The notes under the pieces: model-generated
Databases searched by the model: none
Seen by the model: only the letters and a program-made list of their open reading frames with translations
What the model was told of the DNA's origin: nothing
Made by a program: the position numbers and the translations under genes
Virus record (IMG/VR): IMGVR_UViG_3300036715_004471
Location: 1 to 64,000 of that record
Reading direction: 5' to 3' (one strand)
DNA length: 64,000 bases
Part shown: positions 1 through 64,000 of the stretch, one piece after another
Layout of the letters: each line of letters opens with the position of its first letter
How positions within the stretch are numbered: the stretch's first letter is position 1

Positions 1-405
1 TCATTTACGAGTTGCAACAACTTTCACATGATCATCGAAAACAGAAAGCATTACATCTTTAGGCAATTCATTTTTCAGTTCTTCAACTGCTTTGCCTATT
101 TCTTTCTTTCTCGGATCTTTTGAACTTTTGAGAGACCAAGTATCATTATCATAATCACTATAATCTACTTCCCACTCTGGATTGGCAGGATCTGGAAATA
201 CACAATAGAAGTCATGCACACCAAAAACACAAGTATCTCCATCATTGAAATACGGAGTATATTGTGTCCACCAAATCATTTCCAATTCCGGAAACCTTTC
301 AAATATATCTTTGAAAGCATCTTTAACTGCCGCTTCGCCTTCCTTGCGAAGTTTATCATCATAAGCCTTTTTAAGGACCTTCAATTCTTCAAATAATTTT
401 CCCAT
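1..405 (-). CDS. hypothetical phage protein (runs off window edge)
   Basis: 134+ aa ORF in minus-strand gene run; WTQYTPYFNDGD motif. Confidence 0.7.
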   Translation of the reverse strand: MGKLFEELKVLKKAYDDKLRKEGEAAVKDAFKDIFERFPELEMIWWTQYTPYFNDGDTCVFGVHDFYCVFPDPANPEWEVDYSDYDNDTWSLKSSKDPRKKEIGKAVEELKNELPKDVMLSVFDDHVKVVATRK

Positions 406-406
406 T

Positions 407-850
407 TTATCCTACCTCAACCGGAACAATTTCCCAAAATTCCAAGTTAAAACACTTCATAAGTTCTACCCAATCCTCTGGCGTTACATCTTCACTCGGC
501 TGACTAGGATGTAAGCCTCTACGTGAATTGTAAGATTGACCAAGCCATTGGTCAAAATTGATATTGAAAAACTTTTCAAATAGAATATCGATTCTAGTAT
601 CTTCACCGACTTTCTCTTCAGCATATTCGGTTATGATATTCATCATGTCATAATCATAATTAACCAAATCTCCTGATCGAATCAGTTCCTTGAAGTTATC
701 AAAATTCAATTCTAAAACTTCTTTTTCGGCATCTTCTTGAGAAAGGAATACTTTGCGAGGTCGTCCGGCACTTTCATCTAATCTAAAGTAGACCTCATCG
801 TTATACTGCCAACCAATTTCCATCAATACAAAACATTTTTTGTTAGACAT
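407..850 (-). CDS. hypothetical protein
   Basis: 147 aa ORF, tightly packed. Confidence 0.7.
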   Translation of the reverse strand: MSNKKCFVLMEIGWQYNDEVYFRLDESAGRPRKVFLSQEDAEKEVLELNFDNFKELIRSGDLVNYDYDMMNIITEYAEEKVGEDTRIDILFEKFFNINFDQWLGQSYNSRRGLHPSQPSEDVTPEDWVELMKCFNLEFWEIVPVEVG

Positions 851-853
851 ATG

Positions 854-1171
854 TCACCAACATACTTTAACAATATAATGTCCCGGTTCAATTAAACCTT
901 TGTGACACAGATCACCCATAATTACATCGGCAGAAAAACAGTATTCGCCATCATTAGCAAACTCTTCTAACTTTTTTTGATCGTATTTGCGTAGTTTCTT
1001 TTTGGAAATATGAAACTCATGGCTACTGTCGTTGCCACATTCTTGATCTTGGATAAAAGAGTAATCCTTGCCATAAACACTCTTAATAAAATCTTCCAAG
1101 TTATAATAATCAACTTGATAGGCGGTAATCTTAGTTACTAAAAGTGATTTAATTTTATCTGTTTTCTTCAT
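854..1171 (-). CDS. hypothetical protein
   Basis: Likely start MKKTDK at 1171, just after upstream stop. Confidence 0.65.
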   Translation of the reverse strand: MKKTDKIKSLLVTKITAYQVDYYNLEDFIKSVYGKDYSFIQDQECGNDSSHEFHISKKKLRKYDQKKLEEFANDGEYCFSADVIMGDLCHKGLIEPGHYIVKVCW

Positions 1172-1175
1172 AGAA

Positions 1176-1532
1176 TTAATCAATCTTAATGATTTTAAGT
1201 ACAGTTCCGCCTCGGCGCCCACCAATCATCCAATCTTGCATTTGCATATTTCCAAACCATTGTTCCATAGTTGGAATGAAACCAAGATCCTCAATCACGT
1301 GATCCTCAGCAATATCACGCACACAAACTTTCTTGCCCTCGGAATTGGTAATTGTAGTTCCAAAAACCCGCTCGACAATAAAAATTCCAAAAGCAGAATG
1401 GAGCTGGGCTCGATGTCTCATATCCGGCAGGGCGGCTTTAGAACTATCAATGAAATCATGAATCTTTTGATAGTCTTCTGGCTCTCCTCCGTGTTTACGA
1501 GCAGAGTTCTTGGCATGTTGAAATGGTTTCAT
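1176..1532 (-). CDS. DUF6915-like conserved phage protein
   Basis: HAKNSARKHGG..DYQKIHDFIDSSK..RHRAQLHS..IAEDHVIED pattern. Confidence 0.7.
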   Translation of the reverse strand: MKPFQHAKNSARKHGGEPEDYQKIHDFIDSSKAALPDMRHRAQLHSAFGIFIVERVFGTTITNSEGKKVCVRDIAEDHVIEDLGFIPTMEQWFGNMQMQDWMIGGRRGGTVLKIIKID

Positions 1533-2083
1533 AGTTTATCCTTTATGAAGAAATTATATACTCTTATGATCCATTCAGAAAATTCTTGAATAGACATTTC
1601 ATTTTTAGCATAATTACAATCTTTACAACACGTATAAACATTGTCCAATGTATAATCTTTATTATTATCTATTCGATCTATGCCATTATAACTATAATTA
1701 TACTTACCATTATGTTCTGTAAATATTCTATGCGGTAATCTATTACAGTAAAAACAAGCCCTCTGAAAAAGTTTATCTGATTCTTCTACTGAAAAAGAAA
1801 AATTATACCCTCTTTTTTTAGCAGAATTCCTATAAGAATCTATTAATTTTCTAAGAGCAGGATTACTATCAAATTTCTTATTTGCTTGAGATGCTTTTTC
1901 TTTTTGTAGACATCCGCAACTTTGTGTAGTACCATTATTCAAAGACGTTCCTATAACAATTTTTGTAGTACCACAATCACAAATGGTATTCCATAATATT
2001 TTATTGTGTTTATTTTTACCAAATTTAGATAATACTAATAATCTACCGAATCTTTTGTTTTCTATATTTTTGTATTGTGACAT
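1529..2083 (-). CDS. HNH-type homing endonuclease
   Basis: RFGRLLV..CDCG..SCGCL N-terminus; CFYC..NGIDRIDN..YTLDNVYTCCKDCNYAK; AT-rich. Confidence 0.85.
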   Translation of the reverse strand: MSQYKNIENKRFGRLLVLSKFGKNKHNKILWNTICDCGTTKIVIGTSLNNGTTQSCGCLQKEKASQANKKFDSNPALRKLIDSYRNSAKKRGYNFSFSVEESDKLFQRACFYCNRLPHRIFTEHNGKYNYSYNGIDRIDNNKDYTLDNVYTCCKDCNYAKNEMSIQEFSEWIIRVYNFFIKDKL

Positions 2084-2135
2084 AAATCTCCATCTAGCTA
2101 GATGGAGATTTATTACCATAGATTAATAATTATTG

Positions 2136-3350
2136 TTATAGAAGACCTTTCTTTTTAGCTATCTCTTCTAAAGACTGGATTTCATTCATTAATCTATCAA
2201 GTCTAATTTGACTTTCTTCTACTTTACTTGGCATAGCAAAACCTAATGAAGAACGAAAACCAATTGTTTTTGGTTTTGATGCCGCAATTCCTTTCGGATT
2301 ATCTTTGTTATTGAAAACATCGTAAATCTCTGCCAGAGTATAAAACCTTTTCTTTTCCAAAGAGGCTTCTTGATTGGTCATCAACCTACGATAGACATTA
2401 TTCGCTAACTCATATGGCAATGGACCTACATTGATATTCTTACATAGCCTGCCAGGTCTCATAATTGCCTGATCCACATCTCTAATCTCAGCATTGGTAG
2501 TAACAATCATCTTGATATCCATGATAGCACCAAGAATACCATCACTAAGATTTAGTAATGAAGTAATAGTGGACATATTATCACTCTTACGAGGAACTAA
2601 ACATGTATCACCATCTTCAATGATAAGAATAATTGGCTTCTCATGAGAATCTTTTACTCTCAAAAGTAGAGGTAAGAATTCTGGACTATCCAAAGAAGCA
2701 ATCAAGTTGGATGGAACAATCAAAAATACACAGTCAAGCTCCGATAAGAAACTTCTTGCCAAATGAGTCTTACCTGTACCTGGCTCACCATTGAGAATGC
2801 AAATTCTTCCAGAAGGCGGGCTTTTATTAAAAGCCTCAACTACATGTTTTAGATCAGAAATAACTTCTGGATTATAGTTTTCTTCGATTAATGGAGAGGA
2901 ACCACTACCAAGATTTTTAATTTCCAATCCAAAACTGGATTTCACAATTGAAAAGACTAAATCTTTCTTGCTCTTGGAGATGAAATTATCTTCTATGTGC
3001 TTGAAAAGAACAAGTAGCTTTTCTTCCATTAAATATCCCGTAACGGAAACGGCATTGCTTTTCTTGGTAAATGAAATTGAGATATAGGAGGGATTCCACA
3101 AATAGTTATATTCGCCGCCGTCATACTGGCAAACCCCTCGTTTGCCGCCAGATTCTTCCAGATACTTGATTAAATCTTCAATTGGAATTGAAAGAGTTCC
3201 GCTAGCATGTTTAACATCTAAAGGAGCGCCAGTATCTAGGTGATGTTTAAAGATTCGAGGAAGATATAATCCAGCAGCGCTAATGCCATAGATGCTCGAA
3301 CCGGCAGCAATGACTTTGTTATCTTGTGTGCTCAACTTTTCTTCCGTCAT
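2136..3350 (-). CDS. AAA+ ATPase
   Basis: Walker A GEPGTGKT, Walker B IIIEDGD, LLNLSDG, TTN, MRPGRL. Confidence 0.9.
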   Translation of the reverse strand: MTEEKLSTQDNKVIAAGSSIYGISAAGLYLPRIFKHHLDTGAPLDVKHASGTLSIPIEDLIKYLEESGGKRGVCQYDGGEYNYLWNPSYISISFTKKSNAVSVTGYLMEEKLLVLFKHIEDNFISKSKKDLVFSIVKSSFGLEIKNLGSGSSPLIEENYNPEVISDLKHVVEAFNKSPPSGRICILNGEPGTGKTHLARSFLSELDCVFLIVPSNLIASLDSPEFLPLLLRVKDSHEKPIILIIEDGDTCLVPRKSDNMSTITSLLNLSDGILGAIMDIKMIVTTNAEIRDVDQAIMRPGRLCKNINVGPLPYELANNVYRRLMTNQEASLEKKRFYTLAEIYDVFNNKDNPKGIAASKPKTIGFRSSLGFAMPSKVEESQIRLDRLMNEIQSLEEIAKKKGLL

Positions 3351-3358
3351 ATGTCTCC

Positions 3359-3520
3359 TTACTTCTTTTCTTCAAATTGACGAATCATTTTGATGCGGAA
3401 CTCGAAGTGTCGTTCTTGCTTCTGATATTTCTTCAAACGCTTTTTAATTCTATTTAGTCTATCCTGAATGTGCTTTTTCTTAGCAACCCATTCCAGAATG
3501 ACCTCTTGAGATACACTCAT
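3359..3520 (-). CDS. small basic hypothetical protein (53 aa)
   Basis: Read manually: MSVSQEVILEWVAKKK...QFEEKK*; fills the gap between neighbours. Confidence 0.55.
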   Translation of the reverse strand: MSVSQEVILEWVAKKKHIQDRLNRIKKRLKKYQKQERHFEFRIKMIRQFEEKK

Positions 3521-3524
3521 GATA

Positions 3525-4034
3525 TTAACCCAGAATTTTTAATGCTTTTTCCACGTCTCGACTGGTAAGACCGAATTCTCCATCAGTCAAAACTAAGAAT
3601 TCCTTCAAATGAGCCATGTTATCAATGTCATCTAGAATAACAAATGACTCCGGCTTCTCATTCAACGAGTTAAGATATCCTTGAATCTCATCTCCTCTTG
3701 GAGTGGGAACCCTTCCCCAACCGATTTCAATATAATCTGGATATCTAGGAGTAGCCGCAACAATCTCAAAGGTTGCCCCACAACCTTTCAACATGACATT
3801 CAGCTCTTCAACCGTGTACCCAATTCTCCAAGAAGAAGATACAACTACCGTGGCACCAGAAGTTTCAACCAATTTATTCAATAGTTGAAGCGCAATTGGA
3901 TCAATATGGGTGCGGTGTGCAACCAACATAATCTCTTCCTGTGACATACCTCTAGTCTCAGTTTTGAATACAGAGCTATTAAAATAGATATCGCTATTCA
4001 ATACTCCATCAAAATCCAGAAATATGATTTTCAT
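3525..4034 (-). CDS. HAD-superfamily phosphatase (Swiss-army-knife RNA-repair type)
   Basis: IIFLDFDGVLN, VVSSSWR, RGDEI, FVILDD motifs. Confidence 0.85.
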   Translation of the reverse strand: MKIIFLDFDGVLNSDIYFNSSVFKTETRGMSQEEIMLVAHRTHIDPIALQLLNKLVETSGATVVVSSSWRIGYTVEELNVMLKGCGATFEIVAATPRYPDYIEIGWGRVPTPRGDEIQGYLNSLNEKPESFVILDDIDNMAHLKEFLVLTDGEFGLTSRDVEKALKILG

Positions 4035-4375
4035 TGTACCTGCTCGCGATGAAACTTGTCCGGCGTATAGGTAATAGTATTACCAACTACCCCGGAGGTA
4101 CACTTGGTAATACGAGTCATTACTTTAATGTAACAACGAATAAATGATCCATTGCAAGAATTTGGCTCATACTGAAATCCAGCTACCGGATGGCACTCTT
4201 GATTCTCGTATGTCTCAAAAATCTTACAGACTTCTCCGTCAATCTGAACGGTTCCCACCTCGCGAGAAAAGAGACCAACCTTATCAGTCGGTCCCGGAGC
4301 GGGACAAGGAGGACTTTTATCACATCCCATAATCAAAACAGCGACAAATGGCAGAAAAGATAGATACTTTTTCAT
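4031..4375 (-). CDS. putative lipoprotein
   Basis: MKK + hydrophobic stretch + lipobox-like IMGC. Confidence 0.6.
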   Translation of the reverse strand: MKKYLSFLPFVAVLIMGCDKSPPCPAPGPTDKVGLFSREVGTVQIDGEVCKIFETYENQECHPVAGFQYEPNSCNGSFIRCYIKVMTRITKCTSGVVGNTITYTPDKFHREQVQ

Positions 4376-4436
4376 AATATTCCTCTGGATAAGTGCAGTC
4401 GGGGCAAATTATTTACTTGCTCTACAGTAGGTTAAA

Positions 4437-5177
4437 TCAATCATCATCGAACCTTGCGTAGTATTCTTTCTTAGCTTTCACCTGCACGTATTCAATACCT
4501 TCGGTCTTGAAGAGTGCGGCGGTCAAATGCCCACCGAAAACACAACCAGTATCCAATCCCAAACAGTAATATCCATTGTGGATATCCAATCTAGATTCAT
4601 TCAAACTGTGAACACAATGTCCATAGACAATGGATTCAGGTCCTGTCCAAACCTCTGACCAGTATTTGGTATTGGGTGGCTGGGAGAAATTCTCTCCTAA
4701 AGCTTTGGGAGCGCCCTGATCATCTACATATCTGACCCTGATGATCTGAGTAGGGGGCTGCTCTGCCAATGAGAGGCTGGGCTGGCATCCGCCGTGAACT
4801 GCCCAAACATTATCAAATAGATGAAGTTTAAGGGGCAGTTTGTTTAACCACTCAAATTCATCATCTGATAAGCTGCCTTGCACTGCTAACTTATCCCGAG
4901 ACAAAGGTCTCATGGGATTCGGTTTGCCGGAAGACAAACGACGTTGCTCGCGAGCCCTCCACCTCAAATGCTTATCTTCATGATTACCCATAATACATTC
5001 GAGATCCAATTCTTTAGCACGGCGAACACACCCAGCCGAATCAGGACCGCGATCAACCAAATCACCCAACAGAACGACTCTCATTTGATCGGGATTATAT
5101 TCGATGGTTCTCATTAACTCATCGAATTCTTCCAAACAACCGTGCAAGTCGCCCACGGCAACAACTAATTTTTCCAT
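4437..5177 (-). CDS. calcineurin-like metallophosphoesterase (ApaH/PrpE/Pnkp-phosphatase-like)
   Basis: GDLHG, GDLVDRG, GNHE, VHGG, YGH, LDTGCVFGGHLTA. Confidence 0.9.
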   Translation of the reverse strand: MEKLVVAVGDLHGCLEEFDELMRTIEYNPDQMRVVLLGDLVDRGPDSAGCVRRAKELDLECIMGNHEDKHLRWRAREQRRLSSGKPNPMRPLSRDKLAVQGSLSDDEFEWLNKLPLKLHLFDNVWAVHGGCQPSLSLAEQPPTQIIRVRYVDDQGAPKALGENFSQPPNTKYWSEVWTGPESIVYGHCVHSLNESRLDIHNGYYCLGLDTGCVFGGHLTAALFKTEGIEYVQVKAKKEYYARFDDD

Positions 5178-5257
5178 GTTATTCTCTCTTATCTATAAAT
5201 TATCAGATGTTGGGAGAGCCCTGCGGTCGATGAGTGAGTGGTTGCTTTTTCTAAAAT

Positions 5258-6448
5258 TCACTGAGGCATCTTAGCTCTTAATTCCGTAGAACTAATATCC
5301 CACCTACCCGGAACATGAGTCAGCAGGTTATCCTCATATTTCTTCAACAACTCATATGAGGCAGAATCTTTGTTGATAATATCTGGTAAAGTGATGAAAT
5401 CATCCTTTACCAATCTACCAAGAACGAAAATCTTAGTATTTAACTTCGCCATCTCAGCCAAAAGCAGTTCTGGATCAATTCCCCACTTGGGATCCAGCAT
5501 AGTCATGAGTGTATCTGCACCCATACCAAACCAACCTCCAGGTTCACGACGAACCTTATCAATGAAAAGCGGGTCCCCAGAAGTAAGAAGAAAGTTTCTT
5601 CCTTTCATAGCATGAGCCCTTCCCAACATATCAGCCGGGGTTAAAGCAGCCTTGTGTGGAGGATCCATGACAGTTGTATAAACTGTATCTCTACATTCAC
5701 CAAATCTCTTAGCAATGGTTTGCCTAATAGCTTCGGCACCATCAGCATGACCAAAATGGAAAGGATTGAAACTACCAGGATAACGGAAGGTTTTAGTATC
5801 AATCGTAGACATACGAGTTCCGTTAGCATGGAACAGAGGCTTAGCTAGAATCAATTCCTTAGCTCGCTCAGTAGTGTCTAGTGGCGCGTACTTCCATGTA
5901 TTAGTTCCGTGTGCAAGGAAGTAATCTTCTGCTGCAAAATAATCCTTAAACCTAAAAGGAAGTGGCGTGACTGGCTCCCACAAACCAGCAGCATGTAGAA
6001 TCGCTGTTACACCAACCTCATCAGACAAGGTGCCATCTACCACTCTCTGAATTAACCCAGAGCCCTTTGGAATCTCCATCGCAAAAGTAAAGCATTCAGT
6101 ATTAGAGAAGGTAGAAACCATAACTCTATGCGCCCCCCTATGTTCGGACATGGATGCGACCGAAGCTGTCAAACCAACACCAATAGCTTTATGACCAGGC
6201 TCATAAGCCATTAGATACGCAGCCATTGCAAGCTCCATTGCAGTATCCGGTGATACGAACTTGTCAGGAGTAAATCCGATATATTTGCTTGTCAATTCAG
6301 TTGCATAAGGAAAACCGCAACCAACAAGAAAAGACGAGCACCCAGGCACTTCCCAGATTTTCTTTTGAATACCTGCACCTGCACCAGTACTATATACAAA
6401 AATACGAGGCGCCGCTGCGCCCATATCTCTCAGCTTTTCAATGCTCAT
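5258..6448 (-). CDS. CinA/PncC-like domain fused to HxGH nucleotidyltransferase (NadD/NMNAT-like)
   Basis: N-terminal TGAG..VPGCSSFL..A..MA..GVGLTA; C-terminal PGSFNPFHFGH, GADT, ISSTELR. Confidence 0.75.
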   Translation of the reverse strand: MSIEKLRDMGAAAPRIFVYSTGAGAGIQKKIWEVPGCSSFLVGCGFPYATELTSKYIGFTPDKFVSPDTAMELAMAAYLMAYEPGHKAIGVGLTASVASMSEHRGAHRVMVSTFSNTECFTFAMEIPKGSGLIQRVVDGTLSDEVGVTAILHAAGLWEPVTPLPFRFKDYFAAEDYFLAHGTNTWKYAPLDTTERAKELILAKPLFHANGTRMSTIDTKTFRYPGSFNPFHFGHADGAEAIRQTIAKRFGECRDTVYTTVMDPPHKAALTPADMLGRAHAMKGRNFLLTSGDPLFIDKVRREPGGWFGMGADTLMTMLDPKWGIDPELLLAEMAKLNTKIFVLGRLVKDDFITLPDIINKDSASYELLKKYEDNLLTHVPGRWDISSTELRAKMPQ

Positions 6449-6521
6449 AAATTAACCTTTCTCGACAAAAACTTGGGGGATCTTATAGGGGGAATGAGAT
6501 CATATAGTGTTTGGACTCAAC

Positions 6522-6551
6522 AGCCCTACTAACAAGAAAATTAGTAGGGCT
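6522..6551. terminator. intergenic hairpin, possible terminator
   Basis: agccctactaa-N8-ttagtagggct, 11-bp stem; no clear U-tract. Confidence 0.4.
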
Positions 6552-6582
6552 TGCCAAGGTAATGTCCAGGATATACAATCCT

Positions 6583-7428
6583 TTATTGTATGAAGTTGTG
6601 TGCTAGGTCAGCCCCAGGAATGTCTTTCATTAGAATTACCAAGAGCAGCAACGCCGCGATTGTTGCAACATACAGTGCTACAGAAGCTAAAAGTTGTTTC
6701 TTAGAAAGATCATCAGGGTAATGATGATCCCTTATCCTATCTGGAAGTTTCCATTGTCGGTACGATGGGTCTCTCGACTTGTATCTGTAATATACTTCTA
6801 GTACTAACTCTAGAGCTCCAACAAAGATGAATAGTACAAACAAGCCAATCTTGAGATACAGTAGTAGTAAAACAGCCAATACAGTGGAGACGAGTAAAAA
6901 TACTAAACCGAGTTTTTGATGAATTGAGAAGCTAATGGCTCTAATTATCTGTCCGCCATCAAGAGGGTGAATGGGGAGCAAATTGAATAGATTGAGCGTT
7001 GCCATCCATGCGGCAGCGGCAGCTAATAGGGGATTATGTGTATACCAATAACCAATAGCAGTTATGTATGCCAACAAGGCTCCCCAGATAGGACCCATAA
7101 TAGCTATGAAAACATTTTGTCCATAGCTTTTATATTGCTCTTCAGCAATGGCGGCGCCACCAACGAATGGTAAGAAATAGAAACCTTTGGTCTTGATTCC
7201 CATTTTCTTCATTGCCCAGACATGACCGCTTTCGTGAAAGCCAATTGCAATCATCAATAGAAGAGCAAACTTCCATGAATAAAGTAAAGCATATCCAGCA
7301 AATGATACGCCCGCCAGCCCGATTTTAGTCATCTTCAAACCCTTTAAGAGCTTAAGGAAAACCGAAAAAACTTTTGAACCTAACTTCACAAGAAGAGCCC
7401 AAAGTCCTTTCTTTTTATTTTCTGACAT
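6583..7428 (-). CDS. site-2 protease family (M50) membrane metalloprotease
   Basis: HESGH and NLLPIHPLDGG motifs, multiple TM segments. Confidence 0.9.
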   Translation of the reverse strand: MSENKKKGLWALLVKLGSKVFSVFLKLLKGLKMTKIGLAGVSFAGYALLYSWKFALLLMIAIGFHESGHVWAMKKMGIKTKGFYFLPFVGGAAIAEEQYKSYGQNVFIAIMGPIWGALLAYITAIGYWYTHNPLLAAAAAWMATLNLFNLLPIHPLDGGQIIRAISFSIHQKLGLVFLLVSTVLAVLLLLYLKIGLFVLFIFVGALELVLEVYYRYKSRDPSYRQWKLPDRIRDHHYPDDLSKKQLLASVALYVATIAALLLLVILMKDIPGADLAHNFIQ

Positions 7429-7451
7429 TTAACATTTCCTTTTAAGTAAAA

Positions 7452-7862
7452 TTACTTTTTACCAAGCAACCAAATGCTGGTAATGGCAAAAATAATTCCA
7501 AACATTTTCCTGACACTAAAATTTTCATCTAGAAAAATGAAAGCTAATGTTAATGTTAGCGCCGGGTAAAGTGCAGACATGGCGGTTACTTCTCCAACAT
7601 TTCCTTTCTGTAGAAGAAAGAAATAAGTTAAAGTTCCGACGCACATAAATATCGCTCCAACCACAGTGTAGATCACTCCCGAAAAGTCCCAACTGTGATT
7701 AGGCTTAAACAGGGCTACATAAATTGGGGCAGCGCAAAGATATACAATTGTACCAAAACATGAAACCCAGATGGGATGTAGGTGCGTATTAGCGAGCTTA
7801 TAAAAAAAGCTCCCCACTCCCCAACTAAGAATAACGACAATCATTAGTCGCTCGGGTGACAT
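7452..7862 (-). CDS. EamA/DMT family small transporter
   Basis: About 5 TM helices; LYPALTLTLAFIFLDENFS..K..GI pattern. Confidence 0.8.
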   Translation of the reverse strand: MSPERLMIVVILSWGVGSFFYKLANTHLHPIWVSCFGTIVYLCAAPIYVALFKPNHSWDFSGVIYTVVGAIFMCVGTLTYFFLLQKGNVGEVTAMSALYPALTLTLAFIFLDENFSVRKMFGIIFAITSIWLLGKK

Positions 7863-7889
7863 ATTGTACCTTTTCTTTGAATCTAGAAT

Positions 7890-8090
7890 TCAGTTTTTTG
7901 ATAAGGCAATAATTTTACCATCACTAGTTTGCAATACTTTGACAACAGAACCATCAAGTGGTTTGTGACCAAGCAATTTTTCTGAACCATCAAGTTCCAC
8001 GACATCGAGATCCCAATCGTCGGGAGTTGATTTCTTCCATTCAGAAGATCCATTCAATACAAAACAGGGACAGAAATTAGATTCATTCAT
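7890..8090 (-). CDS. hypothetical protein
   Basis: Likely start MNESNF. Confidence 0.5.
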   Translation of the reverse strand: MNESNFCPCFVLNGSSEWKKSTPDDWDLDVVELDGSEKLLGHKPLDGSVVKVLQTSDGKIIALSKN

Positions 8091-8112
8091 ACTCAATCCT
8101 TTGATGTATGGG

Positions 8113-8379
8113 TTACCACCATACATGCAAAACCAAATCCTTATCATTTACAAGTGGTCTGACGAATTTTAGAACCACTCTAATATCATCATCCCAATCT
8201 TCGGTATTATTTTCATCATCTAGTATTTCATAGAAGTTAAAATATACCAATTTTTCATTACGACCAGCAATTTCATATATGCTCTTTTTGAAAGAGGCAA
8301 GATGCTTACTTAATTCTGCAACAGATTCTAACTGTTTACAGAATTCAACAAAATCATAATGGTAATGTTTAGTAAACAT
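8113..8379 (-). CDS. hypothetical protein
   Basis: 88 aa ORF. Confidence 0.6.
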   Translation of the reverse strand: MFTKHYHYDFVEFCKQLESVAELSKHLASFKKSIYEIAGRNEKLVYFNFYEILDDENNTEDWDDDIRVVLKFVRPLVNDKDLVLHVWW

Positions 8380-8382
8380 TAT

Positions 8383-8535
8383 TCAATATTCCTCTTCCAA
8401 GAAAGCCTGCTGTTCGTTTGTGCCGTTCTTTCTTTTGTCTTTCTTGTTCTTCATGGGTCCGCCATTGCAACGTTTGAGCATTGCAATAACTAACACATTA
8501 CGAACTTTACGCTTTTTCTTTTTCTTCTTTTTCAT
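8383..8535 (-). CDS. small highly basic protein (50 aa)
   Basis: Read manually: MKKKKKKKRKVRNVLVIAMLKR...FLEEEY*. Confidence 0.55.
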   Translation of the reverse strand: MKKKKKKKRKVRNVLVIAMLKRCNGGPMKNKKDKRKNGTNEQQAFLEEEY

Positions 8536-8542
8536 TTGCCAC

Positions 8543-10075
8543 TTATCCCTTTACCGTACACAACGGCATTAGTTTGGCAACAACTCTAGCAATACCAGCT
8601 TCCTCAACTGAGTTGATAACCGGAGTAATAGGCTTGTATGCGTAAGGAGCTTCTTCTTTGACTCTCTCCTTATACTTAGCCATGATGTCTTTTCTCATTT
8701 GCATCTGAGGAGATTTTGGATCCACAGATGTTACAATTCTCAATTCACTGGTTTGTTCATCGAAAATCTTATCAGAAACATGAGAGGCTTCTCCTCTTGG
8801 CATGATTCTGCCAGCTCCATGACAAGCACTCTCCAAAGCATCTGGATTACCCAAACCAGTCAATAGATAACTAGCGCTACCCATAGATCCAGGAATGATA
8901 ACAGGTTTACCAATCCACTTGTCTTCTCTATCTGGACCTTCTGCGGGAGTGGCTCCTTTGCGATGAATGAAGCTATCGCCCTTCTCAAAAACCAAATTGT
9001 GAGGAGCATCGTACACCAAACGAGCATCAACCTCAGATTTGATGACTTCTTGAATGGCTTTAATAGCCATCAACCCAAGAAACAATCTATTAACAAAAGC
9101 AAAATTTGCCGCATTTCTCATGCTGTTAAGATAAAAAATTCCTTCTTTTGCGTGCTCACCAATTGTTGGCAATACGAAAAAGTCATTCTTGGGAATTTTA
9201 ATTCCTTTAGGAAAGATTTCACGGGCACGATCAACGAAGTGCCATCCAACAGCATGACCCAAACTAACAGAGCCAGAATGAATCATGATTGCCAGATTAC
9301 CAGTATTGATATTCAACTCCATAGCAGTTTGCTTACAAAGAATCTCCTCAATCTTCTGGAACTCCACAAAATGATTACCACCCCCGACAGAACCAATCTG
9401 CGGGTCACGACCATCTTTGTTGCCAGAAGACTGGATCAATTTTTCAAAACCAAACAAACGGGTAGTATCGAAACCACCACCGTTGTGTGCTTTATCAAGA
9501 TCGTCTAGCTGAGCATTGGGATTAAAGAACTTATAAATACCAACCCCGGCATTATCTTCGCAAGTTTCCAATAGTCCTGGAAGACCATAACGAAGAACAG
9601 CCTCTCGTTGGCGAGGAGACATGGGAATATCTCTTTGACCTTGGAAGAAGATTTCTCTGAGGCGTTTCTGAATAGCGCCCCAATGCTCATCCAATTTAGA
9701 AACAGGAATATCCGTTACTAACAAACGCATACCACAACAGATATCATTACCAATAGCAGAAGGAATAACGAACCCTCTGTTTTCTACCACGGTTCCAATA
9801 GGAATGCCAGAACCTTTATGGAAGTCAGGGGTCAAAGCAACCTTTCTAATTCCGACATTTTGGTCGCCGAAAAAAGAAAAATTTCCGGACTTCTCTCCAG
9901 AGAGAATGTCGGAAATTGCGCGTTGAACATCTAGAAAATCGAAAAGCTCTTGAAATGCATCTCTATCAATTGCCACCTCTTCATTGGCGAAGAGTTTGAC
10001 GTCTAGATGCAAATTGTTATTGATTTGGCAGCAAGAACTAGAAATTCTATTAACTGACCATTCTGCGTTATACAT
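8543..10075 (-). CDS. rtcB: RtcB family RNA ligase
   Basis: PDFHKG, DICCGM, GGGNHFVE, HSGS, HN, HRKGAT, PGSMG, HGAGR, EEAPYAYK, VKG end. Confidence 0.95.
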   Translation of the reverse strand: MYNAEWSVNRISSSCCQINNNLHLDVKLFANEEVAIDRDAFQELFDFLDVQRAISDILSGEKSGNFSFFGDQNVGIRKVALTPDFHKGSGIPIGTVVENRGFVIPSAIGNDICCGMRLLVTDIPVSKLDEHWGAIQKRLREIFFQGQRDIPMSPRQREAVLRYGLPGLLETCEDNAGVGIYKFFNPNAQLDDLDKAHNGGGFDTTRLFGFEKLIQSSGNKDGRDPQIGSVGGGNHFVEFQKIEEILCKQTAMELNINTGNLAIMIHSGSVSLGHAVGWHFVDRAREIFPKGIKIPKNDFFVLPTIGEHAKEGIFYLNSMRNAANFAFVNRLFLGLMAIKAIQEVIKSEVDARLVYDAPHNLVFEKGDSFIHRKGATPAEGPDREDKWIGKPVIIPGSMGSASYLLTGLGNPDALESACHGAGRIMPRGEASHVSDKIFDEQTSELRIVTSVDPKSPQMQMRKDIMAKYKERVKEEAPYAYKPITPVINSVEEAGIARVVAKLMPLCTVKG

Positions 10076-10520
10076 TTTGTTTACTCAACTGATATTTTCT
10101 TAGAATATCAATTGCCTCGTTAATTTCTTCGATTGAAGGCTCTTCTTCTCTCAGAGCTTGCATCGTATCCACCATCTGAAAGATTTGCTTTTCTCCAAGA
10201 GTCTTACAGTGATTAAGCATATGTCTCGTAATATGTCTACGAGAAACACTATATATTCCTTTGAGTTTGTGGAACATTTCCATGTCACTATTGGACACTA
10301 GCTTGCCCTGGATTATATTAGACTCTACTTTCGAGAGAAAATTTCCGATGGGACCTTTAAGCTTGCCAATATTTCTGGAATATAATTCTTCTTGACACGC
10401 ATTTAACAGCTCATAGTTTTCAGACTTTTCAGCTTGCTTAAGCTTTTTGAGCAAACTCTTTTCATCGAGATCCTGCACAAATGGAGTCTGAAGATTTAGA
10501 TCAGAACAATCGGTCTTCAT
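10068..10520 (-). CDS. hypothetical protein
   Basis: 150 aa ORF overlapping the rtcB start. Confidence 0.65.
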   Translation of the reverse strand: MKTDCSDLNLQTPFVQDLDEKSLLKKLKQAEKSENYELLNACQEELYSRNIGKLKGPIGNFLSKVESNIIQGKLVSNSDMEMFHKLKGIYSVSRRHITRHMLNHCKTLGEKQIFQMVDTMQALREEEPSIEEINEAIDILRKYQLSKQNV

Positions 10521-10545
10521 AAAAAATTTCCAGAATATTTAATGT

Positions 10546-10632
10546 TGGTAGCGCTGGTGGGACTCGAAACCACACGCCCACAAGGGGCAACGGATTTTAA
10601 GTCCGTAGTGTCTGCCATTCCACCACAGCGCC
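10546..10632 (-). tRNA. tRNA-Leu(UAA)
   Basis: GGCGCTG/CAGCGCT acceptor, ACGGA-CTTAAAA-TCCGT anticodon arm, long variable arm, TTCGAGT loop, encoded CCA. Confidence 0.93.
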
Positions 10633-10667
10633 ATGGCTATCCCTATATATCAGGGAATGCCTAGAAA

Positions 10668-10883
10668 TTAATCATCTTCCTCTTCAAGAGGTTCGAAGTT
10701 TTCATCACCTTCGAATTCTAATTCTTCATCCTCTTCTAGATCGCCCTTGAGATCCACAAGCTCACCGTCTTCATCTTGACGCAAACCTGTATAAATGATT
10801 ACTTCGCCTTTCTTGTTGGTTTCAAAACGAAACCCACTAGGGAGATAATCTGACAGCAACTCTTCTAAATCTTCAAGATTCAT
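10668..10883 (-). CDS. acidic hypothetical protein
   Basis: Start MNLEDLEE after AAGGA RBS. Confidence 0.65.
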   Translation of the reverse strand: MNLEDLEELLSDYLPSGFRFETNKKGEVIIYTGLRQDEDGELVDLKGDLEEDEELEFEGDENFEPLEEEDD

Positions 10884-10893
10884 AAATAATCCT

Positions 10894-11250
10894 TTAAGTA
10901 TTGATGATGGGGAGAAATTTATCTTCCTCTTCTGGAATTCTCTCCCCCATGCCTTCATCCACATCGATGCCGAGATCATTTTCAATCTCAATGTTCTCAG
11001 AAATCTTATAGATTCCACCCTTTGCACCACGTTTTACTTCCACACCCGGATATCCCTTAATCAGGAATAACAGGGTTGGATAAAGCTGTGGTCCAGTCAT
11101 GTCACAATCTTTGGCGATATCATCAGACAAAACCGTGGCAGGAATCTTTTGCCCCACTTTAAGAGCTTCAATTTTTTCAGAAGCTTTCTGGAAAATCACA
11201 CGAATTTTATCCAGACTCATTTCAATATGTTTATTTACCACCGTTATCAC
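10894..11250 (-). CDS. hypothetical protein, possible winged helix
   Basis: VEVKRGAKGGIY wing-like motif. Confidence 0.55.
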   Translation of the reverse strand: MITVVNKHIEMSLDKIRVIFQKASEKIEALKVGQKIPATVLSDDIAKDCDMTGPQLYPTLLFLIKGYPGVEVKRGAKGGIYKISENIEIENDLGIDVDEGMGERIPEEEDKFLPIINT

Positions 11251-11880
11251 CTATTTATTCTTTCGATTTTTTATTTCTTGTTTTATATCTTGCTTAAGTG
11301 CCTTGATAATATTCTCCGTCTGTGACAAAGAATATTCTTTCGAACCAGATGTATCAATAAAGAAATCACTTACCAATTTCTTATCTTCTAAAGACATCTG
11401 TGAGTTGATGCGATCCCAAGCTTCTTTTTGAGAAAGATTATTGCGTTTCACCAATCTTTCAACTTGAATGCTAGTCGGGCACCCCACCAAAATCAAGGGG
11501 CGGAATTTATCAGCCATTCCACGTTCGATAATAATGGCAGCATCATATCCAGCCATTTCAACTCCATTTTTAGATAGAAGATCGAACTGTTGTCTAGCAG
11601 CTTCTTCAATCAATGGGCTCATAATGGCAGTTACATGAGCTAATACTTCTTTTTGTGCAAAAGCCCACTTGCCAAAGTTAACACGATCCAATTTGCCATC
11701 CGGCAATAACCAGCGGCTTCCAAACTCTTCAATGAATGTTTTGAGACCAATGGAACCAGGCTCAATAACCTGTCTAGCCAAAAGGTCCGCATCAACCATA
11801 GGAACACCATGGTTTTTGAAAGTATTAGAAACAGTGCTCTTTCCAGAAGCAATTCCGCCGGTTAAGCCAAAGATAAGCAT
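11251..11880 (-). CDS. coaE: dephospho-CoA kinase
   Basis: GLTGGIASGKSTV, VDADLLAR, LDR, QVERLVKRN, RINSQM. Confidence 0.92.
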   Translation of the reverse strand: MLIFGLTGGIASGKSTVSNTFKNHGVPMVDADLLARQVIEPGSIGLKTFIEEFGSRWLLPDGKLDRVNFGKWAFAQKEVLAHVTAIMSPLIEEAARQQFDLLSKNGVEMAGYDAAIIIERGMADKFRPLILVGCPTSIQVERLVKRNNLSQKEAWDRINSQMSLEDKKLVSDFFIDTSGSKEYSLSQTENIIKALKQDIKQEIKNRKNK

Positions 11881-11881
11881 C

Positions 11882-12178
11882 TTAATCGTTCATCCATCCA
11901 AAGAAAAGATAATCAATCCCGCCATCGATGTTCTTATATCGCTGGCACAGCGCATAGAAACATTTTTCTTCTTTTTCTAAATGCGCCTTTGCCAGTTTGA
12001 TTGCCGCATCATAATTAGCAGCCGGTTCGCCAGAAATCAGCCACCAGGAATACTTTTCAGCAATAGTACCCAAATAAACTCCATGGTCACACTCTTTCTG
12101 AGTAATTGCTACTGACAATTTGAAAGCTTCACTAGCATCCCGCCCGTGAGCACCAATCATAAAAGTAGTCATATTCAA
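11882..12178 (-). CDS. hypothetical phage protein
   Basis: 98 aa; GTIAEK..YLFFGW. Confidence 0.65.
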   Translation of the reverse strand: MNMTTFMIGAHGRDASEAFKLSVAITQKECDHGVYLGTIAEKYSWWLISGEPAANYDAAIKLAKAHLEKEEKCFYALCQRYKNIDGGIDYLFFGWMND

Positions 12179-12891
12179 TACACCATTCTAGTGATTTTGG
12201 CAAATGTGTCGGACCAAGAAGGATGTTCATCCAAGTTATGACGCACAATTCGATCAATTTGAATGCATTTTCTGACAGTAATTAGGAAAACTTCTGGCTC
12301 CACATCTTTGAGAGCCATTCCTACATTGTCAATGTAAACATCTCTTCGGCGAGGATCCTCACCAGTATGATCCAAGCTGTTGGCAAGTTTGTAACACAAC
12401 AACGTTGCAATCATAATCTGATTAGAATATGAAAGGTTATACAAATCAACCTTTTCACCAACCATGATATTATTAACCATAGTCAAAATATCCTGACCAG
12501 GGGTGGAGCCAATCAATGAATCAATATAGTCAATTGGATTGCTAACATTGGCATTAAGCACATTGGACATGATTTTGAATTCATTTCCAATAGATTTGAA
12601 TACTTTATCAATCTCTGCACGCAAATCACGGAGACTTAGATTAAGAAAAGCATTCATTCCCCAATACATAGCATTCTTATTTGCCGATAATGCCAAAGGC
12701 ACATCGCTGATTACTAGATGGTGTTGCATCTGTACCATCACAAGCATCTGGTAATTATTACCACCAAGCCCACTTCCGACATGTTCGTTATTCTCTCGAA
12801 TACCAAGTTCAAGAATAATAGCCGAAGCTCTACGCGAGGCTCGAGAAATTTCGTCACTACTAATAGCAGGACTGATATGATCGAATTTCAT
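12175..12891 (-). CDS. hypothetical protein
   Basis: Likely start MKFDHIS after AAGGA. Confidence 0.65.
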   Translation of the reverse strand: MKFDHISPAISSDEISRASRRASAIILELGIRENNEHVGSGLGGNNYQMLVMVQMQHHLVISDVPLALSANKNAMYWGMNAFLNLSLRDLRAEIDKVFKSIGNEFKIMSNVLNANVSNPIDYIDSLIGSTPGQDILTMVNNIMVGEKVDLYNLSYSNQIMIATLLCYKLANSLDHTGEDPRRRDVYIDNVGMALKDVEPEVFLITVRKCIQIDRIVRHNLDEHPSWSDTFAKITRMVY

Positions 12892-12970
12892 CTGACAATC
12901 TTTCAAAATGAAATGTTTTAAGAACTCCAGTTTTTGGGAGGAACTGGCAAACCCAGGGCGCGCATTACGA

Positions 12971-13300
12971 TTATACGACGCCTCCACCATCCATGGCGAA
13001 GAACTCGCCATGGATGGGCACTACATCATTTGTAATCTCACATACGAGATTACATTTGAACCATCCAAATTGTTCTGCTGTTTTTCTAGTATGACAGTTT
13101 GCGCAACGTACTTCACATTTTAATATTTCATTATTTATAATATCCAATGATAAACCACGGTTCATCATTTGGCTATTCCCTTATTTTTAATGCCGCGAAC
13201 ATGATCAAATTGTAAAACAATAGGATCTTTTTCACCACAATCAATACAAGGATTATTCATCAGATAAGAATAAATAAATTCTCTATATGCATAGTTTTAT
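12971..13300 (-). pseudogene. frameshifted, 5'-truncated HNH endonuclease
   Basis: [30 protein letters not shown] continues in another frame as MMNRG..KCEVRCANCH; shift at 13168-13170. Confidence 0.75.
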
Positions 13301-13306
13301 TAAAAT

Positions 13307-13639
13307 TTAACTATTCCGTATACTTTCCATTGGCAGATCAATTATTTTATCTTGAAAATCATCTAATTCATCTATTAAATGCATAGAGGGATCTACTAAA
13401 ATTTCTATACGACAAACGTTTTCGTCCGAATCTATTCCCTCAAATTCTCGATCAGCAATCAAAGTAAACCCCATGGTTCCTAAGTTCATTGCTTCTGGAT
13501 CTCGAGCCATATTAACCATAGTTTCTTGAATGGTATTACGAATTTCTTCTTCTTTACCCAAAAAGCTCTGATTGTTATTAGAAATAAATTCTACCGCACT
13601 ATCTAACTGTAATTGTGAATAAGAGATACGAATTTCCAT
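13307..13639 (-). CDS. hypothetical protein
   Basis: 110 aa ORF. Confidence 0.65.
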   Translation of the reverse strand: MEIRISYSQLQLDSAVEFISNNNQSFLGKEEEIRNTIQETMVNMARDPEAMNLGTMGFTLIADREFEGIDSDENVCRIEILVDPSMHLIDELDDFQDKIIDLPMESIRNS

Positions 13640-13657
13640 ATCTCAATATTATAGCCA

Positions 13658-14131
13658 TCAGACAGCAAGCTGCAACTGGTGACAAATCATTTCTAATGCC
13701 AAGGCATCTTTTTTTAATTTTGCCAACATCCCTTGGATCTGGGTAGCGTCGATAACGATTCCGGATCTTCGCATAAAAGATGGAATAACTCTGATATTAT
13801 CAAAGTAAAGTGATACTCGACTATCATCGAACCGAAGATCAACATCATCACCCAAATCAAAAGATGAATGATATCCATGCCATGTTAATTCGACAAGTTT
13901 GGCAATTATCTCATCACGTAATGAACCGGCGTATTCTAAATAAACAGACTTACCATTTGGTTTGATACGCCATTCTGTTCCATCCAGAAGTCGTTCTTCT
14001 TCAATTATTCCTTTAACCAATAGTCGATTTTGTTCTTCTAACTGGTAAGATTGTTCTAGCAATTCATCAGACTGACTATTAAGCTCTTCGATCTTCAACT
14101 GGTTAGCTGTAAATTCTTCTCTTTTAGACAT
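13658..14131 (-). CDS. hypothetical protein
   Basis: 157 aa, coiled-coil N-terminus. Confidence 0.65.
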   Translation of the reverse strand: MSKREEFTANQLKIEELNSQSDELLEQSYQLEEQNRLLVKGIIEEERLLDGTEWRIKPNGKSVYLEYAGSLRDEIIAKLVELTWHGYHSSFDLGDDVDLRFDDSRVSLYFDNIRVIPSFMRRSGIVIDATQIQGMLAKLKKDALALEMICHQLQLAV

Positions 14132-14212
14132 GGTTCTGTCCTAATTGTTACAATAAGTTAAGCTATTAAACCTCCAAGAATTTAACCGCTTTGCCCTTAT
14201 CCTAAGTAAGGT

Positions 14213-14449
14213 TCACTTACAAACACTGTCTGTGCAAGAAAGAGAGCCTTCACACTGAGTAGAGCTAGTGCATTTATCCCCGCGCCTGAGTGTCGGGTGC
14301 GAATTCATTTTTGTTCCGACAATAGTATAAGTGGCACAAGTACCACAAGTTGCCAGGGGAACACCAATCACAAGACCGACGACCCCAAATAATATCCAAA
14401 CCCATGGGCTTAACTTACTTGACTTTTTAGATTCCATTTTATTTACCAC
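14213..14449 (-). CDS. small membrane protein with Cys-rich C-terminus
   Basis: One TM; CTSSTQCEGSLSCTDSVC. Confidence 0.6.
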   Translation of the reverse strand: MVNKMESKKSSKLSPWVWILFGVVGLVIGVPLATCGTCATYTIVGTKMNSHPTLRRGDKCTSSTQCEGSLSCTDSVCK

Positions 14450-14634
14450 GATCTAAGGATAATATCCTTGTTGCAGTTGGGGCATACAATCCATTCCCGA
14501 CCATCGGGACCGCCGCTATAGTCTGTGCCATGATATTCTTTAACATCATTTAAGACATAAGCGATTGTATGACCACAACTATAGCATACCGTCTGTTTTT
14601 CCTTTAGGGGAATTTCTTTAAGAACACGTGCCAT
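14443..14634 (-). CDS. small Zn-ribbon protein
   Basis: CYSCG...CPNC. Confidence 0.65.
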   Translation of the reverse strand: MARVLKEIPLKEKQTVCYSCGHTIAYVLNDVKEYHGTDYSGGPDGREWIVCPNCNKDIILRSW

Positions 14635-14635
14635 A

Positions 14636-14941
14636 TTATCTCCTTACCCACCCAATGGATAATACAATTCTTCGTTTAGATACTTTTTCCACACTATGTG
14701 GCATAATATCTGGACGAAAGAACTTTACCCTACCACATGAAAAGATAGTTTCTCCAAGAAACTTATCCTCCCCATATAGAAGAAGATTTATTCTGAAATG
14801 ACAGAATCCGGGCACAGGATCCACATGGATGGGAATATGTGAATCGGGCGGATAATCTATCAGATAGCAATCAAAAGATTTTCCAACCAATAGTTTTAGT
14901 TTTCTGTATCCGGTTTCTTGCCTACCAACTTCCCACTTCAT
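14636..14941 (-). CDS. 2OG-Fe(II) oxygenase/cupin-like protein
   Basis: HVD...HSV...RIVLS motif spacing. Confidence 0.7.
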   Translation of the reverse strand: MKWEVGRQETGYRKLKLLVGKSFDCYLIDYPPDSHIPIHVDPVPGFCHFRINLLLYGEDKFLGETIFSCGRVKFFRPDIMPHSVEKVSKRRIVLSIGWVRR

Positions 14942-14986
14942 GAACTCATACGAGCGTAAACGCTAGCCGTAAACACATTGAGGGCA

Positions 14987-15217
14987 CTACATCCTAGGAA
15001 TCTTAGTTGTTTCGTCGTATGAAGGTTTCACTGCCAAACTTATTTGGTGCAAGACTCTTGTCATGCCCAATTCAGATTCTTTTGATCTTAACTTCATCTG
15101 AGTTACAGTTAATTTGTTGTGCAATTTATCGTTGTCACGCATCAAGCGCCTAACAATTACTACGAAATATAACACGATCATTACTAGAACAATACCTAGT
15201 GTTATTGTTATTTGCAT
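14987..15217 (-). CDS. membrane-anchored hypothetical protein
   Basis: Start MQITITLG; N-terminal TM then coiled coil. Confidence 0.6.
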   Translation of the reverse strand: MQITITLGIVLVMIVLYFVVIVRRLMRDNDKLHNKLTVTQMKLRSKESELGMTRVLHQISLAVKPSYDETTKIPRM

Positions 15218-15231
15218 AAATCCTTTATAGG

Positions 15232-15303
15232 TGGTTCCAAAGGGAATCGAACCCTTATAGCCGGGGTTAGAATCCGGCGCCCTAGCCGTTGGACGATGGA
15301 ACC
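15232..15303 (-). tRNA. tRNA with CUA anticodon (amber suppressor type)
   Basis: GGTTCCA/TGGAACC acceptor, GTCC/GGGC D stem, CCGGA-TTCTAAC-CCCGG anticodon arm, AAGGG-TTCGATT-CCCTT T arm. Confidence 0.85.
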
Positions 15304-15333
15304 GTATGCTGGACGGATCCAGCATTATAGAGA

Positions 15334-15672
15334 TCAAATCTCTCGATGGGAAGAGTATTCCTGATCATCGGTTACAAACTCCACGTGCCTGTATGTGGAT
15401 TTCGCCACATTGACTACCGGTGGAGGTGGAGGAGGAATTGGTGGTTTGGGAGCAAAAAATGCTTCCGATTTACCGAATAACCAGACTCCCGGTAGCCACA
15501 AAATGTGGTACCCGATAATCACAACAATAGCAAGTGGCCAAACCACAGACCCAATTAGTCCAAGAATCAAAACCTCTTCACTATCTAGTGATGTCCTTGC
15601 CCTCAAGAAAGGAACAACAACAAAAGCCCCAAACAATGCTACCGCTAGATAGATTATTAATAGTTCAATCAT
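15334..15672 (-). CDS. membrane protein with Pro-rich tail
   Basis: Two TM segments with WP motif. Confidence 0.65.
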   Translation of the reverse strand: MIELLIIYLAVALFGAFVVVPFLRARTSLDSEEVLILGLIGSVVWPLAIVVIIGYHILWLPGVWLFGKSEAFFAPKPPIPPPPPPVVNVAKSTYRHVEFVTDDQEYSSHREI

Positions 15673-15684
15673 GACACATGTTTC

Positions 15685-15867
15685 TCACTTGAGAATAGAT
15701 TCCCAATTCTTAACTGAGAATGGGAACAGACAAATTTGAAGGGCTGCTGCTGTTAATGCGCCGACATGCCACGTACCCAAAAGCACCACACATAGAACCG
15801 AAGTAAATAGTACGACACCGACCGTCTGGCAAAGAGCCGCCATGAAAGCTTTTGTACCAAGAGACAT
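15685..15867 (-). CDS. small membrane protein
   Basis: 60 aa hydrophobic. Confidence 0.55.
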   Translation of the reverse strand: MSLGTKAFMAALCQTVGVVLFTSVLCVVLLGTWHVGALTAAALQICLFPFSVKNWESILK

Positions 15868-15868
15868 A

Positions 15869-16267
15869 TTACGTATTCCTTAAATGTTTTGTATTTGCAA
15901 TAGTGATATGAAAACAACCAGTACCATCTGGCGGTTTTGTTAATTCGTTGGTTGCTGTCAACCCCAATTCCAATCTCAATTCTTCCAAAAACTCGCTTGA
16001 AACATTGAGCCAGAAATACATTCCATTATCAAATACAAAAGAATCATATTCAAAATCTATTTCAAGATTCTGATATTTGTTACAATATTCAATTTGAGCT
16101 GGCGTTTCGTTTCTCAAAACCGAAATATGAGAATCATACATCGGTCTCCGACATCTGTAGTATTTTGGAATTAAAGATCTATAATAATCTCCAAGCTGAT
16201 TGTCAACTTCAACAATCAATTTAAAAGGATTATTCTGATAGATCAGTCTTCCTCTGGAGGTGTGCAT
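15869..16267 (-). CDS. 2H phosphoesterase family protein
   Basis: Two HxS/T motifs: HISV and HITI about 75 aa apart. Confidence 0.7.
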   Translation of the reverse strand: MHTSRGRLIYQNNPFKLIVEVDNQLGDYYRSLIPKYYRCRRPMYDSHISVLRNETPAQIEYCNKYQNLEIDFEYDSFVFDNGMYFWLNVSSEFLEELRLELGLTATNELTKPPDGTGCFHITIANTKHLRNT

Positions 16268-16755
16268 GTGAAAAAATGTTCTGGAAGAACTCTTCCTTTA
16301 TCTGTCAATTGATATCCAAGAGCCTCTAATCTATGATCCTCTGCAACAACTTCTTGTGCCGAGGAGACGCAAGTTAATGGATGACCTAAGTGATTATAGC
16401 GATAACATTTTCCATTGCAAGGAACCCATGGTCCAGCAATCATTGGTGGATTTGAAATCAATCTCCACGCTTCTTCGATTGATGAATTTTCATGTTCCAA
16501 ACAATCAATAGCTTCATCAAGCACATCTTGAGCCCAATGGTCCTCAATTTCTTTATTCAGATTGAGAACCATATTTCCCCGAAGCGGACCATACTTCGCA
16601 TATAGTTCCGGCAACTTGTTGTGATTATTTGGACTTACACATACATGTAAGATTCCAGTAACCTCCGCTAAGAGTGCCTCTCTTACAATGGTAAACATAC
16701 GCGGGCGGGCTCTCATGTTTCGGAACAGTTTTAATGCCATAGTAATGTGTTCCAT
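16243..16755 (-). CDS. hypothetical protein
   Basis: 170 aa ORF. Confidence 0.6.
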   Translation of the reverse strand: MEHITMALKLFRNMRARPRMFTIVREALLAEVTGILHVCVSPNNHNKLPELYAKYGPLRGNMVLNLNKEIEDHWAQDVLDEAIDCLEHENSSIEEAWRLISNPPMIAGPWVPCNGKCYRYNHLGHPLTCVSSAQEVVAEDHRLEALGYQLTDKGRVLPEHFFTCTPPEED

Positions 16756-16798
16756 TAATTCTCCAGCTCCACTACTTCCAAAAATACTCCCTTATACC

Positions 16799-17209
16799 TC
16801 AGTGATCATAGAGCTGTTCTGATTCAATGAGCTCATCACCAATCAGCTTGCAAGCCGTTTTGATCCGACTGTATCTACACATGTCCGCAAAGTCCATTTT
16901 GTAATCGATAAGATGTTTCATCATATCGAAACAGGCATTCTGCTCGATAGTAATAAAGTGATAGGTACCACTGAGAAATTCATATACATTGATTTTGAAC
17001 TTCTTTCCAAAATCATACTCATCTCCACCTGATCCGAAGCAAGGATCTTGCTCCGCATAATCCAGCTTGTAATGAGGATAACTATCAGTGTTTTCATCTT
17101 CACTAATGACTGCGCCAGTAAAGTCACAACGATACTCCTTAAATTCCCAAGTGGAATAAGGCTTGCCATTGTCGGAGCGATACTTAGTAACTTTCTCGTA
17201 GATTTTCAC
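16799..17209 (-). CDS. hypothetical protein
   Basis: 136 aa, GTGA overlap with upstream gene. Confidence 0.65.
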   Translation of the reverse strand: MKIYEKVTKYRSDNGKPYSTWEFKEYRCDFTGAVISEDENTDSYPHYKLDYAEQDPCFGSGGDEYDFGKKFKINVYEFLSGTYHFITIEQNACFDMMKHLIDYKMDFADMCRYSRIKTACKLIGDELIESEQLYDH

Positions 17210-18126
17210 GACACTTCCTTGTTTCTATGATTCTGGAAATAATCCAATAGTTTAATTTCACTGAAAGGAAATCTTTGTTCAGACGTACTAGATGGTGCAA
17301 ATTTTTGCTCCACACCATCAATGTACATAGTGAATACAAAGTCATCCCCCATATAAAATTTTGCCCAAGCATCTTCGGTGAAGAATCTTTGTAGATTCAT
17401 TTGCTTAATTGCAAGGTTGTCAAAAGAAAGAATCAAGCCTTTCTTCTTGAAATAAGTTGCCAAGGTAGTATACCATTGGTACTTATTCTCTTCAATTCTT
17501 TTGTTTCTTAAATAGTAGTTTAGACCAAATCCAAACACCTTATATCCAAGAACCAAGACCTTACAGGTGCGGTTGTATTCGGCACACAAAGAAGATAGAA
17601 TGTCAATGTCATGAACAGTATTGATACCCATGATCACATGGAACACGACACAATCAGTTGCCTCTAGGATAGGTTTAATATCCTCAATGTACGCGGGTGA
17701 AGAATAAGAAATCCCCACACCAAATACCAATTCATCTTTCACCAGATTCAAAATCAAATCTTTATATGGTTTGAGATGTTTTTGATTGATGGTGATATTG
17801 GGAATAATTCCTTTGGCGCGAAGCTCCCTCAAGAAAGGAATCAAGCCGGGATGGGAAAGTGGATTACCACCGCCGATAGCGATTTCAACGCCTGCCGGCA
17901 AAGACAAAAGAACGTTCAACAGAACATCCAAGTCACCATGCAATCCCTTAACAGTGGATTTCTCATGGCAAAAACTACACCCGGCATCGCAGTAATTAGT
18001 AATCTTTACGTCGATTGATTCCGGATGAGTCGGACTTGGAGTTCCGTCAAACGTTCTCTCTTTAGTTCCATCCTCGTACAGACACACACGCGTGTTACCG
18101 TTTTGATACGAGTGCAGGATATTCAT
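17206..18126 (-). CDS. radical SAM protein
   Basis: CDAGCSFC (CxxxCxxC), GGGNPL. Confidence 0.9.
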   Translation of the reverse strand: MNILHSYQNGNTRVCLYEDGTKERTFDGTPSPTHPESIDVKITNYCDAGCSFCHEKSTVKGLHGDLDVLLNVLLSLPAGVEIAIGGGNPLSHPGLIPFLRELRAKGIIPNITINQKHLKPYKDLILNLVKDELVFGVGISYSSPAYIEDIKPILEATDCVVFHVIMGINTVHDIDILSSLCAEYNRTCKVLVLGYKVFGFGLNYYLRNKRIEENKYQWYTTLATYFKKKGLILSFDNLAIKQMNLQRFFTEDAWAKFYMGDDFVFTMYIDGVEQKFAPSSTSEQRFPFSEIKLLDYFQNHRNKEVS

Positions 18127-18128
18127 GA

Positions 18129-19016
18129 TTAAATTTTATTGATTTTGATTGTTACTTTCAACGAATCCACGATCTCATCACACTTATAGGTTCTACCAGT
18201 GGGATTATATTTTGGATCGATCTCTGATTCATCAATACCGTAGACTGATTTAGTCTTGTAGAAGGTGATGTATCCTTCTGTCCAATGGGCATAGGTATCA
18301 AGCTCTTGACCATTAACATCAGCTGTACCCCAAGAAGAAACCTTGAAAGGCTCTCTCATTGCTCTCTTCTTTGCCCAGGTGGCAGCGTCATCATTAGGAT
18401 CATTATCATAATCCCAATCTTTGCGCTCTAGAGCTGGATGATTTTTGGTTAAAGAATCCATCGCTTTGTAAACCGCGTCGCCCTCGGGATACGTTACGAA
18501 CTTGGCAGTTTCGGTAACGCCATCAATCGTTAGTTCGTAATTGTATTTGATATTGCTATCAACATCAAAAAAATTAGGCGGCTCATAATCATTGTCATTG
18601 CCGGTAAACAACCATGAGTTAGGATTGAAAATGAAGTTCTTCAAAGTCTCTTCATTCTTAAATGCCTCTACGGCAGTACCAACAGACTGGTGATCAATAT
18701 AGCTGTATCCAGCACTTTTGTAATCTGGACTCATATCGAAGATGACCTTTTTTGCACCCGTGTGCGCGCAGATTACTTCAGCCAGCATATGAAGACTGTT
18801 AGGATTTTCCTGTAAGTCAACGGCGCAATAGTTGGCTTTGGTCATAGGATCATTGAACTTATCCCAAGCCCAACCAAACTCACCACCAGAAAGAATGATG
18901 GATCCATCTGCGTTAGGCACAATGGTATCCAAGATACCATCCGAAGAGGATGAGATTGAAATGCTGTGAGTGCTGGACGAATTGGTCTCGAAGACCCCGT
19001 GTCTAATGTTTTTCAT
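18129..19016 (-). CDS. conserved phage protein with N-terminal FETNSSSTHS motif
   Basis: IRHGVFETNSSSTHSI, GEFGW, YIDHQS. Confidence 0.7.
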   Translation of the reverse strand: MKNIRHGVFETNSSSTHSISISSSSDGILDTIVPNADGSIILSGGEFGWAWDKFNDPMTKANYCAVDLQENPNSLHMLAEVICAHTGAKKVIFDMSPDYKSAGYSYIDHQSVGTAVEAFKNEETLKNFIFNPNSWLFTGNDNDYEPPNFFDVDSNIKYNYELTIDGVTETAKFVTYPEGDAVYKAMDSLTKNHPALERKDWDYDNDPNDDAATWAKKRAMREPFKVSSWGTADVNGQELDTYAHWTEGYITFYKTKSVYGIDESEIDPKYNPTGRTYKCDEIVDSLKVTIKINKI

Positions 19017-19236
19017 TTGACTTCTCGCTATTTAGAAACTGTTGAACTCTAACCACAATATCTACTGCAACACCGCTCGCCCTGATGTCATGGCAACCAT
19101 TGGCAATGAATTTGGAAAGAGATTTTACGCCTTTATGATTATGGCAAACGAAGTCCATTAACATTCTTGAGATGTCACGATGGAGCTTTAGTGATTCCTC
19201 GTTGTAGCCAACTGGAATAAGTTCTTTATTTGCCAT
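19003..19236 (-). CDS. hypothetical protein
   Basis: 77 aa ORF. Confidence 0.5.
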   Translation of the reverse strand: MANKELIPVGYNEESLKLHRDISRMLMDFVCHNHKGVKSLSKFIANGCHDIRASGVAVDIVVRVQQFLNSEKSNEKH

Positions 19237-19883
19237 ATTTTTTTATATTCTTGTACGGATCCAAGTATAGAGTGTAACAATTTGGTATCACAAACTCTTA
19301 ATTGTACAACACCATACAAAAGTTTTGGTCTCTTGCTTTTAGATGAGCAAGGTTTTTTATTTACCATAGTTGCATGTAAACAACTTCTTGGCAAAGAAAG
19401 AAAATCTAACCAATAACTTTCTATCTCTTCAACAAATAATCCGTTATTTGTATAACAATTTATCTGTATTTTAATTTTATTTTCGGGAACTTGATAAAAC
19501 TCTTTTAAGAATTGAAGGAAGAATTTTATCATATTAGGATCCGAATTGGTTAAACCACAATGTTTGGTTTTATTTCCTTCACCCCAATATAACATACAAC
19601 CCATAGCATGGAACATGTTATTTTGTTTTGCTATTTCTTTTCCTTCTTCTTGGAACTTAGAATGACTTTGCCTAGCCCAATCTCTTTTAGATTTATTTCC
19701 AATTCTACTTTCAGAAGAATTCTTTTTTAATTTATCTTTTTGTTCTGTTGTTAATGTAATATCATACACCCATGTGTGTATGCTGCCGACGGAAACGTTT
19801 AACTCTTTAGCTATTTTTTTGATTGAGAGCCCTTCTTTTCTTAACTCAATAGCTTTATTTTTCTGAACAGTTTTCTTTTTCAC
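19188..19883 (-). CDS. HTH plus LAGLIDADG-like putative homing endonuclease
   Basis: N-terminal HTH (GLSIKKIAKELNVS); GCMLYWGEG and NSDPNMIKFF; AT-rich. Confidence 0.7.
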   Translation of the reverse strand: MKKKTVQKNKAIELRKEGLSIKKIAKELNVSVGSIHTWVYDITLTTEQKDKLKKNSSESRIGNKSKRDWARQSHSKFQEEGKEIAKQNNMFHAMGCMLYWGEGNKTKHCGLTNSDPNMIKFFLQFLKEFYQVPENKIKIQINCYTNNGLFVEEIESYWLDFLSLPRSCLHATMVNKKPCSSKSKRPKLLYGVVQLRVCDTKLLHSILGSVQEYKKIWQIKNLFQLATTRNH

Positions 19884-20062
19884 ATGAACCCCACATGCTA
19901 TGATATGTAAATATTCATAGAGAGGTTCAAAAATTTTGATTTCTAAGCCCCTTTGTACCGCTATGCTTGCAAGTCCATGCTAAACAGGGAGGCTATGTTT
20001 TACAACGCGAAAACAATAAATCCGTTGCTACCAGTGGATCATATGGTATAAAATATATGTGA

Positions 20063-20254
20063 TTAGTTCTTCATGCCAGGATCCGTGTGCATGTGTCTAC
20101 TCACAACCTCTCCCAAGGCAGTGATAGAAAAGAATTCTTTATTGCCAACCACGACTCTTTTGGCAAGCCCCTTTTCAATAAGACCGTTCATTGCCTCATT
20201 GAATTCATTTTCATTCCAGTCGCCGCCCGGAAAACCAAAAAGCTTTTCATTCAT
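20063..20254 (-). CDS. small winged-helix-like protein
   Basis: LIEKGLA..FSITALG. Confidence 0.5.
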   Translation of the reverse strand: MNEKLFGFPGGDWNENEFNEAMNGLIEKGLAKRVVVGNKEFFSITALGEVVSRHMHTDPGMKN

Positions 20255-20284
20255 AATTTCATCTTCTTGTTTATCTCAAACTAT

Positions 20285-20370
<86 letters not shown>

Positions 20371-20395
20371 ACACCCACACCTTTCGATATGGATA

Positions 20396-20809
20396 TTATT
20401 TTGACTCAGTAAGATCCCTTACTCGATTGACATAGGAAGGGGACGTGCAATGACCAGCCACGTATTCCTTACATTTTTCCAAAGAGGAAGACCACTTGAT
20501 CGCTTGTACCAAGCCATTGAACACTACCTGCAAATCATGATAAGACTTACACGTAGACAGTGGAACAGTGGTGGTTTTGAAACAAAGATACCCATATTTA
20601 TTCCCGCTCTTGAGAATGTATCTCTGCATTTCAACCAGGTTTCCATGGGAGTTAACAGTTCTCACCAAGGTATCAATGACAGTAGGCGCAAGCTTGGAGA
20701 TAAGTAGCTCAAAAGAAGGCGCCGCGTTCCAAATCATCTTGGGAGCATACCCACGTCTCACTCTGCGAGGCTTCTCAAGTTTTGGAAACAGTACACGAAC
20801 ATCAGACAT
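20396..20809 (-). CDS. hypothetical protein, paralog of 20831..21304
   Basis: Shared DVxVLFP..RVRRG.AP and YGYL motifs. Confidence 0.7.
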   Translation of the reverse strand: MSDVRVLFPKLEKPRRVRRGYAPKMIWNAAPSFELLISKLAPTVIDTLVRTVNSHGNLVEMQRYILKSGNKYGYLCFKTTTVPLSTCKSYHDLQVVFNGLVQAIKWSSSLEKCKEYVAGHCTSPSYVNRVRDLTESK

Positions 20810-20830
20810 TTTATTTCTCCAAGCTGTTAG

Positions 20831-21304
20831 TTAAATGCCTAGCTCTCGCGCAGGAAGACCATTCGATGGGTTCTGCGCAGGCTCTTCAGGTTTGGGTATA
20901 AATTTTTCACGAAGCCTCTTCATGAAGTCTCCGTTATTAATTCTTGCCGTTGGTTTATTGGTATGAATACCAATCAACTCATCCAACGAACTATGCCAGT
21001 CGGGAGAGATGCAAATATCATCGTAAAGATATTGCAACTCCCTGTAATTGTTATATGAATTGGCAAGCGGATAATCTTTATCATCCACAAGCTTGAGATA
21101 ACCGTAGGAATTTTCTCTTTGAAGAAGATAGAAAAAAACAATCGTTCTATTCTCTTCCAGCTTCTCGGTGAAAAGAATTTTATGTGCTGCACTTACCATT
21201 TCATCAAATGTAGGCGGCACAATAAATTTACGGGGCGCTCGCCCTCGTCGTACTCTTTGCGTACGCTCTCTTCCAGGAAAGAGAACTTTTACGTCTGTTG
21301 ACAT
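20831..21304 (-). CDS. hypothetical protein, paralog of 20396..20809
   Basis: Same N-terminal motif. Confidence 0.7.
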   Translation of the reverse strand: MSTDVKVLFPGRERTQRVRRGRAPRKFIVPPTFDEMVSAAHKILFTEKLEENRTIVFFYLLQRENSYGYLKLVDDKDYPLANSYNNYRELQYLYDDICISPDWHSSLDELIGIHTNKPTARINNGDFMKRLREKFIPKPEEPAQNPSNGLPARELGI

Positions 21305-21305
21305 T

Positions 21306-21818
21306 TTATCTTTCCTTACAATTACAGGGATAACTAGGTTTCTTCTGACCGTTTGTTACCGTACATTTACGATTGCCATACTTACAATGACGATGGATAG
21401 CACAGCAATGCTCCGTATGAACATCCTTCTTATTGGCATCAAGGAAGAGCGGCTCAACCACTGGGGCGCCAGTTATAGAAGTCGACGGAGGGGCGACAGT
21501 TACAATTGACGTACTAATCACCTTACCACTCTCGTAAGTAGTTGCGATCATCTCGTCTGAATCACTATCATCGCCAGCATTAGCGAATGCCTTCATGCAA
21601 TGCTCGAACCAATCCGATGCTAGCTTTCTGGCATATTCAACAGTGGCACGATTAAGATCATTGTTATGCTCCAGCACATCTGCCAAAGAATATTTTCCAT
21701 CCTCAGTTTGAAACCACCACCTCAAACCAGCAGCACTGAAAGAGATAATAGTATCAACCTCTGCGCAAGAGAAAACAATTGATTCCGCGAACGCAATTTG
21801 AAAGATAGTCTTTTCCAT
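21306..21818 (-). CDS. hypothetical protein with Cys/His-rich C-terminus
   Basis: DVHTEHCCAIHRHCKYG..C..YPCNC. Confidence 0.65.
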   Translation of the reverse strand: MEKTIFQIAFAESIVFSCAEVDTIISFSAAGLRWWFQTEDGKYSLADVLEHNNDLNRATVEYARKLASDWFEHCMKAFANAGDDSDSDEMIATTYESGKVISTSIVTVAPPSTSITGAPVVEPLFLDANKKDVHTEHCCAIHRHCKYGNRKCTVTNGQKKPSYPCNCKER

Positions 21819-21853
21819 GTCTTGTCTTTCGCAAGAGAGGTTGATGGGTAGGT

Positions 21854-22843
21854 TTACTCAAACAGATCGGAAACCGATCCACACCGATGAATTCTTTCAA
21901 TCGCCACACGCAGCATCATCGCACAAGATACAACTCTAATCTTTGCGGAAGCCTTAGCTTCCGCAGAAAGCGGAATAGAATCTGATACGATTACTTCTGA
22001 TAGTAGGGACTCATTGATTCTTTGAATTGCCGGACCAGAAAGTACCGCGTGTGTTGCGCATCCAATAACTTGGTTTGCACCAGCCTTCATTAGAGCGTCC
22101 CCGGCTTGACATAGAGTTCCAGTAGTGTCAATGATATCATCAACCAAGATACAATTCTTGTCAGCAATATCGCCGATGATATGCATTACTTCTGATTCGT
22201 TTGGTTTGTCTCTACGCTTGTCGATAATAGCTAGTCCACAACCACCAAGCTTTTTGGCAAAGTTTCTGGCTCGCTTTACACCACCAACATCAGGTGAAAC
22301 AACGACAGTATTGTGAGGTTGCCAATCTTTATAGTTATGAGAAAGATCGTAGCACAAGAACGGCGCGGACTGAAGGTTGTCGAACAGAGGAGTTTCAAAG
22401 AATCCCTGAATCTGGGTAGAATGAACATCCAGAATAGCAACTCTATCAACGCCAGACTTGATAATCAAACCGCTTACCAACTTCGCAGTGATGGGTGTCC
22501 TCGGCGCAACCTGTCTATCTTGACGAGCATATCCATAGTAAGGAATAACTGCGGTCACAGAATCGGCAGCTGCTCTCTTCAAAGCATCTGCCATAATGCA
22601 CATCTCCATAATATTGTCGTTATGGGGCGCACAGGTAGACTGCAAAATATAGCAATCCATTCCTCTGACAGATTCTTTGATGGAGAAGAATGTCTCTCCA
22701 TCAGAAAAATGACTAATGACACCCTGACCTCGTGTCGGTGGAGCCGGAAAACCAACCAGCTTATCCACCTCATGATAATCAAAGAATTTATCGAAAAGCT
22801 CCGGATTGGAGCGTCCCACGAAAACCCTGATGTCACTATTCAT
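21854..22843 (-). CDS. prs: ribose-phosphate pyrophosphokinase
   Basis: FSDGE, PYYGYARQDR, DVHSTQIQGFF, VVSPDVGGVKRA, DKRR, DDIIDT. Confidence 0.95.
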   Translation of the reverse strand: MNSDIRVFVGRSNPELFDKFFDYHEVDKLVGFPAPPTRGQGVISHFSDGETFFSIKESVRGMDCYILQSTCAPHNDNIMEMCIMADALKRAAADSVTAVIPYYGYARQDRQVAPRTPITAKLVSGLIIKSGVDRVAILDVHSTQIQGFFETPLFDNLQSAPFLCYDLSHNYKDWQPHNTVVVSPDVGGVKRARNFAKKLGGCGLAIIDKRRDKPNESEVMHIIGDIADKNCILVDDIIDTTGTLCQAGDALMKAGANQVIGCATHAVLSGPAIQRINESLLSEVIVSDSIPLSAEAKASAKIRVVSCAMMLRVAIERIHRCGSVSDLFE

Positions 22844-22844
22844 A

Positions 22845-23915
22845 TTATCTTCCATTCTGATGAGACCAGCCAGAATCAATCTCCAGATCTAAATCCCTGG
22901 CGATACAAGGCAAATAGATAGTAGAAATATGTTCCAATTCTGACATGTTAGAAGCCGTTCTCAAATCATGTGAACCGTATTCGCCAAGAGATATAACGTA
23001 TCCGGGATCTCTCAAATCACCGTAAATTCCATTATGTTGATAGCCTTTGCTATAATCACGATCTTGACCCATGTTAAAACCGCGGGCTCGGTAATACTCT
23101 AGGCTTGGTCGCTGAGGATATTGCGAATGATCATCTGCCAATTCCTCATGAGATTCCACCCGGTCCAGCACAGTCTTTACGAAATCATCTGGAGACATAC
23201 CGCCTTCCTTCTGACCTCGTAGAAGCACATTGTTCAGCTGTGTTTTGGTGAGCTTGCCGGCAACCAACTCTCTCAGTTCATTTACGTAATTATCATGAGC
23301 CTGATGCGTTCTCTTCTCATTGAGAATCATATCAATGTGCTCAAAATCTTTTCCTAGAACCTTGGCGTAAAGCTCTTGAATATCTTCCACCCGCCACTTG
23401 CCCTGTGTTGATTCGTAGCTCCTCCAAATTCTTCTAACGTGGAAGTGATGTCGTTCTCTATCGTATCTAGCAGTAGGCATCTGCGTGTACACGTACATGT
23501 AATCGCGACATTGATTGGTATGAATTATCACTTTAGTGTTAGGGTTCGCGGCTGGAAGCCAGAACACATCGCCATCGGCGTCTCCATACATCAAAGAGTT
23601 TTCTTCATCATGACCTTTATCTACTAAGGCTTGATGAATAGCCACCACATGAGGAATCATGATCTTTTTGACAACCAAAGTCCAATAAGCATCAATGTCC
23701 CAATTCAAATAAAGAGAGCCACAGGTCTGTTCAAAATATTTTTTGGCAAAAGCTTCTCGAGCTTTATCTTCATCTGAAGAGTGTCGATCTTCCCAAGACT
23801 CATCCTCGAAAAATTCAAATGGTTCCTGAACCATTTGAGCAGAGTTGAATGGCTCTTTTCTTTTTTGTTCCAACTGCTTAATGGCAAGTTTTGCCAATAA
23901 CTCTTCTCTCTTCAT
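22845..23915 (-). CDS. hypothetical protein
   Basis: 356 aa ORF. Confidence 0.7.
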   Translation of the reverse strand: MKREELLAKLAIKQLEQKRKEPFNSAQMVQEPFEFFEDESWEDRHSSDEDKAREAFAKKYFEQTCGSLYLNWDIDAYWTLVVKKIMIPHVVAIHQALVDKGHDEENSLMYGDADGDVFWLPAANPNTKVIIHTNQCRDYMYVYTQMPTARYDRERHHFHVRRIWRSYESTQGKWRVEDIQELYAKVLGKDFEHIDMILNEKRTHQAHDNYVNELRELVAGKLTKTQLNNVLLRGQKEGGMSPDDFVKTVLDRVESHEELADDHSQYPQRPSLEYYRARGFNMGQDRDYSKGYQHNGIYGDLRDPGYVISLGEYGSHDLRTASNMSELEHISTIYLPCIARDLDLEIDSGWSHQNGR

Positions 23916-23918
23916 GAA

Positions 23919-24722
23919 TCAATCCTCGTCGTCAAAATCTTCATCATCCTCATCGTCATTGTCATCGTCGATGGAATCGTTTTCCTTATCCCCAAGATGA
24001 TAAGGAAACATACCATATTCAACCACGGAGTGGTGAATGATAGTATCGTGTTCTCTTCCATTGAAGTCCAAATATTTGGTAGCTTCTTTACCAAAGACCT
24101 CAAACATCATCTTCGCTTGTTCAGCGGACAGCGAGGTAACAGTGAAGCACTCCAGAAAATCTTTCTTGTTTCTGTATTCACAGGCTTCATTGGTTCCAAA
24201 GCCCGCATGAATTCTTTTCATGGGAACTCGATTTTGCCAAGTCTCCCACTCTTGAACGGTAAAGATTCTAAAACCGTCCACATCAAACTCATCGGCATAG
24301 TTATCGGCATACTTCACCAAAACATAATCAACGCCTTCAAAAAGCAAAGGCGTCGTAGTCTCTGTCCGAGGCTTACGCTTGGCGAGATACTGCTGATAAA
24401 GAATTTCCGCCGAAGCAATCTTTCGGTCAAACAGTTTCATAAACTTGCCCTTGATTGATCCAAAGGTCAACTCAGTATATCTGGCGCTATCTTTCCACCA
24501 ACGATACTGTTCCGATTGCTTCAACTCATCATTCAACAGATGAACATTACTGTAGTAACTTGGAACTTTGGCGATGATTCTAACCAAATCTTCCACATAT
24601 CCGAGCTCAATGCGATGGTCGGCGTAATCCATGATTACTAGAACCTGCTCTTCAAAAGCAGGCTCTTCAAGGATTCTTTTCGCCTCTTGGTAATGTTCTA
24701 GATACAGATGATCGCCGCTCAT
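23919..24722 (-). CDS. hypothetical protein with acidic tail
   Basis: 267 aa; NYADEFDVDGF, FGTNE. Confidence 0.7.
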   Translation of the reverse strand: MSGDHLYLEHYQEAKRILEEPAFEEQVLVIMDYADHRIELGYVEDLVRIIAKVPSYYSNVHLLNDELKQSEQYRWWKDSARYTELTFGSIKGKFMKLFDRKIASAEILYQQYLAKRKPRTETTTPLLFEGVDYVLVKYADNYADEFDVDGFRIFTVQEWETWQNRVPMKRIHAGFGTNEACEYRNKKDFLECFTVTSLSAEQAKMMFEVFGKEATKYLDFNGREHDTIIHHSVVEYGMFPYHLGDKENDSIDDDNDDEDDEDFDDED

Positions 24723-24725
24723 GAT

Positions 24726-24959
24726 TTACTTAGTTCTCTTGAGAGTTATTTCGATTCCGCCAGAAAGATAGACTGTTACAGTTTCGCCAATTTGCATATG
24801 CCTAGGAATAGAAACGCTCTCAGTCTCTCGTTCTCTTGGGGCACTGTAATCGTATGACGTCTTACCAGATGCTTTATCGTAAGGACAGTCGCCCAGATAC
24901 GCGTGTTCGTGCCCACACATGTAGCAATAATATCCAATCATTCTTCTTCTCCCGGACAT
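24726..24959 (-). CDS. small Cys/His protein
   Basis: CYMCGHEH..CP. Confidence 0.55.
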   Translation of the reverse strand: MSGRRRMIGYYCYMCGHEHAYLGDCPYDKASGKTSYDYSAPRERETESVSIPRHMQIGETVTVYLSGGIEITLKRTK

Positions 24960-25135
24960 GGATCGTCGGGATATCTGACCCCACCATATCCAACGCTTCC
25001 AAAAGCATGAGCCCCACAGACCGTACAGATATCATCAACGCTACTATTAGTATCAATGATCCAGTTGTGAGCTCTGCGCTCTTTTGGCTCAACAGGAGCC
25101 AAATGACTCTCGATATTCATTTCTCTCCCGGACAT
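24938..25135 (-). CDS. small Zn-finger-like protein
   Basis: HNW..DDICTVCG..GVRYP..CPGE. Confidence 0.6.
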   Translation of the reverse strand: MSGREMNIESHLAPVEPKERRAHNWIIDTNSSVDDICTVCGAHAFGSVGYGGVRYPDDPCPGEEE

Positions 25136-25455
25136 GAAGCGAAGGGATACATTACCCCCTCTTCATCATAGTAAGGTGCAACGTAGCCACACCTAACACA
25201 AATCTCATCCAGAGAATCAGGAGAGTCGACCGACGTCCAAAGATGATCGGGATCTGATTTGTTTTGATCATGATATTCTTCGATCACGATCGAAACTTTG
25301 TATGCGCCCGAACCATTCGGCAACTTGGGAATTGCTAAATCTACAAATGCTTTTCCAACACTACCATGATAGTGATAGTCGGGATCATCCTCATACCATC
25401 CCATATCACGGCAGTCAAACCTTACTATATCCGTATGCACAATCGGGTCCATCAA
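25117..25455 (-). CDS. protein with the same C-terminal Zn-finger-like domain
   Basis: HLW..DEICVRCG..GVMYP..CPGE. Confidence 0.6.
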   Translation of the reverse strand: MMDPIVHTDIVRFDCRDMGWYEDDPDYHYHGSVGKAFVDLAIPKLPNGSGAYKVSIVIEEYHDQNKSDPDHLWTSVDSPDSLDEICVRCGYVAPYYDEEGVMYPFASCPGEK

Positions 25456-25727
25456 ACCTTCTCCAACAAACCCGGAAGACGAGAAACGAAATCAGCATCA
25501 ATAGTGCTGACGGCTTCTCTACGATCCTTTTCGGTATCCGAAGGAAGAGAAACTAAATGTTTGCGCAAGCACTCTTCCAAATCTTCTTTGGCAAGTCGAA
25601 GACCAATGGCTTTGGTTTCTTCAACAGCCAATTTCTTTTTGAGATCATTGGTTCGAAGTTTGGAACCAGCCAATCTCTCACTCAACCCGGCGATATCTTC
25701 ACGCAAGCGCTTCTCTTTATCATCCAC
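25452..25727 (-). CDS. coiled-coil hypothetical protein
   Basis: 91 aa with GAGG RBS. Confidence 0.6.
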   Translation of the reverse strand: MDDKEKRLREDIAGLSERLAGSKLRTNDLKKKLAVEETKAIGLRLAKEDLEECLRKHLVSLPSDTEKDRREAVSTIDADFVSRLPGLLEKV

Positions 25728-25735
25728 AATTCACC

Positions 25736-25921
25736 TCATTTGGGCAACATGTCAAGGTCTTCCGACGAAGACAGAACTGGAATCGTAGTGATCTCAAACT
25801 CTTCGCCTTCCCAAAACACCTTGTCAAGATGTGCCTTGGTCAATTCAGCCATAGCCGCATTCTCACAGGCTACAACATAATTGGGGTACGATTTACTGGT
25901 GAGTACAATTACGGTTCCCAT
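25736..25921 (-). CDS. hypothetical protein
   Basis: 61 aa ORF. Confidence 0.5.
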   Translation of the reverse strand: MGTVIVLTSKSYPNYVVACENAAMAELTKAHLDKVFWEGEEFEITTIPVLSSSEDLDMLPK

Positions 25922-26071
25922 GTTACCCTATCTTTTGGGATTGGAGTTAAAATTTCCAGCTTTTTAATCATTGCGTGCATATGCACACATGCTGAGATAG
26001 AGGCTGGGTAAACTATCTATATTTGCCATTACGCGTGGCGCGCCACTAGCTTTTGTGAAAAGCTAGAAAAC

Positions 26072-26359
26072 TCAAGCCGACTTCGGCGCTACTTCAATCA
26101 CCTTGCTAAGCAAACCGGGAGCCACGGTCCACTGCATACCTGCATCAGTTACCACCTTGGCGTTCTTGCGGTTAATGCCGAGGAACTTTCCACGAATGGT
26201 GCCGCGCTTGGACTCAAACTGCACAGTCTCTCCGAGGCGGAAAGACATGCCGTTCTCGGCGCCCAACTGATCAAATCGTAGCCTAACCATTGCATTCATT
26301 GCGGTCAGGTCTTCGCGAGAAGCAGTGCGGATCTAAGTCCTCACATCTTCAAAGGTCAC
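26072..26359 (-). CDS. SH3-like hypothetical protein with in-frame TAG at codon 9
   Basis: GTG overlapping upstream TGA, MTFEDVRT*IRTASREDLTA then the 75-aa ORF (FRLGETVQF..WTVAPGLL). Confidence 0.6.
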
Positions 26360-26580
26360 TTCGACACCCCATTCGCTTCCATCCACAGACGCATGCCCTC
26401 ATCCGTGGCATTGATCTCGGAAACGATCTCGAATCCGCGCCCAACCTCCACGTTCTCGTAGAAGCCGGTCTCTTCATCCTGAACCCAGCCGAAGTATACC
26501 TTGTCACGGGTCGCCGTAACAATCTTGTTCGTCTTCTCACCCGGCGCACTCATCTTACCAGTTATTGCACAACGAAACAT
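26356..26580 (-). CDS. hypothetical protein
   Basis: MFRCAITG..GFEIVSE; AGGA RBS. Confidence 0.65.
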   Translation of the reverse strand: MFRCAITGKMSAPGEKTNKIVTATRDKVYFGWVQDEETGFYENVEVGRGFEIVSEINATDEGMRLWMEANGVSK

Positions 26581-26638
26581 TTTTTTGTTTCCTATTCTAT
26601 CAATTATGATATATGTTTATGTAAGGAGTTACATAAAC

Positions 26639-27304
26639 ATGAAAAATTCAAAAGATACTTCTCAAGAAAGATTTTGGAAAAAAGTAACCAAAGCTTTGGA
26701 AAATGAATGTTGGCTTTGGACGGGATGTAAACAAGGCAGCAATGGTTACGGGTATTTCCGAATTAGTAAAGATGCTGGTAACCAAGTCGCTCACCGTTTT
26801 TCGTATGAACTTCACAAGGGGCAAATTCCGATGGGAATGATTGTTTGCCACACCTGCGATAACCCTATTTGCGTTAATCCTAATCATCTGTTTGTGGGAA
26901 CACATCAGGATAACGCCATCGACCGAGAATCAAAAAAAAGAAGTGATTATTCTAAAATCACTAAACTCACTGAAAAACAAGCTCAAGAAATTAAATCTTC
27001 TAATTTATCACAAAGTAGTTTATCCAAACTATATAAAGTAAGTAGAAGAACTATAGCTTCAATCCAATGCGGAGAGACGTGGAAGCACGTACGCACACAT
27101 ATTCAAGTAACTTCGTCTACCGAATATGTTTGTGTCGTTTGTAACAATTCATGTACAAAAACGATTTACAAAGATAATGGGTATAAATATCGAAAGATTC
27201 GTGATGATGTATGTTTGCGTTGCAATAAAGCTTTGGCTCTATTAAATAATGATTTACAAAATTTAATTAGAGCCAAAACCTATCTGGAGACTAATCTGGT
27301 TTAA
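26639..27304 (+). CDS. HNH homing endonuclease
   Basis: CWLWTG..GYG..AHRFSY..VCHTCDNPICVNPNHL; AAGGAG RBS. Confidence 0.9.
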   Translation: MKNSKDTSQERFWKKVTKALENECWLWTGCKQGSNGYGYFRISKDAGNQVAHRFSYELHKGQIPMGMIVCHTCDNPICVNPNHLFVGTHQDNAIDRESKKRSDYSKITKLTEKQAQEIKSSNLSQSSLSKLYKVSRRTIASIQCGETWKHVRTHIQVTSSTEYVCVVCNNSCTKTIYKDNGYKYRKIRDDVCLRCNKALALLNNDLQNLIRAKTYLETNLV

Positions 27305-27487
27305 TCAAATAAACTCCGGTGGAAATAAATCCACTACAACGTGGACTAATTCGACGTGTGTACTTATCCGTCCAAATATGCCGACCATTTACAAGTCGGC
27401 ATCCCTGTCTTCCAGACATTTCATTGTAACTGTCATTATGATCTTGCTGTGATGCCACGACAGTTTTGTTATTCTCCAATGAATTCA

Positions 27488-28882
27488 TCAGTAGATGATT
27501 TTGTTTTCGAACTTGTGACTGCCGAACTTTTCGTTGATGGTACGCCACACATTTTTACCATCACCCTCCGAATGCTCAATCCATTTTCCATTCATGGTCC
27601 AAGCAGTGGTCATGTCGCCAAGGTCATTTACCAAGGTGCCGATACCATTTTGGAAAACATCCCAGATGATATCTCTTGCTTTTGCCGGGGGAATGTCGCT
27701 TGACAGATCAGGCACGCCAGCAGCTGCACCGCCATTGCAAATTGGCCAAGCCGCCTGAAACAACTTCATCATGATATCTTTGTTTCTATTCATGATGGCG
27801 CGAGACTTATCAACATCCAAATCCATCATACAGGAAATGACTTCATCTTCGGATGTGTCCCAGAATTTTCCAAGATCCTTCTTACCCAGAATGACACACT
27901 TGCGCGCAAAATCATACACCAAGTTAGCAACCATCGGATGAATTAACCAGGAATTACTCAGAGCATGATATTCAAGCCCTGAACCAGTGACCTTGTAATC
28001 ACCGGGCAGGCTTCCCAGTTTGCTGTAATCTGGATGATTATATCCGTTCAGCAAAGACACGCACGCGCATCCAAGCGTAGCATCCAACACTTTGGTGATC
28101 GATGATGCTCTCTCATCTGAGAGCCCGCGGAAATCATAAAGATGAAATTGAATTGCTCCACGAGCGGTACGATATCTGATCGTTTTAGCATCAGGGCACC
28201 TCGAACTTGCGCTATCAATTCTCTTGATACCGTAAGCGTTCTTAATATCTGAACCAATTCCAAACGCAAGAGTCTGAACGTCAGCCTCCGCAAGCTGCTT
28301 GTCAGACAAAACCATTACTGATTTGTTGGAGATTCTTGCCTTGGGATCAACCTTTCGAGCCGAGGCATACATGTCATGCAGTCCAAATGCCATCGAATCA
28401 ATGGCGCGGGCGAGGCAAACACAAGAGGCGGTCTGAACTGCACCGCCAAATCCAATGCGAGATGCTGTCACCTTACCATCATAACCCGGAGACTTAACCT
28501 GATCTTTCGCAATGAGAAACGTAGCGGGGACGCAAGCGCCATTCTCATCCTCCAAAAAGAATTCTCCCATAGCGGCATTGTCACCGTTATGATCTAATTC
28601 ATTGTGAAGATTCGAAAATCTATGTTTATCCCTAGCAGCAACGTGTTCAACCATTTCAGAGTCATCAAGAACGGTCAAGGCGGCGTCGTCAACAAGATAG
28701 TTGGCATACGACGTACCATCGAGGTACGTTACTGTCACGTAAATTTCATCGTGACCGTAATCTTGAATGGACGTAACCAAAACGGTATCATGGGCAAACT
28801 TACCTTTGTTCGCCAGCTTGACACCAATGTTGCGACGATTCTTAACCCAATCGTTCACCAACTCACGTGCGTTCGTAATCAT
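27488..28882 (-). CDS. degenerate phiEco32-like COOH-NH2 ligase paralog
   Basis: Aligns by eye to 62749..63993 (NAYG, LDATLGCACVSL, LPGDYK, LEYHALSNSWL) but lacks several catalytic residues. Confidence 0.75.
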   Translation of the reverse strand: MITNARELVNDWVKNRRNIGVKLANKGKFAHDTVLVTSIQDYGHDEIYVTVTYLDGTSYANYLVDDAALTVLDDSEMVEHVAARDKHRFSNLHNELDHNGDNAAMGEFFLEDENGACVPATFLIAKDQVKSPGYDGKVTASRIGFGGAVQTASCVCLARAIDSMAFGLHDMYASARKVDPKARISNKSVMVLSDKQLAEADVQTLAFGIGSDIKNAYGIKRIDSASSRCPDAKTIRYRTARGAIQFHLYDFRGLSDERASSITKVLDATLGCACVSLLNGYNHPDYSKLGSLPGDYKVTGSGLEYHALSNSWLIHPMVANLVYDFARKCVILGKKDLGKFWDTSEDEVISCMMDLDVDKSRAIMNRNKDIMMKLFQAAWPICNGGAAAGVPDLSSDIPPAKARDIIWDVFQNGIGTLVNDLGDMTTAWTMNGKWIEHSEGDGKNVWRTINEKFGSHKFENKIIY

Positions 28883-29022
28883 GTTTTTGTTCCCTTACTT
28901 TCTGATGAAGATGGTTGTCTGATGGGAGGGTCCAGCCCTCCCCAGACTTTTCTATTCTGTGTTATGATCCTGACGCTTACGTCTTACTTAGATCTCGAGC
29001 CCCTGAGTCCCGGAATCTTTTG

Positions 29023-29049
29023 AGGGAAGCAAGCCGTGCTTGCTTCCCT
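29023..29049. other. 12-bp intergenic hairpin
   Basis: agggaagcaagc-cgt-gcttgcttccct. Confidence 0.55.
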
Positions 29050-29161
29050 GTACGTGAACATACATCTCACCAACTCTATCTCTCAGATCATTGATTTTTG
29101 TTCTGCGATATACTAACCTATCTCCCGGAAAGTAATCTCTTACTATGTCTCTTCGTTGCTA

Positions 29162-29650
29162 TCACTTCGCTGGCGTAGTAGCGCTAGCAGTCTTCTTCGA
29201 CTTGCGCTTGGCGCTCTTGGTCGCGGAACGCTCCGCAGCCACTCGCACCTTATTGCTCTCCGAACGGGAAGCGTCGCAAGCCCCAAGCTTGTTGGCAAAC
29301 CAGTTCTTAGCCAAGTCGCTGTCGTCACGTGCCAGGCGACGGGCAAACTCCTTGAGACTCAAACTGTTGTCACTCTTGGCGTGAAGAGCCTTGATAGAAC
29401 GAGAAACGGAAATCTTATCTTTGCTCATGATCTGTTCCTTTGCACTCGGGAGTTGATCCCGATTCAGATGTGGGTTTGACATCTCAACCATCCGAAATTC
29501 TCCGGTATAAATTGATGTCTTACAAATCCGACAATCACAATACTGATACTCTGTATTATAACGATCAGAAAACTTTTCACCTTCCCAGCGGAAGGTTTTG
29601 AATTCAGATGCGTGTGAACACGCGCGCCTCTCTAACGATGCTTCTGCCAT
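29162..29650 (-). CDS. basic hypothetical protein (possible internal start at 29428)
   Basis: K/A/S-rich C-terminus; AAAGGA before MSKDK. Confidence 0.6.
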   Translation of the reverse strand: MAEASLERRACSHASEFKTFRWEGEKFSDRYNTEYQYCDCRICKTSIYTGEFRMVEMSNPHLNRDQLPSAKEQIMSKDKISVSRSIKALHAKSDNSLSLKEFARRLARDDSDLAKNWFANKLGACDASRSESNKVRVAAERSATKSAKRKSKKTASATTPAK

Positions 29651-29662
29651 AAACTGATTCTC

Positions 29663-29860
29663 TCAGTTCTTGTCAGAAACTTCGGGGTCGCAATTCATCA
29701 TGCGACGCACGTAATCATCAACCGTCCAGCCGCACGACTCAACGAAACCGCGCAGAAGATTACAATGATCTTCCATAGCAGTTTCATTTCGATAATCAAT
29801 TTGAACGCTCCAGAGTTTTTCCATCTCCAAAGCCACAAGTTCGTACGACACTCTTTTCAT
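29663..29860 (-). CDS. hypothetical protein
   Basis: 65 aa, AAGGA RBS. Confidence 0.6.
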   Translation of the reverse strand: MKRVSYELVALEMEKLWSVQIDYRNETAMEDHCNLLRGFVESCGWTVDDYVRRMMNCDPEVSDKN

Positions 29861-30004
29861 GACGATCCTTAAGAAAAATGTATTGTCTTGAGGATATGTT
29901 CCAAGAACATTTGGACGATGGGAAACCTGGCACTGACAGCTCCAACCAAGAAAAAGATTGCCATAGCAAACGGATAGTCCCGTTGGTGATCTTCCTTTTT
30001 AAGG

Positions 30005-30220
30005 TTACGGCTCCAAGTCATCGTCATCATCCTCTTGAATATCCAAGACTTTGGAAGTGATTGTTCTTCGATCTTTGTCTCGAAGAATATTCAACGGGGA
30101 GCCTATGATAGGCTCTTCATAAAACCCGAAGTATGTTTTCCATTCACCTACTTTTGGTTTGATGCGCCTGTACCGACCATCATCAAACTCATAAGTGGAA
30201 TTTTTTGTTATCACTATCAT
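30005..30220 (-). CDS. hypothetical protein
   Basis: TKNSTYE..TSKVLDI. Confidence 0.6.
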   Translation of the reverse strand: MIVITKNSTYEFDDGRYRRIKPKVGEWKTYFGFYEEPIIGSPLNILRDKDRRTITSKVLDIQEDDDDDLEP

Positions 30221-30344
30221 GGATGTGCGATAACCTGTTTCAGAAGCACAATGGTCTGTACTAAAACAAACAGGACAAACACAACCATACTGATGGTGAC
30301 AAGCATTTTACGTTTCAGTAATGCCATGTGACCTCCAGAAAAGA

Positions 30345-30373
30345 TCATGGGCTCGGTCAAGCCGAGCCCATGA
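30345..30373. terminator. 12-bp hairpin downstream of the GATase gene
   Basis: tcatgggctcgg-tcaag-ccgagcccatga, followed by TCTTTT on the minus strand. Confidence 0.6.
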
Positions 30374-30400
30374 GTCAAGCAAGTTTAAGCAAATATAAGT

Positions 30401-31414
30401 TCAGTCCATCTGACCATAATATCCGCGGTAATAAGCTGCAAGCTCTTCGTCATCCTCTACTTCGCTCTTGTCACCCTTCACCTCGGTCTTATCATCTTTC
30501 TTCCAAGATGAGGGGTAAGGAGAGTATGCTCCAGAACCAGTGGTACAGCTGCCACCGTAGCTATCGCCAGGAACTTTGGTTTCCACTACCGCCTCTTCGT
30601 CAATCTCATCATTAGCGGGTTTGACAGTCACGACGGTAGAGGTAGAGGAAGAATGATCGGTCCGGCTCTTGGTGTACTTGTTGTAGTAACCAACCTGGAT
30701 TCCACTCAGCTTGGTCTTGAACACACCATCGGCACGAATGCGATACACTCTGCCAATCTCATCGATCTTGAACTCACGATCGACTTCCAGGTCTGCAACC
30801 TTGAGCGCCTCGCGCACAATCTTCCAGGTAGAACCCCATACCACGCCGCCACCCTTGACCGAAACTACGCAGATATCAGAATGCTGCGAGAGACGGCACA
30901 GGTTGACATAGCCGCGATGATCAGTGTCGATCCAAGTAACTACGCCGTAACCCACCATCTCGCGGATGCCATCGTAGTTCTTATCAGCCAAGAGTTCGAA
31001 AATCTCCTGACTATCGACATTGATGTCTCGACCATTCTGCTTGGCAGACTTGAAAGCATCCGGAACCATCCCGTTATGGGCGCCCCACATGACCACCCTC
31101 CCGCCGCGACGAATCGCAAACGGATGTGCGTTCATAGGATCTTCACGACTACCACACGTAGCGAAACGTGCGTGCATCAAGCAGACGTCTCCAGCAGCGC
31201 CTTCAACGAAACGAACTCTTGCTCGGAGCCACGTTCCCTTCTTGCGTGCATACTTGACATCATCAGCTTCGCCATCCTTAGTGGAGAAAGTGACGCTGGC
31301 ATAACCGCAGCTATGCCCACCGCGACCGTCGATGCCATCCCCGAGACCGAGGATGAGCATCAACTTATCTTCCGCCGCAATGTCCAATCCGATGTATCCA
31401 GACAATCCACACAT
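30401..31414 (-). CDS. class II (Ntn) glutamine amidotransferase
   Basis: N-terminal MCG, RGGHSCG, HARFAT, AHPF, HNG, VDSQ. Confidence 0.9.
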   Translation of the reverse strand: MCGLSGYIGLDIAAEDKLMLILGLGDGIDGRGGHSCGYASVTFSTKDGEADDVKYARKKGTWLRARVRFVEGAAGDVCLMHARFATCGSREDPMNAHPFAIRRGGRVVMWGAHNGMVPDAFKSAKQNGRDINVDSQEIFELLADKNYDGIREMVGYGVVTWIDTDHRGYVNLCRLSQHSDICVVSVKGGGVVWGSTWKIVREALKVADLEVDREFKIDEIGRVYRIRADGVFKTKLSGIQVGYYNKYTKSRTDHSSSTSTVVTVKPANDEIDEEAVVETKVPGDSYGGSCTTGSGAYSPYPSSWKKDDKTEVKGDKSEVEDDEELAAYYRGYYGQMD

Positions 31415-31416
31415 GA

Positions 31417-33477
31417 TTAGTACACGTACTTTCCGCCCTTGAGGCTAATGAGGCGCTGAGCGAGTCCATTTCTTCTCGACGTCTCGTGACGCCATTCTTT
31501 CACTCTTGACATGATCCACGGCGCAAGCTCGGGAGCCACGTTCTGACAAAGGATCCTGAGCGGAGACTTCGGCAGATTTTCCAGATCCTTATCGGTAGAC
31601 TTGGCTGCCCAATCCACCAACCTCACCATCAACTTCGCCCAATTGATAACGCGCTGGGCGTCAGTCGTATTGGGATGAATTCTGAACTCCACCGTAGTGT
31701 CCGGCGCGATAGTTCTCTTGTTGACGATAAGAAAACGACCAGGAACAAGCTTGGCGCCCTGTTTGGTCTTATTCCATCTCATCAGGGCTGCCACCGAAAC
31801 ACCATGGCGCTGTGCGATCTTCTCTAGCGAATCGCCATTCAAGATGGGAACATTGACCGGGGTTCTCGGTCTCGGACCACGCCCCGCCAACCACGGAAGG
31901 ATGTTGAGACCCTTGCGACGGCAGTAGGGATGGTTATCAGCACGACGACCAGGCTTTTCTTTCTGGGCATCTTTACCGAAACCGGGAGACATGTTGACCT
32001 CACTCTTGCGACCCTCACGAGTCAAAGTGGTGAAGGCAACAGACATGATGGCATCCTTCTTATCAGTTCGTTCCAGGGCAGCAGCATATTCTTTGCCGAT
32101 CGGCACAGCGTATCTGTTACCCAAGCGCTCCTGTCCTGCAATCAGGTACAGGATGGGCTCGACCTTCGAGTAGACCGTCAAGAAGCGAAACATGTCCGCC
32201 CATTGAAGATCCTTGGCGTCCACGTGAGTGTGAATCGAACAACGATTGTCAACTCGGACTCGGCTCTTCTCGAACACCTTGCCCAAAGATTCAATACACT
32301 TGACCAGATAATCGCCAGCCACGGGAGCGGTAACCGCCTCGTAACCGCACGAATCATCACGATGAAGGTCGCTCAACCACCGTCTACACCAGTGATCAAC
32401 GTATCGGTTAGTGGAAAGCGAATTGTACTCCCACTCAATACCAGCGAATCGGTTGCAGTCGAACTGCTTACGTTCCGTCTTTTTGAAAGCGGGGAACGTC
32501 TTGCCGAACGGACCATTCGTTCGAGCAGCGACACAAGAGCAATGATCCAGACAGTTGTGGCAGTCTTCACACTCCTGCATCTCCTGGCAACCGGCGCTGG
32601 GACAAAGCACACACGCGCAGCAACCAGAACATCTCCAACAGTAACGGCACACTCTTTCCTGATGAGAGTTGCACGAATGGCAATGAAAGTGCGGGTTGCC
32701 GGGGCGACCAGTACCAACAGTGGCTCCCAATCTGCAACACTCTCCGCAGAATCCGCACGCAGAAACTTCATGCGACTTGGGCACGCCAGCACCAGCCGGA
32801 ACAATCGGATAGGTACAGTGAGGACAATGTGAGTGGGACTCGAATCCCACCATCGCATTACAATCCACACACCATCGGTAAGTGTAGTTCGAGGCATTGG
32901 TATGAGTGCCAACGTAATCTCGGAGCCCCGCCTTATCAATGTCGGTAGCAGAAGGATCGTTGTCGATCACCTGCAATGCGCTGAAAGCGTTATCTCGATT
33001 GGACAGGTCAGGAAAGTATCTGTCCGTGAGAGCAGGATAACGTCTCACCAACTGATCGTAATTCATATCTCGTCTCGGTTCGGGTTCCCTTGGTTGATTC
33101 ATTCCAGGCACATCATGTGCTAGAATCCTTCTCGCCGCTTCTTGAAAATCTTCGAGGCTGATGGGCGTCGGCGGTGGGTAAGCAGGTACAGCCCTCGCAA
33201 AGGGATTAGCTTCCACCACCGGTGCTTGAGCAATAGGCTGAGGTTCTGCAAAGAAATTGCGCCTCCACTCATTTAGCGGATTAACACGTCGAGCGCCGTC
33301 CGCAACAGCCCGCATTCGATTGCGAAATGCCTCAAGCCGAATCTGCGCATCGTGCAGTTGCTCGTGCTCTCGCTCTCGCACGAATTGGTAATTGTCTACC
33401 TCGATCTCATCGAAGATCCTTCGATCTTCTTCAATCGTCAATTCCTCCGCCCCAATTGTATCTTCTTTGTTCAACAA
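31417..33477 (-). CDS. amidoligase (GS/GCS-like) with Cys-rich region and inserted LysM domain
   Basis: GIEWE, YEAVTAP, CSIHTHVD, TVEFRIH; LysM GDSLEKIAQRHGVSVAALMRWN; start uncertain. Confidence 0.85.
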   Translation of the reverse strand: MLNKEDTIGAEELTIEEDRRIFDEIEVDNYQFVREREHEQLHDAQIRLEAFRNRMRAVADGARRVNPLNEWRRNFFAEPQPIAQAPVVEANPFARAVPAYPPPTPISLEDFQEAARRILAHDVPGMNQPREPEPRRDMNYDQLVRRYPALTDRYFPDLSNRDNAFSALQVIDNDPSATDIDKAGLRDYVGTHTNASNYTYRWCVDCNAMVGFESHSHCPHCTYPIVPAGAGVPKSHEVSACGFCGECCRLGATVGTGRPGNPHFHCHSCNSHQERVCRYCWRCSGCCACVLCPSAGCQEMQECEDCHNCLDHCSCVAARTNGPFGKTFPAFKKTERKQFDCNRFAGIEWEYNSLSTNRYVDHWCRRWLSDLHRDDSCGYEAVTAPVAGDYLVKCIESLGKVFEKSRVRVDNRCSIHTHVDAKDLQWADMFRFLTVYSKVEPILYLIAGQERLGNRYAVPIGKEYAAALERTDKKDAIMSVAFTTLTREGRKSEVNMSPGFGKDAQKEKPGRRADNHPYCRRKGLNILPWLAGRGPRPRTPVNVPILNGDSLEKIAQRHGVSVAALMRWNKTKQGAKLVPGRFLIVNKRTIAPDTTVEFRIHPNTTDAQRVINWAKLMVRLVDWAAKSTDKDLENLPKSPLRILCQNVAPELAPWIMSRVKEWRHETSRRNGLAQRLISLKGGKYVY

Positions 33478-33610
33478 TGCGGTGCGGTGCTACTGCCGCC
33501 GGCTCCGGAACGATGGGAGCCGGTGCGATTGGCGCCGCCGGTTCTGCTGGCGCAACTTCTGGTGCAGGCGCAGCTTCTTCTGCTACTTGCTCGTCCTCTT
33601 CTTCATCCAT
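33431..33610 (-). CDS. 59-aa acidic Ala/Pro-rich ORF (peptide or frameshifted amidoligase N-terminus)
   Basis: Read manually: MDEEEDEQVAEEAAPAP...EQRRYNWGGGIDD*. Confidence 0.5.
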   Translation of the reverse strand: MDEEEDEQVAEEAAPAPEVAPAEPAAPIAPAPIVPEPAAVAPHRIVEQRRYNWGGGIDD

Positions 33611-33627
33611 ATGTCACGCCTGATCGG

Positions 33628-34368
33628 TTAGAGGCTCAGAAAAGCCTGAGCGTATCTGGTAGCCGTAGTTTCGCAAAGTCCCGGAGCAGTGTTGACCTCC
33701 AAGACCCACATTCTGTTGGAACGGGTATTGGCAACGATATCGACTGCTCCGAAGAGCAAGCCGAGAGCCTGAACTGCTCTCACGCCAAGATCACGAAGAC
33801 CCTGCGGCTCAACGATTCCATTGCGACAGAACACCCACTGATTGTCGATGTTCCTAATCAAACCATCAGGTCTGGAACCATCGGCGTTACGCGCACCGTT
33901 GCGGCGACGCTTCTCCTGCAAGTCAATGACGACACCATTACAGGCATGAACTCGGAACTCCTTGTCCTTCTCAACCAGCTTCACATACAAAGGAGCCTCG
34001 ACGATGGGAAGCTGGCGGCAGATCACAATTCCACGACCCTCGGAGCCATTGAGAATCTGTCGAGCTACCACCACGATACCACTGCGAACCCACCCCTCTG
34101 CAACAGCCTTGGAGGTAGTGTACTCCGGAATCGAAACGCCCGCCGTAGACAGCTTGTTGAGAGTACTGAGCTTGTTCTTAGCGATGGCGATCCCCGCCGC
34201 CGGCTGAAGATTCACCAGAGGAACGTTGGCGTTCCCCCAAAGAATGTTTCGATGATCGTAACTCGCATCACCAGAAACAACCCTCTTGCCACTGATCTCA
34301 GTCATCTTCGCAGCAAGGAGCTTGGCTCCCTCACTGGTCTTCTTGTACGGAACGATTCGATAAGCCAT
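33628..34368 (-). CDS. phiEco32-like ATP-grasp ligase
   Basis: NKL, GSEGRGI, EFRVH, FGAVDI, VLEVNTAPG. Confidence 0.9.
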   Translation of the reverse strand: MAYRIVPYKKTSEGAKLLAAKMTEISGKRVVSGDASYDHRNILWGNANVPLVNLQPAAGIAIAKNKLSTLNKLSTAGVSIPEYTTSKAVAEGWVRSGIVVVARQILNGSEGRGIVICRQLPIVEAPLYVKLVEKDKEFRVHACNGVVIDLQEKRRRNGARNADGSRPDGLIRNIDNQWVFCRNGIVEPQGLRDLGVRAVQALGLLFGAVDIVANTRSNRMWVLEVNTAPGLCETTATRYAQAFLSL

Positions 34369-34441
34369 CGCAGTTGATCTCCTTTATTTTTCGTAACTTT
34401 AGTTAACGCCCCGCGAGAATGAATTTTAACTGTTGCTTCTG

Positions 34442-34822
34442 TCAGAAGTAATAGTCAATCGCCATCACACCGATGAACGTTGATTTTTTCTGAGCGAAGA
34501 GTTTTCCGGCGCTCATTGAAACTGAAACCGGTGAACTCGGTTTACTGTACACTAAGCTGCCTAGTGCCAGATTAGAATGACTATTATCTTTCACTGTGTG
34601 CTGATACTCGGCACGCAACGTGATGGGTGCAATTGGGTCTAAAGAGACAGCACCTACCATTCCCAAATCAACACGTAACTGTCGTCGAGGCGCCATGACA
34701 TTTCCAAAAATAGTTCCAGTGTTATTCCCCATGACAACACTGGCGTCGGTCATTAGCGCCACATTGGAATGAAACACCTGGTACCAGGAAATGCTTCCGC
34801 CACCACCATCTGCGTTGCATTT
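34442..34822 (-). pseudogene. C-terminal fragment of an outer-membrane beta-barrel-like protein
   Basis: Amphipathic strands, ITLRAEYQH, terminal IDYYF; no signal peptide, frame is closed by a stop just upstream. Confidence 0.45.
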
Positions 34823-34906
34823 TTACACTCTTAATAAGATTCAATCTTACCAATTATTGTCCCACTTGGTTAGTTTGCTCAGGTAGAGAATCTATATTCT
34901 CTGCCG

Positions 34907-35191
34907 TCAGCGCTCGCCTTCCAAGCAAGTTTTGATCCGGATTCTAATCTTAGGTCCGGAAAATCTTTCTTTCAAGTTGCCCAAACAACCAATACCACCG
35001 CAGCAGGTACAGGTCTTGGTGAAGTGATCGTTTCTTGCATCACATTCACCATGGCAACGACAGCCATGAAGGACACCTTCACCATGACACTGAGGACAAT
35101 ACCCGGGAGGTAAATATCCGGCTTGCACCAGATCATCCCAGGTAATTCCTGCATCTTTGAGGACTTGGTAAATCTCTTCACTACTTGCCAT
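34907..35191 (-). CDS. small protein with DnaJ-type Cys repeats
   Basis: CPQCHGEG...CTCCGGIG. Confidence 0.65.
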   Translation of the reverse strand: MASSEEIYQVLKDAGITWDDLVQAGYLPPGYCPQCHGEGVLHGCRCHGECDARNDHFTKTCTCCGGIGCLGNLKERFSGPKIRIRIKTCLEGER

Positions 35192-35192
35192 G

Positions 35193-36101
35193 TCAATTTC
35201 CAGTTTTGTGTGGCTTGACCACTCCAGACGCCAGACCGATCTGAAACCGTTCCCAATAGTTACTAGGATACAATTTCAAACAGTCCAAAGCATTTTCGTA
35301 AGCGAATGCTCTCCACCATCCAGAAGAAATGCTGGTGCATACTTTGGAAAGTGAAAGCCGCCATGCTTTCTCAGGCGTCATCTTCCCGGGATGGGGAACC
35401 AGACTTCGTTCAATCGCAAGTACCGCAGACTCTTCCACTACGGAATAGAGCTGAATCTCGCGGGGACAAGCGAAGAACTTGTTCTTATCACAGAGGACTT
35501 CGGCACCATCTTTTTGAAAGTAAGTATAAGCCGGACGATCCGCCAACGCAACAGTGGCATGAATCGAATCATGATCGTAAACGTATCCCACACCATCCTC
35601 ACTGAAGAAGTCTGCTTTGCCGACATTCAGTTTAGGATGATTATAGGTATAAGTTTCCTTCTCACGCATCTTATGAAACTCCTCGAACTCCGGACGAACC
35701 TTGGCTCCTACCATCTTCATCAGATGATAATCAGAAAGGTTCTTCCAGAAATGAGGAGAGTTCCTCAGATACTTGTGAGAGGACTTGATAGTGAACAGCA
35801 TGTCCAGGCTAGGAACCAACCCGAACGGCGTGCTCATGGTATCAGGATCTTCCACAACCAGTTGGAGCAGAAGTTCGGAACTTCTGCTGGGATTAATCAA
35901 CTCAAACTCACAGTTGACTGCCCCGCGCACCACTCGTTTGGTGGGCGTAATCTTAATGTTGATGGGACCAACCCGACCGGACTGTTCAAGGATCCAGCTG
36001 CTGTATTCTGCTTCGGTGCAAACCCAATCGAAGTCCTTGGGCTCACGATGAAGAAGAAATGGTGCCCGAAACTTCAAAGCTCTGCTTCCGATCAGGATCA
36101 C
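35193..36101 (-). CDS. phage protein with polymerase-beta-like nucleotidyltransferase N-terminus
   Basis: LIGSRAL..PKDFDW (GS..DxD); IKSSH, YDHDSIH, SGWWRAF; GTG start after GGAG. Confidence 0.65.
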   Translation of the reverse strand: MILIGSRALKFRAPFLLHREPKDFDWVCTEAEYSSWILEQSGRVGPINIKITPTKRVVRGAVNCEFELINPSRSSELLLQLVVEDPDTMSTPFGLVPSLDMLFTIKSSHKYLRNSPHFWKNLSDYHLMKMVGAKVRPEFEEFHKMREKETYTYNHPKLNVGKADFFSEDGVGYVYDHDSIHATVALADRPAYTYFQKDGAEVLCDKNKFFACPREIQLYSVVEESAVLAIERSLVPHPGKMTPEKAWRLSLSKVCTSISSGWWRAFAYENALDCLKLYPSNYWERFQIGLASGVVKPHKTGN

Positions 36102-36705
36102 GACAACTTTTCTCCATTTGGAATGCGTGGATTTTCTCAACCCATACTAAAAAATCATGTACTGATCTAGTCAGTTTTGCTTTGTTACAATCTTCGCAAG
36201 ATGGGACAACGTTATCCCTATCATGGTTTAATAGACTATTTATTCTATCTAATCCATTATAGATGAAATCTCCATCTTGAATCCTTTGTTTTGAGAACCT
36301 GCTGTTAGCATATTTATACGCATTGTACGTATTTTTAGGCTCATCTCCACAATAGAAACATTTTTCTTGCGATAACACTACAAATTCTTCAAATGATAAG
36401 TTGCCATCTGAATATCTGTCAGTGAAAATCTTTTTGGCTGAACCTAATCTTGGCTGCAAGCCGGGACGGGCTCGCTGCGCCTTCTTTAGGTTAATTTTAA
36501 CTGACTCTACATTAAGACACCCACAACTCTTGGTTTTGCCCGTCTTAACATAGGATAGCCTTATATTTAAGACCGTTCCACAATCGCAAACACATTCAGA
36601 CAAAACATGACCATCATTTGTACGAGAGGTCAGAATTTTCTGTATTGTAAGACGATTGAATTGTTTTCCTATTAGTTCTCGTGCCGATTTTATATGCCTA
36701 TTCAT
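36043..36705 (-). CDS. HNH-type homing endonuclease (related to 1529..2083)
   Basis: FNRLT..CDCG..SCGCL; CFYCG; NGLDRINS..NVVPSCEDCNKAK. Confidence 0.85.
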   Translation of the reverse strand: MNRHIKSARELIGKQFNRLTIQKILTSRTNDGHVLSECVCDCGTVLNIRLSYVKTGKTKSCGCLNVESVKINLKKAQRARPGLQPRLGSAKKIFTDRYSDGNLSFEEFVVLSQEKCFYCGDEPKNTYNAYKYANSRFSKQRIQDGDFIYNGLDRINSLLNHDRDNVVPSCEDCNKAKLTRSVHDFLVWVEKIHAFQMEKSCRDPDRKQSFEVSGTISSSS

Positions 36706-36796
36706 AACACCTCGGTTGGTATATCAGAATATGCACACCAAATCATAAGCACGAGAACCAATCAGAATCATTGAACAGTCCTTTCAGGCGGCTATA

Positions 36797-37201
36797 TCAC
36801 TCGTCTTCGTCGTAGGAAGAGTCATACGAATCCTCGTACGAATCTTCCGGAGCTGCCGGATCTTCCTTGGAAAGCGAGAACTCAGCCACCTGAGTCAACT
36901 GCGCCACCTTGGCAGGATCAAGCCCTCCGAACGTATCGAAGTACGTTTTGGGAACGTAGTTGTTTTCCATCGGCATCATGTAGTTACCGACTGCCATCAC
37001 ACTGGCGTGAAACGGAACACCGTGCTCATCCGAGATAGCAATGGCTTCTTTCATAGCCCTCGCCGCCGCAGGATGGGCGCTCTTGTCATTCAGAGCAGAG
37101 TGCGCGAGTTCCAGCTTGCGCTGAATCTTGACACCATGAGTGGCAAGAGCCTTGTCGAAATCCTTTTCCAGACTCGTCTTATTCATTGGTTCCTCTCCCA
37201 T
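36797..37201 (-). CDS. hypothetical protein with acidic tail
   Basis: 134 aa ORF. Confidence 0.65.
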   Translation of the reverse strand: MGEEPMNKTSLEKDFDKALATHGVKIQRKLELAHSALNDKSAHPAAARAMKEAIAISDEHGVPFHASVMAVGNYMMPMENNYVPKTYFDTFGGLDPAKVAQLTQVAEFSLSKEDPAAPEDSYEDSYDSSYDEDE

Positions 37202-37221
37202 ATGGGATTGCTGATGGGACC

Positions 37222-37500
37222 TCAGTGGTCCTTGTTGAAGTGAAACTGGCTTGCCATGAAATCGCAGGTGGAAGTTGAGATGATGATCTCATAGATCGGA
37301 TACTTCTGCTGGTATCCATATCTCGATCGATAAGTTGCTCGATCAGAGCTACCCAACGAATCGTCAGAAACGGTTCGCTTCTTAATGGAAAGAACCACCC
37401 CACTATTCACATTCCATTTAGGATATTGGGCGCCACATTCCGGAGACTTGTTTAGAAGGTCACCAGGAACGATACTTTCGTCATCTTGAAGTTTACTCAC
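37222..37500 (-). CDS. hypothetical protein
   Basis: 92 aa ORF. Confidence 0.5.
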   Translation of the reverse strand: MSKLQDDESIVPGDLLNKSPECGAQYPKWNVNSGVVLSIKKRTVSDDSLGSSDRATYRSRYGYQQKYPIYEIIISTSTCDFMASQFHFNKDH

Positions 37501-37699
37501 GGAACACTCCTCTGATAGTTTTTCCGATCTTGGTAATCGGAATACTCACCAGAATCAAGGTGCCCGCAGCAAGAATAGACAAGCCCTCAACCAAAGCTTT
37601 GGTACGCTTTGGTCCATAAATCAGTCGATTGGCTGTGACGATGGGAGCCACCATCACCAGAAAAACGCCAACCTTGGGATCTTCGTTTTTTATTTTCAT
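37493..37699 (-). CDS. small membrane protein
   Basis: AGGAG RBS, hydrophobic segments. Confidence 0.6.
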   Translation of the reverse strand: MKIKNEDPKVGVFLVMVAPIVTANRLIYGPKRTKALVEGLSILAAGTLILVSIPITKIGKTIRGVFRE

Positions 37700-37716
37700 G
37701 AATCTCCTGTAAAAAT

Positions 37717-37858
37717 TGTGTGTAACGGTGCTCTTCCGTTATACGGTTTGCAATAACCCGTGCCCTAGCGACTCAGTAGGCTACACCAGTGACCGGAGGA
37801 CTGCAACCTTTTTATCCAGTTTGGTGCTACGTATTGCCATCATTTAGACCAACACACA
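37717..37858 (-). ncRNA. tRNA-like structured RNA (142 nt)
   Basis: TGTGTGT/ACACACA 7-bp closing stem stacked on AACGG-AAGAGCA-CCGTT (5 bp + 7-nt loop). Confidence 0.5.
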
Positions 37859-37860
37859 GC

Positions 37861-37993
37861 GGGAAGAGATGGATTTGAACTATCATCTCAAACAAAAGCA
37901 GCCATCTGTTCGCCACTCGGTGTCGAGTGATAGCTTATGAGGCTACGGTCATGCTTATTGTTTGCGCTCTAATCTCTGTTGAGCTATCTTACC
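37861..37993 (-). ncRNA. tRNA-like RNA with enlarged anticodon arm containing a CAT stem-loop
   Basis: GGTAAGA/TCTTCCC, GCTC/GAGC D stem, CAAACAA/TTGTTTG arm, GATAG-TTCAAAT-CCATC T arm. Confidence 0.7.
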
Positions 37994-38057
37994 AGATGGG
38001 TATAGGGGCGAATTTAATCCGCCCCGTTCCCCATGTTGCACTTACGCAGTGCGCGGA

Positions 38058-38510
38058 TCACTCAGCAGCGGGCTTGACAGGAACGTCTGCCCAACGACGC
38101 ACGCCACCGCGGAGACCCTTCTTGATGTAGAAGGCGCGGGTACGGGCAGGCTCTGCCACAGCGAGAACCACATCATTCTCATCCTTCTTCTCCGGCTGAT
38201 CCGAATTGATACGAACCCAGCTCTTGATGCGATCGCTGAGAATCTTGAAGTTCTCTGCATTGGGATTGAGATTAACGATCGCGAAAGTCACGATACTATC
38301 CATGCTCAAGGGCGCACCCGCGGCGACCTTGGTATCGAAAACGTTGTGAACGGCAGCACCGATCGCCTCGTCTTCCTTCTCGCAGAGAGACTCGAACTCG
38401 ATGAGACGAGTCGAGAACTTCTCAATGGTCGCATCGAAATCGACCTTACCATCAACCCCACGCACAGCGTAGTCGCTGAGCATGTTAAACGAAAGCACGC
38501 TATCACTCAT
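38058..38510 (-). CDS. hypothetical protein
   Basis: GGAG RBS; KKGLRGGVRRW. Confidence 0.7.
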   Translation of the reverse strand: MSDSVLSFNMLSDYAVRGVDGKVDFDATIEKFSTRLIEFESLCEKEDEAIGAAVHNVFDTKVAAGAPLSMDSIVTFAIVNLNPNAENFKILSDRIKSWVRINSDQPEKKDENDVVLAVAEPARTRAFYIKKGLRGGVRRWADVPVKPAAE

Positions 38511-38759
38511 AATTGTTTCTCCGAATTGGATCCTTGGATCCGGTTACGATGTCTATCTAACCTTGACGACACCACATCGTCGCATTTAGATTCACATCAT
38601 TGTTTGCCCTTCCACTTGATGGGGTCGGGCTGGAGCATGATGCTCCGTTACTTGCCGCTCGCCACACCGTTGGTCGATGGGGAGATACCGCCGTTCCTAA
38701 CGCCTACTCTAGGGCAGCCATAAACAAAAGGGTACTGATAAGCGCGACCGGGGTAAATT

Positions 38760-39230
38760 CTAAGCGAATTTATAGTTCTCGATGATTTCACATTCATCAT
38801 CATCTAGCTCTGTTCCACCTGATTTGGGTGAATCTTCTACCGACGCAAGCAGAGCTGCTATTTGTCGGTCTGTCTCAGAATCATCTGAGTTCGAGTCCTT
38901 CCGATCAAGGTCCTCAAAATAGTCTTCACGCTTCTCGTCGCTCGCGATGGATTTAACAACCTCGGCGCACATCATTGAGTAAACGTGAATCGCTTGTTCG
39001 ATGTCGCCAATCTCAACATCATTGAAGAAGTACACCCCGTCTTCATTCAGTTCGACGTATGCCATCGCCTCTGTATGCCGAGTTCCCGGAGGAGCATCAT
39101 CATAAGAGATAATAACATTGCACGTTTTGCCAGGTCTGAGACAAAAAATCTTCATCAAACCTTTGGAAAAATCGTCCAAAGCCGAAGCTGTACGATCAGT
39201 CAAGTCGTGAGTGTACTGATCCATGATCAC
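38760..39230 (-). CDS. acidic hypothetical protein
   Basis: 156 aa ORF. Confidence 0.65.
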   Translation of the reverse strand: MIMDQYTHDLTDRTASALDDFSKGLMKIFCLRPGKTCNVIISYDDAPPGTRHTEAMAYVELNEDGVYFFNDVEIGDIEQAIHVYSMMCAEVVKSIASDEKREDYFEDLDRKDSNSDDSETDRQIAALLASVEDSPKSGGTELDDDECEIIENYKFA

Positions 39231-39409
39231 TTCTTATCAAGGTAGTTCTGAAAGAACTTAGTCTCGTTGAAATAATCAGCCGCCTTGATAAAGGGTTTGG
39301 CAACAAAGGTTGCCGCCTTAATCAGGGAGGAGTGAACAACCAAGAGTACCAGCTTGTACGTCGGTTGGAACTTGCGAGCTTCCAGCTCAATGACTCGATC
39401 GATAGACAT
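39227..39409 (-). CDS. hypothetical protein
   Basis: 60 aa, AAGGAG RBS. Confidence 0.5.
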   Translation of the reverse strand: MSIDRVIELEARKFQPTYKLVLLVVHSSLIKAATFVAKPFIKAADYFNETKFFQNYLDKK

Positions 39410-39963
39410 GTATCTTCTCCTTCGGAAAGTAGGGGGTGTGCTTCGTACTCGGAACCCAGAGAAACGACAGAGAAGTCTACCAGATTTTGGGTTCTTCTGT
39501 TTCTAAATCTGTAAACATCCAACCACCCATTTCGTTGCAGAACCTTGTTCTGCGCACTATTAGTGGTTACATGCGTACAGAAAAGAACAGTGTAGCCTCT
39601 ATCTCTGGCGATAGCTCTTCTAAACTTGCCAAGGATAGTGCCAACACCTTTGTTGCGGTAATGGGAGAAAACTTTCTCTCCAGTCGACATGCAAACGCCA
39701 CAGCATCCGCGCAACTGACAAAGAACAAACTCCGCGATTTCCGCCTTGGTATCGGCGTCACGAATAACGAAACCAGCCCCCTCTTCAGACTCGATGAATC
39801 TGGTGTTTCGATTATTCAGCGGCTCCAGATTGTCGAAGCGCTTTGAAGGAGTGATCAAGATCTCCACACGATTGATCTTCAGAGTGCGTCGAATCTCTTC
39901 ACAACACTCTTTCGCGTATGCGGGAACCTGAGTGAGTCTAGCCCAAATACTGTCGTTACTCAT
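39322..39963 (-). CDS. GNAT-fold acetyltransferase
   Basis: VFSHYRNKGVGT (motif A), N..Q..VLQRNGW; paralog of 59172..59960. Confidence 0.75.
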   Translation of the reverse strand: MSNDSIWARLTQVPAYAKECCEEIRRTLKINRVEILITPSKRFDNLEPLNNRNTRFIESEEGAGFVIRDADTKAEIAEFVLCQLRGCCGVCMSTGEKVFSHYRNKGVGTILGKFRRAIARDRGYTVLFCTHVTTNSAQNKVLQRNGWLDVYRFRNRRTQNLVDFSVVSLGSEYEAHPLLSEGEDTCLSIESLSWKLASSNRRTSWYSWLFTPP

Positions 39964-40609
39964 GTTTTTCCTTAGCAGCATCTTGCGCCGTATGTACTGC
40001 ACGGATCAGATCCACTTGACTCCTCAAAACAAACATGATGTTACGATACACATCGTATTGTCGAGGGTGCTTCTTACGAGCCGACTTCAACATCGGCAAA
40101 ATTCGGTTGGTGGTTTCTTCCAGATATCCATCCTGCTTATCTCTGGAAAAGACAGGGACGATGGTACTCTGGTTGTGGATTCTATCTGACCCCTTGACTA
40201 CCGAAGAAATGGGATCATCTTCCATATCAAGGAAGTAGACTTCTGGATCAATCTTACGACCACGATGGGTCTTGGTGACCAACTCAGTGGCGCGCGAGAT
40301 TCGAGTGCTGAATCTTGAATCCAATTCCTTGAAACCAACATCGTAATCTTCCGGGCAATCATGCAAGAAAGATACGGCAATGGTTTCTTCCGGAAACATC
40401 AGACCACTAGAGAGTGTCAGAAGATATCCAGCAATCTCAATCTGATGGTAAAACTCCGGGGTGATCTTGTCTTTTCTGGTCCCCTTATGAAAACCAAGAG
40501 CGAACTCCATGGCTTCCAATGCAGTGAACCAACCTTTGCCCAAGAGAGTGTGTCTAACGGCGATGGTGTGTCTCTGGTATCTGTCCAGAATAACTTCTGC
40601 TGATTCCAT
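39956..40609 (-). CDS. HD-domain (p)ppGpp hydrolase-like protein (SpoT-HD/Mesh1 type)
   Basis: H.GTRKD..PEFYH, LHDCPED, VTK, VKGSDRIHN. Confidence 0.85.
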   Translation of the reverse strand: MESAEVILDRYQRHTIAVRHTLLGKGWFTALEAMEFALGFHKGTRKDKITPEFYHQIEIAGYLLTLSSGLMFPEETIAVSFLHDCPEDYDVGFKELDSRFSTRISRATELVTKTHRGRKIDPEVYFLDMEDDPISSVVKGSDRIHNQSTIVPVFSRDKQDGYLEETTNRILPMLKSARKKHPRQYDVYRNIMFVLRSQVDLIRAVHTAQDAAKEKHE

Positions 40610-40642
40610 GTTTCCTCGCCGTTATCTGGCTTGATGGGAGCC

Positions 40643-41644
40643 TTACTTCTTCATCTGACTGAGATACCAACCGCGAGCTTTATCGCCGACTGGTTTCTGA
40701 ACCTGCTTCCAATCCAATCCAGAAGCCTCAAGCTCATCTTGGTTTTCCTTCTGAACATCCGTAGCAATCCAGCCAAGGAACTTGCCAATGAGCTTCTGAT
40801 TGAAAGTCAGAGAACCATCATCAGAAACCGCCCGAGCCCCCTGCTCCAAACGCGCCATAGTCAGCACCATACCAGCAAACAGATTGGCATTCTCAGCCGA
40901 TTCTGCATTGACCTGAGCAGCAACCTTTGCCTTGACAACACGATGGGCTTCACCCTTCGCCTTAAAAACAAGGTTGCAATAGTTGGCATAACCAAGATGT
41001 TCGACAGAAGTTGGATAGAAAACCAATCCTTCTCCAGTGCCCTTGATACCGAAAGTAGAATCTACCCACGGATCATTCTGCTCTACCGCCATAACCCATT
41101 CGTTGATCAACGAAGTTTTCGCAGATAGAGTCTCATCACTAGCCGACCAGTCTACTTGGATTGGATCGTTATGCCATGGCAGAATATGAATGCCAAGCTC
41201 CGAAGCAACTGGCGACAAAAGATCAGCCAAATGAGTAGGCTCAGAAATAAGAACGCCGTCTTCCGTATTCAGAGAGCGAGCAGCAAACAAAGCAAAAACC
41301 TTATCATTAAGCTGCTCAAGTGCAACTCCGCTTTGAATACCCTTGCCGCACCACTCGCCATACAGGATAAAACCATTGGCATTAGAAGCTAGAAGGGGAG
41401 CCTTGATTGTCTCGACCCACTTAGCAAAACCTTTATTATCTTTTTCAGGAGTAAGAACAACGCCTCTACTCTGACAAACGATACTTCCATCGTTATGAAT
41501 TTGAATTGCATGATTCTCTCCATGCAACTTAACCTTACCACGATAGGTAACGATCGGATAGCCGTTCAAAATATCAGGAACAGAAACAGCATACTTTCTG
41601 ATATTATGGAAGCCTTCGATTTCGGTCCAGGGAATGACAGCCAT
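40643..41644 (-). CDS. ATP-dependent RNA ligase (Rnl2-like)
   Basis: KLHGEN, QSR, YGEWCG, GEGLV, FKAK. Confidence 0.85.
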   Translation of the reverse strand: MAVIPWTEIEGFHNIRKYAVSVPDILNGYPIVTYRGKVKLHGENHAIQIHNDGSIVCQSRGVVLTPEKDNKGFAKWVETIKAPLLASNANGFILYGEWCGKGIQSGVALEQLNDKVFALFAARSLNTEDGVLISEPTHLADLLSPVASELGIHILPWHNDPIQVDWSASDETLSAKTSLINEWVMAVEQNDPWVDSTFGIKGTGEGLVFYPTSVEHLGYANYCNLVFKAKGEAHRVVKAKVAAQVNAESAENANLFAGMVLTMARLEQGARAVSDDGSLTFNQKLIGKFLGWIATDVQKENQDELEASGLDWKQVQKPVGDKARGWYLSQMKK

Positions 41645-41659
41645 GATCTTATCCTTATC

Positions 41660-42175
41660 TCACACTGACCATTCGCAGTGAAGTTTTTTGTACGGTTTGA
41701 AAGTTGTAGATCCATTAAGCAGGATCTTATGCTGCGGAAGAAAACTAATCTGCCCATTGGAAAGCTGAATGGCATGCAAAAGATCATTGCCCGTGTACCA
41801 ATCCAAAGTGAAAAGGTACAATCCTTCTGTCAAACATTTAAGGTCTTTCAAGAAGATCGAAAGTTGGCGATCCTTCAAAAAGTCCCAAACAGACAGAGAG
41901 AACTCCACGTCCGGGCAGTTATGATAAACCAATGACTTCAAAGAGAAGTCGAATGCAGGATCCTTGAGCTTGGTTGAAACAAGATGCGGAGGAACATAAG
42001 AGAAGAGGCTGTCACCTTCCACTACGATCTGGAAAGTGGGCACTGATCCTTTGTAACTCGTCACTCCGACAAGCTGACAAGGAACCGTTATACCCGCTTT
42101 GCTTGGATCCATATCGTAAAGAACATCTTCTCTAACGACGGCTTTGATTGGCTGAATGCTGGCGTGAACAAGCAC
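41660..42175 (-). CDS. hypothetical phage protein
   Basis: 171 aa; YLFTLDW. Confidence 0.65.
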   Translation of the reverse strand: MLVHASIQPIKAVVREDVLYDMDPSKAGITVPCQLVGVTSYKGSVPTFQIVVEGDSLFSYVPPHLVSTKLKDPAFDFSLKSLVYHNCPDVEFSLSVWDFLKDRQLSIFLKDLKCLTEGLYLFTLDWYTGNDLLHAIQLSNGQISFLPQHKILLNGSTTFKPYKKLHCEWSV

Positions 42176-42196
42176 GATAATTTCCTTGTTGGAATT

Positions 42197-42739
42197 CTAT
42201 TCGTTGGGCGCCATCCACTTGATGATGATTCCAGCAACCATCTCTACCTCACTGAAATCGTTTAGGCAAACTTTGAGAACGCTCCCCGCGCTCATCATGC
42301 CGCACTTTGCGAACCAGTTGGTGGTCTGTTCGATGATTGCTAAACCTTCTGTCTCGAAGGTTAGCGGAGACAATGGACTTGATGGGTGCGCCAAGAACAC
42401 TACTCGATCATATACCGGATTAAAAAGCGTCAGGAAATCTCTGGGATTCCTAAAGCCTTCCAAAACATAATCGCCATCCTGAGCAAGCACGCCAGGATAA
42501 TTCTGACGAATATGATTGATGCAGTGGTTTGGATCTTCCGCTAGAAGACGCTGAGAGAACAACGTAATCTCTTCTAGGGTACGCTGTCTGTCTTCTATGG
42601 TCACTACAGGACCAGAAGGAACAAAGATGTTGCGTACCCAATCAGAAGCGGAAATCCTCGTGGCTTTCAACCCTGCCGCAACCTGGTTAGCAATGGGTGT
42701 CTTAGCGCTACGGGAAGGACCGATGATGTAGACGTTCAT
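42197..42739 (-). CDS. P-loop (NMP-kinase-like) protein
   Basis: IIGPSRSAKT, VLEGFR. Confidence 0.65.
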   Translation of the reverse strand: MNVYIIGPSRSAKTPIANQVAAGLKATRISASDWVRNIFVPSGPVVTIEDRQRTLEEITLFSQRLLAEDPNHCINHIRQNYPGVLAQDGDYVLEGFRNPRDFLTLFNPVYDRVVFLAHPSSPLSPLTFETEGLAIIEQTTNWFAKCGMMSAGSVLKVCLNDFSEVEMVAGIIIKWMAPNE

Positions 42740-42993
42740 GATCTTAGCTGATGAGCTTCTCTTGTCTTACCCAAAACTAAAATACGATTGTCGGGCAGAC
42801 GAATACCATAGACCTCATATGGACGTTTATCTCCGCGCACACTATCTTCGGATCGCATGATCGCATCATGATCAACATAAACCGAATGAAGTACATCGTA
42901 CTTAGTGATCCAATCGCTGTAAACGGTTGAAAAATACCAAGCCCAAAATCGTTCGATATTCATTTGAATTAAAGTCCTTTGGGCTCCGCCCAA
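42736..42993 (-). CDS. hypothetical protein
   Basis: ORF in minus-strand run. Confidence 0.5.
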   Translation of the reverse strand: MGGAQRTLIQMNIERFWAWYFSTVYSDWITKYDVLHSVYVDHDAIMRSEDSVRGDKRPYEVYGIRLPDNRILVLGKTREAHQLRS

Positions 42994-43163
42994 TGCGGTT
43001 TGTCGAGCAAACGCATCAGCCAGCCGTCATTATGATCGCAGAAACCGTTTGGACAATCTCTCAAACGTCCGTAACGATCAGGAACCATACCGTGTTCCTG
43101 ATACCGAAACTCCAACTGGTTGTATGGGAACTTGCCCTCATAAACCAATGCACGAGCAGCCAT
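42969..43163 (-). CDS. hypothetical protein
   Basis: 64 aa ORF. Confidence 0.45.
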   Translation of the reverse strand: MAARALVYEGKFPYNQLEFRYQEHGMVPDRYGRLRDCPNGFCDHNDGWLMRLLDKPHWAEPKGL

Positions 43164-43291
43164 GATGAAGTTCGAGGTGGAGACCGTAACAGTCTCTCGG
43201 CTATCATCACTGAGAAATGCAAGGACTTCCGCCTCTGCCGAATGATCCGAGTAAGCTTAACCCGTACTATTGAACTCGATAATCTTCATCG

Positions 43292-43549
43292 TCAATCCTT
43301 GTTGGCAGCAATCTCTCGATACGTTTTCAGTCGAGCTTCGGCTACCTTGATGATGTTTTCAAGGCGATTGATATCGGATCCGATCCCGCCATTACAGCCG
43401 GCGTAGATGAAATCCTTTTCCCACAAGAGCTGCCAATCACGCTGGCAATCATAACGAATCTGATTGCGAGCAAAGAGTACGCGCACCGGCGGCTGGGTCA
43501 TATCAACGGCGTCGATATAGAAATCTTGAAGGGGAATCTCTTTTTCCAT
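43292..43549 (-). CDS. hypothetical protein
   Basis: 85 aa ORF. Confidence 0.6.
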   Translation of the reverse strand: MEKEIPLQDFYIDAVDMTQPPVRVLFARNQIRYDCQRDWQLLWEKDFIYAGCNGGIGSDINRLENIIKVAEARLKTYREIAANKD

Positions 43550-43555
43550 GTTTGT

Positions 43556-44176
43556 TCAGCAGGGATTAACTGCGTCCTTATAGTCGTGCTTCACCACGCC
43601 CACCTCAGCGATCAAGGAGAAGACGACGTAGTTGTTGGGCACATAGGGTGCCGAAGTCTTGCGAATGATGATGCCAACGCCCTCACGATCAGGACCATTG
43701 CCCGTATGAATCTTGAGGTACTTGACCTCAAACTCATCGCCCGGGAAAGCGATGGACTCATAACGATCAGTGTGCCAACCGGATTCAGTGATGGCATGAC
43801 AGTCACCTTCCGTAATTGGAGTGCCCCAATTGACGTGACTCTCATGAATAGCCTCGAAGCCGTAACCGAAGTCGAAGGCGGTACGCTCGTGAAGCAACTG
43901 CTTCTTGTAATCGAAACCCAACCGCGCATTCTTGCGCAGCGTACCAGAAGCATGAAGGAAAAGGAATTCTGCTTCGCTCATGAAGCGAGCGCGAACTCTC
44001 ATCCACATTGGATTGGTATGCTTGATTTTGGAAGCCTTTTCCACATCAGCAATCATCCGAGCCAGGTCGCCAGACATCTCTTGTGCCTGATGAATCAGGG
44101 CTCCCAACTCACCATCGATCTGAAACTTGCTGGTTGCTTTAGTTCCAGTTGCACGAAGACCGCCCTCGAAATCCAT
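43556..44176 (-). CDS. hypothetical phage protein
   Basis: 206 aa; HASGTLRK. Confidence 0.7.
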   Translation of the reverse strand: MDFEGGLRATGTKATSKFQIDGELGALIHQAQEMSGDLARMIADVEKASKIKHTNPMWMRVRARFMSEAEFLFLHASGTLRKNARLGFDYKKQLLHERTAFDFGYGFEAIHESHVNWGTPITEGDCHAITESGWHTDRYESIAFPGDEFEVKYLKIHTGNGPDREGVGIIIRKTSAPYVPNNYVVFSLIAEVGVVKHDYKDAVNPC

Positions 44177-44180
44177 TTAT

Positions 44181-44402
44181 CTATCTCCCTGGTTGCCAGG
44201 TTTGAAGGTGACGATACACTCCCTTGCCATCCAAGAAGTGGATGGGAACCGAGAAGTTAGCTCCGACCGGATAAGAAGTGCCGTCAACTACGGTGCCTTT
44301 GAGGATCACAGAATCTCCAACGGCTTGGTATTCACGAATCCAAAACTGAATCCTGGAGTCGCCCCACACCTCATCAATGTAACTAGATGGATGTCTAGAC
44401 AT
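44181..44402 (-). CDS. hypothetical protein
   Basis: 73 aa ORF. Confidence 0.55.
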   Translation of the reverse strand: MSRHPSSYIDEVWGDSRIQFWIREYQAVGDSVILKGTVVDGTSYPVGANFSVPIHFLDGKGVYRHLQTWQPGR

Positions 44403-44405
44403 TTA

Positions 44406-45116
44406 TCACCAAGCATTCATCAAACGCGGACCAGGCTGCGAGGTGCAATTGATAGCACCATTCGCAACCGTGTAGATCGCGCCAACCTCTTCCATTGGAA
44501 GATATTCTTCAGGAGTCAGGTTTGCATGTTCACAAGCAAACTTCAGAATAGAAGGCGTGGAAGCGTACACTACTCCACCCTCCTTCATAGTTGCTCCAAA
44601 GATTTCAGAGTCACCAGTCAGTCGGCAAATCTTGATCTCGTTCAGATTAGATGCCTCGACCCAAGTGATGACACCCCAGCCGCTCATCTTGGCAAGCTCT
44701 GCCAACTGATTGTCAGCCATCAGATGAAACACTTCCTGAGAGTCAACCGTGATGGCTCGACCATTGTGACGAGCACTAAACCAAGCGTCGTCGAACATTC
44801 CATTGTGAGAACCCCACAAAACTGTTGCGCCATTCCTTTCAATAGGGAACGGATGCACATCAGTCTCTACAGAAGAGATGGGTCCTCTGGAGTGCATCAT
44901 ACAGCTCTCCATGGAAGAGGCTGCATCCATGAAATCACGTTCCACGGCACGCCAGCTACGAATGTCACGTCGGAAACCCATGCCGCCATTACCATCCAGG
45001 TTGACATAACCAGAGCCACCCATACCTCTAGTCACAATGGCGTGACCAAGAGCAGCAGTCAGGATCAAACGAGTCTCGGGATCAGAAATATTACTGTATC
45101 CGCTCAAACCACACAT
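44406..45116 (-). CDS. class II glutamine amidotransferase, second copy
   Basis: MCGLSGY, HSRG, VHPF, HNG, VDSQ; paralog of 30401..31414. Confidence 0.88.
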   Translation of the reverse strand: MCGLSGYSNISDPETRLILTAALGHAIVTRGMGGSGYVNLDGNGGMGFRRDIRSWRAVERDFMDAASSMESCMMHSRGPISSVETDVHPFPIERNGATVLWGSHNGMFDDAWFSARHNGRAITVDSQEVFHLMADNQLAELAKMSGWGVITWVEASNLNEIKICRLTGDSEIFGATMKEGGVVYASTPSILKFACEHANLTPEEYLPMEEVGAIYTVANGAINCTSQPGPRLMNAW

Positions 45117-45146
45117 AACTTTTGATTCCTTGGTTATATACTATGT

Positions 45147-45734
45147 ATGAACGACACACACAATATGATTGTTTGTAAACAATGTAAAAAACATTCTCCA
45201 ACGAATGGAAAAAAGATGTGCGCCCAATGTCTTGAGAAAGCCAAAGCATATCGCCGGAAAAAGAAATCTATTGGGTCATGTGCTTCTTGTAAAGCAAGAC
45301 CTAGTGATGGATCTATTTATTGTAACGATTGCTTGGTTAAGCGCAGAACTTATGAACGCAAGCGCGAATCCGCTAGAAGAGCCAACGGCTTCTGCACTCA
45401 TTGTGTTGGTAAATTTCCTATTCCAGGAATACGTATTTGTAGTGATTGTTGGTGGAAACAGAAATCACTTAGTGTGACGGGATCAACAACCAACATTAAC
45501 TTAATCAAATCCAAATGGGATGATCAAAATGGTAAATGCGCCCTTACATGCGAGACATTGATACCTGGCACGAATGCTAGTTTGGACCATATCATTCCGA
45601 AATCTAAAGGAGGAACAAGTGCCATTGATAACTTACAATGGGTATTAACCTCTATCAATAGTGGAAAACATGATCTCACTCAAGAAGAATTTATTCGTCT
45701 TTGTAGATTAGTGGCGAAACTCAATCCATTATGA
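45147..45734 (+). CDS. HNH endonuclease with N-terminal Cys repeats
   Basis: QNGKCALT..SLDHIIPKSKGG..DNLQWV..N..K. Confidence 0.85.
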   Translation: MNDTHNMIVCKQCKKHSPTNGKKMCAQCLEKAKAYRRKKKSIGSCASCKARPSDGSIYCNDCLVKRRTYERKRESARRANGFCTHCVGKFPIPGIRICSDCWWKQKSLSVTGSTTNINLIKSKWDDQNGKCALTCETLIPGTNASLDHIIPKSKGGTSAIDNLQWVLTSINSGKHDLTQEEFIRLCRLVAKLNPL

Positions 45735-45834
45735 ATTCTACCTATCTACAATAACCTAACACCAGGGTTTAGAATAACCTGATGTACAAGTCAGATGATG
45801 AGGGACTTTGAAATAAGGATCAGAAGTACAGCAA

Positions 45835-46254
45835 TCAGCATCTGATTGACAACTCAAGACTGGTCTCGGCGCCGCAAGCAATACAGGGTCTAGGCGCACC
45901 ATCACAATAACCGCCACGCCTCACAACAGGAGATGCAGGCATCACAACTCGTTTGCGCGCCACAAGTTTTCGCTGATTAAGTTCATGCAAGTATGCAAAA
46001 ACCTTATCCATGGAGTTAATAGAACCATTCATTAGATTCATGAAGAATCTATAAAACAGCATCCCCACATGGTAAATCAAGAAAATCGGTAGAATGATGA
46101 ACCAAAAGAAAGTTGTGAGAACAGCATATTCGCCACCAACTTCGTTTTGCGGATATCCGCGAACCGGGTTTGTCTTCCACCACTTATCTCTTTTGGCAGC
46201 CGCCAAGATGAAACCCAGAGGCAAACCTGCCAGATAGATATAGAGTGCAGTCAT
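45835..46254 (-). CDS. membrane protein
   Basis: Two TM segments. Confidence 0.6.
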   Translation of the reverse strand: MTALYIYLAGLPLGFILAAAKRDKWWKTNPVRGYPQNEVGGEYAVLTTFFWFIILPIFLIYHVGMLFYRFFMNLMNGSINSMDKVFAYLHELNQRKLVARKRVVMPASPVVRRGGYCDGAPRPCIACGAETSLELSIRC

Positions 46255-46273
46255 GTTCTAATATCCTTTATGC

Positions 46274-46645
46274 TCAAATGAGCGATGATGCAGTACCAGC
46301 ATACTCGATCCAATCACCCGACTCAACCAAGTCATTGTTGCTGGTATCGTGATGAAAGATATAAGCTTCTACCTCCACTCCATCACCCACCTCGATAGAC
46401 GTGCGCACGTACAAATGCGGATGACCCTCAACCCTGTCAAGGTATTTCTTGGTATCATCGGAGACTTCATAGACCTCTCCAAGAACCGCAGTCTTGCCAC
46501 CAGGACAGAGAGCGGGGAAAGCGCCCAAAGAACGAAGGCTGTACTCGGGCTTGGTTCGGCACGTCTCAACGTACTCAGAATCAGCCAGCGCACCATGCAG
46601 GGGTCCGCCCATACGGAGCGAACCGTAAACAAAAATCTTCGACAT
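46274..46645 (-). CDS. gamma-glutamylcyclotransferase (GGCT/AIG2-like)
   Basis: IFVYGSLR, GEVY, LDRVEG, YVR, SGDW. Confidence 0.92.
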   Translation of the reverse strand: MSKIFVYGSLRMGGPLHGALADSEYVETCRTKPEYSLRSLGAFPALCPGGKTAVLGEVYEVSDDTKKYLDRVEGHPHLYVRTSIEVGDGVEVEAYIFHHDTSNNDLVESGDWIEYAGTASSLI

Positions 46646-46655
46646 TTTCTTGCTC

Positions 46656-46979
46656 TTACTTTCTCACGTGTATGGTGGGACAGAACATCTTTTCTCCGTT
46701 CAGCTGAACGATAGAGTAACCTGCGGGAGTATGCACATGCACTTTCACCGTGGTTTTCTCAGCGAGAATCGTTCCGTGATATGTCAGCAAAGCATTCACC
46801 TCACAGGAACTTTTGTCTCCGTCATTCTGCTCAGAGCATCTCTTCCAGGAGTAAAGACCTTCAGGCTGATCGAAACAAGCTACCTGGTTATTGGAACGAC
46901 CGTTGACGTACCAATTCTGAGTCACACCAGCACTACAACCAATCATAGTTGCCAGCATCAAAAGAATGCAAAGTCTCAT
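46656..46979 (-). CDS. putative lipoprotein
   Basis: MRLCILLMLATMIGC. Confidence 0.55.
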   Translation of the reverse strand: MRLCILLMLATMIGCSAGVTQNWYVNGRSNNQVACFDQPEGLYSWKRCSEQNDGDKSSCEVNALLTYHGTILAEKTTVKVHVHTPAGYSIVQLNGEKMFCPTIHVRK

Positions 46980-47311
46980 GAAGTTTTCTCCGTCGGTTCT
47001 CCGATCGGAACCCAATCGGAGGGATTGATTGGATCTGATTCGTCGCACGTACAACTGTAGCGAATTGCCTGGTATCCGTTACGGGGAACCTTCTCCTTGA
47101 CAATCAAGCCGGTCGAACATGAGTTACATCGCCTCTCTGAAAGTTCTTTGGTTTCTCTTTCAGAGAGGATGCGTCTCAGCTCATTAGCTTCATCATGAGA
47201 TAGATGAAGCTCAACAATCGTGGGATGATTGCGAGAGAAAGGCTTACTAGGCTCTGCCTTAGCAAACCTTGCCCCTCTACGAATCAACTCCTGAATCAAA
47301 TTCAGGTTCAT
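46976..47311 (-). CDS. hypothetical protein
   Basis: CNSC..CTC. Confidence 0.6.
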   Translation of the reverse strand: MNLNLIQELIRRGARFAKAEPSKPFSRNHPTIVELHLSHDEANELRRILSERETKELSERRCNSCSTGLIVKEKVPRNGYQAIRYSCTCDESDPINPSDWVPIGEPTEKTS

Positions 47312-47314
47312 GGA

Positions 47315-47947
47315 TCAACCGCGCGAGAAGCGTACCTGGGTCTGCCCCACCGACATGCGAGACTTCAAAGAGCCGCTCGCACGATTGGTGTGCATGTAAG
47401 GAGAACGCGTGCGAGGAATCATCGCCTTGATGGCGCTCTCTCGCTCATGACGAGTCACCATGGGTTTACCATTCTTGCCGATGACCTTCGTCCAGATCAC
47501 CTCAGCATACTGTCCACTGTAACACTCGCTGAGACGACGCTGACACCAGCGATCAGCCTCCTGGGAATGATCGAATCCAGAGCGAAGCTCCTTGTCATTT
47601 CCATCCACCTTGGTCGTGGCGATGGTACCATCCTGGTTGTAAACGACCCCCTGATAGGGCTTGTCGTTCTTGTACTCGCGCGGCGGGCGATTGATCTGCT
47701 CTTCAACCTTCAGCGTATCCTGCGCCATCACATGATGAAGGGCAGCTTTCATGATGGTCTCCAGACCAGGGGTCGGGAGAGTTTCTTTGGCATCAATGCT
47801 GAGAAGCACGGGGGCAGCCTCATCGGCAAGCTCACCCGTCTCCAGCCACTCGCGATGAGTCGCCAGAAATGCGGTAGCACTCTTGATTCCACCACGTGCA
47901 GCCAGGCTCAAAAACCACTTGGGGGTCATTCTCTTCTTATCAGACAC
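47315..47947 (-). CDS. hypothetical protein
   Basis: 210 aa, GAGGAG RBS. Confidence 0.7.
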   Translation of the reverse strand: MSDKKRMTPKWFLSLAARGGIKSATAFLATHREWLETGELADEAAPVLLSIDAKETLPTPGLETIMKAALHHVMAQDTLKVEEQINRPPREYKNDKPYQGVVYNQDGTIATTKVDGNDKELRSGFDHSQEADRWCQRRLSECYSGQYAEVIWTKVIGKNGKPMVTRHERESAIKAMIPRTRSPYMHTNRASGSLKSRMSVGQTQVRFSRG

Positions 47948-48032
47948 GGAAACTCTCCTCTATTGAGATACTTGTTTGAAGTTGATGTGTGTAGTGTCAC
48001 CTATACTGTGACTCTGTATCCGATGGGAGGTT

Positions 48033-48461
48033 TTACCTCGCGCGTTTGCTTTCCCGGTCGGAATTGAATTCTTTCCAACGAAGAGTCGCCCCAAGACTCC
48101 TAACAATGGAATCATGATCTCCAATCAGAAGACCAAGCTTACGAAGGAAGTATTTTGCCTGAATGAAATTTCCGGCTTCCAACTCTTGGATTACACGCTC
48201 CCGCTCTTCTACGGTAACGTGTTCTTTGATTGCTTTTTCCAGAGTAAACAGAAGATCGATATAGGTGCATTTAACCAAATCAATCGTCACCGGATACTTC
48301 TCACGATACGTCCAAAGCAAGTCAATACACTTGGCGATGACTTGGTAATCGGTTCTCTGAGTTACGATACCCAGAGGATTCATCAAGAAACATCGCAGAC
48401 AATGCTGTGGATTGTACGGTTGCCAGTCAGCACAAGAAAAATTGTCGTTATGCTGAAGCAT
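48033..48461 (-). CDS. hypothetical protein
   Basis: Likely start MLQHND overlapping the upstream stop. Confidence 0.5.
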   Translation of the reverse strand: MLQHNDNFSCADWQPYNPQHCLRCFLMNPLGIVTQRTDYQVIAKCIDLLWTYREKYPVTIDLVKCTYIDLLFTLEKAIKEHVTVEERERVIQELEAGNFIQAKYFLRKLGLLIGDHDSIVRSLGATLRWKEFNSDRESKRAR

Positions 48462-48810
48462 TTTGATTTTCGCTTCGAGATAGCCGAATGATTCTGTATG
48501 ATGCTTTCCAAGCAATTCGAGCCAAGTCACTATCCTTTTGGTTCTTTTTCGATTGGATGGCAACTCGCTTCTCATCATTGGAAGCAAGCCACAAAGCCAT
48601 TTCTTTTTCGTAATTGACATTCGGAACTTCGCGACAGAAAACCAAACAGGTTTCCCAATCACCACGTTCCTCCTGAATCACTTCGGTAGGAATACATGCA
48701 TACTTGTCCTGGAAGTACTTGTAGACCTCCAGAATATCCTGCATGGTGGGCTCAAACGGAAGAACTTTGCTCTCGGTTAGGTACTTGGTCTTGCTGGGCG
48801 CCATGTTCAC
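48448..48810 (-). CDS. hypothetical protein
   Basis: 120 aa ORF. Confidence 0.55.
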   Translation of the reverse strand: MNMAPSKTKYLTESKVLPFEPTMQDILEVYKYFQDKYACIPTEVIQEERGDWETCLVFCREVPNVNYEKEMALWLASNDEKRVAIQSKKNQKDSDLARIAWKASYRIIRLSRSENQNASA

Positions 48811-48828
48811 TGTGGTTGTTCCTTGAGA

Positions 48829-49281
48829 TTACAAATTCCAGGAGAAACCCAAATCCCTACTGAAATGTCTTGCATTTGTGTGCCCTATTTCCAGGGTACA
48901 AGTAAATGTCCGACTAGGGCTAAGGGATGCGCACTCAATGATATGAGGAGGGTTGTAGCCCCTCAACTTTTCCGCGAAAGGTAGGTCTTCCAATTGAGAG
49001 GCGTGGTCACCACCCACTCGTTGAATTAACTGCCCAAGTGTCAGATAAGGATACCTAAGCCACGCCTCTAACAGAGCTTTGATTACCGCTTCTTTTTGGG
49101 CGGGCTCAATAGCTTTGGTTTTAGGCGGTAGCTGTACAGGAACAATCCTTGGAGCCGGAGAAGCAACTACGCGAGTAGGCTTTTCATGTCCGACCTTACC
49201 AGGGTTCTTTGGTTTTTTGGTGATGGGCTTCTCCTGCCCAGGCTTACCGGACAAAGAACCAACACGGTCTTTTTTACCCAC
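48829..49281 (-). CDS. hypothetical protein
   Basis: W.RYPYLTLGQL motif; AGGAG RBS. Confidence 0.6.
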   Translation of the reverse strand: MGKKDRVGSLSGKPGQEKPITKKPKNPGKVGHEKPTRVVASPAPRIVPVQLPPKTKAIEPAQKEAVIKALLEAWLRYPYLTLGQLIQRVGGDHASQLEDLPFAEKLRGYNPPHIIECASLSPSRTFTCTLEIGHTNARHFSRDLGFSWNL

Positions 49282-49284
49282 GCC

Positions 49285-49479
49285 CTATCGCTCTCCTGTT
49301 GGAGTTGGTTCGCAACCACAACATGGCACAAAAAAACGACCACCAGACCACGTTTCATAGTCAGTGCAACTTGGGTGCACTTTATCTTTCAAAAGATAGA
49401 AGAACCCACAATCATCGAAATGATCATTGGTTCCACCACAAATTCCACATGGACTATCATTAGGTTTGGCGTATGCCAT
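49285..49479 (-). CDS. small Cys-rich protein
   Basis: CGICG..H..C; AAGGA RBS. Confidence 0.55.
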   Translation of the reverse strand: MAYAKPNDSPCGICGGTNDHFDDCGFFYLLKDKVHPSCTDYETWSGGRFFVPCCGCEPTPTGER

Positions 49480-49491
49480 TTAATTTTCCTT

Positions 49492-49592
49492 TGGAGTCGA
49501 GCCAGGGAATCGAACCCCGATTACCGCTTTCGGGCGGCGTACTAAGTCTTGTGTAGCGCGCGTAAGACTTTTTACCATTGTACTAACCCGAC
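49492..49592 (-). ncRNA. tRNA-like RNA with D-loop insertion
   Basis: GTCGGGT/GCTCGAC + T + CCA; GTAC/GTAC D stem with inserted AGTCTT..AAGACT hairpin; CGGGG-TTCGATT-CCCTG. Confidence 0.7.
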
Positions 49593-49600
49593 ATACTTAG

Positions 49601-49707
49601 GGCGTCCAACTAGATTTGAACTAGTACCTTACTATCACCTCAATGGTCGTCGAAGCAAACCATATCACCGATGACAGTACGTTCTAACTATTACTACTAC
49701 AGACGCC
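49601..49707 (-). ncRNA. tRNA-like RNA with extended anticodon arm
   Basis: GGCGTCTG/TGGACGCC; TACTGTCATC/GGTGATAGTA arm; ACTAG-TTCAAAT-CTAGT T arm. Confidence 0.65.
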
Positions 49708-49710
49708 AAA

Positions 49711-49788
49711 TGGTACGTTGGCAGATATCGAAACCTGCCCAGCTTTACAGTTGCGGCTGCGCGGCTGTCACCCTAATGGTACAACGTA
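49711..49788 (-). ncRNA. degenerate tRNA-like RNA
   Basis: TACGTTG/CAACGTA + CCA; GCAG..TTCGA..CTGC. Confidence 0.5.
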
Positions 49789-50040
49789 TTGTGTGTTGAA
49801 CGAACGACGATATACAACTTTCAGTTACGCCCTTCCGTTTCCACGATCAAACACTTAGCATTACCGATGGTCAAGTTGTCGATAGCTGGTTGCCCAGGAT
49901 CTCGGAATCCCACTAGCTGCTAAATGATTTGGGGTGGTCTTCATCGCACACCGATTTTTCTCTTCGTGAGAACGTAACTGTTACTGCTCAGTGCGTTAAC
50001 CGGCAAATGGTATTAGCATTGCCAATAATCGCAAAGACTT

Positions 50041-50715
50041 TTACCCGTTCAGCGGCTTGACCGGCTCTTGCTTCGGAGCGGGCTTAACAAGAGTCACGGG
50101 GGAATTCTTGTCGTTGACGACACAACCAAAGGCACGGAGGGCATCGTCAATCATGTCACGACCCTTGATCAAGCTCAATCCAGTATTCAAACGAATCTCG
50201 CGAATCGCCTGAACTCGATTGCCGGAAGCCAGCAACTTGAAAATCCCGATGATCCACTGCTCAGCAGAAACCTTGCTGTTGCCTTCGCCTGGGAAGAACA
50301 AAGGAGCCATCTTATAGGTCTCAATCGTCTGCTGATACAGAGCCTCCACCTCCGTCTCTTGCTCAGCAGTCAGCCTGATGGGATCATCCAGTCGAGAACG
50401 CAATGCGCGCGTCTCGAACTGAAGCTTTTGAATCTCTGCATCCTGCGACGCAATGTGAGCGTTCTTAGCGCCAAGCTCAGTCTTCGCCGCGAAGGCAGTA
50501 GCATTGGCGTCGCTTGCCTTTTTCTCGGCAGCCATGATCAAACGGTCAGCGGCAGCAATCTTTCTCTGGTTCTCGACATTTGTCTCGCGAAGACGAGCCG
50601 CCTCGTTGACATTGTACTCAGCCAACAGAGTGGCACGAGCTTCATTGTATCCGGCATTGGGATCTGCCAAGACCTTGCGAATGTCGTCGGGGCTACCTTC
50701 AAAAATGGCTTTCAT
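50041..50715 (-). CDS. coiled-coil protein with bL12 C-terminal-like domain
   Basis: GNRVQAIREIRLNTGLSLIKGRDMID. Confidence 0.6.
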   Translation of the reverse strand: MKAIFEGSPDDIRKVLADPNAGYNEARATLLAEYNVNEAARLRETNVENQRKIAAADRLIMAAEKKASDANATAFAAKTELGAKNAHIASQDAEIQKLQFETRALRSRLDDPIRLTAEQETEVEALYQQTIETYKMAPLFFPGEGNSKVSAEQWIIGIFKLLASGNRVQAIREIRLNTGLSLIKGRDMIDDALRAFGCVVNDKNSPVTLVKPAPKQEPVKPLNG

Positions 50716-50727
50716 CTTTTGTCTCTC

Positions 50728-51300
50728 TCAGAAAACGTTGAACACTACCAGTTTAACTGCCTCTTGAATAGAATCACGACGGTGAACTCTATTAAAAGAC
50801 AGAATAGCCCGCGGGTCGTGGTGGTCGCCGCCGAACTTATAAGCCAGAACAACTCCGACTGTTACGCCTCGTTGCCTCGCCTCTTCAATCTCTTCGGCAG
50901 GAAACTGCATTCCAGCTGAAGTGGAATAGTACAGATTTCCTTTTCCATCCTTCATAGCAACCACTGCCATGCAAAGATAAATTCGCTGAGAGGCAAACTT
51001 CTTTCCGATTACCGGAACCTTGGAAAGAATCTTCTTCCAAAGCGGATTCAGATCCGGAAGCGGAACCAATCCGCCTTCGATTCCGATCGCAATCGTTCCG
51101 GGAGACCAAACGTCTTCTGCGCGATTGGTGGCGCCCTGCATGGTCTCTTTCATTCCGAAAGGCTGATCACTGACTCCCGATTTGGCGGGGAGCCCGATCA
51201 CTTCATTGTGTCCGGCGACACAATGCTTGAAGATATAGTCGACAGGCTCGACCTTATCTTTGAGTGTGGATCCAACTTTGATGATCAAGGTGTCACTCAT
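50728..51300 (-). CDS. yjjX: inosine/xanthosine triphosphatase (YjjX/DUF84 family)
   Basis: VGST..K, SGVSDQP, ET.QGA.NRA, IGIEGG. Confidence 0.85.
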   Translation of the reverse strand: MSDTLIIKVGSTLKDKVEPVDYIFKHCVAGHNEVIGLPAKSGVSDQPFGMKETMQGATNRAEDVWSPGTIAIGIEGGLVPLPDLNPLWKKILSKVPVIGKKFASQRIYLCMAVVAMKDGKGNLYYSTSAGMQFPAEEIEEARQRGVTVGVVLAYKFGGDHHDPRAILSFNRVHRRDSIQEAVKLVVFNVF

Positions 51301-51569
51301 GAGTCTTCCTTCAAGAATTCTTTTACCAAGAGAGGGATTTGTTTTCTCTTTGGATCTTCTTTCCCACCTGGTATCGATGTGAGAACTTGACAATAGAGCG
51401 CCCATTCTGAGGAGCCCACGGGATGATCCATTTTTAATTGGAGATGCTGTCCCGCCAATTCAATGGCGAGCCATGTTGCTATTCGAGCGCATTCAAGGAT
51501 ATTGCCTCTGTAAAGCTCAATCCATTCTAGGGCGCCCAAGGCGCAACATTTGTTTTGTTGTGGGATCAT
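51297..51569 (-). CDS. hypothetical protein
   Basis: 90 aa ORF. Confidence 0.45.
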   Translation of the reverse strand: MIPQQNKCCALGALEWIELYRGNILECARIATWLAIELAGQHLQLKMDHPVGSSEWALYCQVLTSIPGGKEDPKRKQIPLLVKEFLKEDS

Positions 51570-51571
51570 GT

Positions 51572-51970
51572 TTATCTAGAGAATTCAGTCTTCTCTTTTT
51601 CCGGATTGATGGTCCCATAAAGCTGGGAGGATCTTACGACTTCGTAGCCCTGCTTCTCTGCCCAAGGTTTCAAATCCTCCTGGATGATCACTTTGGCAAA
51701 AACACGCTGGCTATCCTTTTCCAAAATCGCAATGTATCTGCGCCAGTATGGTTGGGGCGTGTAAGAATACGATCCAGAATGGTAGTTACCGCCCTGGTAG
51801 TGTCTCGCCATCCCAGCCCATGCCGCCATGTGCTCTTTACTACCGCCAAAAGGGGGATGGGTAGAAGGTACAGGTGTACTGTATGCTTCACTTGCAGCTC
51901 GGGGATTACCCGGAGGTAGAAGAGCAATCGGCTTTCTATCATCTGTCGGCATGATATGTCTCGTTCTCAT
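51572..51970 (-). CDS. hypothetical protein
   Basis: 132 aa ORF. Confidence 0.6.
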   Translation of the reverse strand: MRTRHIMPTDDRKPIALLPPGNPRAASEAYSTPVPSTHPPFGGSKEHMAAWAGMARHYQGGNYHSGSYSYTPQPYWRRYIAILEKDSQRVFAKVIIQEDLKPWAEKQGYEVVRSSQLYGTINPEKEKTEFSR

Positions 51971-52137
51971 TTACCCGAAAGGGCGTCATTGACTGATTCG
52001 GCGCGCTTGATGACCGAACGAACTCTCTCTAGTTCTTTTGTGGATTCTCCATCCGATAGAAGGAAAATTTCCAGATCAGCGAGCATGATGATCAGCTCAT
52101 CGTATGTTTCATCGGTCATCAAGATACGCTTCATTGT

Positions 52138-52815
52138 TTACCACCTATCCAGTTTAGGCTCGTCAGATTGAGCCGCCAAGCCTGGCAAATCAACCGCGTA
52201 ACCACTTTTGGCATGTTTGATTGCTTTCCTTTCCAAGAGAGATTTGATCTCTTCTTTGGAGGCGGAAAGTTTAACCAAAGCAATTGCCTGCTCACTTCCA
52301 TGAAGTCTACCACAGACAAACATGAGTTCTCTGTCTCGATCACTCAATTCAATCTGTCGAATCTTGGGAAGCATCTCATCTTCACGAAAGAAAATCTCTC
52401 CCGTGATTTGGTTATTGTTTCGGTCAACGTAACACTTGGTTACAGCATTCCCCTTCTCAATGGGGCGATCGATTTTGTCTGTGTTGACCACACCAGTACG
52501 AGTAACTAGGTCACCATTGTAAGTGCCCCAATTGATCAGGTAGTTTACCGTTAGCTTATCTTTGCAGTATTGCAAACGGTTTGCAATCCGTGGATTGATG
52601 TCTCCTTGCTGTAGGATCAGAGAAGTTTCCAACACAAACCCGACTTTATCAACCACCCCCCGCATGTAATAGTTGAAAGAGTTTGCCGACGAAACAGTAA
52701 GAGAATTGGGCAATCGCCATTTTCTTCTCTTACAAATCTCGTAATCCAAAGCCATTGAGATGGCTTTGGGTAGACGAGAAACAGGATATTTCATATGACC
52801 TCCAGATGTTACCAC
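52138..52815 (-). CDS. hypothetical protein
   Basis: C-terminus resembles that of 52809..53618 (DRDR.....G.L...L...GYA). Confidence 0.65.
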   Translation of the reverse strand: MVTSGGHMKYPVSRLPKAISMALDYEICKRRKWRLPNSLTVSSANSFNYYMRGVVDKVGFVLETSLILQQGDINPRIANRLQYCKDKLTVNYLINWGTYNGDLVTRTGVVNTDKIDRPIEKGNAVTKCYVDRNNNQITGEIFFREDEMLPKIRQIELSDRDRELMFVCGRLHGSEQAIALVKLSASKEEIKSLLERKAIKHAKSGYAVDLPGLAAQSDEPKLDRW

Positions 52816-53618
52816 TGATCGACTGCGGCAACCTTTTCACCTCGCAAGGGTCGTGGCAAACGATTCGCTTCACTCAACATAGTGATGGCGTATCCACCAC
52901 CAACTTTCTTGAGTAAACCACGGGCTGCGAGCGATTCGCTTTCGGCTTTAGTCACGCCCAGATTGTCGAGTGCCTGCCGGCGAAGTCCACCTTCTTTGAG
53001 AGAGCCGTAGCAGAAAAGAATCTTACGATCTCGATCATCCATCTTCACTTCTGGAAGAGGCTTGAGCACCTGAGCTGGATGAAAGACTACCTCGGTCTCC
53101 GGGTGAAGAACATTCACCATACCAATCGCAGGACCAGCATCTCTTTGCATGAAGTACCCGCGCACCAGAGCAGTACCATTCTCAAGGTTTCTTTTGGTTT
53201 TGTCACGGTCAACATCACGGGGAGCATAGCCTCGACCCTCGAACTCTCCAACATGCAACTCAGATTGCTTGTTGGAAAGGTTGACCCTCAACAAGAAAGC
53301 GGTGCATCCAGACTTCGGTGCAATGAAGTAAGTCCACAGCTTGTCACCGCGAATCTTGATAGAGAACGGGAGTTCAACGATGTATCCGCCCTTCAAGAGG
53401 GTCTGATGAATGGAGTCGCGAACAGGGATCGGGAGATATCTGAGGGGGTACTGGCTCATAGTTTTTCTCTTGGGGAAAGAAAGAGCTTTCACAAATCTGG
53501 ATACCTTTTTCCAAACTTGAACGAACCTAATGCGCATCAACAACCACAATGAGGGCATCGACCTGAATCGATCCAAAATCGTCGATAGCAGTTGCAGCAT
53601 AGGAAAAAATAGGACCAT
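52809..53618 (-). CDS. hypothetical protein (start possibly 53459)
   Basis: C-terminal wHTH-like LAARGLLKK..YAIT. Confidence 0.65.
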   Translation of the reverse strand: MVLFFPMLQLLSTILDRFRSMPSLWLLMRIRFVQVWKKVSRFVKALSFPKRKTMSQYPLRYLPIPVRDSIHQTLLKGGYIVELPFSIKIRGDKLWTYFIAPKSGCTAFLLRVNLSNKQSELHVGEFEGRGYAPRDVDRDKTKRNLENGTALVRGYFMQRDAGPAIGMVNVLHPETEVVFHPAQVLKPLPEVKMDDRDRKILFCYGSLKEGGLRRQALDNLGVTKAESESLAARGLLKKVGGGYAITMLSEANRLPRPLRGEKVAAVDQW

Positions 53619-53828
53619 TGCTGGTTCTTCAAGAAGTTGAAACGAATCCTACGAATCTTCATCTTGAATCCTCGCAAGGAGCTGTTGGTGTGATGGGTAT
53701 ACCTCTAGGGACAAGGGGAGCTGATGATGCTCCCCTTGTCCCTATTGGCGCCGCTTTGATTCCTTTACCAAGGATCAGGATGATCCTCGCGTCTCCCTGT
53801 TGTTTTTCCAGCCATCCGCCCGGGAAAA

Positions 53829-53994
53829 GGGTCGGAGTGGGACTCGAACCCACACGGTTAAGGAATTAGGCGGCTCTCGGCACAAGTCGTCCGGAGCGAC
53901 AGCACCGGATTTCAGTAGTCATTATAGAAAGGATTCGAGGGTTGGTACACCCGAATTCACCTAACTATTCCTCTGTGAGGATTTGATTCAACCC
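53829..53994 (-). ncRNA. tRNA-like RNA with ~100-nt multi-hairpin insert
   Basis: GGGTTGAA/TCCGACCC; AGGAA..TTAGG/CCTAA-TTCCT helix; GTGGG-TTCGAGT-CCCAC T arm. Confidence 0.65.
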
Positions 53995-54010
53995 GTGCCA
54001 ATAGTTTTGT

Positions 54011-54304
54011 TTAACTGCGATCTTTTTCCTTGAGGTCGTCACCATTCAAATAACCTTTTGTCAGGTCAATCGAAATCAACGCCTCAGCAAAGAATACTCC
54101 ATCAACCATGATGGGCAGGGTAATGACCGGAGGTGCCTTCCACCGCACATGATCTCGATAAACCCCGAACACTTCAAGACCAGCGGCAAGCTTAGCAATC
54201 ACATTGATCGCCTCAGCACGATCCAGAACTACCACTACCCTAGCAGGTTCGCCACGATGTCGAGTATCAGATGCTTTGACTTCGGAAATGTATTCGGCTT
54301 GCAC
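54011..54304 (-). CDS. hypothetical protein
   Basis: 97 aa ORF. Confidence 0.55.
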   Translation of the reverse strand: MQAEYISEVKASDTRHRGEPARVVVVLDRAEAINVIAKLAAGLEVFGVYRDHVRWKAPPVITLPIMVDGVFFAEALISIDLTKGYLNGDDLKEKDRS

Positions 54305-54307
54305 GAT

Positions 54308-54511
54308 CTACTCTTTCGGTCTGGGTCCAAAGCCAGCAAAACGTCCGCATTCATTACAACGAACATAAAGCCCGTCGTCCAATTTTTCTTTGTTATCGAA
54401 GTGCCCAAGACTAGGATTGAATACTTTATCTCCACGAACAACACATGCATGGTTGATCCACACATTGGTCATTTTAGCGTCACAGACGTGATAGATAAGA
54501 AAATCAGCCAT
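54308..54511 (-). CDS. hypothetical protein
   Basis: Likely start MADFLI; CNECG. Confidence 0.55.
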   Translation of the reverse strand: MADFLIYHVCDAKMTNVWINHACVVRGDKVFNPSLGHFDNKEKLDDGLYVRCNECGRFAGFGPRPKE

Positions 54512-54528
54512 GGTTCTTTCGATTGTTT

Positions 54529-54604
54529 TGGTTGCGCGGGCAGGGATCGAACCTGCCATCCATTAGTGTGATGAGCATCCTGTTAGACCACCAGGTCTCG
54601 CGCG
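54529..54604 (-). tRNA. degenerate initiator-like tRNA (CAU)
   Basis: 76 nt, C1:A72 mismatch, CTCATCA loop with poor stem, GCAGG-TTCGATC-CCTGC, ACCA. Confidence 0.55.
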
Positions 54605-54649
54605 ATGTTTGAGTTGGTTTGCGCCGCAGTACACCATCACGCTCAAGTG

Positions 54650-54739
54650 AGCGCCTGCGGGAGTCGAACCCGTCCCTCCAACTCGAAGAACTTTGAAGTG
54701 AGAGCCACAGTGTGCTATTACGCCAAAAACTACAGACTC
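54650..54739 (-). ncRNA. degenerate tRNA-like RNA
   Basis: GAGTCTG/CAGGCGC; CGGG-TTCGACT-CCCG; no normal anticodon loop. Confidence 0.5.
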
Positions 54740-54874
54740 CCAACTAGGTAATTCCTATAGGGTCGCACCCTTCACCACGATGGACGAAGGAACCTATAAG
54801 AACCTAAACCGATCTGCCCGCTATTGCAATGTCTCGGAACGATGGGTCCGGACAAAGCGCACCACACCTTTTCT

Positions 54875-55009
54875 TGGTTAAGAGAACCGGAGTTGCACCG
54901 GAAGGGATTGCTCCCCGCAGTTCACCGACTTTTCCCTACACCAATATCAGATGTGGACCTGACAGTCCTAGCTCGGTCATTACTCATTATAGGATGGATT
55001 ACTCCCCCA
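54875..55009 (-). ncRNA. tRNA-like RNA (135 nt) with CCA end
   Basis: TGGGGGA/TCTCTTA + A + CCA; CCGG-TGCAACT-CCGG; GGGA-GCAA-TCCC extra arm. Confidence 0.5.
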
Positions 55010-55085
55010 ACCTCCTGAGTCACTTCACTTCAAAAAATTAAGATCATCCATTTACATCCCGATGACCGGGACAGGATTTATCTTC

Positions 55086-56105
55086 TTAAATTCCGTTGGG
55101 CGTATAAGAGAAGATGATGTCTCTCTTACCGTTCGGGTTAACGAAGGCGCAAACCAAACGTTTGAAGTCTTCCTCATTACCCATGTCGACAATCTTGCCG
55201 TCACAGATGAGCTTCCAGACATTAACCTCACGCAGAACATCCATCTTCGACACAACCAAGTGAGTTACGTCGTTCACATCACAAGCACGAGCCAGCGACG
55301 TGAGATCCAGATAATTGCACTGTCTCGGTCTACCAGTAGTAGCACCGAACTCTCCACCCACCTTGCGCAGAAGAGGAAGAATCTCATCACCCTCCGTCTC
55401 GAACTTTTTGGCACCAACATAAGTATCGTATGCCTTGCAGGCACCATACACCATGTCGATGGCAGTGTGGGGAACACCATTGATGATGGCTCCGCCAACA
55501 CCACAGTGAGAGCTGGTAACGTATGGATAGTCACCGAAGATGGGATCCAGATAATGCCCTTGAGCACCTTCCAGAATTAGGTTAGTCTCACCCTTGGACT
55601 CATCGAAAATCTCATCGACGAAATCAATCAGGTAGCCAGCCAGTCTCGGCTCATGCTCAGCACGAATGCCGGTACGATTGTACTTGTCACGATACGCCGG
55701 ACCAATACCACGCTTGGTAGTACCAATCTTCGTATCGGTAGCATCTTCCATGAGATGCGCATCAGTCACGATGTGAGCATTGCGTGCAATCTTGACCAGG
55801 GAAGTATCCACTCCCAGAGCAGCCAAATCAGCAAGCTCGCTGAAGAACTGGTCGGGATTCACCACACAACCAGGACCAACAATCGACTTTACACCGAACA
55901 AGACTCCAGAAGGAATGAGATGGGTCACAACCTTCTGACCATTGTGGTAGATGGTATGACCAGCATTGGCGCCGCCATTGAACCTCACCGCATGGGTGTA
56001 CTGCACTTCATTGGGAGCTTTTGCAGCCTCCCCCAAGAGGTGATGGGAAATCTTCCCCTTGGCGCAATCGCCGTATCTCACGTCAATGACGATATCTGCT
56101 CTCAT
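55086..56105 (-). CDS. purA: adenylosuccinate synthetase (short form)
   Basis: YGDCAKGK, GGANAGHT, GTTKRGIGPAY, EGAQG, YPYVTSS, TTGRPR, SKMD. Confidence 0.92.
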   Translation of the reverse strand: MRADIVIDVRYGDCAKGKISHHLLGEAAKAPNEVQYTHAVRFNGGANAGHTIYHNGQKVVTHLIPSGVLFGVKSIVGPGCVVNPDQFFSELADLAALGVDTSLVKIARNAHIVTDAHLMEDATDTKIGTTKRGIGPAYRDKYNRTGIRAEHEPRLAGYLIDFVDEIFDESKGETNLILEGAQGHYLDPIFGDYPYVTSSHCGVGGAIINGVPHTAIDMVYGACKAYDTYVGAKKFETEGDEILPLLRKVGGEFGATTGRPRQCNYLDLTSLARACDVNDVTHLVVSKMDVLREVNVWKLICDGKIVDMGNEEDFKRLVCAFVNPNGKRDIIFSYTPNGI

Positions 56106-56356
56106 TAAAGCGCTCCCAATTTGTTTCCAACAGAAAGACGCAACTCATATGCGTGTTCCGTTTCATTCTCTTCAATCAGAGTCAAAACCGATTTTTCACC
56201 ATCAACACAGGCGACAGCGAATTTTGTTCCGACAGGAAACTCTCCAACTTGAACCTTCAGTTCAACCTTATAAAACTGAAGTGCCATGGGACCATTTTCA
56301 TCCCAACCATCCCACAAGAAAAGCTGATCTTCCAATCCAGTATGATTTGATTCCAT
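56105..56356 (-). CDS. hypothetical protein
   Basis: GGAGG RBS, 83 aa. Confidence 0.65.
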   Translation of the reverse strand: MESNHTGLEDQLFLWDGWDENGPMALQFYKVELKVQVGEFPVGTKFAVACVDGEKSVLTLIEENETEHAYELRLSVGNKLGAL

Positions 56357-56425
56357 TTTATTCTACCTCCGGGAACTTAGTGCAATTTTCAAAAACAATT
56401 TCTATCAATAAACATAGATACCATT

Positions 56426-57145
56426 ATGATTCCAATGTTTACTGAAGAACAGTTGATGAATGCAAAGTCTTCTGACAAAATGCCATTTACTTGTGAGATA
56501 TGCAGCCAAACCTTTTATGCTTTGAAGAAGCATGTGCTCCGAGCACGAAAGGCGACTCCAAAAAAGAAACTTTCTTTTTGTACTCAACAGTGCGCCGGAT
56601 TGGCTAAGCGTTATGGTCCAAATCCACTCAATCACAGAGTACAAACGACTTGCGGGCAATGCTCTAAACCTATCGAGGTTAGAGCCTGTCACAAACGCAA
56701 ATCTAAAAGTGGTTTGAATTTTTGTTCTATGTCTTGTGCTGGTTGCTATAACCAAACACACAAAACAACTAGTACACGTCGTTCAAAACTAGAAATTTGG
56801 TTGGAGAACAAGTTGATTGCTCAATATCCAACCATTGAATTTGTTTTCAACGGAAAAGAAACTATCAATTCCGAATTGGATATCTACATTCCGGAGTTCA
56901 AACTAGCGTTTGAACTCAACGGAATTTTCCACTATGAACCTATTTATGGTCCAGAGAAACTGATTTCTATTCAGAATAACGATCATAGGAAGTTCCAAGC
57001 CTGTTACGAAGCAGGAATATCACTAGCTATTATTGATGTCTCTTCTATGAAGAACTTCAAGGAGAAACAAGCCCAACAATACTTGGATATTATCATTGGG
57101 CTCATTTCAGAAAAGTGCTCCGGCGGGTGCCTACCCCGCGTATAG
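56426..57145 (+). CDS. putative homing endonuclease, PD-(D/E)xK type with Zn-binding repeats
   Basis: CxxC..FCxxxC repeats; ELDIYIPEFKLAFELNGIFHY. Confidence 0.8.
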   Translation: MIPMFTEEQLMNAKSSDKMPFTCEICSQTFYALKKHVLRARKATPKKKLSFCTQQCAGLAKRYGPNPLNHRVQTTCGQCSKPIEVRACHKRKSKSGLNFCSMSCAGCYNQTHKTTSTRRSKLEIWLENKLIAQYPTIEFVFNGKETINSELDIYIPEFKLAFELNGIFHYEPIYGPEKLISIQNNDHRKFQACYEAGISLAIIDVSSMKNFKEKQAQQYLDIIIGLISEKCSGGCLPRV

Positions 57146-57303
57146 TTCCCTGGAAATACCAGACGCGCTAGTCCTATTCTCCGACCCTTCCACCCATTCA
57201 GCTAAACGGATCTTTTGGAGGGATCCGCCATAGCTTACATAAGGACTAAACTTAACACGTGCGTCAGTAAAACCAGAGCGGTCACCGCTCGGCGAACGGA
57301 GCA
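57116..57303 (-). ncRNA. cloverleaf-like RNA (188 nt)
   Basis: TGCTCCG/CGGAGCA; GAGCG..CGCTC arm; GACGC..TAGTCCT/AGGACTA..GCGTC long arm; GCGGG-GTAGGCA-CCCGC. Confidence 0.6.
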
Positions 57304-57590
57304 TTCTTGGTATTCGAATAACAGAGATTATCGATGGTCTCATCATTGTCCAGTCACTATAACTGACACCCACGGTGGTGCCCTCTTAGTGACTCACTCT
57401 CAACAACGTGTCTCGCATCTTACTCTGAAATCGAATTGGTCCCTTACGAGTTAACCAAACTTCCCTCACCCGTATCGACGGTTACAGGAAGTCCACAGTC
57501 ACAGATCTGCTGTGACGCCGTAAATGGGCGAACCGGGCTGCAATCCGGTCCATCACATAGGGTCCTCATTCCCTACGCTAGCCCAAGCCT

Positions 57591-57929
57591 TTACTTGCTC
57601 GCTTTATTGCCCTTGCGAGCAAACTGCTTCTCGCTGTCATCACGAACACGAGCCGAGGTATCCAAAGGTCCAACACCTCGCGATGCCTTCTCCTTGGTCG
57701 TCTGAACCTTGGGCTGACTCTCCTTGATCAGAAGAGCCTCCAGCCTGACGAGCTGTTTGGCTGCGGCACCATTGCCGGGGACAGCGATGAACGCCTGAAC
57801 ACGAGCCAGCTTCTCAGCAGTGGACAGCTTGCTGTAACCACTCTCCTGAGCAACCTGCTCGGCACGTTCACGACGCTCGGAACGAATCTGCTGGGTACAC
57901 GGGTACCCCTTACCACCATGATGAGACAT
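57591..57929 (-). CDS. basic hypothetical protein
   Basis: 112 aa, AAGGA RBS. Confidence 0.65.
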   Translation of the reverse strand: MSHHGGKGYPCTQQIRSERRERAEQVAQESGYSKLSTAEKLARVQAFIAVPGNGAAAKQLVRLEALLIKESQPKVQTTKEKASRGVGPLDTSARVRDDSEKQFARKGNKASK

Positions 57930-57960
57930 GTTGTTTGTTATTCCTTTGTGTTTGTTTGGT

Positions 57961-58374
57961 TCAAACCAGCTGGCTGTTATTCAGCCAAGCCTTCGCAGCC
58001 AGAACGGCGCGAGTGGGAGCAGTCTTGCTGACAGCCAGCGAAGACATCAGAACAACCTGAGTCTCAAAATGATTCAGGTTATCCAAACCATCCATCTCGA
58101 TCTCGATGGGCGACTTGGCAAGACGACCTTCGGCAATACCACGTCCGCGAGATCGATCAAACTTGTCACCCGCAACCGGGGAAGGCGAACCCTTCTTACC
58201 AGGATTGACCACGGAAAGCTGATAGCTCAGCTTGTCGCCAGAAACGTTGAAGGCAACGCAGCCGATCATCGGCGCTCCACGGAAGCAAGCGCGCCGCTCA
58301 TCATCCGTCTTGGCGGCGGAAACAAGGGCAGTGACGACACGGGGATCACGGAGGTACACGAACTTATTCGACAT
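57961..58374 (-). CDS. hypothetical phage protein
   Basis: DKFDRSRGRGIAEGRL. Confidence 0.65.
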   Translation of the reverse strand: MSNKFVYLRDPRVVTALVSAAKTDDERRACFRGAPMIGCVAFNVSGDKLSYQLSVVNPGKKGSPSPVAGDKFDRSRGRGIAEGRLAKSPIEIEMDGLDNLNHFETQVVLMSSLAVSKTAPTRAVLAAKAWLNNSQLV

Positions 58375-58472
58375 TATTCGATCCTATTCTGATGGGGTTG
58401 TGTGTTGAAACGAGGACCGTAGTCCTAAAAAAGTACCCAAAAACAGCGCGAATTTACAGCATTCGCACTTAT

Positions 58473-59108
58473 CTACTTCAAACCAGGCTCATTGCGGAAG
58501 AGAGCGTCGCTCATCTTTTGGTAAAGACCCTTGAACGAAGCGAAGAGAAAGTCAATCAGCTTGCGCAGGGGGTCGTTGATGACCGTGCCAACCATCGAGA
58601 ATGGCCAGAAACCAATCCAGCCAGTGATACGCGACTTGTGATCGCTGGCGCGGGGGCGCATATTCCAGGTGCCACCGTAGTAGTGGCGATCTCTGAGACC
58701 GTAAGAATACGTCTCTTGCATCGTCGTACCACGATCGATGACCGTGATATAGCCGGTACGAAGAAACTCGGAAAAATCGTGAGATAGACTCTCTGGAATC
58801 TGAGCATCGGGATCCAGACCGCGCTTCTTGAGGAACCAAGACTTGCGCTCACGATAGGCATCGCGGAATCCGATGAGGAAGAAGAACCACTTACCGAAGC
58901 TCCAGACCACACCGGCAATCAGGTAAGCTCCTGCAAAGCACAGGGCAGTCTGCCAGTTCTCCACAATCCAGGAAAGAACAAGCGCTTTGTTCACCCAGAA
59001 GTAAAGCCCGCCCGATGCTAGGAGACACAGGGTAGTCCAGGTCCACTTCTCGAAAGCGGTGAAGATGACGCACAAGAGGATGACAAACGCGAGTCCCAGC
59101 CAAAGCAT
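58473..59108 (-). CDS. membrane protein
   Basis: Several TM segments; WIGFWPFS. Confidence 0.7.
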   Translation of the reverse strand: MLWLGLAFVILLCVIFTAFEKWTWTTLCLLASGGLYFWVNKALVLSWIVENWQTALCFAGAYLIAGVVWSFGKWFFFLIGFRDAYRERKSWFLKKRGLDPDAQIPESLSHDFSEFLRTGYITVIDRGTTMQETYSYGLRDRHYYGGTWNMRPRASDHKSRITGWIGFWPFSMVGTVINDPLRKLIDFLFASFKGLYQKMSDALFRNEPGLK

Positions 59109-59171
59109 TGAACTTTTCCTTGAAAGATTTTACAGTCAAAGTCCCGAGAACATCTCGTGGACCAGTGATTG

Positions 59172-59960
59172 TCAGAGTTCCGATGGAACGAAGGAGTTGA
59201 GACCACCCAAACCATTGTCCACGAGATGGGGATTTTGGGGGTCAGTAATACACTCAGTCCCGTTGACTTGGAACTTGTATTGGAAACCATTTCCCGGCGG
59301 GATGAAAACCGTGGTCGACCAAACGCCATCCTTGAGATGCAGGTACTGCCCATGCTTCCAAGAACGATAATCGTTGTAATAATCTCCCATTACCTTGACA
59401 GAAGATTCTTTTCCGGTCGACACCAACGAAAAGGTGTGAGGTCGAAGAACTTCCGACACAGAGATATTGAGAGTGTTACCCGTTCTGGAGTTGACGAATG
59501 TATGAACATCCTTCCAGCCATTCTTGGCGAGAACTTTGTTCTGCGGAGAGTTACTCGCCACGTCCGTGCAAATCAGAAGAGAATATCCTTCATGATGGGC
59601 GATGGCTTTCCTAAAAGCGTTCAACCTAGTTGCCACGCCCTTACCACGAAACTTGTGGTAGACGGAGCTTTTGGTAGAAAGAAGAATTCCACAGCACGCC
59701 GGAAACTGCTGAAGATTGAACTCGCTGATCCAACCGTTGTACCAGTTATTGTCACGGTTAGGTTCAGGAACGTGCCTCATATCCACCCGGAAATGAACAG
59801 GGTTCTGTTCATCCTTGATGAAGTATAGGTTTTCCATCTTCAACTCATACCAATTGCTCTTGGCATGACGCATCTTGATTATCACAGGAAATCCGAGGAT
59901 CTTCTCTAGATCCGCTTTACATGAGTCGATGGGATTCATTCTATTCCTCATAGGGAGCAT
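59172..59960 (-). CDS. GNAT acetyltransferase fused to CBM48/AMPK-beta glycogen-binding domain
   Basis: VYHKFRGKGVAT; C-terminal VKVMGD..W..GVWS..PPG..YKFQVNG..DPQNP..NS. Confidence 0.8.
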   Translation of the reverse strand: MLPMRNRMNPIDSCKADLEKILGFPVIIKMRHAKSNWYELKMENLYFIKDEQNPVHFRVDMRHVPEPNRDNNWYNGWISEFNLQQFPACCGILLSTKSSVYHKFRGKGVATRLNAFRKAIAHHEGYSLLICTDVASNSPQNKVLAKNGWKDVHTFVNSRTGNTLNISVSEVLRPHTFSLVSTGKESSVKVMGDYYNDYRSWKHGQYLHLKDGVWSTTVFIPPGNGFQYKFQVNGTECITDPQNPHLVDNGLGGLNSFVPSEL

Positions 59961-60116
59961 CTCCCCAACCAGAAGTGGTGCTTTGAAGGCAGAAGTCTAA
60001 CCACCAACCATCCCAGTTATTAGGACCGCTGGCATGAAGCATAAACTTCTTCCTCAGTTTCAGAATCTGCATCCGAATTTCTGCTTCGGTTAGCATGACT
60101 CAATTACCTTTCTTAG

Positions 60117-60295
60117 TGCGCCTAATGGGAGGCGAACCCACAACCTCCATCGTGTTAGGATGGCACTCTTCCTGATGCTTATGCTTATCGGACAGTGTAA
60201 GAGTTACCCCCACACGAAAGGAAGCTTGCGCATCCAAGTGCAGGAGGATTACTTAGCAGTGCCGGGCAAGGCATGAATTTTTGAGCTTCAGGCGC
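60117..60295 (-). ncRNA. tRNA-like RNA (179 nt)
   Basis: GCGCCTG/TAGGCGC + A; GTGGG-TTCGCCT-CCCAT; several internal hairpins. Confidence 0.6.
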
Positions 60296-60525
60296 GAAAC
60301 GTGGTGCGCCTAATCAGCACACCAAAACTCAGGCTTAGGACTTACCGGGTTACGATTTGGTGTCCAGCCAACCACACACATACGGATGCGAATCACTCCA
60401 TTTGCACCTGTCTATTATCCTTTGCAGGATTCACCAAGCAGCGTAGGTATGAGATTGCAACCGATATCTATGCAGTATTTATAATCCAGATGTTCGTGGG
60501 CTTGCGCCGGGGTCTTACCTCATCA

Positions 60526-60593
60526 TGCACGCGGGGATCGAACCCGCCATCTCCACAATTTATTGTGGTGAGTTCTCTTTGAACTCTTCTGCA
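60526..60593 (-). ncRNA. embedded tRNA-like cloverleaf
   Basis: GAGTTC/GAACTC, CCACAA/TTGTGG, GCGGG-TTCGATC-CCCGC. Confidence 0.55.
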
Positions 60594-60699
60594 ACAATGA
60601 AACTCAACCTCCATAAAACTGGCTCACGTAGATAGAATGCTTTTAAGGCATTACCTATGAACCAACAAGCATATTGTTAATCTCGCAAAAATCTTAGCA

Positions 60700-60780
60700 T
60701 CGCTTGTGTGGACTCGAACCACATAGCCTAAGCACCTCACTTAAAATGCGAGGCGACTCTCCCAGGAGTCAAACAAACGA
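60700..60780 (-). tRNA. embedded atypical tRNA-like element (UUU loop)
   Basis: TCGTTTG/CAAGCGA, GACTC/GAGTC, CCTCGC-ATTTTAA-GTGAGG, TGTGG-TTCGAGT-CCACA. Confidence 0.6.
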
Positions 60781-61016
60781 AACCTCAGCGAGCACTCATC
60801 TTGCCAGCCATCGAGAACCTCACGGTCTCAACATGAGATAGTACATCTTTCTCAGTTGCCTTGCGGCACCAGTCGCACAGATGATAGTACCTCAACCCAA
60901 CTTCATGGCATCTGGGTAACCCAAGTGGCTACCTTTGTTTTGGTGCGCTGACTAGGCGCACAACATCTTTTACTTCAAAAACAGTTCGCGATCTTGTTGG
61001 AGACCGCAATCACTGT

Positions 61017-61262
61017 TCAGCGGCTCTTGCCCACGCGCGCAGTCGCGTCCGTCCACGAGTACGCGAAGCGCTTGCGCTTGACGTTGTAATCGCCCTTGGT
61101 CCAAGCATAGGTCACCGTACCGTTGGTGGCACGAAGCTCACCATCGAAGGTGTAGTAGAAGCTCAGGGCACCAGCCAACGTGGCATTCTTCGGAAGACCC
61201 GAATAAGCGCCAGGGTTGAGCGTCTGCAAACGGGCGGCGTCGAAACCGATTCTCTTGTTCAT
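61017..61262 (-). CDS. hypothetical protein
   Basis: 81 aa, AAGGA RBS. Confidence 0.6.
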   Translation of the reverse strand: MNKRIGFDAARLQTLNPGAYSGLPKNATLAGALSFYYTFDGELRATNGTVTYAWTKGDYNVKRKRFAYSWTDATARVGKSR

Positions 61263-61283
61263 GATGATTGTTCCTTGTGAGGG

Positions 61284-61556
61284 TTAGATGGGATTAGCGG
61301 GACGCTCGAAATGAAGAGCACTCCACCAAGCCTGGTATCGTTGAAGCGTGTACGTATCCGTAAACGTGTTGAAAATCTCTGTGAGCTTGTCTCGTGTCTG
61401 ATCTCCATTGAAAAGACCCCAATCTGTATTGACCATTGTGCCATGGTAAGCAACCATGTACGTTTCCCACTGCCTATCAAAAGTTTCCTTATCTGGCAAT
61501 GGGAAAATTACAAGAGGAGCTTGACCTCTTTTGACGCGAACTTTTCTGGGAGTCAT
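61284..61556 (-). CDS. hypothetical protein
   Basis: 90 aa, AAGGA RBS. Confidence 0.6.
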   Translation of the reverse strand: MTPRKVRVKRGQAPLVIFPLPDKETFDRQWETYMVAYHGTMVNTDWGLFNGDQTRDKLTEIFNTFTDTYTLQRYQAWWSALHFERPANPI

Positions 61557-61629
61557 TTAGAATCCTTACTCGTCGAGTGCTTAAGGCGCTCACGAATCAA
61601 CGGAGGAAGAAGAAGATGCCACTGATTCG

Positions 61630-62685
61630 TCAATCAATGTCATACCACATACCGTAGCGCGTCATGCACTCGATACGAACCAGCGAATCAGTCATTCCAT
61701 CCGGATCATGTCCACCATCGCGGAGTTTGATTCTCAGCGAAATCATGGGCACATTCGAGATGTGAATCATACTCTTGCCAGTCTGGGTATTCTTGACGAC
61801 GGGTTTGCTTTCATCAGCCGTCTGAGCATTGGCGGCATTGCGCTGCCTCATCCTCTCGCGCCACTGTTCCGCAGCACCGGACGGATCACCATTCTGAGTA
61901 GGAGAAAGCGGCTGACCCGCAGGGACGTACTTCCACTTCTGGGTAACAGGATCCCAAAGACGAGCACCATACTCACTGACAAACTCTCCGGGTTTACCAT
62001 TGAGAGATTCCGCAAGAGCCTTGCGACGAGCCTCCGCCTCCTCCTTGCCCTTCTTCATCTTATCGAGAAACTGGCGCTTGCGCTCAGCCACTCGGGGACG
62101 TTCGGCTCTCTTCCATTCCGCCCAATCACCAGAAGGAATGACCTCCTCACGATAAGGAATCTTCCAGCGATTCAGAATGTAACAGTGAGCACGAGTACCA
62201 TCCTCAAGCGAGATAATCCGGCGCGCCGTGCTGCTCGGACAATCCTCAACCGCATTGTCGAGCCATTCGATGGTGCGATTCTTCACCACATAAAGCTCGC
62301 CAACGATGGCGGTCTCGCCACCATCAATGATGGCGGGTACCTCATCGTTCATGTTGATCATCTTGAACTGAGGCAAAGTTTTGGTGGCACCAACGAAGCC
62401 CTTGTCACGGGCGACCGCCACGTTGAGGCGAAAGCCGGAACGGCAAACGCCGAACACGAACAAGTTGTTCGTTCTTTCGACTTCTTTGGGCTCAAGCCTG
62501 GCGTTTGGGGGCATTTGTGTCTCCGGATTTCTCACTGGACCAATCCCGGGTTGAGTATCCTCACCATCCCAAGATAGATCGAACGTTGTCTGTTGATGTC
62601 CAGGACGATCCGGCTCCGTTGATGGGGGAGGCGGAACGCGCAAAAGACCTTCATGACCTTGATATTGTTGGCTTTGCCAAGCCAT
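61630..62685 (-). CDS. protein with divergent GGCT/AIG2-like domain and long extensions
   Basis: LFVFGVCR, GELY, WLD, IPSGDW. Confidence 0.7.
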   Translation of the reverse strand: MAWQSQQYQGHEGLLRVPPPPSTEPDRPGHQQTTFDLSWDGEDTQPGIGPVRNPETQMPPNARLEPKEVERTNNLFVFGVCRSGFRLNVAVARDKGFVGATKTLPQFKMINMNDEVPAIIDGGETAIVGELYVVKNRTIEWLDNAVEDCPSSTARRIISLEDGTRAHCYILNRWKIPYREEVIPSGDWAEWKRAERPRVAERKRQFLDKMKKGKEEAEARRKALAESLNGKPGEFVSEYGARLWDPVTQKWKYVPAGQPLSPTQNGDPSGAAEQWRERMRQRNAANAQTADESKPVVKNTQTGKSMIHISNVPMISLRIKLRDGGHDPDGMTDSLVRIECMTRYGMWYDID

Positions 62686-62699
62686 ATGATTCCTCTAAC

Positions 62700-62739
62700 T
62701 GGAATGCCCTCGCCACCTTCCGGTGGCGAGGGCATTCCA
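62700..62739. terminator. perfect 18-bp hairpin (GGAA loop on minus strand)
   Basis: tggaatgccctcgccacc-ttcc-ggtggcgagggcattcca. Confidence 0.65.
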
Positions 62740-62748
62740 ATGATTGTT

Positions 62749-63993
62749 TCAGATCTTCTTGCCCAGACGAAGAGCGACAATCGCGCTGCTCACCTTGGCG
62801 TTGGGACTGGCGTTGCCGCATCTCCAGGCTTCGAGAGAGCCGTCCTTGGCATCGAGATACCAGTTACGAGCGAGGTTATCGGGCTCCGCGAGAGCGGTCT
62901 CCATGCCATTGGCGAAGATGTTGTACAGGAGTTCCAGATCCTGCGCCGATGCCCAGGAGTAGTGACTCTGATAACAAGCAGCCAGGAGCTTGATGAAAAC
63001 CTCCTTGTTCTTCTCCAGACTCGCACGCGCAGCCGCGACATCGCAGTTGACGATGGTCTGAATCGTCTCCTCCTCAGTCGCCTGCCACAGATCCATCCAG
63101 CCCTTCTGACCGAGAATCACCACCTTGCGAGCTACATCGATCACCAGGTTCATGATGAACGGATGCGACAACCACGCATTGGAAAGCGGACGGTACTCGA
63201 TACCGTGAGGCGGGAGGCGGTACTCACCGGGAAGACCGTAGAAGATGCGACGCTTCTTTGCGTCGAACTTCGCGAAGAGCGACACGCACGCAACACCAAG
63301 GATGGTATCCAGAGCCTTGACGACAGGCACAGCCTTCTCCTCGGAAGTTTTACCCACTCCGAAGTGCAAGTGACCTCCGGCGCTGCGGAAGGGAACCTCT
63401 CGTCCAGGCGGGAGCTGCGTCTTGATGCCGTAAGCGTTGAGGCTCGGCATACAACCGAAGGCGACATGCTCATCAGCAGCCTCCATCAGCATCTCATGCG
63501 GAATATCGAAGACGCTCTTGATCGCGAGCTTCGCACCGGGGAAGCGCTTGCGCGCGGCATCGTAGACACCACGAAGACCAGCCGCAACCGAATCGGTATG
63601 CACCTCGTTGCAACCAGCCGCAAGCGTCGTGAACTCCGCTTGGAAGCCATCCCAGTACATCTTCTGGGGAGTCGGTCCAGCACCACCACGCGAGCCGTAC
63701 TGCTGGAGAGCGGAGGTGACATCCTTACCATCCTTGCTATCGAGGAAGAGGAAGGCAGGAATCATCTTGCCATCCGCATCCGTCACGAAAATCTCCGGAT
63801 CGGAGCCAATCGTGAAGCCGTAAGCCAGGTTCGTGGGAAGAGAGAGAAGTTTCAGCTTGCTCTTCAGCTCCGGAGGCGTCGACTCACAATCAAACTCATC
63901 GTTCAGATTGAAGTAGGTCACGAACGACGTACCAGTCTCCGTGCAGATGCAGCGAAGGCTGGCATAGTCCATGGTGACGCTCGCCTGCGTCAC
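62749..63993 (-). CDS. phiEco32-like COOH-NH2 ligase type 2 (may extend beyond window)
   Basis: GSDPEIF, DGFQAEF, FGCMP, RSAGGHLHFG, RRIFYG.PGEYR, GIEYRPLSN. Confidence 0.9.
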   Translation of the reverse strand: MTQASVTMDYASLRCICTETGTSFVTYFNLNDEFDCESTPPELKSKLKLLSLPTNLAYGFTIGSDPEIFVTDADGKMIPAFLFLDSKDGKDVTSALQQYGSRGGAGPTPQKMYWDGFQAEFTTLAAGCNEVHTDSVAAGLRGVYDAARKRFPGAKLAIKSVFDIPHEMLMEAADEHVAFGCMPSLNAYGIKTQLPPGREVPFRSAGGHLHFGVGKTSEEKAVPVVKALDTILGVACVSLFAKFDAKKRRIFYGLPGEYRLPPHGIEYRPLSNAWLSHPFIMNLVIDVARKVVILGQKGWMDLWQATEEETIQTIVNCDVAAARASLEKNKEVFIKLLAACYQSHYSWASAQDLELLYNIFANGMETALAEPDNLARNWYLDAKDGSLEAWRCGNASPNAKVSSAIVALRLGKKI

Positions 63994-64000
63994 CAGAAAC

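What the first reader, a model, noticed from the sequence alone, without database searches (positions are those of the whole stretch)
31725..31855. LysM domain inserted inside the amidoligase catalytic domain
Seen: NVPILNGDSLEKIAQRHGVSVAALMRWNKTKQGAKLVPGRFLIV lies between the GLNI motif and the TVEFR strand, which are normally close together. A long CxxC-rich region (about 32540-32875) precedes the catalytic core. Known: LysM binds GlcNAc polymers such as peptidoglycan. Inference: this is direct sequence evidence that the system's substrate is a peptidoglycan precursor or fragment. With no signal peptide, cytoplasmic lipid II or muropeptides are the likelier targets.
Basis: partly seen in the sequence, partly recalled or inferred. 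Interest (0 to 1): 0.75.

Follow-up and report, generated by a model that had tools for sequence, protein, structure and literature searches.

The report
LysM nested in phage amidoligase
A giant phage from microbial mats carries an ATP-dependent amide-forming enzyme with a genuine cell-wall-sugar-binding LysM module spliced into its catalytic domain, which gives a new but indirect clue that a widespread, unexplained phage enzyme set acts on peptidoglycan or a similar envelope glycan.

Summary
Window 31417-33477 (- strand) encodes a 686-aa protein. It has an acidic, variable N-terminus, a 116-residue stretch with 23 Cys and 10 His, and a glutamine-synthetase-fold Amidoligase_2 domain. The Pfam profile for that domain is split in two by a canonical LysM (35.9-40.9 bits against a 20.9 cut-off). 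In the model the LysM has the beta-alpha-alpha-beta fold and overlays the AtlA LysM at 1.5 A.

The LysM sits in the hairpin between the GLNI and TVEFR active-site strands. Of 167 relatives, 101 have no insert there and 16 have the LysM. Those 16 belong to one narrow clade of uncultured large phages, several on contigs of about 450 kb.

The gene belongs to the known phiEco32-type module: ATP-grasp, amidoligase, class II glutamine amidotransferase and COOH-NH2 ligase type 2. That module had already been proposed to modify host peptidoglycan.

- The LysM is circumstantial evidence, not direct evidence.
- LysM-less orthologues sit in the same module.
- Single LysM modules bind glycan chains of four or more sugars and bind disaccharide-peptides poorly, so lipid II or muropeptides are not obvious ligands.

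This is a new variant of a known kind and of moderate interest.

The parts
31417..33477 (-). Whole gene: 686-aa Cys-rich / Amidoligase_2 / nested-LysM protein (TTG start)
   Evidence: ORF list; Pfam Amidoligase_2 E 8e-11 and LysM E 7e-9; 26 full-length homologues
33076..33477 (-). Residues 1-134: acidic, Pro-rich N-terminal region that varies in sequence and length; no signal peptide
   Evidence: Poorly conserved and gap-rich in alignment A1; hydropathy scan
32893..33075 (-). Residues 135-195: conserved small helical region ahead of the Cys-rich domain
   Evidence: Conserved block in A1; four helices with pLDDT 93-98 in model mbf8bc8e102a4
32533..32880 (-). Residues 200-315: Cys/His-rich, presumably multi-zinc domain (23 Cys, 10 His, eight CxxC)
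   Evidence: Counts; 19 Cys columns at least 90% conserved across 71 relatives; at least 14 Cys in the equivalent region of 88 relatives; model pLDDT 87; no significant PDB fold match, best E 0.39
31879..32460 (-). Residues 340-533: first part of the Amidoligase_2 (GS/GCS2-fold) catalytic domain. It holds the ExE, DxSCGxE and HxHxD motifs and R520/N525, and ends in GLNILPWLAGR
   Evidence: Pfam profile 73-190; invariant residues across 101 sequences; Foldseek YbdK/GCL/GS/Dop probability 0.98-0.99; AFDB amidoligase clusters E 2e-11
31708..31878 (-). Residues 534-590: inserted LysM module with its two linkers (Pfam core 547-585 = nt 31723-31839)
   Evidence: Pfam; clean indel in alignments; beta-alpha-alpha-beta at model residues 221-265 with pLDDT about 95; 2mkx TM 0.81, rmsd 1.5 A; matches to 4uz2, 1e0g and 2mkx LysM sequences
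31420..31707 (-). Residues 591-686: second part of the catalytic domain (DTTVEFRIH strand with invariant D593, T595, E597, R599, H601, then C-terminal helices)
   Evidence: Pfam profile 209-244; invariant columns; model
30401..31414 (-). Class II (Ntn) glutamine amidotransferase, 337 aa, with a low-complexity acidic C-terminal tail; starts 3 nt downstream of the amidoligase stop
   Evidence: GATase_6 E 6.5e-7 and phrog_14519 E 4e-14; invariant C2, R31, R83, N114, G115, D134 in 58 sequences; adjacent to the amidoligase in L001, L003, L004 and L005
33628..34368 (-). RimK-like ATP-grasp ligase, 246 aa, immediately upstream
   Evidence: phrog_2599 E 3.6e-59; 35-42% identical homologues in 313 isolate phage records, and every named host in the listing is Gram-negative; syntenic in L001, L003 and L004
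27488..28882 (-). phiEco32-like COOH-NH2 ligase type 2 (GCS2-like), 464 aa
   Evidence: phrog_3815 E 2e-6; Atlas feature score 0.93 to PF14395 clusters; a 456-490-aa protein in the same position in L001, L003 and L004
35193..36140 (-). DUF7277/DUF7275 protein: a syntenic neighbour upstream of the ATP-grasp gene; membership of the module uncertain
   Evidence: Pfam E 3e-63; same position in L001, L002 and L003; present in 735 phage records
30005..30220 (-). 71-aa ORF ending in an acidic tail (…EDDDDDLEP) just downstream of the GATase; a possible peptide substrate, uncertain
   Evidence: Translation, and a conserved counterpart with an acidic tail in L001 only

Best explanation
The gene encodes a cytoplasmic ATP-dependent carboxylate-amine ligase (Amidoligase_2, glutamine-synthetase/GCS2 fold). 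It is the amidoligase member of the phiEco32-type phage module of ATP-grasp ligase, amidoligase, class II glutamine amidotransferase and COOH-NH2 ligase type 2.

In one narrow clade of uncultured aquatic and microbial-mat large phages (several on contigs of about 450 kb), a canonical peptidoglycan-type LysM was captured into the tip of the beta-hairpin that joins two active-site strands (R520/N525 and E597-x-R599). Other family members carry unrelated inserts in the same loop.

The most likely role of the LysM is as an accessory recruitment or positioning module. It would hold a GlcNAc-containing envelope glycan next to the active site. The most likely ligand is a peptidoglycan precursor or nascent strand; otherwise another GlcNAc-bearing lipid-linked oligosaccharide. 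The amidoligase would activate a carboxylate as an acyl-phosphate and amidate it with ammonia released from glutamine by the adjacent amidotransferase. The two other ligases would add further amide-linked residues. The result would be an edited cell envelope, for example to exclude superinfecting phages.

Shown: the domain identities, the insertion site, the intact catalytic motifs, the clade distribution, membership of the module, and the absence of export signals.
Inferred: glycan binding, the identity of the substrate, the amidation chemistry and the biological purpose.
For: LysM is above the Pfam cut-off and is the only LysM in the genome. The model has pLDDT 94.4 and pTM 0.91 with a beta-alpha-alpha-beta insert. 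The insert overlays AtlA LysM at TM 0.81, rmsd 1.5 A and 43% identity, and the core matches YbdK/GCL/GS/Dop at probability 0.98-0.99. The best solved-sequence matches are all cell-wall LysMs: 4uz2, MltD 1e0g and AtlA 2mkx. Within the clade the LysM positions A, S, N and G are invariant and the D/E-T/S pair ahead of helix 1 is conserved; these match the canonical LysM motif as I know it from general knowledge. The insertion splits the Pfam profile between positions 190 and 209 and lies within about 3-5 residues of invariant active-site residues. The 14 LysM+ rows fall in one 16-row clade with identical insertion borders, retained down to about 50% identity. All four module enzymes are present and syntenic. 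GATase catalytic residues are invariant. The module was previously proposed to modify host peptidoglycan (PMC6256558 and PMC10580990, citing Iyer 2009 and Hardies 2013). Every named host of the phages with the related ATP-grasp in the listing is Gram-negative.
Against: LysM-less orthologues work in the same module, so LysM is dispensable for the core reaction. A single AtlA LysM needs at least 4 sugars and binds disaccharide-peptides at over 1 mM or not at all (PMC4083421), and polymerised glycan lies outside the membrane, where there is no ATP. No other cell-wall domain was found in 84 diverse relatives; pentapeptide-repeat and Kelch fusions occur instead. No neighbouring gene is envelope-related, and the genome has no Mur ligase. 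The amidoligase-GATase complex prediction gave no answer.
Confidence: 0.45

Rival explanations
1. The LysM binds a GlcNAc-containing envelope intermediate other than peptidoglycan, built on the cytoplasmic face of the membrane. Candidates are undecaprenyl-PP-linked O-antigen, capsule or ECA repeat units, or chito-oligosaccharides. The module would amidate or aminoacylate uronic-acid carboxylates, a seroconversion-like change.
For: LysM recognises GlcNAc-X-GlcNAc in several polymers, not only peptidoglycan (PMC4083421). Lipid-linked oligosaccharides of 3-5 sugars are cytoplasm-accessible, which resolves the topology problem. Linked peptide ligases of these families have been associated with O-antigen and teichuronopeptide synthesis (PMC4431377). 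Jumbo phages are thought to modify capsule and peptidoglycan to block rival phages (PMC7824862).
Against: The best sequence matches of the insert are peptidoglycan hydrolase LysMs. No glycosyltransferase or sugar-nucleotide genes were seen nearby. The host and its surface glycans are unknown.
Confidence: 0.15
2. The LysM is not a glycan binder here. It serves as a structural lid, a regulatory element or a protein-protein contact in a loop that tolerates insertions, as LysM does in the K+-binding protein Kbp.
For: The loop is an insertion hot spot, with 1-42-aa unrelated inserts in about 50 relatives. LysM was lost, or never gained, in two nested lineages. Kbp is a BON-LysM protein that binds K+ (papers listed, not read; that it is cytoplasmic is from my own knowledge). 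High pLDDT and pTM are compatible with the LysM being packed on the core.
Against: Motif residues are conserved, and the insert is 43% identical to a proven peptidoglycan-binding LysM. There is no sign of degeneration.
Confidence: 0.2
3. The module modifies a protein or peptide or makes a small peptide metabolite: RimK-like tailing of an acidic C-terminus, Pup-like tagging, or a glutathione-like product. The LysM would only localise the enzyme near sites of wall synthesis, or would be incidental.
For: The ATP-grasp is RimK-like, phrog 'ribosomal protein S6 glutaminyl transferase'. The fold is shared with the Pup ligase PafA/Dop. A 71-aa ORF with a conserved acidic tail lies inside the module in the window and in L001. 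Other family members carry pentapeptide-repeat or Kelch protein-interaction domains. The large conserved Cys-rich domain looks like a macromolecule-binding module.
Against: The acidic-tail ORF is not conserved in L003 or L004. Under this reading the retention of a canonical LysM next to the active site has no explanation.
Confidence: 0.15
4. The module takes part in hypermodification of phage DNA bases. Amidoligase and amidotransferase genes co-occur with thymidine hypermodification clusters.
For: Co-association has been reported in viral metagenomic contigs (PMC8989533). A radical SAM gene lies 13 kb away.
Against: The whole 446.5-kb genome has no 5-hmdU DNA kinase (HMUDK_hel) and no thymidylate-synthase-family dUMP hydroxymethylase. 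LysM has no known nucleic-acid role.
Confidence: 0.05

Closest known systems
phiEco32 / LUZ24 / PA11 / phiRIO-1 / phiM6-type phage 'peptide-bond' module (Iyer et al. 2009): COOH-NH2 ligase type 2, Amidoligase_2, Gn_AT_II, ATP-grasp
   Same: The same four enzyme families are clustered on one strand. The amidoligase is homologous to the 285-aa isolate-phage enzyme (hhalign 98.6%, E 1e-15) with the same motif order. The function is uncharacterised in both, and host peptidoglycan modification has been proposed.
   Different: Here the amidoligase is 686 aa, with a multi-zinc Cys-rich N-domain and a LysM nested in the catalytic hairpin. The gene order differs. The carrier is an uncultured large phage with a 446.5-kb genome rather than a 45-77-kb podophage. 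No AIG2/GGCT-like gene was seen in the module.
Peptidoglycan-binding LysM modules: E. coli MltD (1e0g), E. faecalis AtlA (2mkx), T. thermophilus NlpC/P60 (4uz2/4uz3)
   Same: Sequence matches at E 4e-7 to 7e-5. Fold TM 0.81, rmsd 1.5 A and 43% identity to 2mkx. The same conserved motif positions.
   Different: Those modules are terminal, often repeated, and belong to exported wall hydrolases. This one is a single copy nested inside the catalytic domain of an ATP-dependent enzyme with no export signal.
MurT/GatD lipid II amidotransferase (and AsnB/LtsA-type mDAP amidation)
   Same: Proposed chemistry: ATP-activated stem-peptide carboxylate plus ammonia from a partner glutaminase. This resemblance comes from established knowledge and is functional only.
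   Different: MurT has a Mur-ligase fold and GatD is a class I amidotransferase. Here the ligase has a GS fold and the amidotransferase is class II. This is an analogue, not a family member, and no Mur ligase is found in the genome.
YbdK/GCS2, glutamine synthetase, PafA/Dop carboxylate-amine ligases
   Same: Shared fold (Foldseek probability 0.98-0.99) and the metal/ATP-binding Glu, His and Arg motifs.
   Different: TM is only about 0.35 and identity about 10%. These are different families with different substrates, and none carries a nested LysM.
Kbp (YgaU), a BON-LysM potassium-binding protein of E. coli
   Same: A bacterial LysM-containing protein whose known ligand is K+ rather than a glycan (papers listed, not read). 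That it is cytoplasmic is from my own knowledge.
   Different: It has no enzymatic domain, and its LysM is terminal and acts with BON in K+ binding.

Membership tests
LysM (PF01476) | Profile match above the curated cut-off | tested here: met
   35.9 bits and 40.9 bits against a cut-off of 20.9
LysM (PF01476) | beta-alpha-alpha-beta fold | tested here: met
   Strand-helix-helix-strand at model residues 221-265, pLDDT about 95; 2mkx TM 0.81, rmsd 1.5 A
LysM (PF01476) | Conserved ligand-site motif positions (Asp-Thr/Ser ahead of helix 1, Ile-Ala, Asn after helix 2; motif as I know it from general knowledge) | tested here: met
   Alignment of 14 clade members and HMMER alignments to 1e0g, 4uz2 and 2mkx
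LysM (PF01476) | Binding of GlcNAc-containing glycans | not testable with these tools
   Needs a binding assay. The ligand list of the complex predictor has no sugars.
Amidoligase_2 (PF12224), GS-like carboxylate-amine ligase | Profile match above the cut-off | tested here: met
   42.7 bits against 22; the match is split in two pieces by the LysM
Amidoligase_2 (PF12224), GS-like carboxylate-amine ligase | GS/GCS2 fold | tested here: met
   Foldseek 1tt4, 1r8g, 2gwc and GS at probability 0.98-0.99; AFDB amidoligase clusters E 2e-11, TM 0.56
Amidoligase_2 (PF12224), GS-like carboxylate-amine ligase | Catalytic motifs intact (E348/E350, H416/H418/D420, R520/N525, E597/R599) | tested here: met
   Invariant across 22 and 101 sequences
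Amidoligase_2 (PF12224), GS-like carboxylate-amine ligase | ATP-dependent amide-bond formation | not testable with these tools
   Needs an enzymatic assay
phiEco32-type phage amidoligase module | Co-clustered RimK-like ATP-grasp | tested here: met
   phrog_2599 E 3.6e-59; homologues in 313 phage records
phiEco32-type phage amidoligase module | Adjacent class II (Gn_AT_II) amidotransferase with an N-terminal Cys | tested here: met
   GATase_6; invariant C2, N114, G115, D134
phiEco32-type phage amidoligase module | COOH-NH2 ligase type 2 (PF14395) | tested here: inconclusive
   No Pfam hit at E 0.1 or below, but phrog_3815 E 2e-6 and Atlas feature score 0.93 to PF14395 clusters
MurT/GatD lipid II amidation system | Mur-ligase-fold synthetase plus class I glutaminase | tested here: not met
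   The fold is GS-like, the GATase is class II, and the genome has no Mur_ligase_M
Thymidine hypermodification cluster | 5-hmdU DNA kinase and dUMP hydroxymethylase in the genome | tested here: not met
   No HMUDK_hel and no Thymidylat_synt match in the 446.5-kb genome

The most novel reading that the evidence does not exclude
A phage-encoded cytoplasmic peptidoglycan-editing machine. The embedded LysM would dock the disaccharide or a short nascent glycan of lipid II-type precursors at the mouth of a glutamine-synthetase-fold active site. The four-enzyme module would then amidate or aminoacylate stem-peptide carboxylates. This would rewrite the host wall during infection, and it would reveal the long-unknown function of the module carried by phiEco32-, LUZ24- and PA11-like phages.
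Probability: 0.3. Interest if true: 0.75.

Novelty: new variant of a known kind. Interest (0 to 1): 0.5.

Why it matters
The ATP-grasp / amidoligase / amidotransferase / COOH-NH2 ligase module is carried by hundreds of isolated phages, including phiEco32-like coliphages and LUZ24-like Pseudomonas phages. It was first noted in 2009, and none of the papers found or read here reports a measured function.

A canonical wall-binding module spliced next to the active site in one clade is the first domain-level clue to the substrate class. It agrees with the older, purely contextual proposal of peptidoglycan modification. It also turns a vague hypothesis into specific binding and activity assays.

A carbohydrate-binding LysM nested inside a catalytic domain of an ATP-dependent cytoplasmic enzyme is also an unusual architecture in its own right.

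Tried and rejected
- Megablast of the 9.5-kb module against 50,697 phage records found nothing. tblastn of the amidoligase found only two 25%-identical metagenomic records. The subfamily is therefore absent from isolates.
- The amidoligase + GATase complex prediction returned 'no answer' and is not used either way.
- Model coordinates were not exposed to the script box. The distance and orientation of the LysM groove relative to the active site could not be measured.
- A word-indexed protein search restricted to the LysM segment returned only the nearest orthologue, so it gave no clue to the donor of the LysM.
- Whole-genome family searches for Terminase_6N/6C and Gp23 found nothing. The phage lineage and host remain unassigned. 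Sequencing-run look-up places the phage in microbial-mat, sediment and aquatic metagenomes.
- The DNA-hypermodification reading is rejected as unlikely, with no HMUDK and no ThyA-family gene.
- The export/periplasmic reading is rejected: there is no signal peptide or membrane segment, and the chemistry needs ATP.
- Iyer 2009 and Hardies 2013 could not be read. Their proposals are cited second-hand.
Full report
WHAT IS THERE

The finding lies in ORF 31417-33477 on the - strand (686 aa, TTG start).

Pfam gives Amidoligase_2 (E 8e-11, 42.7 bits, cut-off 22) and LysM (residues 547-585, E 7e-9, 35.9 bits, cut-off 20.9). The window is the first 64 kb of a 446,541-bp single-contig virus record. In a six-frame search of that genome this is the only LysM (40.9 bits, E 1.1e-10) and the only Amidoligase_2.

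The amidoligase profile is matched in two pieces. Profile positions 73-190 lie at nt 32011-32352 and positions 209-244 at nt 31618-31722. The LysM (31723-31839) abuts the second piece. It is therefore a nested domain, not a fusion at a terminus.

IS THE INSERTION REAL AND UNUSUAL?

A search of 5.8 billion proteins found 26 full-length relatives. In their alignment the LysM block is a clean indel between GLNI(L/C)PWLAGR and APDTTVEFR(I/M)H.

An exhaustive HMMER search of 1.84 billion representatives found 4475 relatives at E 0.001 or below. I anchored 167 of the retrieved sequences on an HMM of the catalytic domain. Of these, 101 have no inserted residue at this junction. About 50 have 1-42 unrelated, mostly basic residues. 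Sixteen have the 47-52-aa LysM.

A classical 285-aa amidoligase from an isolated Alcaligenes phage aligns to the family profile (hhalign 98.6%, E 1e-15). It has only about three residues between the two motifs. The loop is also a general hot spot for insertions.

STRUCTURE

An AlphaFold2 model of residues 321-686, built on 101 sequences, has mean pLDDT 94.4 and pTM 0.91. The insert forms strand-helix-helix-strand at model residues 221-265, with pLDDT about 95.

Foldseek against the PDB matches the core to YbdK, plant glutamate-cysteine ligase, glutamine synthetases and Dop (probability 0.98-0.99, TM about 0.35). It matches the insert to the E. faecalis AtlA LysM 2mkx (TM 0.81, rmsd 1.5 A, 43% identity). 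AFDB clusters named amidoligase match at E 2e-11.

By sequence, the best solved relatives of the insert are LysMs of wall enzymes: T. thermophilus NlpC/P60 (4uz2, E 4e-7), E. coli MltD (1e0g, E 4e-6) and AtlA (E 7e-5). Within the clade the Ala, Ser, Asn and Gly positions of the LysM motif are invariant and the Asp/Glu-Thr/Ser pair is conserved.

Invariant residues in the catalytic domain are intact across 101 sequences: E348/E350, D374/S376/G378/E380, H416/H418, R520/N525 and T595/E597/R599. D420, D593 and H601 are invariant in the 22-sequence alignment and at least 90% conserved in the larger one. The insertion point is within a few residues of N525 and T595/E597. By chain topology the LysM must therefore sit at the edge of the active-site sheet.

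REST OF THE PROTEIN

- Residues 1-134 are acidic, Pro-rich and variable.
- Residues 200-315 hold 23 Cys and 10 His, with eight CxxC motifs.
- Nineteen Cys columns are at least 90% conserved in 71 relatives, and 88 relatives have at least 14 Cys in the equivalent region. This is a hallmark of the subfamily and is not linked to LysM.
- The model of this region (pLDDT 87) has no significant PDB fold match (best E 0.39).
- No 19-residue window exceeds a Kyte-Doolittle mean of 1.08, so there is no signal peptide or membrane segment.

CONTEXT

All neighbouring genes are on the same strand:
- a RimK-like ATP-grasp (33628-34368; phrog_2599, E 3.6e-59)
- the amidoligase
- a class II glutamine amidotransferase (30401-31414), with invariant Cys2, Asn114-Gly115 and Asp134
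- three small ORFs
- a 464-aa protein (27488-28882) that matches phiEco32-like COOH-NH2 ligase type 2 (phrog_3815, E 2e-6; Atlas feature score 0.93).

This is the phage module described by Iyer et al. 2009. The ATP-grasp has 35-42% identical homologues in 313 isolate phage records, and every named host in the listing is Gram-negative. An Alcaligenes phage shows the classical order: COOH-NH2 ligase type 2, hypothetical protein, amidoligase, Gn_AT_II, ATP-grasp.

The expanded version is syntenic in a 447.7-kb contig (LysM+, L001), a 34-kb contig (LysM+, L004) and a 214-kb contig (LysM-, L003). A 72-kb soil contig keeps only amidoligase and GATase.

On a tree built without the insert columns, the 14 LysM+ rows lie in one 16-row clade with two LysM-less rows nested (P0013, P0015). 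The minimum is 2 changes, and 0 of 500 label shuffles were as clustered. Because the insertion borders are identical, one gain followed by losses is the simplest history.

The phage is found in microbial-mat, sediment and aquatic metagenomes.

INTERPRETATION

[quoted passage not shown] I found no paper that mentions a LysM in these amidoligases. The LysM is therefore new and independent support for that older proposal, but it is circumstantial support.

1. LysM-less orthologues sit in the same module, so LysM is an accessory.
2. For AtlA, a single LysM module needs at least four sugars. Muramidase-released disaccharide-peptides did not bind, and (GlcNAc-MurNAc)2-peptides had Kd over 1 mM (PMC4083421). 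Lipid II, UDP-MurNAc-peptide and muropeptides would be weak ligands. Polymerised glycan lies outside the membrane, where ATP is absent. A weak subsite next to an active site could still be useful, but that is inference.
3. Of 84 diverse relatives, none carries another wall-binding domain; pentapeptide-repeat and Kelch fusions occur instead. No neighbouring gene is envelope-related, and the genome has no Mur ligase.

The rivals are:
- another GlcNAc-bearing lipid-linked glycan as the ligand
- a non-glycan structural or regulatory role for the insert
- protein or peptide modification, where a 71-aa ORF with an acidic tail inside the module is a candidate substrate but is conserved only in L001
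- DNA hypermodification, which is unlikely because the genome lacks HMUDK and ThyA-family genes.

The amidoligase-GATase complex prediction gave no answer.

VERDICT

This is a new architectural variant of a known but functionally unsolved phage module: a nested LysM plus a multi-zinc N-domain. It is of moderate interest because it yields concrete assays for a module present in hundreds of cultured phages.

Noticed in passing
window 15230-15303 (-); also 10546-10632, 20285-20370, 60699-60780: ARAGORN calls a tRNA with anticodon CTA (labelled Pyl), which is a potential amber-suppressor tRNA. It also calls two tRNA-Leu(TAA) and one tRNA-Lys(TTT). I did not check whether TAG is recoded anywhere in this large phage genome.
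   Followed up: no
window 21854-22879 (-) and 22845-23915 (-); 5258-6448 (-): A PRPP-synthetase-family gene (Pribosyltran_N, Pribosyl_synth) is followed by an overlapping 356-aa gene with no family match. A 396-aa protein has a cytidylyltransferase-like nucleotide-binding motif. From my own knowledge, this arrangement recalls phage NAD+ reconstitution pathways. I did not test that.
   Followed up: no
window 8543-10075 (-), 40643-41644 (-), 39956-40609 (-), 17206-18126 (-), 2136-3350 (-), 36043-36705 (-): RNA-repair and auxiliary genes surround the module: RtcB (E 2e-92), an RNA ligase, an HD-type phosphohydrolase, a radical SAM protein, an AAA ATPase and an HNH/endonuclease VII-like protein. 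Peptide deformylase and IleRS lie next to the module in related contigs.
   Followed up: partly
window 1-64000: G+C rises steadily from 0.34 at the start of the window to 0.56 at its end, with negative GC skew throughout. IMG/VR labels the 446.5-kb record 'provirus' although CheckV rates it 100% complete.
   Followed up: no
window 30005-30220 (-); L001 13133-13348: A 71-aa ORF just downstream of the amidotransferase ends in a run of Asp/Glu. The tail is conserved in the 447.7-kb relative but not in L003 or L004. It is a possible substrate for the RimK-like ATP-grasp.
   Followed up: partly
window 32533-32880 (-): The Cys/His-rich domain (about 19 conserved Cys) is modelled with confidence but has no fold match in the PDB. 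It is found in at least 88 relatives and may be an undescribed multi-zinc domain.
   Followed up: partly
relatives P0021, P0022 and others; P0077, P0084, P0096, P0111: Some family members replace the N-terminal region with pentapeptide repeats (6 of 84) or Kelch repeats. Others carry 30-42-aa non-LysM inserts in the same hairpin loop. The loop and the N-terminus look like interchangeable targeting positions.
   Followed up: partly
window 35193-36140 (-): A DUF7277/DUF7275 protein (phrog_2141) lies immediately upstream of the ATP-grasp gene in the window, L001, L002 and L003. It has homologues in 735 phage records, the best being Myxococcus phage Mx1 and Ralstonia jumbo phage RsoM2USA. Its function is unknown.
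   Followed up: partly

What the first reader, a model, noticed from the sequence alone, without database searches (positions are those of the whole stretch)
37717..37993. tRNA body with a second anticodon stem-loop (CAU) nested in its anticodon arm, abutting a second elbow RNA
Seen: 37861-37993 has near-normal acceptor, D and T arms. Its anticodon helix CAAACAA/TTGTTTG encloses about 60 nt containing GTAGC-CTCATAA-GCTAT (a typical Met/Ile2 anticodon hairpin, 37930-37946) and a CACTCG/CGAGTG hairpin. Two nucleotides away, 37717-37858 has a perfect 7-bp stem plus a 5-bp/7-nt arm with a non-TTC loop. Inference: a displaced anticodon loop could bait CAU-specific nucleases (VapC-type) or modifying enzymes, or be rearranged by cleavage and RtcB ligation.
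Basis: partly seen in the sequence, partly recalled or inferred. Interest (0 to 1): 0.7.

Follow-up and report, generated by a model that had tools for sequence, protein, structure and literature searches.

The report
Non-decoding tRNA-like RNA in huge phage
Between two genes of a 446-kb phage lies a conserved tRNA-shaped RNA that cannot decode, because its anticodon arm is replaced by a lineage-specific extension (here a long helix tipped by a conserved copy of a Met/Ile-type anticodon hairpin); it is a real, unusual tRNA mimic of unknown job, not an ordinary tRNA gene.

Summary
Element 1 (37993-37860) has a tRNA acceptor stem, D arm and T arm. Six lineages keep them (96.9% of cells paired, compensatory changes), although third-codon positions of the neighbouring gene are only 49-71% identical. 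No lineage has a usable anticodon loop. The anticodon arm is 15 nt, about 35 nt, or a 12-19 bp helix carrying a two-hairpin module. The module includes the CAU hairpin. It is 40/41 identical between the window and a relative with 67% protein identity (L036), and its enclosing helix covaries. Four other lineages with element 1 lack the module, and one relative (G002) lacks element 1 entirely. Element 2 (37858-37717) is a separate structured RNA that assorts independently.

Most likely this is a tRNA-derived, non-decoding RNA. It would be cut from the operon transcript by tRNA-processing enzymes and display a lineage-specific tip. A spliced tRNA, a Ro60-bound Y RNA and a dead pseudogene each fail tests made here. 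The bait idea is untested, and no RNA data were available. It is a new variant of the tRNA-mimic kind, of moderate interest.

The parts
37996..38034 (-). GC-rich hairpin just after the stop codon (38058-38060) of the 150-aa gene: ATGGG...GGGGCG-loop-CGCCCC...CCCAT. It ends 2 nt before element 1.
   Evidence: Read. A hairpin in this position, with a different sequence, is present in every lineage and is the only thing left in G002. The simple terminator scan did not call it. Its role as a protective 3' end is inferred.
37860..37993 (-). Element 1: tRNA-like RNA, 134 nt including the discriminator G37860. No CCA is encoded.
   Evidence: ARAGORN at a relaxed threshold; covariance model R1 scores it 86.7 bits, the next best own-genome hits being ordinary tRNAs at 34 bits or less; six-lineage pair counts.
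37987..37993 (-). Element 1 acceptor stem, 5' strand GGTAAGA. It pairs with 37861-37867 (TCTTCCC).
   Evidence: Position 37991 reads G on this strand in runs X2 and X5. The acceptor helix pairs in 97.6% of cells.
37966..37984 (-). Element 1 D arm, GCTC-AACAGAGATTA-GAGC. The loop lacks the usual GG.
   Evidence: Pair 11-24 switches between C-G and U-A, three lineages each.
37952..37964 (-). 5' strand of the long helix that replaces the anticodon stem: CAAACAA-T-AAGCA. It pairs with 37889-37900 (TGCTT-TTGTTTG).
   Evidence: In L036 the equivalent helix is 19 bp of mostly different sequence, which is covariation.
37930..37946 (-). Module hairpin 1: GTAGC-CTCATAA-GCTAT, a canonical 5-bp/7-nt anticodon-arm mimic with C32 U33 C34 A35 U36 A37 A38.
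   Evidence: Identical in L036. Unique in the genome and not a copy of any of the phage's own tRNA anticodon arms.
37914..37929 (-). Module hairpin 2: CACTCG-ACAC-CGAGTG.
   Evidence: In L036 the stem is identical and the loop is entirely different (CGCTC).
37901..37913 (-). Module single-stranded tail GCGAACAGATGGC. With the preceding G it contains GGCGAA, and it repeats the AGATG of the T-stem 5' strand.
   Evidence: one Y transition against L036. The resemblance to the YrlA GNCGAAN0-1G motif (PMC4201824) is inexact.
37868..37884 (-). Element 1 T arm, GATAG-TTCAAAT-CCATC, with a canonical T-loop.
   Evidence: Pair 52-62 switches between G-C and A-U, and pair 50-64 among A-U, G-U and G-C. A weak antisense hit to a plastid tRNA-Ser 3' end first showed the strand.
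37717..37858 (-). Element 2: an independent multi-branched RNA of about 142 nt. It is closed by the 7-bp stem TGTGTGT/ACACACA (37858-37852 / 37723-37717), with the hairpin AACGG-AAGAGCA-CCGTT (37740-37724) directly abutting the 3' strand, which is acceptor/T-minihelix geometry.
   Evidence: It is conserved in the L001 lineage (82% identity) with three compensated pairs. It is absent in L036, L037 and L040, and replaced in L005 and run X5. There is no Rfam match.
37697..37708 (-). Ribosome-binding site AGGAG (37708-37704) and ATG (37699-37697) of the downstream 68-aa gene, 9 nt after element 2.
   Evidence: The same small gene follows the RNA gap in all relatives.

Best explanation
Element 1 is a tRNA-derived RNA that no longer decodes. 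It keeps the parts of a tRNA that tRNA-processing enzymes recognise (a 7-bp acceptor stem stacked on a 5-bp T arm, a T-loop and a D arm). Its anticodon arm has become a free expansion site carrying a different, locally conserved tip in each sub-lineage.

It lies inside an operon: upstream gene, stop codon, GC-rich hairpin, element 1, an optional second RNA, then the ribosome-binding site of a small gene.

Inferred steps:
1. It is co-transcribed with the flanking genes.
2. RNase P cuts at its 5' end, leaving the upstream mRNA ending in a protective hairpin.
3. RNase Z or exonucleases trim its 3' end, probably followed by CCA addition (the phage encodes a CCA-adding-type enzyme).
4. The result is a stable L-shaped small RNA that acts as a natural 'tRNA scaffold' for its tip.

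In the window's lineage the tip is a 12-bp helix ending in a three-way junction: a perfect Met/Ile2-type (CAU) anticodon hairpin, a second hairpin and a 13-nt single strand. The sequence of this module is under strong constraint, stems included, so it most likely binds a specific partner. The leading guess is a protein that reads the CAU anticodon arm. The partner is unknown.

Element 2 is a separate RNA with the same acceptor/T-type minihelix at its ends, probably released by the same enzymes.
For: Shown:
- The body is conserved at 85-86% in three lineages where third-codon positions of the adjacent gene are 49-71% identical.
- 96.9% of cells pair, against 48-57% in slid controls, with compensatory changes in the D and T stems.
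- No lineage has a 7-nt anticodon loop in the canonical position; the arm is 15 nt, about 35 nt, or a 12-19 bp helix plus module.
- The discriminator varies (G, A or T) and CCA is encoded in only two lineages, which argues against one conserved aminoacylation identity.
- Tips are conserved within pairs of lineages and differ between pairs: the module in window/L036 (40/41), CTGCGGG(G)TG in L005/L037, and GRTCG in L001/L040.
- The helix enclosing the module covaries, 7+5 bp against 19 bp.
- The hairpin-2 loop differs completely while its stem is identical. That points to long divergence under selection rather than recent transfer.
- The gap has the same strand as its neighbours and no promoter-like site on that strand.
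- A hairpin just upstream is present in all lineages.
- The base at -1 is U in 4 of 6 lineages.
- Element 1 is unique in the genome.
- The phage encodes a CCA-adding-type nucleotidyltransferase, RtcB and an RNA ligase.
- Other tRNA bodies with non-decoding anticodon arms occur in related phages G007, G012 and G005.

From established knowledge (my own, not tested here): RNase P, RNase Z and the CCA-adding enzyme need only the acceptor/T minihelix and elbow.
Against: - There is no expression or processing evidence: no RNA library holding the stretch was listed.
- Excision by RNase P/Z, CCA addition and stability are all inferred.
- G002 has the same gene pair with only the hairpin between the genes, so the RNA is dispensable.
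- The window's copy has mismatches in the acceptor stem (strain-specific) and the T stem.
- The D-loop lacks G18-G19, so the elbow may be non-canonical.
- Only six lineages are known. The module is known from two lineages plus near-identical strains.
- No binding partner is identified.
Confidence: 0.5

Rival explanations
1. Element 1 is only a cis-acting processing and stability signal, a form of 'tRNA punctuation'. It exists so that RNase P/Z cut the polycistronic transcript between the two genes. The anticodon-arm region is irrelevant and drifts, and the module is a passenger.
For: Only the features that processing enzymes recognise are conserved in all six lineages, while the anticodon arm varies widely. 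The element is placed between a 3' hairpin and the next ribosome-binding site. G002 manages without it. Weak mascRNA-like and other minimal tRNA-like elements occupy the same gaps in relatives.
Against: A neutral passenger would not be 40/41 identical where third-codon positions are 49% identical, nor keep identical stems around a completely changed loop. The other tip types are also conserved within their lineage pairs.
Confidence: 0.2
2. It is a Y-RNA-like partner of the phage's Ro60 (Rsr) protein, an unpermuted analogue of YrlA. The long helix and the GGCGAA motif would form the Ro-binding site and the tRNA-like body the effector module.
For: The phage encodes a Ro60 orthologue (vWA_Ro60 E = 1e-18, TROVE above its cut-off) and RtcB. 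No Rfam YrlA is found anywhere in the genome or beside the Ro gene. GGCGAA sits on the strand that leads into the T arm, the position of GNCGAAN0-1G in YrlA (PMC4201824). The Ro-less complete relative G001 has element 1 without the module.
Against: Two near-complete Ro60-bearing relatives (G002, G003) lack both the module and element 1. The motif is a 6-mer with the wrong spacing (2 nt, not 0-1). The locus is about 52 kb from the Ro gene at the nearest (across the record ends), whereas YrlA lies within 4 kb on the same strand (PMC4201824). The topology is not permuted. The Rfam YrlA model does not match.
Confidence: 0.08
3. It is a genuine tRNA(CAU) gene interrupted by intron-like segments. 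Removing the two helix strands would leave a class II tRNA with the CAU arm, a long variable arm and a T arm. Cutting and religation would be done by phage enzymes such as RtcB or the RNA ligase.
For: In the window, deleting 37964-37947 and 37900-37880 on paper gives a cloverleaf with a perfect T stem (GATGG/CCATC), a CAU arm and a long variable arm (inspection). RtcB and an RNA ligase are encoded. A 92-nt tRNA-Ile(UAU) with a long variable arm exists in relative G002.
Against: The same operation in L036 gives a T stem with an A53.C61 mismatch, while its unspliced T stem is perfect. Lineages without the insert have 5-nt or 15-16-nt loops and cannot decode either. The phage has no splicing endonuclease and no ribozyme or group I match. 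A two-segment excision of this kind has no precedent in bacteria. The genome holds no other tRNA with a large insert.
Confidence: 0.04
4. It is a decaying tRNA pseudogene or recombination scar with no function.
For: The window copy has mismatches in the acceptor and T stems. Indels in the anticodon arm are frequent. The element is lost in G002. The tail of the module repeats the T-stem 5' strand, which suggests a duplication or recombination origin.
Against: The body is kept, with compensatory changes, across lineages whose silent sites are near saturation. The acceptor mismatch is absent in sister strains. The module is 40/41 identical to L036.
Confidence: 0.08

Closest known systems
YrlA (bacterial and phage Y RNAs bound by Ro60/Rsr; Chen et al. 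2014, PMC4201824)
   Same: It is a tRNA-derived mimic with D arm, T arm and acceptor-like stem, in which a long helix replaces the anticodon arm. The M. smegmatis YrlA is cut by RNase P and receives CCA. This phage encodes Ro60 and RtcB. A GGCGAA motif lies in the analogous place.
   Different: YrlA is circularly permuted (its ends lie in the Ro-binding stem and its acceptor is closed), lies within 4 kb of rsr, and carries GNCGAAN0-1G. Here the topology is that of a normal tRNA, the locus is far from the Ro gene, the motif spacing differs, the Rfam model does not match, and Ro60-bearing relatives lack the element.
tRNA-like processing signals that release adjacent RNAs: mascRNA at the MALAT1 3' end, and the vtRNA-miRNA (TMER) units of murine gammaherpesvirus 68 (my own knowledge; Rfam RF01684 for mascRNA)
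   Same: These are non-decoding tRNA-shaped units embedded in a longer transcript. RNase P/RNase Z recognise them, which defines the ends of neighbouring RNAs. Their anticodon arm is reduced or altered, and a tRNA-like unit is directly followed by another structured RNA.
   Different: Those are eukaryotic or eukaryotic-virus systems. Here the anticodon arm is expanded rather than reduced and carries a conserved module. Only a weak mascRNA-model hit was seen, and in a different element of a relative.
T4 RNAC and RNAD, the stable small RNAs of the T4 tRNA cluster
   Same: These are phage-encoded small RNAs of unknown role, transcribed from the tRNA region (PMC3014915).
   Different: Element 1 is not in the tRNA cluster (which lies at about 357-427 kb) but inside a protein-coding operon.
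The engineered 'tRNA scaffold' (anticodon arm replaced by a cargo RNA for stable expression; Ponchon and Dardel 2007, my own knowledge)
   Same: The architecture is the same: an intact acceptor/D/T body, with the anticodon arm replaced by a helix carrying an arbitrary structured RNA.
   Different: That is a laboratory design. A natural counterpart with interchangeable cargo has, to my knowledge, not been described.
Canonical tRNA-Met / tRNA-Ile2 (CAU)
   Same: Hairpin 1 has the exact form of their anticodon arm (5 bp, loop CUCAUAA). The body has tRNA arms, and its acceptor and T arm are near-identical to phage tRNA-Phe and tRNA-Tyr genes (L015, L010, L016, L022).
   Different: The hairpin sits about 12 bp beyond the normal anticodon position at a three-way junction, so it could not reach an mRNA codon on the ribosome (inference). 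The RNA is not detected by Rfam's tRNA model or by default ARAGORN.

Membership tests
Canonical decoding tRNA (Rfam RF00005) | 7-bp acceptor stem, D arm, and T arm with a T-loop | tested here: met
   16 pairs, 96.9% of cells paired in six lineages; T-loop TTCAANN in five of six. The D-loop lacks GG.
Canonical decoding tRNA (Rfam RF00005) | 5-bp anticodon stem with a 7-nt loop (U33, purine 37) directly after position 26 | tested here: not met
   the loops are 5 nt (L001, L040) or 15-16 nt (L005, L037), or the arm is a 12-19 bp helix plus module (window, L036).
Canonical decoding tRNA (Rfam RF00005) | Detected by the family model or a standard tRNA finder | tested here: not met
   No RF00005 hit even at E <= 10. 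ARAGORN finds it only with introns allowed and a 95% threshold.
Intron-containing tRNA (group I, or protein-spliced bulge-helix-bulge type) | A self-splicing intron fold, or a splicing endonuclease plus a consistent mature cloverleaf | tested here: not met
   No intron or ribozyme family hit. No tRNA_int_endo gene. The paper-spliced product is inconsistent between the window and L036. RtcB is present.
YrlA / Y RNA | Match to Rfam RF02553 | tested here: not met
   no hit at the locus. The only weak hits (E 0.03-0.36) lie in the tRNA arrays.
YrlA / Y RNA | GNCGAAN0-1G motif in the Ro-binding strand | tested here: inconclusive
   GGCGAA-CA-G in the window and GGCGAA-TA-G in L036. The spacing is 2 nt, not 0-1. 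A GNCGAA 6-mer is expected by chance about 0.06 times in 60 nt.
YrlA / Y RNA | Encoded within about 4 kb of rsr on the same strand, and co-occurring with Ro60 | tested here: not met
   The Ro60 gene is at 431735-433297 and the element at about 38 kb. The Ro60-bearing G002 and G003 lack it. The Ro60-less G001 has element 1.
YrlA / Y RNA | Bound by Ro60 | not testable with these tools
   This needs immunoprecipitation.
tmRNA | tRNA-like domain with G3:U70, a tag reading frame, and detection by ARAGORN | tested here: not met
   ARAGORN -m finds none. G3:U70 occurs only in L036. There is no conserved tag frame.
tRNA-like processing element (mascRNA/TMER type) | Cleaved by RNase P at the 5' end and RNase Z at the 3' end, and CCA-added | not testable with these tools
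   The geometry (7 + 5 bp minihelix, T-loop) is present. No RNA data were available.

The most novel reading that the evidence does not exclude
A huge phage uses a natural 'tRNA scaffold'. An L-shaped, RNase P/Z-processed body displays interchangeable cargo in place of the anticodon arm. In this lineage the cargo is a free-standing CAU anticodon-arm decoy. It would titrate or misdirect a host factor that reads tRNA-Met/fMet/Ile2 anticodon arms, such as an anticodon nuclease used in defence or a modification enzyme such as TilS or TmcA. Other lineages would carry other cargos aimed at other targets.
Probability: 0.15. Interest if true: 0.8.

Novelty: new variant of a known kind. Interest (0 to 1): 0.55.

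Why it matters
tRNA mimics are few, and each has taught something about RNA processing or quality control: tmRNA, YrlA, viral tRNA-like structures, mascRNA. This one keeps a normal tRNA topology but turns the anticodon arm into a swappable display site. That is the design used in the laboratory as the 'tRNA scaffold', and to my knowledge it has not been reported in nature.

If the CAU tip is a decoy, it would add a new kind of counter-measure to the contest between phages and tRNA-targeting host defences. If it is only a processing signal, it still shows that huge phages punctuate operons with tRNA-shaped units. Either way, such genes are invisible to standard tRNA and Rfam annotation, so similar elements are probably being missed in other large phage genomes.

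Tried and rejected
- **Standard detectors.** Rfam at gathering and at E <= 10, and ARAGORN for tRNA and tmRNA, gave nothing at default settings.
- **Phage database.** BLAST of 36-40 kb against 'phages' found no match.
- **Neighbour protein in viral contigs.** No relative was found.
- **Pattern scans.** The exact 3' body and the exact module gave 0 hits. The degenerate 3' pattern found only the known lineages, ordinary tRNA-Tyr/Phe genes and coding coincidences. The element 2 pattern found only the known lineages. The degenerate 5' pattern found only coding coincidences in viral contigs, and the single metagenome scan gave one coding coincidence.
- **'This genome has many intron-bearing tRNAs'.** Relaxed ARAGORN lists many candidates, but most lie inside ORFs. 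A strict structural scan finds no other body with a large insert; shuffled genomes give 0-3 hits.
- **Paralogues.** Neither element has one in the genome.
- **Copy of the phage's own tRNA-Met arm.** It is not one.
- **RNA evidence.** No RNA run was listed in two searches, one of which first failed as busy.
- **Ro60 link.** Tested by co-occurrence and not supported. No conserved RNA lies upstream of the Ro gene. A weak genome-wide YrlA hit at 424194-424346 was not reproduced in a local scan. The record holding L071 could not be searched.
- **Phage-encoded TilS, MetRS, PIN/VapC and splicing endonuclease.** All absent.
- **Stop-codon recoding.** Examined only crudely. No TAG-specific signal appeared, and no alternative code is claimed.
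- **The 226-aa ORF at 39322-40002 with a weak GNAT hit.** Not pursued, because gene callers in relatives place an opposite-strand gene there.
Full report
**What the window is.** The window is the first 64 kb of a single-contig virus record of 446,541 bp with 38.7% G+C. ARAGORN finds 56 tRNA genes, all on the minus strand. Two have a CTA anticodon, and most of the 17 whose sequences I printed end in an encoded CCA. Around the finding all long ORFs are on the minus strand and pack tightly under the standard code. Their matches are typical of phages: an RNA ligase (40643-41644), an HD phosphohydrolase, an HNH endonuclease (36043-36705) and a DUF7275 protein. The finding occupies a 358-nt gap between a 150-aa ORF (38058-38510) and a 68-aa ORF (37493-37699).

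**Checking the observation.** As an RNA the object reads on the minus strand. A weak Rfam hit to the antisense of a plastid tRNA-Ser 3' end first showed this. The order acceptor, D, T, acceptor and the canonical T-loop TTCAAAT fit only that strand.

Element 1 runs from 37993 to 37860 and consists of:
- acceptor GGTAAGA/TCTTCCC;
- D arm GCTC/GAGC;
- a 7+5 bp helix (CAAACAA-T-AAGCA with TGCTT-TTGTTTG);
- the hairpin GTAGC-CTCATAA-GCTAT (37946-37930);
- the hairpin CACTCG-ACAC-CGAGTG (37929-37914);
- a 13-nt single strand;
- T arm GATAG-TTCAAAT-CCATC;
- discriminator G.

Element 2 (37858-37717) begins 2 nt later. It has a perfect 7-bp terminal stem, with a 5-bp/7-nt hairpin (loop AAGAGCA) abutting the 3' strand.

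Taken alone, none of this is beyond chance:
- Default ARAGORN and Rfam are silent.
- ARAGORN reports a 'tRNA with a 57-nt intron' only at a lowered threshold.
- The fold z-scores are -1.1 and -1.8.
- Anticodon-like hairpins occur about 1.3 times per kb on this strand.

**Relatives.** The upstream 150-aa protein has only six relatives' clusters among 5.8 billion proteins. Their contigs, plus whole-record searches, gave the same gene pair in these further lineages:

| Lineage | Protein identity to window | Element 1 | Anticodon-arm region | What follows element 1 |
|---|---|---|---|---|
| window (L007-L009 identical) | - | yes | 7+5 bp helix + module | element 2 |
| L005/L006 | 77% | yes | about 35 nt, loop with CTGCGGGGTG | a different element |
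| L037 | 77% | yes | about 32 nt, loop with CTGCGGGTG | nothing |
| L036 | 67% | yes | 19-bp helix + module | nothing |
| L001-L004/L025 (complete 452-kb genome, G001) | 56% | yes | TCGGT-GGTCG-ACCGA | element 2 |
| L040 | 57% | yes | TCGGT-GATCG-ATCGA | a different conserved element (note below) |
| G002 | 63% | no | - | only the hairpin, then the small gene |
| G005 | 43% | no | - | a different minimal tRNA-like element |

In the six lineages that have element 1, it follows a GC-rich hairpin placed just after the stop codon. The acceptor (GGGAAGA/TCTTCCC), D arm and T arm are conserved. Of 96 pair cells, 96.9% are standard pairs, against 48-57% when the partners are slid. Pair 11-24 switches between C-G and U-A, pair 52-62 between G-C and A-U, and pair 50-64 among A-U, G-U and G-C. 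The body is 85-86% identical to the window in L036, L005 and L037, while third-codon positions of the adjacent gene are 49%, 71% and 67% identical. The window's U3.C70 mismatch is strain-specific: contigs from two other metagenomes read G3. A covariance model of the body scores the window copy at 86.7 bits and the G001 copy at 68.9 bits. Ordinary tRNAs score 41 bits or less. Element 1 is therefore a real RNA gene under purifying selection, and single-copy in its genome.

**It cannot decode.** In no lineage is there a 5-bp stem with a 7-nt loop after position 26 (see the table). The discriminator is G, A or T, and CCA is encoded in only two lineages (L036, L040). That argues against a conserved aminoacylation identity. 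In G002 the gap contains only the hairpin, so the RNA is dispensable.

**The module.** Four lineages lack the CAU hairpin, but L036 has it. The block from CGTAGCC to AGATG is 40/41 identical between the window and L036, leaving out the loop of hairpin 2, although silent sites nearby are near saturation. The loop of hairpin 2 is entirely different (ACAC against CGCTC). The enclosing helix has largely different sequence but remains fully paired. This pattern fits long divergence with selection on the sequence of both hairpin stems, the CUCAUAA loop and the tail. It fits recent transfer poorly. The motifs are unique in the genome and copy none of the phage's own tRNA arms.

The tail repeats the AGATG of the T-stem 5' strand. 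Together with hairpins 1 and 2, the module looks like the anticodon arm, long variable arm and T-stem 5' strand of a class II tRNA. A 92-nt tRNA-Ile(UAU) with a long variable arm exists in relative G002. An origin by recombination with such a gene is plausible, but this is an inference.

**Element 2.** It is 82% identical in the L001 lineage. Compensatory changes occur in the terminal stem (U-A to C-G), in the T-like hairpin (G-C to A-U) and in a third short helix. An alternative 5' hairpin predicted for the window alone is broken by the same change, which favours the terminal-stem model (my inspection of the L001 sequence). Element 2 is absent in L036, L037 and L040. In L005 a different element takes its place. 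A contig from run X5 carries element 1 with the module followed by the L005-type element. The two RNAs are therefore independent units, and their abutment is not a conserved relationship.

**Most likely mechanism (inferred).** The gap has no promoter-like site on the gene strand, so element 1 is probably transcribed with its neighbours. What is conserved is exactly what RNase P, RNase Z and the CCA-adding enzyme recognise: a 7+5 bp acceptor/T stack, the T-loop and the D arm. The base at -1 is U in four of six lineages. Cutting at G37993 would leave the upstream mRNA ending in the conserved hairpin. Element 2 has the same minihelix geometry at its ends. The phage encodes a CCA-adding-type enzyme.

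I conclude that element 1 is a tRNA-derived scaffold released by tRNA-processing enzymes, and that its anticodon-arm site carries lineage-specific tips. Three tip types are each conserved within a pair of lineages. The CAU tip would sit about 12 bp beyond the normal anticodon position at a three-way junction, so it cannot serve in decoding. Its sequence constraint points to a specific binding partner, which remains unknown.

**Rivals tested.**
1. *Spliced tRNA.* There is no splicing endonuclease and no intron or ribozyme family match. The paper-spliced product has a good T stem in the window but a mismatched G53-C61 position in L036. The lineages without the insert cannot decode either.
2. *Y RNA.* The phage has a Ro60 orthologue and RtcB and no recognisable YrlA. 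GGCGAA lies where YrlA has its GNCGAAN0-1G motif (PMC4201824). However, the spacing is wrong, the topology is not permuted and the locus is far from the Ro gene. Two near-complete Ro60-bearing relatives lack the module and element 1, while the Ro-less G001 has element 1.
3. *Pseudogene.* The conservation and covariation contradict it.
4. *Pure processing signal.* This is compatible with the body but not with the conservation of the tips.
The phage has no PIN, TilS or MetRS gene, and the host is unknown.

**Limits.** No RNA library holding the stretch was listed, so expression, ends and processing are all inferred. Only six lineages carry element 1, two carry the module and two carry element 2. 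The pattern scans of IMG/VR and of JGI metagenomes found no further members.

**Verdict.** The finding is a real, conserved, tRNA-derived non-decoding RNA with an expandable anticodon-arm site. A separate structured RNA abuts it. It belongs to the broad kind 'tRNA mimic' but fails the membership tests for tRNA, intron-bearing tRNA, YrlA and tmRNA, so I rate it a new variant of a known kind. Interest is moderate (0.55): the object is unusual and invisible to standard annotation, but its function and even its expression are unproven.

Noticed in passing
window 15230-15303 (-); also genome 320811-320884 (-): Two tRNAs have a CTA anticodon (amber-suppressor type), which hints at TAG readthrough or recoding. 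A crude test of ORF coverage showed no TAG-specific gain. Removing TGA raised coverage most in the first 140 kb and the last 60 kb. No alternative code is claimed.
   Followed up: partly
window 8546-9850 (-); genome 431735-433297 (-); genome 260626-261018 (-); window 40643-41644 (-): The phage carries an RNA repair and quality-control gene set: RtcB (E = 2e-93), a Ro60/Rsr orthologue (vWA_Ro60 and TROVE domains), a CCA-adding-type nucleotidyltransferase, and an RNA ligase next to an HD phosphohydrolase. No Rfam YrlA is found anywhere in the genome, so the Y RNA that partners the phage Ro60 is unidentified.
   Followed up: partly
window 60130-60800 (-): This non-coding stretch of about 650 nt holds tRNA-Lys(TTT), which is 81-82 nt with an oversized middle, plus two further T-arm motifs: GGCGGGTTCGATCCCCGC near 60545 and TGTGGGTTCGCCTCCCAT near 60135. 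ARAGORN calls the latter a poor 'tRNA-Met with a 40-nt intron' at 60116-60247.
   Followed up: no
window 54649-54794 (-): This intergenic tRNA-like candidate passes ARAGORN's default threshold with introns allowed ('tRNA-His, 52-nt intron'). It has a good T arm but weak acceptor and D stems, and a weak tRNA-Sec model hit at E = 0.45.
   Followed up: partly
L001 3838-3900; L036 about 1195-1250; L037 about 1030-1090; L040 about 925-984: A further conserved non-coding element (core GACACCTATCGYTGTTAGCGCTGAYAGAGTGGTGTGAC) lies downstream in the same locus in four relatives. It is absent from the window.
   Followed up: no
L001 3960-4100; L101 (reverse strand) about 1945-2010: The same intergenic gap in relatives holds minimal tRNA-like units made of an acceptor, a T arm and one hairpin. 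One in L001 (4018-4071) gives a weak mascRNA-model hit (E = 0.48). G005 has GGGACCA...GTCGG-TTCGAAT-CCGGC-TGGTCCC.
   Followed up: no
L107 1501-1580 (G007); L108 1501-1580 (G012); L110 1501-1592 (G002); L105 1501-1575 (G014, reverse strand): Related Ro60-bearing phages carry other odd tRNA-type genes. Two bodies with a GGGAAGG/CCTTCCC acceptor have a 15-nt extension capped by a GNRA tetraloop in place of the anticodon loop. There is also a 92-nt tRNA-Ile(UAU) with a long variable arm, and a tRNA with an 8-nt anticodon loop.
   Followed up: no
genome 421420-421494 (-) and 426450-426524 (-): The phage's own tRNA-Phe(GAA) has a D-loop without GG (AAATAGATTA) and a non-canonical T-loop (GCGATAC). 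Its tRNA-Tyr(GTA) has a short variable loop rather than the long arm usual in bacteria.
   Followed up: no
window 1-64000: G+C rises from about 34% at the start of the window to about 56% at its end. IMG/VR classes the 446.5-kb record as 'provirus', although a related genome of the same size has direct terminal repeats.
   Followed up: no

Follow-up and report, generated by a model that had tools for sequence, protein, structure and literature searches.

Locus, gene order and relatives

The element lies on the minus strand near the end of the DNA analysed here (the window), which is the first 64 kb (64,000 nt) of the 446,541-bp viral contig IMGVR_UViG_3300036715_004471. Read on the minus strand, the region runs 5'-GUGCGCCUAGUCAGCGCACCAAAAC...GUUUUGGUGUGCUGAUUAGGCGCACCA-3', and its two ends are complementary. 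A repeat search reported arms at 60301-60333 and 60932-60964 (33 nt, 85% complementary), which is the strongest inverted repeat with arms up to 1200 nt apart in the whole window; the other three are 70-82% complementary. G60961-C60304 opens a 25-bp helix, of which the only two non-Watson-Crick positions are G.U on the minus strand and would be A.C on the plus strand. The 3' end reads GAUUAGGCGC-A-CCA. No minus-strand ORF of 60 aa or more lies inside, and the largest is 48 aa. Two tRNA-shaped modules were present: ARAGORN called tRNA-Lys(UUU) at 60699-60780, and 60593-60526 folded as a four-way junction with a GGUUCGAUCC T arm. So the observation of the preliminary description, a stretch of about 660 nt closed by a G.U-tolerant helix ending in ACCA, lacking a minus-strand ORF of that size and holding two cloverleaves, is confirmed. 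The minus-strand fold had a minimum free energy of -252.6 kcal/mol (z = -6.3 against 20 shuffles), but the plus strand also folded well (z = -7.8), so folding energy alone does not fix the strand and it had to be settled by comparison with relatives.

Homologs of the flanking proteins led to contigs of related uncultured phages (about 430-450 kb) with the same gene order: two phiEco32-type COOH-NH2 ligases, a GGACT-domain protein, a conserved protein of about 90 aa, and then a non-coding gap of about 0.9 kb which holds a homolog of the element. Including the window there are seven lineages, and the others are named here by their locus numbers: L005 (82% identical over 943 nt), L021 (= L022, whose contig ends soon after the element), L006 (= L007 and L012, a 452-kb phage from the same sample), L020, L023 (= L024-L026) and L038 (= L030, from a 433-447-kb AT-rich phage, found by a pattern scan). 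A covariance model of the conserved 5' domain (R1) scored the seven lineages at 99-152 bits and hit nothing else in about 470 kb of fetched DNA, which included all the chance pattern hits, the rest of the window, and two more distant phages with homologs of flanking genes (L003 and L008). L003 and L008 had no copy by blastn either.

Other searches added little. Blastn of the region against GenBank phages found no match, and a flanking ligase gave only relatives below 31% identity, so there is no cultured system. An exact 18-mer of the closing helix matched only the window's own contig in IMG/VR. The 16-mer GATGTACTATCTCATG gave 12 loci, of which 10 were chance matches in coding DNA. A three-block pattern gave 13 loci in metagenome contigs, of which only L038 is real, and five in genome contigs, none of them real; a looser pattern in IMG/VR found nothing new.

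The terminal inverted repeat of 25-33 nt could suggest a DNA-level element, such as a MITE-like transposon or a replication or packaging site. Dispersed copies and target-site duplications had been set out in advance as the signs of a MITE, and neither was found: the element is single-copy in the window and, at pattern level, in the whole 446-kb contig, and no target-site duplication flanks it. It also keeps its syntenic position in diverged phages, and changes in its arms follow RNA pairing rules on one strand only, so we consider this reading very unlikely. Protein coding is more unlikely still. The 93-aa GTG ORF on the plus strand is not conserved, because ORFs differ in position and size in L005 and L023, and the alignment of the window with L005 has many 1-2-nt indels that break the frame.

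Table of features at the locus, with window coordinates
Feature	Position	Strand	Description
Large structured RNA	60304..60961	-	From the first to the last base pair of closing helix P1; 658 nt, or 660 nt with the CA overhang to 60302
P1 5' strand	60931..60961	-	Pairs with 60304-60334; one small internal loop; 31 consensus pairs, 21 with compensatory changes; 94% of cells canonical; 0 of 1000 column shuffles reach the observed values
P1 3' strand	60304..60334	-	
ACCA	60302..60305	-	At the 3' side of P1
P2 5' strand	60917..60925	-	CUUGGGUUA; pairs over a long range with 60344-60352; L020 and L038 carry compensatory GAA/UUC-type changes
P2 3' strand	60344..60352	-	UAACCCGGU
P3 5' strand	60909..60915	-	CCAGAUG; pairs with 60486-60492; 4 of 7 pairs compensatory
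P3 3' strand	60486..60492	-	CAUCUGG
Conserved 5' domain	60791..60930	-	Invariant blocks UUGAGG, UGCGAC, CUAUCUYAUG and GAUGA; GNRA hairpin (loop GCAA, 60861-60864)
P7 and variable domain	60658..60810	-	P7 (60800-60810 with 60658-60669) encloses the variable domain; enclosed loop 135 nt here
Cloverleaf 1	60699..60780	-	tRNA-shaped module inside the variable domain; accessory, not a decoding tRNA
P8 hairpin and P5 3' strand	60623..60657	-	P8, 60629-60657; P5 3' strand, 60623-60628, pairs with 60832-60837
Cloverleaf 2	60526..60593	-	Four-way junction; T arm (60531-60547) keeps a UUxxA T-loop in six lineages; 'anticodon' arm is a closed hairpin
Second GNRA hairpin	60499..60508	-	Loop GCAA, 60502-60505
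Variable 3' domain	60353..60485	-	Aligns poorly between lineages; few consensus pairs
Spacer	60296..60301	-	6 nt (CGUUUC), between P1/ACCA and the tRNA-like element
tRNA-like element	60114..60295	-	Acceptor GCGCCUG/UAGGCGC; D stem GCUC/GAGU; 102-nt insertion in the D-loop, closed by its own stem; anticodon loop CUAACAC (60152-60158); normal T arm; discriminator A60117, then CUA; no CCA encoded
Terminator-like hairpin and U run	60986..61009	-	Between the upstream ORF and the RNA; not conserved in other lineages
Upstream ORF	61017-61262		
Largest minus-strand ORF inside	60468-60614	-	48 aa
GTG ORF	60301-60582	+	93 aa

Consensus structure and covariation

The preliminary description had proposed covariation among homologs as a check, and it was found. 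RNAalifold on the seven-lineage alignment predicted 110 pairs, 60 of which have changes on both sides that keep the pair. The counts and controls on the alignment of 811 columns were computed in Python: 93.3% of pair cells are canonical, against 36-40% when the 3' partners are slid by 1-3 columns. None of 1000 within-column shuffles reached the observed pairing or the number of compensatory pairs, for the whole structure and for P1 and P5+P7 taken separately, while P3 and P2 are weaker but point the same way. There are only seven lineages, three of them close relatives, so the covariation counts are inflated by shared ancestry, and the consensus structure was derived from the same alignment on which it was scored. 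G.U cells outnumber A.C cells 119 to 11, which means that the RNA is read from the minus strand of the window, like the neighbouring genes.

The model is nested. Helix P1 is present in every lineage with a different sequence and spans 482-676 nt; inside it follow the long-range helices P2 and P3, the conserved 5' domain (60891-60811 in the model), helices P5 and P7 closing the variable domain, the P8 hairpin, which with P5 and P7 makes up a central junction, the tRNA-shaped four-way junction, the second GNRA hairpin, and a 3' domain. The 3' third of the RNA aligns poorly and is structurally unresolved in this alignment, and it is the least conserved part of the family.

The interpretation in the preliminary description, a possibly new class of large CCA-tailed phage RNA, is only partly supported: a single large structured RNA on the minus strand, conserved with covariation, is supported, but the CCA tail and the cloverleaves as family features are not. 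ACCA follows P1 only in the window/L005/L021 clade (3 of 7 lineages), and the other four end P1 with unrelated letters: CAUCUUG followed by AAAA in L006, CACCUUU by AAC in L020, CUUGCGC by ACAUG in L023, and UUUUUAU by UAU in L038. Cloverleaf 1 sits in the loop closed by P7, which is 118-140 nt in four lineages but only 48-72 nt, with no cloverleaf, in L020, L023 and L038. Its 'anticodon' loop is AUUUUAA in the window, 8 nt in L005 (where ARAGORN reports a 4-nt anticodon) and different again in L021. Cloverleaf 2 is absent from L038, the shortest member. Neither module of the window reached E<=10 with the Rfam tRNA model. The cloverleaves are therefore accessory modules on a core of about 480 nt.

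Because three tRNA-shaped modules lie within 850 nt, and jumbo phages commonly carry tRNA arrays, we considered a decaying cluster of tRNA genes or pseudogenes, with the flanking complementarity fortuitous or a recombination scar. However, the conserved core lies outside the cloverleaves and survives in lineages that lack them, P1, P2 and P3 covary, and pseudogenes would not keep 81% identity to L005 alongside the coding genes. This reading is very unlikely.

The linked tRNA-like element

The preliminary description missed a tRNA-like element 6 nt downstream of the large RNA (60295-60117). Such an element begins 3-22 nt after P1 in all six lineages whose contig extends far enough, and its start is also present in the truncated L021. 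All four arms covary (28 pairs, 17 compensatory), G18G19 and the T-loop are kept, and the D-loop carries a 75-122-nt insertion closed by its own covarying stem. The anticodon loop is CUAACAC in four lineages, CUCAUAA in L023 and 8 nt long in L020. CCA is encoded in four of six lineages. Rfam tRNA scores were 16.7-24.3 bits (18.4 in the window) against a threshold of 29, and ARAGORN recognised only the L038 copy, as Val(AAC), after the insertion was removed in silico. So the features point both ways, and we do not assign the element as a tRNA or exclude it from the tRNAs. Full-text searches found no description of D-loop-expanded tRNAs in jumbo phages.

This element explains the second copy of the 11-nt AUUAGGCGCAC: in the window lineage the large RNA and the tRNA-like element happen to share an acceptor-strand sequence, and other lineages do not. 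The idea that this direct repeat marks an integration site or a split tRNA was rejected, because the tRNA-like element has its own 5' acceptor strand at 60295-60289 and the repeat is lineage-specific.

The linkage raises the possibility that the large RNA does not act in trans but is a giant cis-acting partner of the tRNA-like gene: a structured leader directing its folding, processing, modification or charging, or a ribozyme that acts on it. The short spacer and the 11-nt sequence shared in the window lineage are in favor of it, and in IMG/VR a pattern for the anticodon and T-arm region, with the CUAACAC loop, matched only phages that also carry the large RNA. On the other hand, no base-pairing between the two RNAs covaries above a row-permuted null, the shared 11-mer is not conserved, and Rfam recognises no catalytic motif. 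We regard this as the main rival to the explanation given below, though a doubtful one.

Comparison with known RNAs and possible function

A hit to GOLLD, ROOL, OLE, HEARO, tmRNA or RNase P had been named beforehand as what would remove the novelty. Rfam 15 with gathering thresholds found nothing in the region, and at E<=10, on short stretches with permissive filters, the window, L006, L020, L023 and L030 gave no hit to these models or to the domain V/VI and D1-D4 models of group II introns. The most conserved block, CUAUCUYAUG, is absent from the published ROOL/GOLLD/OLE alignments, although gap characters in those files could split a motif. Full-text searches found no description of such an RNA. 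It means that this is a new family of large phage RNAs, GOLLD/ROOL-like in kind but not in membership.

ROOL (RF03087; Weinberg et al. 2017, PMC5737381; cryo-EM in PMC12286853) is a large phage or prophage RNA of similar length (mean 581 nt; env-120 is 659 nt), with many multistem junctions, often next to tRNAs, and with no known protein partner or function. The present RNA is matched with it in viral location, length (660 nt) and a tRNA-like neighbour, but not with its covariance model (sequence plus P1-P19 structure). It has an unusually long closing duplex of 25-31 bp, the tRNA-like element follows it in each lineage where this could be seen and not just often, and it is restricted so far to one clade of uncultured jumbo phages. 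GOLLD (RF01998) is also a giant phage-associated RNA near tRNAs, with a conserved and a variable part and sometimes with tRNAs in its linker, as the tRNA-shaped modules are embedded in variable sites here. GOLLD often exceeds 800 nt and conserves its 3' region, whereas here the 5' domain is the conserved one and the embedded modules are not decoding tRNAs. Both ROOL and GOLLD form homo-oligomeric RNA-only cages (PMC5737381; PMC12286853 and its preprint); assembly of the present RNA was not assayed. With no hit at E<=10 in the five divergent members searched, a very divergent member of either family is very unlikely.

The paired ends with ACCA on a large RNA of a big phage resemble tmRNA, the 5' GUGCG is the group II 5' consensus, and the AACCCGG/UUGGGUU long-range pairing noticed by eye is reminiscent of RNase P P4. 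Besides the absence of Rfam hits, ARAGORN found no tmRNA, no T arm lies next to the acceptor strand, and the third acceptor pair is G-C rather than G.U (G3.U70 in tmRNA). Within the element, ORFs of at least 40 aa differ in position and size between lineages, which is against a conserved tag-peptide frame; shorter tag-sized frames were not examined. GUGYG, unpaired in group II introns, is here paired within P1 and covaries with CRCAY. Neither this resemblance nor the P4-like one is supported by Rfam or by the pairing pattern. A divergent tmRNA, RNase P RNA or ORF-less group II intron is thus very unlikely.

Bacterial and phage RNAs of this size and structural complexity are very rare, and the known ones are rRNA, group II introns, GOLLD, ROOL, OLE and HEARO. 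Each newly found class has either revealed new biochemistry or, like GOLLD and ROOL, stayed a prominent open question. The present family adds an independent example with an architecture backed by covariation, a compact natural minimal version of 482 nt (L038), natural insertion sites that tolerate tRNA-shaped modules, and an invariant link to an expanded tRNA-like element, which make the recurrent association of giant phage RNAs with tRNAs directly testable. It also shows that huge uncultured phages carry large non-coding RNA genes which annotation pipelines and Rfam currently miss.

The analysis itself establishes a conserved, covarying, single-copy RNA gene on the sense strand of an operon, with a nested multi-domain fold, two GNRA hairpins, a T-loop hairpin, and lineage-specific modules at peripheral sites, two of them tRNA-shaped in this window. 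How the RNA is made and works is our inference. In most lineages the upstream ORF stops 5-60 nt before P1, no sigma-70-type promoter was found, and the next ORF starts about 20 nt after the tRNA-like element, so the RNA is probably cut out of a polycistronic transcript. There are no expression data, as no RNA-seq run holding the sequence was listed, so the transcript, its ends and its stability are inferred too, and the tRNA-shaped modules might themselves be cut out, leaving fragments rather than one 660-nt species. RNase P cleavage at the 5' end of the tRNA-like element would release the 3' side of the RNA, with trimming back to the duplex, which in this lineage would leave an ACCA-like overhang. 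In MALAT1/mascRNA-type 3'-end formation RNase P likewise cuts at a downstream tRNA-like structure, but that system is eukaryotic, and the element here keeps all four arms and carries a large D-loop domain. The nearly perfect P1 would act as an RNase III-type processing stem, like the duplexes flanking rRNAs in their polycistronic precursors, and/or as a protective clamp against exonucleases. Here the duplex may be part of the mature RNA; neither cleavage was tested.

The GNRA loops and T-loop point to a compact tertiary fold. The function is unknown. By analogy only, we favor a trans-acting compact RNA particle, in the manner proposed for GOLLD and ROOL; no self-complementary loop or other oligomerisation signal was looked for systematically. 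A link to tRNA or translation is likely because of the tRNA-like partner, and the ACCA end and the 11-nt match would be peculiarities of this lineage, not the working principle. We hold this explanation as a whole to be only somewhat more probable than not. A more speculative possibility, which we consider improbable but not excluded, is a two-part RNA machine of the large RNA, as a new class of giant phage RNA, and its obligate neighbour, a tRNA whose D-loop carries a structured domain of about 100 nt, for example an RNA-only cage or ribozyme that holds, matures or charges a non-standard tRNA (anticodon loop CUAACAC) in huge phages that also carry a suppressor tRNA. That would be an RNA-based addition to the translation apparatus with no described counterpart.

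The nucleotide identity of the RNA to L005 (81%) is within the 70-84% range of the flanking coding genes. Near-identical DNA relatives were seen in sediment, aquatic, freshwater and sludge metagenomes, without the variant positions inside the RNA being covered by that comparison. In one metagenomic relative, a contig of a single sequencing run (X6), conservation of the RNA is higher than that of coding DNA, with 2 of 166 positions different in the RNA against 21 of 285 in a nearby ORF.

tRNA-like element and tRNA genes

Directly after the large RNA, we found a tRNA-like element in which all four arms covary; in the window its D-loop carries a 102-nt structured insertion, its anticodon loop is CUAACAC (AAC), no CCA is encoded, and neither ARAGORN nor Rfam calls it at threshold. 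The element is present directly after the large RNA in every lineage. An exact 11-nt direct repeat, GTGCGCCTAAT on the plus strand, forms both the 3' acceptor strand of this element and the 3' strand of the closing helix P1 of the large RNA. As a result, the tRNA-like 3' end could also pair with the 5' end of the large RNA over 11 bp in this lineage, which is not conserved elsewhere.

The tRNA with anticodon CUA is of the amber-suppressor type; it is labelled Pyl by ARAGORN and scores 55.5 bits with the Rfam tRNA model. Together with the two tRNA-Leu(UAA) genes and a record of proteins read through stops, it suggests TAG recoding in this phage.

Features and coordinates in the window and in the related phage L006
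Location	Strand	Feature
60114-60295	-	tRNA-like element
60116-60126 and 60304-60314		11-nt direct repeat
15230-15303, 10546-10632, 20285-20370	-	tRNA with anticodon CUA and two tRNA-Leu(UAA) genes
1-64000		G+C content and GC skew trends
60986-61009	-	intrinsic-terminator-like hairpin with a U run
61284-61556	-	90-aa ORF
60810-60975 versus 58884-59167		comparison with a metagenomic relative (run X6, activated sludge)
L006 7437-8095		diverged copy of the large RNA (JGI 3300036715, contig Ga0373634_0000014, 451,948 bp)

Upstream sequence and base composition

Between the upstream 81-aa ORF and the RNA, only about 20 nt before P1, lies the terminator-like hairpin, which is not seen in the other lineages, where the upstream stop codon abuts the RNA. 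The 90-aa ORF has no Pfam match, and it is the only small protein conserved directly upstream of the RNA in all six lineages compared (L021, another lineage, was not included). It is a candidate partner protein. The G+C content rises steadily from about 34% at the start of the contig to about 56% at 62-64 kb, while cumulative GC skew falls monotonically.

Divergence of the large RNA among related phages

Phage L006, a second, related jumbo phage from the same sample as the window, carries a strongly diverged copy of the RNA, in which P1 has an entirely different sequence and cloverleaf 1, the tRNA-shaped module of the variable domain, is replaced by other hairpins. The metagenomic relative from run X6 differs at 2 of 166 positions in the 5' part of the RNA but at 21 of 285 in a nearby ORF, and its sequence becomes unrelated 14 nt upstream of P1. 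This suggests that the RNA is more constrained than its neighbours, or has been exchanged between phages.

In lineage L020, both hairpins that carry GNRA-type tetraloops (GCAA, GAAA or GAUA) in most other lineages carry AUUU instead (columns 139-142 and 526-529 of the seven-lineage alignment A4). This is a coordinated switch, which might reflect a shared receptor or just AT drift.
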